A stretch of DNA of 37,945 nucleotides from Octopus sinensis (taxonomy: Eukaryota): contig NW_021835898.1 of NCBI RefSeq assembly GCF_006345805.1, forward strand, positions 1-37,945, given 5' to 3'. The notes under the pieces were generated by a model. It saw nothing but the letters and a program-made list of their open reading frames with translations. It was not told the DNA's origin and searched no databases. The translations under genes and the position numbers were made by a program. Shown here piece by piece: positions 1 to 37,945 of the stretch (its first letter is position 1; the number at the start of each line of letters is the position of its first letter).

Positions 1-1220
1 GAGCAACTCGACTGGCCTGTCGGTCCAGCCTCCCACGACGGAGGCACTGTTTTTGGACAGCATGGGCTTGCTTCCCCAGGTGACAAGCTGCAAGCCCATT
101 GACTTTTCTGGCTGATTTTCCCTCCTATCACCACTTCCTAGTCTTTCAGTGTATCTCCGACAAGCTCAATGTAGTTGTGGATAGGCACTATAATGGTGGG
201 ACACGCTCGTCCCACATCCCAATTCTCGTGGGATGCCCCTCAACAGCGCTAGCTTCCACAGTAGTGGTTCAAGGGTCAACATGTACAGAAGTGACAAGAG
301 GGGACATCCCTGATGGACTGAATGTGCAATGTCGATTGGTCTTGATAGATGCCCATTCACGCGAATTACCGATCAGATGCCTTTGTATAGGGCAGCGATC
401 CAGCCACGGAAAGTGGGACCAAACCCAGCAGTTATGAGGATAGCTTTCAAGTATTAATGGTCTACCCTGTCGAAAGCTTTAGATTGATCCAAATTGATCA
501 GTGCCCCACACATGCCAGATTCCTTAACCACCCTCTCTATGATGTAGCGCATGAGGTGGAGGGTGGCATGGATGCTCTGACCCAGCACAGCGCACGTTTG
601 CGCCTTGAGAACCAGTTTTGCAATGACAAGCACCGACCTCTTGGCTAGCACCTTGGCCAAGATTTTAAAGTCTGCATTGAGCAGAGTGATGGGCCTAAAG
701 TAATCTACTATGTCCCCCTTGTTTGGATCTTTCTTTAGCAACATTACAAATCTTTGGCTCACAAATCTGGGTTATGCTCCCATTTTGCTGCCAGTTGCAG
801 AACACTGTTGCCAAGACACCTCCAAACAAGTCTGGCATACAATTGTAAAGATCGAAGTGCAGATGATCCAAACCTGGCGATTTGTCCCTCGCCCAATCTG
901 CCTTTGTGTCCCGCACATCCACTACTGTCATGGCACCTTCGCAACACTTTGCCTCTCTTGCCAAGAGTCGTGGTAGGCTATGCAGGGAGGCACTAAAGTC
1001 CACCCTGCATTCTCGCCCACCACTTGTCCTGAAAAGTCAGGTAAAGTGCTCCTCAAAGGCCTCACACATTTTACTAGATTCCAGTAATTCGCAGCCCTCT
1101 TCAACCATCTGAGACCAAATGGTGGATTTGTTGTGCTGTTGTGTCTCCACCATCTGGGCCTCTAGCACGGCTCCAGTACCTATGTTTCTTAGAGCACGCA
1201 CACTAGCCAGATAACGCACC
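1..1220 (-). mobile_element. Degenerate Tx1/L1-clade non-LTR retrotransposon, reverse transcriptase region (frameshifted; runs off the left edge)
   Basis: Consecutive minus-strand frames give KSPGLDHL..DLY (695-1003), DYFRPITLLNADFKILAKVLAKR...LINLDQSKAFDRVDH (454-762) and SVHQGCPLLSLLYMLTLEPLL (166-360). These are non-LTR RT motifs in canonical order. Confidence 0.9.
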
Positions 1221-1855
1221 CTTCATGCTTGACAGATAGATATATAGGATGGAGGGACAGATGGAAGGATGGACAGAGTGATAGATAGATTTGTGACCCT
1301 GGGAGATCTGGTTGCTATTGCTGACTGTAGGTCTAGAAATATATCAATCATTTATACATCAGAATTCCTTCTTTTTGCTTCACCCTATAATTTCTCTCTG
1401 TTTCTCTCTCTCTCTACCATCCCACGGAATCACACGAAGATCTTGCTGCTCTTTCTAGCATATCAGATGTCACAGTTTAATTGATCTGTGGCAGTTCATT
1501 AGTTTTTCGTGACAGACTGACACAAGGCTTACAAACAGAAGTTAATTTCAGAAGTATAGCAAACCGGAGGGACCTTTGGCTGCTATTTCAGACAGCTCTA
1601 CCTACCATTTATTGCCTCATACACACACAAGACACTAGCCTATAATGCAGGTCTTTGCTTCGGACAGAACAGAGTTTGATGTATGGTTTTAGGGGATTTG
1701 ACTGCTATTTCTAGAATATGTATTCATACAACTATATACAATATATATTGTTGTTGTTGTTATAGTATGTGTGTATGTGTGTGTATAAGTCGCTGATGAA
1801 GTAGATTCGTTGATGTGTCGGAGAAAATATTTTAACACTATTTCATCCTTCATCA

Positions 1856-1930
1856 TGTTGTGTGTTCAATTCTTGCAGAGGGTGAGTTTGCCTTTCATCG
1901 TTCTGGGGTTCATAAATTAAGTTCTAGTCA
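1856..1930 (+). mobile_element. Decayed SINE fragment (same family as 13335-13480)
   Basis: GTGTTCAATTCTTGCAGAGGGTGAGTTTGCCTTTCATCGTTCTGGGGTTCATAAATTAAGT aligns by eye with GAGTTCAAATTCTGCTAAGGTTGACTTTGCCATTCATCCTTTCAGGGTCAATAAATTAAGT at 13341. Confidence 0.55.
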
Positions 1931-2589
1931 AGTATTATGGTCAATGTAATCATTTAGCTGCTCCACTAGCATTTAGGGGCATTTGGCTGCTATTTCTAAA
2001 GGCTGTAGCTATGAAGTACAATTCGACTTTCATGTTACACACCCAATTTTAATACCACTTCAAATGTTGAAATATCTTCTTTCTACTGGACTTTATTTCT
2101 ATTATTAGATTTGTAAGTAGTGAAATGGTGCCAGCACTCCTTCCCTTGGCTCACTCACCCTCTCAGCAACCCTGCAACACGACAGGAACGTCACGTACGC
2201 ATTATATTAGATAAAATACCATTAACTCTCTCTCTCTCTCTCTCTCTCTTTCAGCAGATTAAACTTAAGATGTTGACCAAAGACGATTCTTATCAGCAGA
2301 ACAGGACACACACACACACACACACACACATGCAAAGCAAGGGTGTCTGTACAAGTTTGCATGGTCTACAAGAAATAGCAACCAATTTTCCCCTAATCAC
2401 ACTTATCATATAGCTTATTAGATAGTGTAGTTCAAAATATATATGTGCCAACGTGATGGTCATGGTTGAGATGCATGTTATCATGTCTGCACGATCAATG
2501 CTGACCTGCTTCCAGCTGTGGCTGTATAGTAAGAAATTTGCTTCTCATTTAATATATGAAAATATGCCACAAACCTATTTTACACCAGT

Positions 2590-2656
2590 TGAACCATCCA
2601 ACCCATGCCAGCATGGAAAACAGACGTTAAACGTCGATGATGATGATGATGATGAT
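2590..2656 (+). mobile_element. Short RTE 3'-terminal fragment with (GAT)n tail
   Basis: CCATCCAACCCATGCCAGCATGGAAAACAGACGTTAAACGTC followed by (GAT)n is the reverse complement of the termini at 8664-8735 and 20159-20215. Confidence 0.7.
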
Positions 2657-3539
2657 AATGTTTGCTTATGCATAAACACTGTAATATATATATATATATA
2701 TATACAGGGTGGAAATGAGGTGTTTTTACTGCATTTTTGACTTTGGAGCAAAATATATTTCTTACACATGTTCACTACCTTACAAGAACGACATCAGCTG
2801 AGCAAATGGCCTTCCCAAATGGCATTGAAAATATTATCACATAATCTGATCATAATTTCAGAAAATTATCGCCATTCTCTTTCAGGATATAAAAGGCAAA
2901 CTTGACTGGGGCAAAATGAGTAAGCTGAGATAAAGTGAATTTGCTGCTTTATTTCTCCAGAAAACAAACTCAGACACATTAATATCCATCGTTAGACATG
3001 AGAAAGAATTGAAATGCAAAACAAAAGAGAAATTTAAATAATATCTCGGTCAAATGAAAGAGGATCAAAAGGAAAATTGCACACGATATGAAATTAATGA
3101 ACCTCAACGAAATAAGGAAAACCTCACCGAAAACATTCTCTATAGCTTCTTCAGAATTTTCTGGGATGTCCTCTTCCTGATATATTTAAACACGATACAA
3201 TTAAAGAGAAGAAATTATTGAATTACTCATTTTACACCATTTTAGACATCAGTTTTTGAAACTTCAAAATTATCAAATTAGACATTAATGTGGGAAGAGA
3301 ATTGAGTTGGATTCCAACAGAGAAAAGAATATTAATTATTAAACCACAAAAATTATCCAGTTATTTCATTAACAGTCTTAATTACCAAAAGCTGAGTAGA
3401 AATGTATTGGGAAAAATGGTACCTGTCTCCTGACAATGTTTCAAACTCTCAACTTCACCAACAACAACAACAACAACCATGCTGACCAATCTTCATTCCC
3501 GAAGAGGAGGCAACAGCACAAAATAACGACGCCATACAT

Positions 3540-3910
3540 GCAATGTAATGATTTCAGACAGGTAGGGAGAAAATAACGAGAAGCCAGATCCCCACCTCTT
3601 CAAAAGCATGGTTCTACATGCAATACTCCATGCAGGTGAAATGTGGGTGATGCTGGGAACCTCCTTCAGAGATCTCATCTGAAACAAGCAGGTCAGGCAA
3701 AGAACTGGAGTGAAGGACACTATCGCAGAACACCGTCTGAACAAACAGAGATGAGCTGCACATGTTGCACGGTGCACCAAGAAATGGTGGCTCTGTGCAG
3801 TTGTCGAATATTTCCTCCCTGGACAGATGGATTATTCTTTTTTTTGTTTCAGTCATTTCAACAGGTAGGGAACTGTCCACGTGAAAAGCACAATGTTCGA
3901 AGGTTCAATC
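3540..3910 (+). mobile_element. Highly decayed RTE-like ORF C-terminal fragment
   Basis: Hand translation from 3587 gives DPHLFKSMVLHAILHAGEMW, resembling the RTE HLF.S.VLP.LLYG.E.W motif. A later segment, CPREKHNVRR, resembles the P.R..KR..GRP motif. Confidence 0.4.
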
Positions 3911-4021
3911 CAACAACTTTGAGCAACTGACCTTGTGCTTTGTTAATTTTTCATAGCGAATCTGGGTTCTAGAATGAACTGATATTTCTGCTTAGGGTAG
4001 AGGGGTGGCAGTCTGTTGGGT

Positions 4022-4830
4022 TTAACGGAATGAAAACGGTATCATTTCGCTGTGATTCATGATAATTTGGGCTTCTTGGAGACCTGGAGGATGTTGGGTG
4101 TTGGGAAATTCTGTTGGAAAGTGTGTAACCTGATTGAGGTTGGTCATGGTGTCAACCGATCTGTAACAACATTCTTGAGAAGGTAGCTGACTGAGTAAGT
4201 CGTAGTTAAGAGTGTTGATAGCTGCATTTGTAGGTGCAAGAACAGGCCTGACACGAAGCCAATCTGGTTTTATGTATTCCGTTGTAAGATTTGGGTAAAT
4301 GGCAGAACATAAGTCATCAGGGCTAGATTCAGTGTGGCTAATGATGGTAGTGTCAATGTATCCATTGCCGTCGAACGTAATTTGTCCATTGACGATTTTA
4401 AAGAGCATTTGCAAAACCTGAGCTGTAGGCTGACCAGTCTGTAGGAGTGATCTCATGTTGTTGGTGAGTTCGTTTCGATTGGACATGCGACCAAAGGAGG
4501 GACTTTTTAAGGCAGGCATTAAGGTCATCAGTGGGTGTTCCTTTGGGTATAATAGGCAGAGTTTATGGAAAATCTCCTGCAAGAAGCAGAGTCACACCTC
4601 TAAGGATGTTGTTGTTTGATCTAAGACCCCTCATTGTGATATGAAGTGCATGTAGGGAACATTTAGGGGACTTTGTTGCTTCAACCCAAACAACGAGTTT
4701 GCACTTCTTCAAGACTGCCACTTCGTCCGAGTAATGCATTGTGTGGCACGTTGGGTTCTTTGATGTGCTACATTGAAAGGCAATTTGAAGGCAGAGTCTG
4801 CTGTGCGTCCATCGTCGAGAAGAGTTGATA
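4022..4830 (-). mobile_element. Helitron Rep/Hel helicase (Pif1-like) fragment, decayed
   Basis: Translations include DDGRTADSAFKLPFN (expected GGRTAHSAFKLP), CKLVVWVE and LLLAGDF..TLPIIP (hand translation, about 4540-4710), and DWLRVRPVLAPTNAAINTLN..LLSQLP...YRSVDT...FPTEFPN...PPGL (ORF 4022-4582). Confidence 0.85.
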
Positions 4831-4844
4831 ATGTATATATATGT

Positions 4845-4858
4845 GTATGTATATATGA

Positions 4859-4939
<81 letters not shown>

Positions 4940-4940
4940 C
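4845..4940. repeat. (TA)n/(TG)n compound microsatellite interrupting the Helitron helicase
   Basis: Dinucleotide runs are directly visible. Confidence 0.9.
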
Positions 4941-5438
4941 ACACTGCTAAACAAGGAGTTTTCGGTAACTGACATAATGTTATAGGTATGTTGTAAGAGT
5001 GGTCAGTTTGGCTTACTACCCTGGCTTCAACTGCATCTGAAAAATCTGGTATTGAGTCTGTCCATCTAAGATGGTTAGATGTAGTTCCTCTCTGGACAGA
5101 TGGACAGAGATTAAAATAGAAAATGATAAAGTAAGTTTAGACACAGAATATAATGAGACAGAGCCAAGCCTCTGTGTTAAAAGTTTTTTTCAATGAAGCA
5201 AAATGTTTTGATTTTTCATTTTCTATTTTAATATGGATTTGGTGGAAGGAGACCGAAAGAAGCCCAGGCTTACAAAGATAAATCTGAACTGGGGTCAATT
5301 CATTCAGCTACAATTGTTACCTCCACACATATCAGGCACGTGCCATCAGTAATTACTCAGGGTAGGCAGTTGGTGACCAAGCAAACCAGAGGCATGTGAC
5401 TGAGTTGAAGGCAGATTTCCTTCTGCCTTTATAACACA

Positions 5439-6274
5439 CTAGCAGAATTGCCCGGCGTTGCTCGGGGCTGAATTACTTGAAAGTACTGTTAATGATTGCA
5501 CTGAATGATGATGATTATTCAGGCAAATATTGATATAAGTTTACGCTGGGAGATAAGGACTTAACGATCAAACGTGTGCCATTGCATTGTTTTGGGGAAA
5601 CCAAATTTCTGATGAGCATTATAGGGGCACCAACTTTAAGTTTGAGAATGTGTGGTGGTAGTCCGGGGTGCTCAAAGGAATTGAGTACCTCTATTGGATA
5701 GTTGATGACGTCCTCTGGGTCAGGAGTTGTATCGATAGACTGATATACATAGACTTCCCCAGGAATGAGTTTTAGCATTTCATCATTAATATGGTGAACA
5801 GTTTTATTCCTCGGGGCCAGTATAGCCTTTTTGCCAATCCAATCCATATTCTGATAATTAGCTTGTAGATCTTGGAACACTGCATCAGAAGGCGTCTTAA
5901 CAATGTTACAAATGGAATCGATGGCAATATTACCATTTTCATCCCCTGGTATTTTGCCTTCGCCAAGTGCAATGAGGGTGTGAGGAAATGCTGCTGATGT
6001 GATATTACGTCGCATATGAGCACGCATATTGGTGTGAAGTTTGAGAGTTACTTCCCTTAATTTAAAAAAATGCATTAAAATGGGAAAAAATGATGGTAAA
6101 TTATTTGTAAAATCATAGACTCATCGTAGATGCGCGCTAATACCCAGAAGGGCTCGATATGAATCACAACTATAAGATACTCGGTTTTGGTTAAACTGCA
6201 TCGCAAAATGTGGGAGTAGTTAGGAATCTAAATCGGAGTAGACAGACACACAACCTTTCTTTTATATATAAAGA
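5439..6274 (-). mobile_element. Non-autonomous Helitron (836 bp) carrying a helicase segment
   Basis: The minus-strand 5' end is A|TCTTTATATATAAAAG (6274). The 3' end is a CCCGAGCAACGCCGGG hairpin plus CAATTCTG-CTAG|T (5439), inserted at an AT target. ORF 5515-6075 encodes KAILAPRN..V..IND..LKLIPG..Y.SIDT...YPIEVLNS..PGLPPHILKLKVGAPIMLIRNL...CNGTRL, the Pif1/Helitron helicase C-terminal part. Confidence 0.92.
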
Positions 6275-6650
6275 TTTTCGTCCTAAAAAACTTTGTATGG
6301 AGTGAATGGTTACCTCTATGGAAATATATACACACACATTATACATACATGTGTGCATAGATGAATATATAAATACATTTATATATCTATATACACTTTT
6401 GGACGATCTTTCTGCTTCTTAGAGATAACTTTAGATGTTATATTCGTCCTAAATAACTTTGTATGAATTGAAAAAGTAAATGAATTGAAATTCTAAAAGA
6501 AAGGAATTTGTTTACATACATGTGTAAAATGGCAAATGTTTGTGCAGTTGTCCGATGGAACTGATGTATTATAATGAATAGTCCTTCTTCTTGTGAATAT
6601 TAATTTGATTAATATGAACTGAAAACCAGTGGTGTAGCATAGGTGATTTT

Positions 6651-7348
6651 CTAGCAAAAAGGATGACCAGTCTGAATGGGTCGTCCCTGTCACACACACA
6701 CACACCACGCACCCTCACACACACACGCACACACACACACCCACACACCACACAACACACCCACACACACACACACACGTTAGCTTACAATGTCTGTCAA
6801 CAATTGACACTGTCGTATATATTAGCGTGTCTATGTGTCTAAAGAGGAAGTGGGAGTAATAGGCAGAGTAAAGGCTTCAAAGTGAAATGTTAAAATATTG
6901 ACTTTTCTCGAATTTTGTCTTAATTGGGGGTGAAATTGAAAGAAATTTTGTATGGCATGACCCAATGGAAGTTCTTTGAAAATTCATAGGTAAAGTCTAA
7001 TTGAAGAAATTGTGTGAGGAGTAAATCATTATGTATTTATTTGTTTCTGTTTGCTGCTTTCTTTTTGAATATTACATCTAGTTTCACTTTATTCGTTGCA
7101 CACTGTGTGTGTGCGTTTGCGTGTGCTGTAAACCAGACTAAGAAAAGCATTTGACATACACACCAGAATGTGAGTTTTCTGTAAATTTTGCTTAATTGGA
7201 GTTTAAATTTTAAAAACTGGACCTGGCATGACCCGATGCATTCTACTCTTAAAAATGCTAGGTAAATTGTAATTGAAGAAATCCTATATTGTAGATTTCT
7301 ATAAGTTACAAAGGGAGGCAGATAAAATCTGCCTTTTATAATAAGAGA
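6651..7348 (-). mobile_element. Possible Helitron-like non-autonomous element of a second family
   Basis: The minus-strand 5' end A|TCTCTTATTATAAAAGGCAG at 7348 is followed by an AGGCAGAT/ATCTGCCT hairpin. A candidate 3' CTAG at 6651-6654 lies beside a GGATGACC/GGTCGTCC stem, but its flank is A rather than T. An internal block is duplicated (GCATGACCC..ATG...AATTGAAGAAAT). Confidence 0.4.
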
Positions 7349-7777
7349 TAAAGAAAACGGTATTGTAGGAGTGTACGCAACAAGTGTACTACGGCATTAC
7401 TATGCATAGCTTAAATACTCAGATTGAAAAGCAGGGGTCAATGATGTCTACCGAATCTACAAAAAATAAGATATTTTGTATTTTATGCATAGTAATCAGA
7501 GTAACCTTCATAATTTTATTAAATTAGTTGCATATTTTGCCATAAAAGGAAAATGTTGCTATTGACCTATTTTTTTCAATGTAGGCACTGCCTAACTTGC
7601 CTACAGAGGTGGCATGTCCCTGATGCATATATAAATATTACGATTTGGTTGTTTCGCTAAATTTTTTTTCAGAACATTGCTTAGTTGTAAGACCATAGCG
7701 GACCTATTTCTGTATAAGGGTGTCCACATAGTGGTTTCCCTCTAATAAATATATATATATATAATATATATTATATT

Positions 7778-8034
7778 AAATTAGAGATAAATCCATTATT
7801 AGGTAAATCAAACAATGTAAAACATAAGCCAATACATAAAATTAATTAATTTAAATTATTTTTAAAATATATCAAAAGTATTAAAAGTTTAATAAATGAT
7901 AAAGAGTAAAACACATTTATTAAACTTATAATACTTTTGATATATTTTTAAAATAATATAAATTAATTAATTTTATGTATTGGCTTATGTTTTTCATTGT
8001 TTGATTTGCCTAATAGTGGTTTTATCTCTAATTT
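7778..8034. repeat. AT-rich long inverted repeat / foldback (MITE-like)
   Basis: The arm at about 7778-7898 is the near-perfect reverse complement of 7914-8034, for example AACATAAGCCAATACATAAAATTAATTAATTT versus AAATTAATTAATTTTATGTATTGGCTTATGTT. The spacer is 15 nt. Confidence 0.88.
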
Positions 8035-8043
8035 TATATAATA

Positions 8044-8549
8044 CTAGCAGTATCGCCCGGCGTTGCTCGGGTTTGTAAGGGAAATAACTATATAAGCATT
8101 TTTAGAGAGTTACTTCCCTTATAAATTCGGGCTTTCTTAGCCATTTTTGTTTTGGTGTCTTCAAGCCATGAAGTCGTTGTTCTAAAAGAACGCTGGTTTC
8201 CTTCACAACGCATTACGACGTTGATTTCTTTACACTCCCTTCCCCACAGCTTCACGAGGGAGGGAAGGGGGAGAAGCAAACAGGTGCAGCTGTGAGCGTG
8301 GACGCCAACTCCGCTGCCATCGACACACGATGCATTTTATGCATTAAAATGGAATAAAAAATGATGTTAAATTATTTTTAAAATCGTAGACTCATCGTTG
8401 ACGCGCGCTAATAGTCAGACGGGCTCGATATGAATCACGACTATAAGATACCCGAATTTGGTTAAACTGCACCGCAAAATGTGGGAGGAGTTAGGAATCT
8501 AAATCGAAGGGGACAGACATTCACACAACTAGAGTTTTATATATATAGA
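8044..8549 (-). mobile_element. Non-autonomous Helitron (506 bp), same family as 5439-6274
   Basis: The 5' end is A|TCTATATATATAAAAC (8549). The 3' end has the same CCCGAGCAACGCCGGG hairpin and CTAG|T (8044). About 210 bp at the 5' end (8338-8549) match 6070-6274. Confidence 0.9.
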
Positions 8550-8663
8550 TAATATAATATATTTATACTATAAAAGTGGATTTAATCCTAAATCTGATTT
8601 TTCCACGTAAGTTTGGATTTATTCCCTAATATTTTATTATATATATATATATTATATATATAT

Positions 8664-9714
8664 ATCATCATCCTCATCATCATCATCATCATCGTCATTT
8701 AGCCTCCGCTCTCCATGCTAGCATGGGTCGGACGGTTCAACTGGGGTCTGGGAAGCCATAAGGTTGCATCAGGCCCAGTCTGATCTGGCAGAGTTTCAAC
8801 GGCTTTATGCCCTTCCTAACGCCAACCACTCCGTGAGTGTAGTGGCTGCTTTTTACGTGCCAAGCAAACAGGTGCCAGATGGGGCCGGCAAAATGGCCTC
8901 AGAGAGATGGTGCTTTTTACGTGCCACCTGTACGGGGACCAGGCGAGGCTGGCAACGGCCACGATCGGACAGTGATTTTTGCATGCCACTTGCACGGGGG
9001 CCATGCGAGGCTGGCAATGGACATGAACAGATGGTGCTTTTTACATGCCATCGGCACGGGGGCCATGCGAGGCTGGCTATGGCCACGATCAGATGGTGCA
9101 TTTTACGTGCCACCGGAGGCCAGTCGGGGTAGCGCTGGCAACGGCCATGATTGGATGGTTCGCTTACTTGTCACCGGCACTGGTATCACAGCTGCAATTT
9201 CCATTGATGTTGATCGACTTCGATTTTGGTTCTGCTTTCTGATATCTGATATGATTTGATTTGATTTTGATTTTGATTTTGATTTTTGATTTTCACTTGC
9301 CTCAACGGGTCTTCACAAGAGGAGTTTTGTGTCCCTAGAAGGAAAAAAAGTATGTATAAGTCGACTGGCTACATACCGGTAGAGGCCACGGGTTATAGTC
9401 TCACTAGTCTTGCCTGGTCTTCTCACACACAGCATACTTTAATAGGTCTCGGTCTCTAGTGATTTCCTTGGTGAGACCTAAAGTTCGAAGGTCGTGCCTC
9501 ACCAACTCATCCCAGGTTTCCCTGGGTCTACCTCTTCCACAGGTTCCCTCAACCACTAGGGTGTGGGACTTTTGCACACAACTATCTTCAGCCATTCTCG
9601 TCACATGACCATACCAGCGCAAACGTCTATCTTGCACACCACAACTGATGCTTCTTAGGTCCAACTTTTCTCTCAAGGTACTTACACTCTGTCAAGTAAG
9701 AACACTGACATTAC
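8664..9714 (-). mobile_element. 5'-truncated RTE-clade LINE: ORF C-terminus, 3' UTR with internal ~65-67 bp tandem units, (GAT)n tail
   Basis: ORF 9404-9676 reads RRLRWYGHVTRM...GTCGRGRPRETW, the RTE C-terminus. The UTR carries 4-5 diverged units of GATGGTGCTTTTTACGTGCCAC at about 8845-9155. (CAT)n is at 8664-8697. Confidence 0.9.
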
Positions 9715-9720
9715 ATATAC

Positions 9721-9764
<44 letters not shown>

Positions 9765-9920
9765 TATATATATATTTATATATATACATACACACACACA
9801 CACACACATATATATAGATATATGTATATGTATATGTATATGTATATCTATATGTATATGTATATGTATGTATGTATATATATCTATATGATATAAATAG
9901 ATAAAAATATATACACATAC
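9715..9920. repeat. Compound (TA)n/(CA)n/(TATG)n microsatellite
   Basis: Directly visible. Confidence 0.9.
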
Positions 9921-9924
9921 AAAT

Positions 9925-10785
9925 ATCATCATCATCATTTCAATTCTGTTTTCCATGCTGACATGGTTGAACAATTTGAGAGGAACGAACCAGTAGAAGG
10001 GCTGCCCAAGCACCATATCTGTTTTGGCAGGGTTTCTATTGTTGGATGCCCTTCCTAACCCCAACCACTTTACAGAGTGTACTGGCTGCTTTTATACAGC
10101 ATTGACAGGGGTACATTCATCTGACACCAGTACGGGTATTTGTTACATGACACCAGCACCCACAAGATTAGGAATGAAGGGGACAAGACTGTATGCAGGG
10201 ACAACAATGCTTTTACTTGGCACATCTTCTCAAGCACAGCAAACCACCCGGAGTCTTGGTCCCTTGCCATCCCCTCTGTGAGTCCCAACATCTGTAGATC
10301 CTTTCTCACCCCTCTGTCCAACGTCTTCCTGGGTCTATCCCTTCCACATGCTCCTTCTATAATTAGACATCAGCACATCTTGGTGCAACGGTCTTCATCC
10401 ATACACATTACATGCTCACACCAGCGCAGTCTTCTCTCTCTTGTACGCTAACCCTGGTGCCTCATACACCCATTCTTTCTCTCAAACCACCACTTACACC
10501 CTGTCATATATGCACACTGACATTACCCATCCATCGAAGCATACTTGCTTCACTTCTTTGAAGCCTTTGCAGATCCTCAGTAGTCACAGTCCAGCTCTCA
10601 CTGCCACGTAGCAGAGCTGTTTGTACGCAGGCATCATACAGTCTGTCTTTCACTCTGACGGAATGGCCCTTCGTTACAAACAGTGGTGGTAACTCTCTGA
10701 ACTCCACCCAGCCTATTCTTATTCTAGAAGCTGTGCATTCAGAATCACCTCCCACTACTAGTAAATTGGTCACCTAATCAACGGA
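9925..10785 (-). mobile_element. 5'-truncated RTE-clade LINE of a second subfamily with (GAT)n tail
   Basis: ORF 10504-10773 reads RIRIGWVEFRELPPL...RLYDACVQTALLRGSESW...RLQRSEASMLRWM. ORF 10070-10321 reads VRKDLQMLGLTEGMARD...W.AVLEK. The terminus GGATGCCCTTCCTAACCCCAACCACT is shared with the other copies, and (CAT)n is at 9925. Confidence 0.88.
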
Positions 10786-11249
10786 AGCACCAAGAATTTT
10801 GTCCATCAGCCTGTATACATGACCTGTGTGGGGCAGCAAGGACTTAAGTAACCATCACCTACATAAGGGTTCCAATTGTGGTTTCTCATTATACACATCT
10901 TCATCTAGTTTGTGCTATCCTATCCATCCTCTTGATGGCTTTCTTCAGTTGTTGGGGTCCCACCCTTATCTTCTGCAGGATATAACACACTGATGTAGTT
11001 GGAAAGCCATAGCAGCCAATTTCAACGGGAAACGAGGCCATGTACCATCCCTTTACAAGGGCCTAGTGGACTAATCCTCATATTTTGTTGTCTTTAGCAG
11101 GTATTGCTATGAGATTAGTCAAGGCCTGGACCGATTCTGTCTGAAACTTGTCTCAGTAATCTAAGTAAATACACAGGATAAGGAAATGGGGAAAGAGGTT
11201 ATTCTGCAATGTCTAACTCTGTAGAAGACTCCCCCATTGACTCATACGT

Positions 11250-12225
11250 ATATACATAAGACTGTAAGGTTTTATTTGAAGGTGGTTTAGCTGCTATTTC
11301 TAGTAGGTCTAGCTACTGTGTAGACTCCTCACTTGCTTGCATATCCATGCATGGCTTCCTAAATGAGAGTGTAGGGCAGGATTTGAGTAACATTTAGCTG
11401 ATGTTTCTAGTAGTTCCAGCAAGCATTTAGAGGTCTCAGCTGTTGGCTTATACTTTCATATATGCATACAAAAGAGAGTGTTGTGTGGGGTTTGAGGGAG
11501 ATTTAGCAGCTATTTTCAAAAGGTCCAGCTGCTATGTCTGACATCTCCCTTAGTGGTACATACAAATTCACATATAGACACACACACACACACACATGTA
11601 TGGCCAGGTTCTTCCCTCAATCATTGGCATGTACATACATATGCACAGACATAAAGCAATAGAATTTAATCTGTCAGAAGAGTATCTGCTATTTCTAGCA
11701 GGTCTCGCTACCATATAGATACATCTCTCATGGGTTTAGACATATATTTATACATACATAAGGTAGCTGGGGTGATCCGAGGGAGATGTCTCTGCTATTT
11801 CTGCCAGGACTAGTTACAATGCAGAAGTCCCACTTGTTGGCTCATACCCATATACAATGATCAGAGTGTATGGTGTGATTTGAGTGAGGGGTAGCTGTTA
11901 TTTCTAACAAGTGTAGCTAGCATGTGGTGGGCCATCTTACTTAAGTATACAAAGATATATACATAAGACGGTAGTGTTTGATTTGAGTTATTTGGCTGTT
12001 GTTTCCAAAAGGTCTAGCAACCGTATACGGGACTCCATTATTGGCTCATATATACATACATAAGAGATTACAACTTGAGGGACGTCTAGCTACTATGTAG
12101 AGCATTCACTTGTTGGTTTATACATAAGTATATATTAATTATACATAAGGAGTAGTGTTTGATTTGAGGGTGATTTACTTGCTGTTTTGTGCAGGTCAAG
12201 TTACAATCATGAATTCCATCCGGGT
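11250..12225. repeat. Old, degenerate tandem array with ~100-108 bp period
   Basis: A GATTTGAG...GCTGCTATTTCTAGCAGGTCTAGC-type motif recurs near 11291, 11398, 11506, 11686, 11792, 11895, 11995, 12080 and 12180, with ATACATA-type spacers. Confidence 0.65.
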
Positions 12226-12363
12226 TGTCGTTTACTTCCAAGAATTGCGTTTTAAATCTAGGCCAAGGATAGAAGCTGTTTTTCTCAGAATTCTATTCAC
12301 TCATATTAGAGGAAATTATTCAGATTCAGAAGTAGGCCTTTATTTGGCAGCTTGTTGACATTT

Positions 12364-12492
12364 GTGGTGGTGGTGGTGGTGGTGGTGGTGGTGGTGGTGG
12401 TGGTGTGGTGGTGGTGGTGGTGGTGGTGGTGGTGGTGGTGGTGGTGGTGGTGGTGGTGTGGTGGTGGTGGTGGTGGTGGTGGTGGTGGTGGT
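12364..12492. repeat. (GGT)n trinucleotide microsatellite, about 130 bp with two 1-nt slips
   Basis: Directly visible. It accounts for the poly-V/W/G and poly-H/T/P ORFs in the track. Confidence 0.97.
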
Positions 12493-13334
12493 AAGGAAAA
12501 CAGCCATGCCAGCACCATGTGTGTGTGTGTGTGTGTGTGTGAAAGAGAAAAGGAGTGGCAGTGTCTAAACTTTCAGAATATTCCATCCCCATGGAGAGTG
12601 ATTTTAATTTAAATTTTTTCCTGTTTTTCTTTTACATTTTCAATATTGTTTCTTTGAATTTATTTTAAAGCAATAAATATGTTTCTTTTGAAAGTTGTTC
12701 TTCATTTCATCATTTTGAATAAGCAGCCAGAAATTTGATAACAGTTAAATTATAATCATTGTATGCACACCATACGAAACTGGTGCACAGGAATGCTGCA
12801 TTTCTTGACGTCATATTCTGAGACATGCATACATACAGGCGTACATATGACTGGGATGCCAACTTCTAAGCCAAAAAGCAGGTAATAAACAAACAGACAG
12901 ACAGACAGATATGTTTCTTAATTAGCCACACAGGGCTGAACACAGAGGAGACAAAATACAATGCAGAGCTTTTCTTGTTGGGGAAGAAGTGGGGGGGGGG
13001 GAGATAAGGTTCCGAACAATAGTGATCGTGTATCACAGAAATGTCATAAATGTAAAAAGGAAAACAGATTAATTTTATCTGTGGAAAGAAAAGCTTACAG
13101 AAAAGACCATGGTAACCTCTGGTAATAATGTCATGCAAAAACAAAAACGCATTACAGTAAGTGACTCTCTTTTACTCCTTTGTTTTTCTGGTTCGTAGGA
13201 TTATGCTCAACGTGGATCCGTCATTCACACGTGCCATCCTTGCTACATCCACCCATCTTTGTTTGAAGCATTCACTAGACAAAACTTCCCTCTCTACGCT
13301 CACCTTCCTCTTCAAGTATTTCATCTTGTCTTTA

Positions 13335-13480
13335 TGTTCTGAGTTCAAATTCTGCTAAGGTTGACTTTGCCATTCATCCTTTCAGGGTCAATAAATTAAG
13401 TACCTATTGCGTACTGGTGTCGATGTAATCAACTGGCTCCCTCCTCCAAAATTTCAGACCTTGTGCCTAGAATAGAAAAG
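13335..13480 (+). mobile_element. SINE body fragment with B-box-like motif
   Basis: GAGTTCAAATTC at 13341 resembles a Pol III B-box. The body matches 1856-1930. Family recognition is from memory of Octopus SINEs and is not database-verified. Confidence 0.6.
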
Positions 13481-13489
13481 TTTATTGAC

Positions 13490-13812
13490 GACAGACTCGG
13501 TTTATAATCCGACTTGTCCCACACGCGATAGCAGTCGTTCGGCATAGGCTCACAGGTCGGAAATGGTTGGACACTGTATGAGTGCGTGGAGAACGGTTTC
13601 GTCACTCTGTCCGCATCTCGGCCCCGTGTTTCTTGAGCCATGCCTGTAGAGCCTGTCTCAAATGGTAGTGCTTCTCTATAGCACTGCCAGGCCAGGTATC
13701 TCTGGAAGTTGAACATAGGTCCCGGCCCGAAAGTCATCTTGAACAGGCAGGTCTGGTATTCCTCGTCTACGCCCAGGTTTGCACCAGGATCATCGTCATA
13801 CCTCCTCTCCAT
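13490..13812 (-). mobile_element. Tx1/L1-clade LINE ORF2 C-terminal zinc-finger (zf-RVT-like) fragment, frameshifted
   Basis: The frame ...FQRYLAWQCYREALP shifts by one base into DRLYRHGSRNTGPRCGQSDETVLHALIQCPTISDL*AYAERLLSR (hand translation). This carries the CG..DET..H....C motif of L1/Tx1 ORF2. The segment is locally GC-rich. Confidence 0.8.
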
Positions 13813-14011
13813 TAATCCCCAACAGAATGCTTTGGTTGTAATGCAATGGTATGGTCATATGTGACATATGGATGAGGAGAGCTGTGAAATGAGTTTATTG
13901 GTTAATGATCTCGTTACTAATAATCAACTTAATTATTATATCGACCTGGTGGATGTATTTTCCAGAAACATTTCTCTCAGTGAAATGTTGTCTTCCACTT
14001 TATATCTATAG

Positions 14012-14272
14012 GACCTGACAGTTTCTGATAAAGCCAGACATATTCCTCTCCCTAAAAATTTGGAAGACAAAGAACCAATGGGGATTAATCGTTTGGTTCT
14101 TACTGAAAATAATCTGATTGCAGGATGTGACTGGGAGAATGGAAACATTAAGATATTCACATTGGATGGTCAACTTTTGGATTCTATCAAATTTAATATT
14201 TTTGCACTCATCAGAATGTGTCGATTTCGGAAATATAAAAAGTTTGTGTCCAGAGATGATGCAGAGACATAG
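14012..14272 (+). pseudogene. Candidate exon or pseudo-exon for an NHL-like beta-propeller blade
   Basis: An acceptor-like TTTATATCTATAG at 14011 is followed in frame by DLTVSDKARHIPLPKNLEDKEPMGINRLVLTENNLIAGCDWENGNIKIFTLDGQLLDSIKF. The pattern P.GI.......LI..D..N..IKIF..DG.LL resembles NHL repeats. Confidence 0.4.
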
Positions 14273-16016
14273 AAATAACATCTGAATACTAGCAGAGATA
14301 CCCGCTGTTGCCTGTGTTACATTCAATTGAAGAATTAGACTTCTCTGTTAGATTTTCTATAATGAACTGGAATATCTGTGTTTCGAATTTCATCAAAATT
14401 GCAGATGAGGGTTAGTTCCTTCTTTACACACAGTAAAAAGGAATTGTAATCGTGCCACATGTATCCCATACTACTTATTTATATGAGCAGATTTCAAAAT
14501 TCCAGTCTTATAGAACCCGTTAAAAGAATTTTGCTCCTGAGAAATGAAGGTTCATGGAGCTCTAAAATGTGAGAGTTAAGGTCCCTATTAGGGATGGGTG
14601 TCTTAATGTCAACCAGAGAAGTTGAATTGTTGAGAATCTTTTTAACTTGGTTCTTATATCTATTGTTTGAATTTCTTGAGATAGGAAATATATGTTCAGT
14701 GGGTTTGTAAAAGAGAGCAAAGCTACAGGAACCCAAAAGACGAATGATCACAATAAGCAGTCAGCTACCCTACCCTAGTCGTTACCACTCCCAAAGTAGG
14801 ATTCCTCACCATCCAGGTGACAGGCACAGCCGTAAGATGCATTACAAATCTATAGCAATTGGAAGGGCGTGACCCAACTGAAATAAACATTAACAACTGT
14901 GTGAGGTGAGGGCTAAGGAGAAATGAAAGTGTCACCTCTGGAGTTTGCAAATGACCACTATACTGATACATAACTGGACAGAATAAAATTACAATCTATA
15001 AATGTCTTTCAATAACCAGTCACTCACCTGGGAAGGCCTTGAAATCAATATTACAATCCTGGGACTATGTGTGACTCAGTGATGATAAAAAGACTGAAAG
15101 AAGGTCTCCAACCAAATAACTTTACTCAACACTTTGCAAAGTGAATCAGTGGAGGCAAAGATGTCTTTCATTTACTTGACAATTTATACACCACATTGCA
15201 GAAATCACAATCTAAGTGTATGTCAAAGCAAAGTGTTACACTGTTGTACCATTGAATTAGAAATACTGCTCGTCTTTTATGCTCGGGTGACCCTACAGCT
15301 TCCAAGAGTACAACTGCAGTCATCTTTGCGTAGATAAAACGACTGAATTGTGGGTGTTAAGTGCCCATGAAGAGGTCTTTCTAGCTTGTAAGAAGATGAA
15401 ATTTTATAAATATTACTTCATTTGTGTCTAATATCTACGGTTAAAATTTCATCAACAGCCAAAATATATGAATTGTCATGGGGGTTGTGGCCATTATGCA
15501 AAGAATATAATTTCCAAATTTTGTAAAAATCAATTCAGTACTTTTGACCTAGTTTTGGATCATAAAAGAAATTACTAAAATTTGGCAATTAAGGCCCCCA
15601 TTAGGGTGTCTTAGAATCCTCATGAGAAGTGGAAACTTTGAGAACACTTCTTGATGTGTGTCAATTACCCATGGTTGAAATTTCATCAACATCGCAAATT
15701 TATGAATTTTCATTGGGGTTCTTCCCCCTTTAAGCCATCTCAAATTCAAACCAAACATATTGCATTATACTCACCCTTATACATTGAATCTAAGTTTCAA
15801 ATATCATAAGGATCCATTCAGTAATTTTGGTCGATGAAATCGTATGAATCACGCAGCATTACCATTCTCCCTAGGCTTGGATTTTGTGTTCCAAATCTCA
15901 TTAGGATCGGTGCAGCAATTTTCGAATATATAAGTAACACACAGACACACATAAAGACATTGACTTTGATATAATACATATGAATATGCACATATACATA
16001 TATATATGTGTGTATA

Positions 16017-16063
<47 letters not shown>

Positions 16064-16066
<3 letters not shown>

Positions 16067-16132
16067 GGCGCGGGCATGGCTGTGTGGTAAGGGAGCTTGC
16101 TTCCTAGCTACATGGTTTCGGGTTCGGTCCGA
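16064..16132 (+). mobile_element. tRNA-derived SINE 5' head, truncated
   Basis: The sequence has an A-box-like TGGCTGTGTGG and a B-box-like GGGTTCGGTCC at tRNA spacing, directly after a (TA)n run. There is no complete cloverleaf. Confidence 0.6.
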
Positions 16133-16155
16133 AACAAGTAAAAGAGAGTAAAGAG

Positions 16156-16186
<31 letters not shown>

Positions 16187-16699
16187 GCATAAAAGTACAA
16201 AGTGAGATAGGGGTTATGAGTGTAACCCACTATGGGATATCAGTTATCCAATATACTGCTGGTGAAGTACCCAAATGCCAAATACATAAATGCTTATAAT
16301 TGCAATGCAATTAATTCATTTATTGCATTAGATGGGCGAAGGTAAAATATTTTACATCAAATTCATAATACAAATAAGAAAATGGAGGAACAGATTCCCT
16401 TCAATCATCGACTTACAGATATTACCAATTCATATTATTTATTAACTACTTCAATAGGAACATCCAAATCCAACAGAATAAAACAATTTACATCAATAAG
16501 GAAGATAATACTATAAAAATATTACACATAAAATGGATCTTACAGCTGTTTCAGCCTGTAGATAAAGGTATCTCATTGTGCCTATATTAGTCAGATGTAT
16601 TGAGATGCAGTTAAAAATAAGTTATATATCCCAAGGCCTTGTCAGAGATTATAAAGTACAATTATAAAAATATACAAATGCAAATATAAATATGAAACA

Positions 16700-16736
16700 A
16701 AATACACATACAATATATATGTATTATATATATGAT

Positions 16737-16769
<33 letters not shown>

Positions 16770-16870
16770 TATATATTATATATATATATATATTATATAT
16801 ATATTATATATATATATTTTATATATATATACATATATATGTATTATATATATATAAATATTATATATTG
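16700..16870. repeat. Irregular (TA)n tract
   Basis: Directly visible. Confidence 0.9.
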
Positions 16871-17039
16871 CTATAAATGGTTCAGTCTAAGGACAGTTGG
16901 CTGTGACCTACTTTTGGGATAAACCCATTGTCCTGTCAGATTCGGGTGGATTGATCGGTTCTGGGTAAATCTGCGACCCCTTTCGGGTGAATTAGAGGTC
17001 GTTCTAAACACCCCTTGAAGAGGAGGAGGAAGGAAGTGA

Positions 17040-17345
17040 GAAAGATGGAGTAAGGAATCTGAGAGCAGATAGAGAGGGTATTAGCAGTAAGAGAGGATGA
17101 GGGGCAGAGAGAAGAAAAGTAGTGAGAGAGATAGAGTATAAGGCTAAGGGACAGATTGAGGATAGAGATAGGTAGTTAAGGGCTCAGAGCAGATAGACAG
17201 GATATTAGCAGTGAGAGAGGATGAGGGGCAGAGGAGGAAAGGTAGAGTGTATAGCAGAGCTGTCATGAGAGAGTGACAGCAGCAGGCGATAAAGATAGGG
17301 ACATGGGACCAGGGCAGATAGAGAGGGTATAAGCAGTAGAGACAG
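17040..17345. repeat. Purine-strand tandem repeat, about 2.5 copies of a ~124-bp unit
   Basis: GCAGATAGA[G/C]AGG[G/A]TAT[T/A]AGCAGT starts at 17065, 17189 and 17314. Confidence 0.7.
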
Positions 17346-17970
17346 ATGGAGATTAGGGTAGTGGGAAGGAGAGAGCAAGTGAGGTTTTGGGGGAGTTGGT
17401 ATTCGGTCATCAAAGAAGACAGTCGGATTCTGGAAGTCAGAGCGAGTAGTTGGAACCTTAGGAGCAAGCGGTTGGATTCAGGAGCTTGGCAAGCTGGAGT
17501 TAGCAGTATTGAGAGAGAGATGAAGTGCAATATTGGACACTGGCGATTCAATTAGGAATTAAGGCATTTGATTATGTATTGATACGTGTCACGATGTAAA
17601 GAGACAGTGAAAAGAAGGACTCTGATGTAGTCGATAAAGAACATTGTGAATTGAGTAGAGGACTTGTCGATGTGTCGATTATTGAGTTGTGGTATTTATG
17701 TTCAGAATTGTGTTGATACATGTTACAAAAGAAAATAGAAATGAGATTGTAAAGACTTTAAAGAACTGTGACGTTATCTGTGATGTGATTTGAAATAGAA
17801 CTGTGTTTTCGGACGTGTACCTTTGAAATGCTAATGTATTGACCTTGTTGTGTCTCCGGACTGTTATATTGTTACTTGCATGTTTAAATGCTTTGATCTG
17901 TTGTATGATGTATTGATTTGTTGTTTCCTTAAATGCTTTGATGTTGTAACCATTGATTGTCATAAACTGT

Positions 17971-20095
17971 TGTTAGATGTAAGCCAGTTGTTGCCGTTTT
18001 GCCTTTTGGTGTCTCTCTCGGTTGCCTCTGTATCTCTGTGCTGCTGCGGCTGTTGTTGTTGTTGTATCTCTCCTCTCTCCTCTTTGGGTTCCGTGGCGAA
18101 CTTGCCCGTTCGGGCGAGCGGCGACGACGGGTGATTCCGTAACAATTGGTGTCAGAAGTGGGATTGTCCTGATTGCTGCACTTGATCGGCTTTTTTGCTA
18201 TGGATTTGTCTGGTTGTCGGACCGGAGACGAGGAGATTTCGCTTGCCCTGATCGTGGAGATGTTGAGGGGCCAGATGCGCAGACAGATGCATTCTTAGAA
18301 AGAATGGACAAGAGGCGACAGGGCCTGTGGGCAGATCAGCAGGAGCTTGAGGTTGCAGATGGGTCAGCTTTGGAGGATCGGTGTTGGACCGGGGATAGCG
18401 ACGGTCCTGTGGGCGGAGATTGCCCGTCAAATGAGGCATCAAGTGAAGGAAATGTTGCGGAACCTGGGTTGGTTGCCGAAATTTGTGACGCTGTACCCGA
18501 AGGAAGTGTTGTGGAACCTGGGCTGGTTGCCGAAATTTGTGACGCTGTACCCAAGAAATCTTGTGATTTGGAGCCCGTAGAGGTTGAGGAATCCGAAAGG
18601 CCTGTTGAAGGTGTTATGGCTGATGCTGTTGTTCCGTATCTGGGGCCCTTGGCATCTCGACCCCTGTCTCTCGGAGCTCGGGACGAAGAGCTGGCGAGGT
18701 CTGGGGCGGATGTCGCTGAATCTGAGGTTCCGGCTCTGTGTGTAATGGTCGCGGCAGGTGTTGTGCCGTGTGCGAGTCCTTTGGTGTCTGGGCCCCTGTC
18801 TCTCAGGGCCCACAAGGACTGTATGGTTCCCACTGTGGAGAGGCCACAGGCGTGGATGGACTGGCGGCCGAGCGTGCGTGTTGTGAGGCCTTTGGTGAGG
18901 AGGACCAAGCCCGTTGACGAGGCGAGACGGCTACGAGCGGTGGTGGGTCCGCCAAGACCAGGAAGACTGTGGTTGATGGCTGCTTGGGGCCGGTGGAGCC
19001 CGACAGGCAGTGCATAGTAAAAGCTCAATTGAGGGTTGGGTGGACCCTAGTAGAAACAGAAGCTGGCAGGGCGCTGGCTGGGTCGGCCGATCTTTTGGAA
19101 GTGGCACAGGCGATTTGTTGAAGGCAAATCGAGGAATCGTGCCAGATGGCAAACCAGTGGTGGGGCCAGTTCTGCCGATACGGCAACGCAGTTGAAGGAG
19201 ATGGTGCCCACTGATGCAGTTGAGGAGGCGGTCCGCAAGGAGTCGCTGGTGCTTGGTTGGCACTCGGGTGGGCTCTGTGTTAGATGGTTGCGTGGGGCTG
19301 GTGGAGCCCGACAGGCAGTGCAGAGTAAGAGCTCAATTGAGGGTCAGCTGGACCCTGGTGGAGGCAGAAGTTGACAGAGCGCTGGTTGGGTCGGCCGATT
19401 TATTGAAAGCTGCGCAGGCGATTTGCAGAGGGCAAATCGTGGAACTGCGCCGGAGGGTAAACCAGCGGCGGGGTCAGTTCTGCCGATACAGTGATGCAGC
19501 TGAAGGAGATGGTGGTCCACTGATGCAGTTGCAGAAGAAGCAACCGTTGGTGAGGAGCGCAGGACGTTGGTCGCGAAGGTTGTCGGATGTTGGTCGCACG
19601 AACATGACAGAGTGCTTCATCAACCAAGGCGGTCGTCGCTTGAGGAAGCAGCGAGGCCAGAGGAAAGTCCCAGTACGGCAGCGCAAGAGGAGATATCGGC
19701 GACGGGGAACAGTGGAAAAGCAGAATGGTGCCTGGTCGTCGGCGATAATTGCACGGAATGGGGATGGCACAGCGAGATGCTACGTGGGATATAGAGCCCT
19801 GAGGAAGGTGGCCACTGTGAAGGATTGGCCAGACCCTGCCTGTGTGAGGGATTTGAGGAACTTCCTCGGATGGTGTGCCTATTGTAGGCGGCTCGTAGGA
19901 AGCTTGGCGACCTTGGCGGAGGTGTTACCCAAACAGCAGAGGGAAGGTGCCAACCTGTGGCTGGTGCTGAAGTGGTGGCCGTGGGAGGTGAGACCCCCGG
20001 AGGAGAAACCACCCAAGGGGACCTCCAGTTCCTGGAACGTCTGCTGGAGCTCGCCCTCGGAGCTGCGGGTTTGTTATGCTTTTGTCGGGTCGACA
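17971..20095 (+). mobile_element. Internally deleted, decayed Ty3/Gypsy LTR retrotransposon (5' LTR end, PBS, gag-like region, RT remnants; no 3' LTR seen)
   Basis: ...GTAACA at 18144 is followed by a PBS. The GC-rich interior contains GAWSSAIIARNGDGTARCYVGYRALRKV (Gypsy RT start, expected SPWSSPIV.V.KKDG..RFCVDYR.LN.V) and VKDWPDPACVRDLRNFLGWCAYCRRLV (expected V..WP.P.....LRSFLG...YYRRF). The LTR start at 17971 (TGTTA...TAACA) is tentative. Confidence 0.82.
18147..18165 (+). promoter_or_regulatory. Retrotransposon primer-binding site complementary to the 3' end of tRNA-Leu
   Basis: TGGTGTCAGAAGTGGGATT lies 2 nt after the LTR-terminal CA. It is the reverse complement of AATCCCACTTCTGACACCA, the metazoan tRNA-Leu(CAA/CAG)-type acceptor end. 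Confidence 0.85.
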
Positions 20096-20158
20096 AAACT
20101 TAGGTATACACACACAGACAAAGATAAATTGATAGATACAACTGAGTGGGCAAGCAAA

Positions 20159-20918
20159 ATCATCATCATTATCATCATTTCATGTCCTCTTTCCATGCTA
20201 GCATGGGTTGGATGATTTGACTGAGGGCTGGTGAACCAGATGGCTGCACCAGGCTCCAATCTTCATCTGGCAGAGTTTCTACAGCTGGATGCCCTTCCTA
20301 ACGACAACCACTCCGAGTGTGTAGTGTGTGCTTTTACATGCCAATCGGCATGGGGGCCAGTCAGGCGGTACTGGTAACGACCTTGCACAAATCATTTTAC
20401 ACATGCCAATGGCACAGGTGCCAGTAAGGCGATGCTGTTGACGATCACGCTCGAATGGTGCCTTTTACATGCCACTGGCATGGAAGCCGGTTAGCTGCTC
20501 TGTCAACGATCACACTCGGATGGTGCTCTTTCCACCTCGGTAGCACGGATGCCTGACATCGAATTTGATTTTGATTTCACAAGCAGAGTTTAGTGACCAA
20601 AGAAGGAAAAGTTACGCATAAGTGGGCTGGTTACGCCCCTGGCATAGGCCACGAGGTTATGGTCTCATTTGGCTTGCCGGGTCTTAACAAGCACAGCATA
20701 TTTCCAAAAGTCTTGGTCACTAGTCATTGCCTCGGTGACGCCTAAAGTTTGAAGGTCGTCCTTCACCACTTTATCCCAGGTCATCTTGGGTCTACCTCTT
20801 CCACAGATTCACTCAACTGCTAGGGTGTGGCACTTTTTCACACAGCTATCCTCATCCATTCTCACCACATGACCATACCAGCGCAGACGTCTCTCTTGCA
20901 CACCACATCTGATGCTTC
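20159..20918 (-). mobile_element. 5'-truncated RTE-clade LINE, same family as 8664-9714
   Basis: It has the (CAT)n tail, the shared terminus and about 4 diverged UTR units (20325-20530). The ORF end is homologous to 9404-9650 (CATGACCATACCAGCGCAGACGTCTCTCTTGCACACCACA, encoding RRLRWYGHV on the minus strand). Confidence 0.88.
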
Positions 20919-21294
20919 TATATATATATATATATATATATATACACGTTTCAGGGGAACATGAATTACTATCATTGCTAGAAAGAGCTGCAGGTAAGCT
21001 TTCGTCGCTCTGCAGAGCTTCACTGAATGTTTACAGGTAGAAATGCGTGTGGATGGTGAATACAGAAAAATTTTACCTTATGGAGATCGTTAGAGGAATA
21101 AAGGATGACTCATTAGTGCAGCTTTAAACTCTAATTATTCACTTCAGTTATTATTTTGAGGATGTGGTTTTATTTCCCAGAAAATAATTACTACCTCATA
21201 TTATATTTTGTATTTATTTAGATATTTTTTTGCTCTTTTATTCTTTTAATTGACTCAGTCATCAGACTACGGCCGTGCTGGGGTAATGAGGTAT

Positions 21295-22242
21295 AATAGG
21301 TTGGGAAACTGTCCTCTGCATTTTTCACATGACCTGCATTTTTCACATGACCTCATTTTTCACATGACCTCATTTTTCACATGACCTCCATTTTTCACAT
21401 GACCACGGTTCTTTTCAATATTTGAAATAAATATTTCTTTTACATTCTAATATTTTTATTTGCGGATTACTTTAAACCTTAAACGTTAAATTTGTATCGA
21501 TTTTAATCTTTTAAAATGAGTTTAGATCAGACTTCGTTTATTAGACACTTCATGTTGTACGAACAGAAAAGGGGTCCCTTAGCAATGGAAGCAGCAAGAA
21601 ATATTTGTTGTTCAGTCCATGGAAACAATGCTGTCAGTTGCCTGGACATTCCAGCTATGGTTTGACCAGTTTCGCCCAGGAAAGATTTCTCCTAAAGATT
21701 TCCCTTGATCTAGCTGATCGAATTCTATCAATATCGAACTCAGCCGAGCAAAATTCAAAGCAAACCTCAAAAGATTAAGCAAGGCAGTTCAACTTTAGTC
21801 CTAGTTCGATCATAAAACACCTTCATGAACTGGGAAAAGTGTTTGAATTCAGAGTGTGGGTCCCTCATCACGTGACTGTTTCTCAGCTTCATCATAGACT
21901 TGCTACCCTCTGCTTGTCATTGAAGAGTAGACTTGTTATCAAAACTTTCTTTGGTAGAATCATCGCAACTGTTGAAAAGCGGGTCCTCTGTCATCATTTC
22001 CAACAAGAACGACAAGGCATAGCATCCGATAAATATAGACAATCCATTCCCAAGGTGGTGTCTCGGACTAAAAAAGAGTTGTGCTTTGTGTTTGATGGAA
22101 TGTTGAAGGTATTTTCTATCATGAAGGGGTCGACAATTGCCAAAACAGATGAGATTATTTTATCAATAATGGGAAGAAATATTTTATTGATTAAATGTAT
22201 CAATTAAGAATAAAGAAGTATTTGTGTGTTTCCCATCTTGAA
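21295..22242 (+). mobile_element. Decayed mariner-family DNA transposon with internal deletion
   Basis: From ATG 21516, hand translation gives IRHFMLYE..G..A.EAARNIC...G.NAVS...WF.QFR.G, then KHLHELGKVFEFRVWVPHHV (the WVPHEL motif) and FFGRIIATVEKR (expected RIVTGDEKW). Eroded TIR candidates are AGGTTGGGAAAC (about 21299) and GTTTCCCATCTT (about 22229). Confidence 0.8.
21316..21404. repeat. Five-copy 17-18 bp minisatellite CATTTTTCACATGACC
   Basis: Directly visible. Confidence 0.92.
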
Positions 22243-22269
22243 ATGCACCAGCAGCACTTCTTTCTAGCT

Positions 22270-22576
22270 TCATGTTTGTGTATATGTGGGTATATATATG
22301 TGTGTGTGTACGTATGTATCTACTTGTTTATATGAGTGTATGTATGTGTGAATATATGTATTTGTTTGTATACGTGTATGTATACATTTATTTGTGTGTA
22401 TGAGTGTATATGTATGTATGTATCTATTTGTGTAAATGTACGTATATATATTTGTATATGTGTATATATGTATGTGTGTGTATGTGGGTGTATATATGAA
22501 CATGTGTATTTTTGGCCCTCAAATGTTCTGGGTGGTGTCTGATATGCTCTAAAACATATATATATATATATGTATG

Positions 22577-22609
<33 letters not shown>

Positions 22610-22795
22610 ATATATATGTGTGTATATATATGTATATATATGTGTGTATATATGTGTGTATATATATGTGTATATATATGTATATATATGTGTGTATATA
22701 TGTGTGTATATATATGTGTATATAAATGTATATATATATATGTATATGTATATATATATATGAATATATATATATATATGTGTGTGTGTGTGTAT
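22270..22795. repeat. Long compound (TA)/(TG)/(TATG) low-complexity tract
   Basis: Directly visible. It produces the Y/I/H/T-only ORFs. Confidence 0.92.
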
Positions 22796-22883
22796 CATCA
22801 TCATTGTTTAATGTCCACTTTCTATACCAGCCGTAGAAAGCAAACATTAAACGATAGTGTATATATATATATACATACTTATA

Positions 22884-24468
22884 CAGTGGCGGCCAAAATG
22901 TTCAGAACGGCATTGTTTTCATCAGAAAAGTAAGTATAATTTCTTATCAAAGTTGTTTTATCTTCTATCATTTTCACAGACAATAAATACGACATTATTT
23001 GTTATCGTCTGAGATTTTGGTGTAATTTGAGAGGATAATACAAAAGTTATGGATGATTTAGTGATTTACTGCAAAACCCATGGCAGCCAAAATGATCAGA
23101 ACGGTTGCTTTTACTCCGTATTTTAGTATATTTAACCGGCGAACTCTAATGTTTTGAATTTGTTTACGTGACGGTTCGTTTACTAAACATTAGTAAGAAT
23201 ATCTGCAGTGCACTTTGTTAATATAATGCCACTTACTCCGTTACTAATTCGTCAGCAGATTAAGCTTCGAAGGAAGGATAATTTAAGTATTGGGTCTATT
23301 GCGAAGATTGTTAACAAGTCAAAAAGTGTTGTTCACGGTATTCTTGTGAAGCAAGAAAGTCTACAGGTAGGCCAAGAAAAACGACCAAGAGAGAAGATCG
23401 TGCTATGGTAAAGTTGGTTAAAAAGGACAGATTTAAAACTGCTGCTGCTGTTTCTCGGAAAATGAGCATTGTATTGAAGAAAACTTTATCTCGAAAAACT
23501 GTGTCTCGTTGTTTAGTTGAACATGACCTACAAGCAAGAGCACCTGCAGTGAAGCCATTGATCAGCTCCAAGAATAAAAGTGTCGACTTACCTTTGCAAC
23601 CGAACATGTGTTGTGGTCTCAAGAAAAATGGCAAACGGTGCATTTCCGTGATGAATCTAAGTTTATGTTATTTGGCTCAGATGGGAAAAGGTACGTTCGT
23701 AGAAAAGTAGGTGAAAAATTGTCGCCTAAATGCCTTAAGACTAGTGTTAAATTCGGTGGAGGAAATGTCATGGTTTGGGGGATGATATCTGGAGATGGTG
23801 TGGGCCCTTTGGTGCGATTACATGGAAAGGTAAATGCAGGAGTTTATAAACAACTTGTAAAAGATCATGTCTTGCCTGTGCTAAGAAATTCAATTAAGCG
23901 ACCACCCATATTCATGCAGGACAATGCCCCATGTCACAAGGTTAAGGTGGTCATGAACTTCCTCAAGGCTGAAAAGGTTATTGTTATGGATTGGCCTGCT
24001 CAAAGCCCAGATCTCAATTCTATTAAAAATGTGTGGAATATTCTAGGAGAACGTTAGAATGCCAGAAATCCTAAAATAACCGAGCAATTATGGAATGCCC
24101 TTCGGGAAGAATGGAATAAGATCACCCAGCAAGAAATTGAACATTTAATTTCCCCATGCAGTCGAAGATGTCAGAGTGTGATTGAAGCTAAATATTAAAT
24201 AATTCCAGTATTCTCTGTCATTTTTGATTATTTTGTTATTTTTTCTACCGTTCTGATCATTTTGGCCGCCATGGGTTTTGCAGTAAATCACTAAATCATC
24301 CATAACTTTTGTATTATCCTCTCAAATTACTCCAACATCTCAGACAATAACAATTAATATTGTATGTATTGTCTGTGAAAATTATAGAATATAAAACAAC
24401 TTTGACAAAAACTTACACTTACTTTTCTGACGAAAACAATGCTGTTCTGGACATTTTGGCCGCAACTG
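22884..24468 (+). mobile_element. Full-length Tc1-family (DD34E) transposon of IR-DR type, 1585 bp, TA target duplication, inactive
   Basis: The ends are TA|CAGTGGCGGCCAAAATG and CATTTTGGCCGCAACTG|TA. The ~221-bp ITRs (22884-23104 and 24248-24468) each carry the direct repeat GGC[G/A]GCCAAAATG[T/A]TCAGAACGG at both ends. Confidence 0.95.
23226..24198 (+). pseudogene. Tc1 transposase pseudogene
   Basis: Motifs are an HTH (IGSIAKIVNKSKSVVHGIL), GRPRKTT in a shifted frame, FRDESKF, VKFGGGNVMVWG and FMQDNAPCH...DWPAQSPDLNSIKN. There are 34 residues between the second D and the expected E, which is K here. It has two frameshifts and a premature TAG at 24055-24057. Confidence 0.93.
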
Positions 24469-24569
24469 TATATATGTGTGTGTATATATATATATATCGG
24501 GTTGCTCTCTGCACCAGTTCCACATAGCCCCTGCCCATTCAAAGGACCTTGGATTCCAGAACACCCCGC

Positions 24570-24661
24570 AGTGCTTGATGAGACCTGTTGAGTCAAGTAC
24601 ATGAACATGAACATCGAAATGGATCTGGCAGTGGTGATGCCTGCACCGGGGCACATAGAAA
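24570..24661 (+). mobile_element. RTE 3'-UTR proximal segment leading into the satellite
   Basis: CTTGATGAGACCTGTTGAGTCAAGT...AACATCGAAATGGATCTGGCAGTGGTGATGCC aligns with the reverse complement of 9160-9320 (CTTGTGAAGACCCGTTGAGGCAAGT...AACATCAATGGAAATTGCAGCTGTGATACC). Confidence 0.75.
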
Positions 24662-27600
24662 GCACCATCCGAACGTGGCCGATGCCAGCGCCGCCTTAGC
24701 TGGCTTCTGTGCCAGTGGCACATAGAAAGCACCATCCGAACGTGGCCGATGCCAGCGCCGCCTTAGCTGGCTTCTGTGCCGGTAGCACATAAAAAGCACC
24801 ATCCGAACGTGGCCGATGCCAGCGCCGCCTTAGCTGGCTTCCGTGCCGGTGGCACATAGAAAGCACCATCCGAACGTGGCCGATGCCAGCGCCGCCTTAG
24901 CTGGCTTCCGTGCCGGTGGCACATAGAAAGCACCATCCGAACGTGGCCGATGCCAGCGCCGCCTTAGCTGGCTTCTGTGCCGGTGGCACATAGAAAGCAC
25001 CATCCGAACGTGGCCGATGCCAGCGCCGCCTTAGCTGGCTTCCGTGCCGGTGGCACATAAAAAGCACCATCCGAACGTGACCGATGCCAGCGCCGCCTTA
25101 GCTGGCTTCTGTGCCGGTAGCACATAAAAAGCACCATCCGAACGTGACCGATGCCAGCGCCGCCTTAGCTGGCTTCCGTGCCGGTGGCACATAAAATGCA
25201 CCATCCGAACGTGACCGATGCCAGCGCCGCCTTAGCTGGCTTCTGTGCCGGTAGCACATAAAAAGCACCATCCGAACGTGGCCGATGCCAGCGCCGCCTT
25301 AGCTGGCTTCCGTGCCGGTGGCACATAAAAGCACCATCCGAACGTGGCCGATGCCAGCGCCGCCTTAGCTGGCTTCTGTGCCGGTGGCACATAGAAAACA
25401 CCATCCGAACGTGGCCGATGCCAGCGCCGCCTTAGCTGGCTTCTGTGCCGGTGGCACATAGAAAGCACCATCCGAACGTGGCCGATGCCAGCGCCGCCTT
25501 AGCTGGCTTCTGTGCCGGTGGCACATAGAAAGCACCATCCGAACGTGGCCGATGCCAGCGCCGCCTTAGCTGGCTTCCGTGCCGGTGGCACATAGAAAGC
25601 ACCATCCGAACGTGGCCGATGCCAGCGCCGCCTTAGCTGGCTTCTGTGCCGGTGGCACATAGAAAGCACCATCCGAACGTGGCCGATGCCAGCGCCGCCT
25701 TAGCTGGCTTCTGTGCCGGTGGCACATAGAAAGCACCATCCGAACGTGGCCGATGCCAGCGCCGCCTTAGCTGGCTTCTGTGCCGGTGGCACATAGAAAG
25801 CACCATCCGAACGTGGCCGATGCCAGCGCCGCCTTAGCTGGCTTCTGTGCCGGTGGCACATAGAAAGCACCATCCGAACGTGGCCGATGCCAGCGCCGCC
25901 TTAGCTGGCTTCTGTGCCGGTGGCACATAGAAAGCACCATCCGAACGTGGCCGATGCCAGATCCCCCCCCCCCGGCACCTGTGCAAGTGGCACATAGAAA
26001 GCACCATCCGAACGTGGCCGATGCCAGCGCCGCCTTAGCTGGCTTCTGTGCCGGTGGCACATAGAAAGCACTATCCGAACGTGGCCGATGCCAGCGCCGC
26101 CTTAGCTGGCTTCTGTGCCGGTGGCACATAAAAAGCACCATCCGAACGTGGCCGATGCCAGCGCCGCCTTAGCTGGCTTCTGTGCCGGTGGCACATAGAA
26201 AGCACCATCCGAACGTGGCCGATGCCAACGCCGCCTTAGCTGGCTTCTGTGCCGGTGGCACATAGAAAGCACCATCCGAACGTGGCCGATGCCAGCGCCG
26301 CCTTAGCTGGCTTCTGTGCCGGAGGCACATAGAAAGCACCATCCGAACGTGGCCGATGCCAGATCCCCCCCCCCGGCACCTGTGCAAGTGGCACATAGAA
26401 AGCACCATCCGAACATGGGCGATGCCAGCGCCGCCTTAGCTGGCTTCTGTGCCGGTGGCACATAAAAAGCACCATCCGAACGTGGCCGATGCCAGCGCCG
26501 CCTTAGCTGGCTTCTGTGCCGGTGGCACATAGAAAGCACCATCCGAAAGTGGCCGATGCCAGCGCCGCCTTAGCTGGCTTCTGTGTCGGTGGCACATAGA
26601 AAGCACCATCCGAACGTGGCCGATGCCAGCGCCGCCTTAGCTGGCTTCTGTGCCGGTGGCACATAGAAAGCACCATCCGAACGTGGCCGATGCCAGCGCC
26701 GCCTTAGCTGGCTTCTGTGCCGGTGGCACATAGAAAGCACCATCCGAACGTGGCCGATGCCAGCGCCGCCTTAGCTGGCTTCTGTGCCGGTGGCACATAG
26801 AAAGCACCATCCGAACGTGGCCGATGCCAGCGCCGCCTTAGCTGGCTTCTGTGCCGGTGGCACATAGAAAGCACCATCCGAACGTGGCCGATGCCAGCGC
26901 CGCCTTAGCTGGCTTCTGTGCCGGTGGCACATAGAAAGCACCATCCGAACGTGGCCGATGCCAGCCCCGCCTTAGCTGGCTTCCGTGCCGGTGGCACATA
27001 GAAAGCACCATCCGAACGTGGCCGATGCCAGCGCCGCCTTAGCTGGCTTCTGTGCGGGTGGAACATAGAAAGCACCATCCGAACGTGGCCGATGCCAGCG
27101 CCGCCTTAGCTGGCTTCCGTGCCGGTGGGACATAGAAAGCACCATCCGAACGTGGCCGATGCCAGCGCCGCCTTAGCTGGCTTCTGTGCCGGTGGCACAT
27201 AGAAAGCACCATCCGAACGTGGCGATGCCAGCGCCGCCTTAGCTGGCTTCGTGCCGGTGGCACATAGAAAGCACCATCCGAACGTGGCCGATGCCAGCGC
27301 CGCCTTAGGTGGCTTCTGTGCCGGTGGCACATAGAAAGCACCATCCAACGTGGCCGATGCCAGCGCCGCCTTAGCTGGCTTCCGTGCCGGTGGCACATAG
27401 AAAGCACCATCCGAACGTGGCCGATGCCAGCTCCGCCTTAGCTGGCTTCTGTGCCGGTGGCACATAGAAAGCACCATCCGAACGTGGCCGATGCCAGCGC
27501 CGCCTTAGCTGGCTTCCGTGCCGGTGGCACATAGAAAGCACCATCCGAACGTGGCCGATGCCAGCGCCACCTTAGCTGGCTTCTGTGCCGGTGGCACATA

Positions 27601-30600
27601 GAAAGCACCATCCGAACGTGGCCGATGCCAGCGCCGCCTTAGCTGGCTTCCGTGCCGGTGGCACATAGAAAGCACCATCCGAACGTGGCCGATGCCAGCG
27701 CGCCGCCTTAGCTGGCTTCCGTGCCGGTGGCACATAGAAAGCACCATCCGAACGTGGCCGATGCCAGCGCCGCCTTAGCTGGCTTCCGTGCCGGTGGCAC
27801 ATAGAAAGCACCATCCGAACGTGGCGATGCCAGCGCCGCCTTAGCTGGCTTCCGTGCCGGTGGCACATAGAAAGCACCATCCGAACGTGGCCGATGCCCG
27901 CGCCGCCTTAGCTGGCTTCCGTGCCGGTGGCACATAGAAAGCAGCATCCGAACGTGGCCGATACCAGCGCCGCCTTAGCTGGCTTCGTGCCGGTGCACAT
28001 AGAAAGCACCATCCAACGTGCCGATGCCAGCGCCGCCTTAGCTGGCTCTGTGCCGGTGGCACATAGAAAGCACCATCCGAACGTGGCCGATGCCAGCGCC
28101 GCCTTAGCTGGCTTCCGTGCCGGTGGCACATAGAAGCACCATCCGAACGTGGCCGATGCCAGCGCCGCTCTTAGCTGGCTTCTGTGCCGTGGCACATAGA
28201 AAGCACCATCCGAACGTGGCCAATGCAGTGCCGCCTTCGCTGGCTTCCGTGCCGGTGGCACATAGAAAGCACCATCCGAACGTGGCCGATGCCAGCAGTC
28301 TTAGCTGGCTTCTGTGCCGGTGGCACATAGAAAGCACCATCCGAACGTGGCCGATGCCAGCGCCGCCTTAGCTGGCTTCCGTGCCGGTGGCACATAGAAA
28401 GCACCATCCGAACGTGGCCGATGCCAGCGCCGCCTTAGCTGGCTTCTGTGCCGGTGGCACATAGAAAGCACCATCCGAACGTGGCCGATTCCAGCGCCGC
28501 CTTAGCTGGCTTCCGTGCCGGTGGCACATAGAAGCACCATCCGAACGTGGCCGATGCCAGCGCCGCCTTAGCTGGCTTCTGTGCCGGTGGCACATAGAAA
28601 GCACCATCCGAACGTGGCCGATGCCAGCGCCGCCTTAGCTGGCTTCCGTGCCGGTGGCACATAGAAAGCACCATCCGAACGTGGCCGATGCCAGCGCGCC
28701 TTAGCTGGCTTGTGCCGGTGGCCACATAGAAAGCACCATCCGAACGTGGCCGATGCCAGCGCCGCCTTAGCTGGCTTCTGTGCCGGTGGCACATAGAAAG
28801 CACCATCCGAACATGGCCGATGCCAGCGCCGCCTTATCTGGCTTCTGTGCCGGTGGCACATAGAAAGCAACATCCGACGTGGCCGATGCCAGCGCCGCCT
28901 TAGCTGGCTTCTGTGCCGGTGGCACATAGAAAGCACCATCCGAACGTGGCCGATGCCAGATCCCCCCCCCGGCACCTGTGCAAGTGGCATATAGAAAGCA
29001 CCATCCGAACGTGCCGATGCCAGCGCCGCCTTAGCTGGCTTCTGTGCCGGTGGCACACAGAAAGCACCATCCGAACGTGGCCGATGCCAGCACCGCCTTA
29101 GCTGCTTCTGTGCCGGAGGCACATAGAAAGCACCATCCGACCGTGGCCGATGCCAGATCCCCCCCCCCGGCACCTGTGCAAGTGGCACATAGAAAGCACC
29201 ATCCGAACGTGGCCGATGCCAGCGCCGCCTTAGCTGGCTTCTGTGCCGGTGGCACATAAAAGCACCATCCGAACGTGGCCGATGCCAGCGCCGCCTTAGC
29301 TGGCTTCTGTGCCGGTGCACATAGAAACCATCCACGAACGTGGCCGATGCCAGCGCCGCCTTAGCTGGCTTCTGTGCCGGTGGCACATAGAAAGCACCAT
29401 CCGAACGTGGCCGATGCCAGCGCCGCCTTAGCTGGCTTCTGTGCCGGTGGCACATAGAAAGCACCATCCGAACGTGGCCGATGCCAGCGCCGCCTTAGCT
29501 GGCTTCTGTGCCGGTGGCACATAGAAAGCACCATCCGAACGTGGCCGATGCCAGCGCCGCCTTAGCTGGCTTCTGTGCCGGGGCACATAGAAAGCACCAT
29601 CCGAACGTGGCCGATGCCAGCGCCGCCTGAGCTGGCTTCTGTGCCGGTGGCACATAGAAAGCACCATCCGACGTGGCCGATGCCACGCCGCCTTAGCTGG
29701 CTTCTGTGCCGGTGGCACATAGAAAGTACCATCCGAACGTGGCCGATGCCAGCCCCGCCTTAGCTGGCTTCCGTGCCGGTGGCACATAGAAAGCACCATC
29801 CGAACGTGGCCGATGCCAGCGCCGCCTTAGCTGGCTTCTGTGCCGGTGGCACATAGAAAGCACCATCCGAACGTGGCCGATGCCAGCGCCGCCTTAGCTG
29901 GCTTCCGTGCCGGTGGCACATAGAAAGCACCATCCGAACGTGGCCGATGCCAGCGCCGCCTTAGCTGGCTTCTGTGCCGGTGGCACATAGAAAGCACCAT
30001 CCGAACGTGGCCGATGCCAGCGCCGCCTTAGCTGGCTTCCGTGCCGGTGGCACATAGAAAGCACCATCCGAACGTGGCCGATGCCAGCGCCGCCTTAGCT
30101 GGCTTCTGTGCCGGTGGCACATAGAAAGCACCATCCGAACGTGGCCGATGCCAGCGCCGCCTTCGCTGGCTTCCGTGCCGGTGGCACATAGAAAGCACCA
30201 TCCGAACGTGGCCGATGCCAGCGCCGCCTTAGCTGGCTTCTGTGCCGGTGGCACATAGAAAGCACCATCCGAACGTGGCCGATGCCAGCGCCGCCTTAGC
30301 TGGCTTCCGTGCCGGTGGCACATAGAAGGCACCATCCGAACGGCCGATGCCAGCGCCGCCTTAGTGGCTTCTGTGCCGGTGGCACATGAGAAAGCACCAT
30401 CCGAACGTGGCCGATGCCAGCGCGCCTTAGCTGGCTCCGTGGTGGCACATAGAAAGCACCATCCGAACGTGGCCGATGCCAGCGCCGCCTTAGCTGGCTT
30501 CCGTGCCGGTGGCAATAGAAAGCACCATCCGAACGTGGCCGATGCCAGCGCCGCCTTAGCTGGCTTCCGTGCCGGTGGCACATAGAAAGCACCATGCGAA

Positions 30601-33600
30601 CATGGCCGATGTCAGCGCCGCCTTAGCTGGCTTCTGTGCCGGTGGCACATAGAAAGCACCATCCGAACGTGGCCGATGCCAGCGCCGCCTTAGCTGGCTT
30701 CCGTGCCGGTGGCACATAGAAAGCACCATCCGAACGTGGCCGATGCCAGCGCCGCCTTAGCTGGCTTCTGTGCCGGTGGCACATAGAAAGCACCATCCGA
30801 ACGTGGCCGATGCCAGCGCCGCCATAGCTGGCTTCCGTGCCGGTGGCACATAGAAAGCACCATCCGAACGTGGCCGATGCCAGCGCCGCCTTAGCTGGCT
30901 TCTGTGCCGGTGGCACATAGAAAGCACCATCCGAACGTGGCCGATGCCAGCGCCGCCTTAGCTGGCTTCCGTGCCGGTGGCACATAGAAAGCACCATCCG
31001 AACGTGGCCGATGCCAGCGCCGCCTTAGCTGGCTTCTGTGCGGTGGCACATAGAAAGCACCATCCGAACGTGGCCGATGGCAGATTCCCCCCCCCCGGCA
31101 CCTGTGCAAGTGGCACATAGAAAGCACCATCCGAACGTGGCCGATGCCAGCGCCGCCTTAGCTGGCTTCTGTGCCGGTGGCACATAAAAGCACCATCCGA
31201 ACGTGGCCGATGCCAGCGCCGCCTTAGCTGGCTTCTGTGCCGGTGGCACATAGAAAGCACCATCCGAACGTGGCCGATGCCAGCGCCGCCTTAGCTGGCT
31301 TCTGTGCCGGTGGCACATAGAAAGCACCATCCGAACGTGGCCGATGCCAGATCCCCCCCCCGGCACCTGTGCAGTGGCACATAGAAAGCACCATCCGAAC
31401 GTGGCCGATGCCAGCGCCGCCTTAGCTGGCTTCTGTGCCGGTGGCACATAAAAAGCACCATCCGAACGTGGCCGATGCCAGCGCCGCCTTAGCTGGCTTC
31501 TGTGCCGGTGGCACATAGAAAGCACCATCCGAACGTGGCCGATGCCAGAGCCCCCCCCGGCACCTGTGCAAGTGGCACATAGAAAGCACCATCCGAACGT
31601 GGCCGATGCCAGCGCCGCCTTAGCTGGCTTCTGTGCCGGTGGCACATAAAAAGCACCATCCGAACGTGGCCGATGCCAGCGCCGCCTTAGCTGGCTTCTG
31701 TGCCGGTGGCACATAGAAAGCACCATCCGAACGTGGCCGATGCCAGCGCCGCCTTAGCTGGCTTCTGTGCCGGTGGCACATAGAAAGCACCATCCGAACG
31801 TGGCCGATGCCAGCGCCGCCTTAGCTGGCTTCTGTGCCGGTGGCACATAGAAAGCACCATCCGAACGTGGCCGATGCCAGCGCCGCCTTAGCTGGCTTCT
31901 GTGCGGTGGCACATAGAAAGCACCATCCGAACGTGGCCGATGCCAGCGCCGCCTTAGCTGGCTTCTGTGCCGTGGCACATAGAAAGCACCATCCGAACGT
32001 GGCCGATGCCAGCGCCGCCTTAGCTGGCTTCTGTGCCGGTGGCACATAGAAAGCACCATCCGAACGTGGCCGATGCCAGCGCCGCCTTAGCTGGCTTCTG
32101 TGCCGGTGGCACATAGAAAGCACCATCCGAACGTGGCCGATGCCAGCGCCGCCTTAGCTGGCTTCTGTGCCGGTGGCACATAGAAAGCACCATCCGAACG
32201 TGGCCGATGCCAGATCCCCCCCCCGGCACCTGTGCAAGTGGCATATAGAAAGCACCATCCGAACGTGGCCGATGCCAGCGCCGCCTTAGCTGGCTTCTGT
32301 GCCGGTGGCACATAGAAAGCACCATCCGAACGTGGCCGATGCCAGCGCCGCCTTAGCTGGCTTCTGTGCCGGAGGCACATAGAAAGCACCATCCGAACGT
32401 GGCCGATGCCAGATCCCCCCCCCGGCACCTGTGCAAGTGGCACATAGAAAGCACCATCCGAACGTGGCCGATGCCAGCGCCGCCTTAGCTGGCTTCTGTG
32501 CCGGTGGCACATAAAAAGCACCATCCGAACGTGGCCGATGCCAGCGCCGCCTTAGCTGGCTTCTGTGCCGGTGGCACATAGAAAGCACCATCCGAACGTG
32601 GCCGATGCCAGCGCCGCCTTAGCTGGCTTCTGTGCCGGTGGCACATAGAAAGCACCATCCGAACGTGGCCGATGCCAGCGCCGCCTTAGCTGGCTTCTGT
32701 GCCGGTGGCACATAGAAAGCACCATCCGAACGTGGCCGATGCCAGCGCCGCCTTAGCTGGCTTCTGTGCCGGTGGCACATAGAAAGCACCATCCGAACGT
32801 GGCCGATGCCAGCGCCGCCTTAGCTGGCTTCTGTGCCGGTGGCACATAGAAAGCACCATCCGAACGTGGCCGATGCCAGCGCCGCCTTAGCTGGCTTCCG
32901 TGCCGGTGGCACATAGAAAGCACCATCCGAACGTGGCCGATGCCAGCTCCGCCTTAGCTGGCTTCTGTGCCGGTGGCACATAGAAAGCACCATCCGAACG
33001 TGGCCGATGCCAGCGCCGCCTTAGCTGGCTTCCGTGCCGGTGGCACATAGAAAGCACCATCCGAACGTGGCCGATGCCAGCGCCGCCTTAGCTGGCTTCT
33101 GTGCCGGTGGCACATAGAAAGCACCATCCGAACGTGGCCGATGCCAGCGCCGCCTTAGCTGGCTTCCGTGCCGGTGGCACATAGAAAGCACCATCCGAAC
33201 GTGGCCGATGCCAGCGCCGCCTTAGGTGGCTTCTGTGCCGGTGGCACATAGAAAGCACCATCCGAACGTGGCCGATGCCAGCGCCGCCTTAGCTGGCTTC
33301 CGTGCCGGTGGCACATAGAAAGCACCATCCGAACGTGGCCGATGCCAGCGCCGCCTTAGCTGGCTTCTGTGCCGGTGGCACATAGAAAGCACCATCCGAA
33401 CGTGGCCGATGCCAGCGCCGCCTTAGCTGGCTTCCGTGCCGGTGGCACATAGAAAGCACCATCCGAACGTGGCCGATGCCAGCGCCGCCTTAGCTGGCTT
33501 CCGTGCCGGTGGCACATAGAAAGCACCATGCGAACGTGGCCGATGTCAGCGCCGCCTTAGCTGGCTTCTGTGCCGGTGGCACATAGAAAGCACCATCCGA

Positions 33601-36600
33601 ACGTGGCCGATGCCAGCGCCGCCTTAGCTGGCTTCCGTGCCGGTGGCACATAGAAAGCACCATCCGAACGTGGCCGATGCCAGCGCCGCCTTAGCTGGCT
33701 TCTGTGCCGGTGGCACATAGAAAGCACCATCCGAACGTGGCCGATGCCAGCGCCGCCTTAGCTGGCTTCCGTGCCGGTGGCACATAGAAAGCACCATCCG
33801 AACGTGGCCGATGCCAGCGCCGCCTTAGCTGGCTTCTGTGCCGGTGGCACATAGAAAGCACCATCCGAACGTGGCCGATGCCAGATTCCCCCCCCCGGCA
33901 CCTGTGCAAGTGGCACATAGAAAGCACCATCCGAACGTGGCCGATGCCAGCGCCGCCTTAGCTGGCTTCTGTGCCGGTGGCACATAAAAAGCACCATCCG
34001 AACGTGGCCGATGCCAGCGCCGCCTTAGCTGGCTTCTGTGCCGGTGGCACATAGAAAGCACCATCCGAACGTGGCCGATGCCAGCGCCGCCTTAGCTGGC
34101 TTCTGTGCCGGTGGCACATAGAAAGCACCATCCGAACGTGGCCGATGCCAGATCCCCCCCCGGCACCTGTGCAAGTGGCACATAGAAAGCACCATCCGAA
34201 CGTGGCCGATGCCAGCGCCGCCTTAGCTGGCTTCTGTGCCGGTGGCACATAAAAAGCACCATCCGAACGTGGCCGATGCCAGCGCTGCCTTAGCTGGCTT
34301 CTGTGCCGGTGGCACATAGAAAGCACCATCCGAACGTGGCCGATGCCAGCGCCGCCTTAGCTGGCTTCTGTGCCGGTGGCACATAGAAAGCACCATCCGA
34401 ACGTGGCCGATGCCAGCGCCGCCTTAGCTGGCTTCTGTGCCGGTGGCACATAGAAAGCACCATCCGAACGTGGCCGATGCCAGCGCCGCCTTAGCTGGCT
34501 TCTGTGCCGGTGGCACATAGAAAGCACCATCCGAACGTGGCCGATGCCAGCGCCGCCTTAGCTGGCTTCTGTGCCGGTGGCACATAGAAAGCACCATCCG
34601 AACGTGGCCGATGCCAGCGCCGCCTTAGCTGGCTTCTGTGCCGGTGGCACATAGAAAGCACCATCCGAACGTGGCCGATGCCAGCGCCGCCTTAGCTGGC
34701 TTCTGTGCCGGTGGCACATAGAAAGCACCATCCGAACGTGGCCGATGCCAGCGCCGCCTTAGCTGGCTTCTGTGCCGGTGGCACATAGAAAGCACCATCC
34801 GAACGTGGCCGATGCCAGCGCCGCCTTAGCTGGCTTCTGTGCCGGTGGCACATAGAAAGCACCATCCGAACGTGGCCGATGCCAGCGCCGCCTTAGCTGG
34901 CTTCTGTGCCGGTGGCACATAGAAAGCACCATCCGAACGTGGCCGATGCCAGCGCCGCCTTAGCTGGCTTCTCTGCCGGTGGCACATAGAAAGCACCATC
35001 CGAACGTGACCGATGCCAGCGCCGCCTTAGCTGGCTTCTGTGCCGGTGGCACATAGAAAGCACCATCCGAACGTGGCCGATGCCAGCGCCGCCTTAGCTG
35101 GCTTCTGTGCCGGTGGCACATAGAAAGCACCATCCGAACGTGGCCGATGCCAGCGCCGCCTTAGCTGGCTTCTGTGCCGGTGGCACATAGAAAGCACCAT
35201 CCGAACGTGGCCGATGCCAGCGCCGCCTTAGCTGGCTTCTGTGCCGGTGGCACATAGAAAGCACCATCCGAACGTGGCCGATGCCAGCGCCGCCTTAGCT
35301 GGCTTCTGTGCCGGTGGCACATAAAAAGCACCATCCGAACGTGACCGATGCCAGCTCCGCCTTAGCTGGCTTCTGTGCCGGGGCACATAGAAAGCACCAT
35401 CCGAACGTGACCGATGCCAGCGCCGCCTTAGCTGGCTTCTGTGCCGGTGGCACATAGAAAGCACCATCCGAACGTGGCCGATGCCAGCGCCGCCTTAGCT
35501 GGCTTCTGTGCCGGTAGCACATAAAAAGCACCATCCGAACGTGACCGATGCCAGCACCGCCTTAGCTGGCTTCTGTGCCGGGGCACATAGAAAGCACCAT
35601 CCGAACGTGACCGATGCCAGCGCCGCCTTAGCTGGCTTCTGTGCCGGTGGCACATAGAAAGCACCATCCGAACGTGGCCGATGCCAGCGCCGCCTTAGCT
35701 GGCTTCTGTGCCGGTGGCACATAGAAAGCACCATCCGAACGTGGCCGATGCCAGCACCGCCTTAGCTGGCTTCTGTGCCGGTGGCACATAGAAAGCACCA
35801 TCCAAACGTGGCCGATGCCAGCGCCGCCTTAGCTGGCTTCTGTGCCGGTGGCACATAGAAAGCACCATCCGAACGTGGCCGATGCCAGCGCCGCCTTAGC
35901 TGGCTTCTGTGCCAGTGGCACATAAAAAGCACCATCCGAACGTGACCGATGCCAGCGCCGCCTTAGCTGGCTTCTGTGCCGGGGCACATAGAAAGCACCA
36001 TCCGAACGTGACCGATGCCAGCGCCGCCTTAGCTGGCTTCTGTGCCGGTGGCACATAGAAAGCACCATCCGAACGTGGCCGATGCCAGCGCCGCCTTAGC
36101 TGGCTTCCGTGCCGGTGGCACATAAAAAGCACCATCCGAACGTGGCCGATGCCAGCGCCGCCTTAGCTGGCTTCTGTGCCGGTGGCACATAGAAAGCACC
36201 ATCCGAACGTGGCCGATGCCAGCGCCGCCTTAGCTGGCTTCTGTGCCGGTGGCACATAGAAAGCACCATCCGAACGTGGCCGATGCCAGCGCCGCCTTAG
36301 CTGGCTTCTGTGCCGGTGGCACATAAAAAGCACCATCCGAACGTGACCGATGCCAGCGCCGCCTTAGCTGGCTTCTGTGCCGGGGCACATAGAAAGCACC
36401 ATCCGAACGTGACCGATGCCAGCGCCGCCTTAGCTGGCTTCTGTGCCGGTGGCACATAGAAAGCACCATCCGAACGTGGCCGATGCCAGCGCCGCCTTAG
36501 CTGGCTTCCGTGCCGGTGGCACATAAAAAGCACCATCCGAACGTGGCCGATGCCAGCGCCGCCTTAGCTGGCTTCTGTGCCGGTGGCACATAGAAAGCAC

Positions 36601-37945
36601 CATCCGAACGTGGCCGATGCCAGCGCCGCCTTAGCTGGCTTCTGTGCCGGTGGCACATAGAAAGCACCATCCGAACGTGGCCAATGCCAGCGCCGCCTTA
36701 GCTGGCTTCTGTGCCGGTGGCACATAAAAAGCACCATCCGAACGTGACCGATGCCAGCGCCGCCTTAGCTGGCTTCTGTGCCGGGGCACATAGAAAGCAC
36801 CATCCGAACGTGACCGATGCCAGCGCCGCCTTAGCTGGCTTCTGTGCCGGTGGCACATAGAAAGCACCATCCGAACGTGGCCGATGCCAGCGCCGCCTTA
36901 GCTGGCTTCTGTGCCGGTAGCACATAAAAAGCACCATCCGAACGTGACCGATGCCAGCGCCGCCTTAGATGGCTTCTGTGCCAGGGCACATAGAAAGCAC
37001 CATCCGAACGTGACCGATGCCAGCGCCGCCTTAGCTGGCTTCTGTGCCGGTGGCACATAGAAAGCACCATCCGAACGTGGCCGATGCCAGCGCCGCCTTA
37101 GCTGGCTTCTGTGCCGGTAGCACATAAAAAGCACCATCCGAACGTGACCGATGCCAGCGCCGCCTTAGCTAGCTTCTGTGCCGGGGCACATAGAAAGCAC
37201 CATCCGAACGTGACCGATGCCAGCGCCGCCTTAGCTGGCTTCTGTGCCGGTGGCACATAGAAAGCACCATCCAAACGTGGCCGATGCCAGCGCCGCCTTA
37301 GCTGGCTTCTGTGCCGGGGCACATAGAAAGCACCATCCGAACGTGACCGATGCCAGCCCCGCCTTAGCTGGCTTCTGTGCCGGTGGCACATAGAAAGCAC
37401 CATCCGAACGTGGCCGATGCCAGCGCCGCCTTAGCTGGCTTCTGTGCCGGGGCACATAAAAAGCACCATCCGAACGTGACCGATGCCAGCGCCGCCTTAG
37501 CTGGCTTCTGTGCCGGTGGCACATAGAAAGCACCATCCGAACGTGGCCGATGCCAGCGCCGCCTTAGCTGGCTTCTGTGCCGGTGGCACATAGAAAGCAC
37601 CATCCGAACGTGGCCGATGCCAGCGCCGCCTTAGCTGGCTTCTGTGCCGGTGGCACATAGAAAGCACCATACGAACGTGACCGATGCCAGCGCCGCCTTA
37701 GCTGGCTTCTGTGCCGGGGCACATAGAAAGCACCATCCGAACGTGGCCGATGCCAGCGCCGCCTTAGCTGGCTTCTGTGCCGGTGGCACATAGAAAGCAC
37801 CATCCGAACGTGGCCGATGCCAGCGCCGCCTTAGCTGGCTTCCGTGCCGGTGGCACATAGAAAGCACCATCCGAACGTGGCCGATGCCAGCGCCGCCTTA
37901 GCTGGCTTCCGTGCCGGTGGCACATAGAAAGCACCATGCGAACGT
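24662..37945 (+). repeat. 67-bp GC-rich satellite array, about 198 units, continuing past the window end
   Basis: The consensus is GCACCATCCGAACGTGGCCGATGCCAGCGCCGCCTTAGCTGGCTTCTGTGCCGGTGGCACATAGAAA (67 nt, 42 G+C, 6 CpG). Units are head-to-tail with no spacers. Eleven variant units carry ATC(C)nGGCACCTGTGCAA. Confidence 0.98.

Follow-up and report, generated by a model that had tools for sequence, protein, structure and literature searches.

How a tandem array of more than 13 kb could have come to begin inside the 3' untranslated region (UTR) of an RTE-like retrotransposon is the question raised by the right-hand part of the window, that is, the whole stretch of 37,945 nucleotides analysed here. 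Three adjoining features frame this question:

24498..24572, no strand assigned: flank of 75 bp that separates a (TA/TG)n microsatellite from the RTE fragment and lacks RTE similarity.
24573..24645, plus strand: non-repeated RTE 3'-UTR segment of 73 bp that precedes the first unit (the pre-unit), from BLAST to copy A (below), alignment and a shuffle test.
24646..37945, plus strand: tandem array of 199 monomers and a 32-bp partial monomer, from TRF, segmentation and identity statistics; the window end cuts the array.

TRF reported a single array at 24646-37945, with a period of 67, 199.5 copies, 95% matches and a score of 24138. Consensus-guided segmentation resolved it into 199 full monomers and the partial one, which runs to the final base of the window; because the window stops inside the array, the figure of at least 199 units is a lower bound. 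The 67-bp consensus is CCGGTGGCACATAGAAAGCACCATCCGAACGTGGCCGATGCCAGCGCCGCCTTAGCTGGCTTCTGTG. Monomers range from 63 to 69 bp (exactly 67 bp in 151 of 199), and their spacing never exceeds 69 bp, with no foreign insertions in the array. Identity to the consensus averages 97.4% (minimum 80%) across the 199 monomers, in close agreement with the preliminary description, which had counted about 198 nearly identical units. Between monomers, pairwise identity averages 94.7%; 64 of them equal the consensus, and the array holds 82 different monomer sequences in all. GC content is 62% in the array versus 40% in the flank. Old arrays usually have degraded edges. The left-most monomers of this array equal interior ones in homogeneity, which fits a young array and does not separate growth in situ from expansion at insertion.

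Related RTE-like copies lie to the left of the array, all on the minus strand:

8664..9715, minus strand: copy A, dispersed and 5'-truncated, from sequence, ORF, TRF period of 62, unit table and terminus motifs.
9404-9676, minus strand: C-terminus of the ORF of copy A, from the ORF.
9255-9293, minus strand: (TTTGAT)n microsatellite of copy A, from sequence.
8847-9177, minus strand: five UTR units and a truncated one in copy A, preceded by the pre-unit, from the unit table and the TRF period of 62.
8664-8698, minus strand: (GAT)n tail of copy A, after the terminus GGAAGGGCAT...CCCATGCTAGCATGG, from motifs.
20160..20919, minus strand: copy B, dispersed and 5'-truncated, of a more diverged subfamily, from sequence, BLAST, unit table and terminus motifs.
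About 20329-20543, minus strand: three UTR units and a truncated one in copy B, which also has the terminus and a GAT-rich tail.
9926..10788, minus strand: related RTE copy C, with a decayed ORF C-terminus, 1-2 degenerate units only, the terminus and a (GAT)n tail, from a 69% match to the ORF region of the independent copy L001 (below), sequence and motifs.

Six dispersed 3' ends were compared: copies A and B in the window, two on Octopus vulgaris chromosomes (OX597840 and OX597839) and two on ENA contigs. All six have a common architecture, consisting of the pre-unit, 3-5 units, a truncated unit, CCACTACACTC..GGAGTGGTTGGCGTTAGGAAGGGCATCC...CCCATGCTAGCATGG and (GAT)n. The units measure 59-67 bp, and the at least 199 units of the array exceed the 3-5 of each dispersed copy more than 40-fold. 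Four to five units per copy had at first been reported for the window, a figure that suits copy A with its five but not copy B with three, so that the range becomes 3-5. Truncation at the 5' end within the UTR is normal for the element, as copies L002 and L003 begin in the microsatellite or in the units.

The left edge of the array joins this architecture in register. BLAST aligned 24607-24691 with the minus strand of copy A at 9214-9132 (87 bp at 75%, E = 1e-7). One UTR block, shared by copy A and L001, an independent RTE 3' end, is matched by 24573-24598 (CTTGATGAGACCTGTTGAGTCAAGT), with local alignment scores of 30 for copy A and 33 for L001 versus 14-15 +/- 2 for shuffles. Shuffle tests of the pre-unit gave z = 7.4 for copy A, 8.6 for L001 and 4.7 for L002. 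Furthermore, the edge is collinear with RTE 3' UTRs, with the blocks CTTG.GA.GACCTGTTGAG.CAAGT and ATGAACATC.AATGGA... kept in order, and the first monomer begins exactly at the unit-1 start position of copy A, L001 and L002. BLAST, alignment and shuffle z-scores therefore agree with the initial proposal that the array starts in register from an RTE 3' UTR, and the RTE match, then placed from 24570, begins at about 24573. The segment 24573..24645 shows where the RTE copy that bears the array was truncated at its 5' end. To its left, 24498-24572 gave z <= 0 against the UTR segments of copies A, B, L001 and L002 and no BLAST match in the window or the compared loci, and BLAST detected neither the array nor its monomer to the left of 24573. 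That the array begins at the UTR's own repeat counts against an RTE copy having landed in an older satellite.

The monomer is likewise related to the UTR units. In BLAST, a trimer of the monomer matched the units of every dispersed copy, with 73% for copy B. The array monomer is 58-82% identical to the 24 UTR units of the six copies, the nearest being unit 1 of L002 (82%) and unit 1 of L001 (78%), and it lies inside the range of identity between units of different copies (54%-94%). A neighbour-joining tree groups it with the first-unit type (66-67 bp). The monomer had been described as the tandem unit of the UTR, and it is homologous to that unit, within unit diversity and adjoining the first-unit type. 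It had also been claimed that progenitor, junction and product are all present in the window; this stands for the junction and the array but not for the progenitor, since the window copies are 65-73% identical and, judged by sequence, are relatives of the progenitor and not the progenitor itself. Among the copies compared, no source subfamily (unit identity to the monomer of 95% or more) turned up, and the nearest unit is at 82%.

A C-terminal ORF motif, the trinucleotide tail and the match to the architecture of RTE-2_OV (PMC9115989) suggest that the progenitor was an octopus-type RTE-like LINE. The ORF stretch present comprises the last 90-260 residues only. The RTE C-terminus had no match in Pfam, and a protein search with the C-terminal ORF recovered one relative only, on an ENA contig (the independent copy L001), which is uninformative for clade. 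The ORF motif pattern, RLRWYGHV..GRGRPR.TW..DR, presumably resembles the BovB C-terminus and serves as a lead only. As in the RTE clade, a (GAT)n tail and not poly(A) is found in the six copies and in copy C, and 5' truncation is frequent, with 5' ends at varied points including inside the UTR. The very short 3' UTR of classical RTE elements is not seen. Copies A and L001 each have a UTR about 600 nt long, but this length is not disqualifying, because the 3' UTR of octopus RTE-2_OV is also about 600 nt (PMC9115989). The terminus and ORF motifs were absent from the supplements of the octopus RTE paper (PMC9115989).

Variants recur within the array, with T64C found in 43 monomers, G14A in 22 and G34A in 21, and shared variants are patchy, with 2-, 3-, 6- and 13-monomer periodicity. 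The poly-C monomer is a minor type (11 of 199); all 11 terminate in GGCACCTGTG, like internal UTR units, and their 3' half matches the internal type. This shared ending suggests that at least two UTR units contributed to the founding of the array. At seven sites the same pair recurs, in which a CAAG-variant monomer comes after a poly-C monomer. The within-array variation points to growth by duplication and not to random sequencing error. No regular higher-order repeat was found in the array, only local patches of 2, 3, 4, 6 and 13 monomers. The mean difference between monomers by lag is nearly flat across the array (3.1-3.8), and duplicated blocks did not reach significance by permutation (observed run 8, shuffled maximum 8). 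The longest exact informative run is four monomers, long exactly duplicated blocks are absent, and identical non-consensus monomers are weakly clustered (median distance 52 versus 59 monomers at random).

We consider it likely that this locus is a truncated RTE copy whose UTR minisatellite expanded at the site after insertion. A 5'-truncated RTE-like LINE copy, with little beyond its 3' UTR, would have inserted at the locus, its UTR carrying an ordinary minisatellite of 3-5 units of 59-67 bp. After insertion, the first (66-67-bp) unit type and a remnant of the internal type would have been amplified to at least 199 copies by repeated unequal exchange or replication slippage in the pre-existing tandem units, and local homogenisation would have come next. 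Read from the left junction only, growth was probably in place. The far end would still be the RTE terminus and (GAT)n tail, with the truncated unit CCGGTGGCACATA.AAAGCAC expected before CCACTACACTC.CGGAGTGGTTGGCGTTAGGAAGGGCATCCAGCTGTAGAAAC...CCCATGCTAGCATGGAAAGCGGACG...(GAT)n. We infer that the array itself is without function.

Expansion might instead have accompanied retrotransposition, either by slippage or template switching of reverse transcriptase among UTR units or from a source transcript that was already long, so that the locus was born long. Slippage during retrotransposition has been proposed for simple-sequence repeats at the 3' ends of Lepidoptera RTE elements (PMC2887409), and the equal homogeneity of edge and interior monomers agrees with such an origin, as does the unit number, which runs from 1-2 to 5 across RTE subfamilies and indicates that copy number shifts along the lineage. 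However, all six dispersed copies have 3-5 units, with no intermediate number, and a cDNA of more than 13 kb would be extreme for an element with a 3' UTR of about 600 nt (PMC9115989). The patchy periodicities and recurrent poly-C/CAAG pairs, moreover, resemble successive duplications at the DNA level, and we regard expansion during retrotransposition as unlikely.

It is extremely improbable that the direction was the reverse, with the RTE 3' UTR having acquired an older 67-bp satellite, or with a fragment of an RTE copy lying beside an unrelated look-alike satellite. One array edge is visible, and the monomer is at most 82% identical to any UTR unit found, which leaves some room for such a history; yet the units lie at the same place between pre-unit and terminus in diverged subfamilies (at least one further species, O. 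vulgaris, and the two ENA contigs) and a subfamily with 1-2 degenerate units exists, so that the element must have had these units for a long time. Furthermore, the array starts at the exact unit-1 position, and no satellite lies to the left of the RTE fragment. Finally, the array could be real and its length or internal order an assembly artefact, produced by over-extension or mis-joining of a shorter repeat. The 82 distinct monomers, the non-repeating order of variants and the lack of long exact duplicated blocks are unlike an assembler loop and make this very unlikely, although about 24% of monomers are not 67 bp long, mostly through 1-bp deletions in single-base runs and variable poly-C that are reminiscent of long-read errors.

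Conserved RNA or DNA structure in the units was rejected as evidence of function, given weak covariation and folding like that of shuffles. Two short inverted repeats are kept in 88-94% of cells with just three compensatory cells, RNAalifold retains one 4-bp helix only, and a dimer of the monomer shows no folding advantage over shuffles (z = -0.3). The exact monomer (core) was absent from JGI metagenome contigs, GTDB genome contigs and a protein collection, the DNA sets among these holding little or no cephalopod DNA, and the RTE-terminus pattern had no match in the JGI metagenome contigs, with the same scant cephalopod content. When an antisense ORF from the array served as a protein query, nothing near-identical was returned, only RTE-UTR-derived ORFs at 32-49% identity. 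UTR units and arrays are already translated as "hypothetical proteins" in the O. vulgaris annotation. Monomer strings of 15-17 nt from both strands had no match in the literature searched, and monomer strings and keywords together gave no description of the 67-bp family, consistent with the initial remark that no description of it was known. No paper on cephalopod satellite DNA was found by keyword in the literature searched.

Repeats in the 3' UTR of Ogre LTR retrotransposons have given rise to satellites, namely PisTR-A in pea and nine in Lathyrus sativus (PMC7004042; PMC9659126). As with Ogre and PisTR-A, a short tandem array is normal in the retrotransposon 3' UTR and is expanded here, while dispersed elements keep short arrays. 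Expanded Ogre arrays are flanked by element sequence; here such sequence is present at the left edge (24573-24645), and the window ends in the array. The Ogre cases are plant LTR elements (Ty3/gypsy) studied at many loci, with length distributions and pericentromeric location obtained from reads and FISH; the present case is a non-LTR element in a cephalopod-type genome, seen at one locus and one edge from sequence alone.

Other satellites come from LINEs. In the review PMC9659126, the common cetacean satellite is related to the L1 3' end, chicken HinfI/SCR1 corresponds to the CR1 3' UTR and partial ORF2, and Drosophila 18HT to the HeT-A 3' non-coding region (PMC9659126). The source of these monomers, as here, is the 3' part of a LINE, but in the review's account the monomers are stretches of the element, not described as an internal tandem unit amplified in register, and none of the three is RTE-type or molluscan (PMC9659126). 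Lepidoptera RTE 3' ends generate microsatellite families (PMC2887409), through often-retrotransposed 3' partial copies with tandem repeats for which slippage is invoked, and a post-ORF microsatellite and trinucleotide tail are found here as well. Their repeats are simple sequences with motifs of a few bases, and the 3' UTR that holds them is extremely short; the array here exceeds 13 kb, with a 67-bp unit from a UTR of about 600 nt. In octopus, RTE-2_OV and the O. bimaculoides RTE are described as RTE-clade LINEs in which a microsatellite follows directly on the ORF (PMC9115989). The layout of RTE-2_OV, likened by description only, is that of copies A and L001, with ORF end, microsatellite and remaining UTR; the RTE-2_OV paper makes no mention of 60-67-bp UTR units or of an expanded array (PMC9115989). 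In molluscs, satellite-like repeats are borne by transposable elements, including the Helentron-carried Cg170-type in Crassostrea gigas (PMC7492417) and pearl/BIV160. These belong to the same phylum and similarly tie tandem repeats within mobile elements to satellite arrays, but their carriers are DNA transposons (Helitron-like or MITEs) and not the 3' UTR of a LINE.

The word satellite is applied here to one locus, and the array is best called a candidate satellite-like array. It could be one locus of a major octopod chromosomal satellite, for example pericentromeric or subtelomeric, with the RTE UTR units acting throughout octopods as a standing 'library' for species-specific amplification of variants. 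This seems a quite doubtful prospect; if true, it would provide the first sequence-defined cephalopod satellite or centromere candidate, with its birth junction preserved. UTR units and arrays will confound repeat annotation. Satellites derived from transposable elements are well known, and the array is a clear, not surprising further example, at which three stages are directly comparable: dispersed copies with their short UTR minisatellite, the junction, and the array after expansion. The route by which 3'-UTR repeats of retrotransposons become satellites, documented best in the Ogre elements of plants, is thereby extended to an RTE-like non-LTR element in a cephalopod-type genome.

A single tandem array occupies 24646-37945 (Tandem Repeats Finder: period 67, 199.5 copies, 95% matches, score 24138), and the same program found no other long-period array of any size in the window. 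When the array was segmented monomer by monomer against its consensus, CCGGTGGCACATAGAAAGCACCATCCGAACGTGGCCGATGCCAGCGCCGCCTTAGCTGGCTTCTGTG, 199 full monomers were obtained, along with a 32-bp partial one that finishes at the window's final base; because the array is cut there, 13.3 kb is its minimum length. Monomer lengths range from 63 to 69 bp (exactly 67 bp in 151), no foreign insertion was found in any monomer, and identity averages 97.4% to the consensus and 94.7% between pairs, with 64 monomers identical to the consensus and 82 distinct sequences. The array differs from the remainder of the window in GC content (62% vs 40%) and in observed/expected CpG (0.93 vs 0.54). Both analyses thus bear out the long homogeneous array first noticed by eye.

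Three dispersed RTE-like LINE 3' ends lie elsewhere in the window.

RTE-like 3' ends in the window
8664-9715, minus strand: copy A, five units and a truncated one
20160-20919, minus strand: copy B, three units and a truncated one
9926-10788, minus strand: copy C, more decayed, only one or two degenerate units, same terminus and (GAT)n tail

As an older relative with one or two units, copy C indicates that unit number has changed along the RTE lineage. Copy A retains a 90-residue ORF end (...RLRWYGHVTRM...GRGRPRETW...DRDLL...), and the one relative that a protein search with it brought up, located on an ENA contig of 1.6 kb, proved to be a fourth, independent copy (L001) laid out as copy A is. 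When an antisense ORF of the array served as the query, the matches were two 'hypothetical predicted proteins' of Octopus vulgaris and a further ENA contig; the fetched loci are again RTE 3' ends, with 3.4 units in L002 (OX597840), 5.3 in L003 (OX597839) and ~3 in L004. The common layout consists of the ORF end, ~100 nt, an (AAATC)n or (TTTGAT)n microsatellite, a non-repeated pre-unit segment, 3-5 units of 59-67 bp, a truncated unit of ~20 nt, and CCACTACACTC.CGGAGTGGTTGGCGTTAGGAAGGGCATCC...CCCATGCTAGCATGGAAAGCGGACG followed by the (GAT)n tail. Only the C-terminal tail of the ORF is present, and it had no match in Pfam. DNA identity between the RTE-like ends and the O. vulgaris copies is 75-85%.

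The two O. vulgaris proteins (P0003, L002 10001-10414; P0004, L003 10001-10405) are antisense translations of the 3'-UTR units and are likely annotation artefacts. With only one stop codon per three monomers on its antisense strand, the array likewise yields spurious minus-strand ORFs, the longest of 299 aa. Microsatellites of (TA)n repeatedly adjoin RTE copies at the 5' truncation point, immediately beyond the (GAT)n tail, or in both places (window 8635-8665, 9715-9913 and 20919-20944; L001 1400-1411; both ends of the L002 copy), which hints that TA repeats are either a target of the element or a product of it. Two further RTE-type tails, at 2602-2619 on the plus strand (CCCATGCCAGCATGGAAA...(GAT)n) and 22793-22850 on the minus strand (...GTGGACATTAAACAATGATGATGATG), have no recognisable RTE UTR upstream and could represent SINEs, or else truncated copies of very short length, that share this tail.

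For comparison with the array consensus, 24 units were cut from six copies (A, B and L001-L004). Units differ between copies by 6-46%, and their mean identity to the array consensus is 73%, the closest being unit 1 of L002 (82%), unit 2 of L004 (80%) and unit 1 of L001 (78%). In a neighbour-joining tree the array falls within the diversity of units, not outside it, and clusters with a first-unit type (A_U1, L001_U1, L002_U1, L004_U2) that is 66-67 bp long with a longer GCCAG...CTGGC loop, compared with 61-64 bp for internal units; the 67-bp period fits the first-unit type. The proposed homology of monomer and UTR unit is therefore upheld, as is the contrast in copy number, at least 199 monomers against 3-5 units in the six dispersed copies. 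The preliminary description had also placed the progenitor in the window, but copies A and B reach no more than 65-73% identity with the monomer and are cousins of the progenitor rather than the progenitor itself. In a minor type (11 of the 199 monomers) the 3' half is replaced by ...GCCAGATCCCCCCCCCCGGCACCTGTG, and the monomer finishes, as internal units do, in GGCACCTGTG; this type is also slightly nearer to internal units than the major monomer is. These features point to seeding of the array by more than one UTR unit.

The left junction of the array is composed as follows.

Features at the left junction
22882-24470: Tc1/mariner element with TIRs of ~250 bp, a TA duplication, and HTH_Tnp_Tc3_2 and DDE_3 matches
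ending at 24497: (TA/TG)n run, between the Tc1/mariner element and a 75-bp flank
24498-24572: the 75-bp flank, without a match in local alignment to UTR segments or in BLAST of the window and fetched loci
from ~24573: RTE-like LINE 3'-UTR sequence preceding the array

Two conserved blocks, CTTGATGAGACCTGTTGAGTCAAGT (in L001, CTTGTGAAGACCTGTTGAGGCAAGT) and ATGAACATCGAAATGGATCTGGCAGTGGTGATGCCTGCA (in L001, ATGAACATCAATGGAATTTGTATCCTTGTGGTACCAGTG), occur in the RTE-derived flank in native 3'-UTR order, and in the alignment monomer 1 begins where unit 1 of the dispersed copies does. BLAST aligns 24607-24691 to 9214-9132 in copy A, and local alignment of 24570-24645 scores 30-33, against 14-15 +/- 2 for shuffled queries. 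These results confirm the left edge, with its start in register, that had been read from the sequence. The array-bearing element is, on this alignment, a 5'-truncated copy starting 73 bp upstream of its own first unit. Truncation within the UTR is nothing unusual in this element, as L002 begins inside the post-ORF microsatellite and L003 inside the units. The Tc1/mariner element, ~100 bp left of the RTE fragment, has unusually long TIRs (22860-23105 vs 24247-24496, 90% identical, flanked by TA duplications) and a frameshifted transposase (HTH_Tnp_Tc3_2 at 23405-23710, DDE_3 at 23608-24057).

Variation inside the array is dominated by a few common variants (T64C in 43 monomers, G14A in 22, G34A in 21, G3A in 14) that are shared in patches: two monomer types alternate strictly in places, e.g., monomers 123-136, a 6-monomer period spans monomers 161-188, a 13-monomer period occurs around monomers 100-116, and a poly-C monomer is directly followed by a CAAG-variant monomer in seven places. 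Such patchiness is characteristic of local duplication and unequal exchange acting repeatedly, and not of random sequencing error. No array-wide higher-order repeat was found, and a block-run permutation test for duplications within the array was not significant. Edge monomers match the consensus as closely as those of the interior, and there is no CpG depletion; both observations are compatible with a young array. In a search for a structural cause of instability or a function, predicted folding was no better than that of shuffles; each unit has two short inverted repeats that copies retain well, with minimal covariation, and these were not taken as evidence of function.

The UTR minisatellite probably expanded in place: a 5'-truncated RTE-like copy carrying it would have inserted at this locus, and expansion would have followed insertion. 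Expansion by template slippage during retrotransposition itself is unlikely, as no copies of intermediate length were seen. It is rather improbable that assembly has exaggerated the array's length, since the patchy shared variants are unlike an assembler loop and no long exactly duplicated blocks occur within the array. Very little credence is given to a satellite that arose first and was then captured by the RTE, as diverged subfamilies and a further species carry the units at an identical UTR position, and there is no satellite sequence beyond the RTE fragment on the side away from the array.

The window is transposon-dense throughout, and no host gene was recognised in it.

Other features of the window
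18022-20215: GC-rich block; long ORFs (331, 333 and 230 aa) overlap one another and lie on both strands
4022-6075 and 454-1003, minus strand: Helitron-type Pif1 helicase fragments (Pif1_2B_dom) and a separate LINE RVT_1 fragment
21319-21404: ~5 repeats of a 17-bp unit, CATTTTTCACATGACCT, 97% identity

The GC-rich block has an internal 54-bp x2.2 repeat, no Pfam match, and RTE copy B inserted at its right end; its stretch …DWPDPACVRDLRNFLGWCAYCRRLV… presumably resembles a decayed LTR-retrotransposon pol linker. The best matches of the Helitron Pif1 fragment are in O. sinensis and O. bimaculoides (51-56% identity); like the similarity of the RTE-like ends to O. vulgaris copies, they mark the host as octopod-like.

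Satellites born from tandem repeats within transposable elements are well documented, including PisTR-A of pea and nine Lathyrus satellites from the 3' UTR of Ogre LTR retrotransposons (PMC7004042; PMC9659126), the closest parallel to this array. LINE 3' regions have given rise to a cetacean satellite (L1), chicken HinfI (CR1) and 18HT (HeT-A) (PMC9659126), and RTE 3' ends spread simple-sequence repeats (PMC2887409). In light of the Ogre and LINE precedents, the array belongs to a known kind and is mechanistically unsurprising. Neither the 67-bp family nor a satellite from any cephalopod is described in the literature searched, and satellites go unmentioned in a recent repeat annotation of O. 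vulgaris (PMC13282606). The locus is a tidy example of a transposon-derived tandem array; it may be the first that involves an RTE-type UTR minisatellite, and the first from cephalopods.
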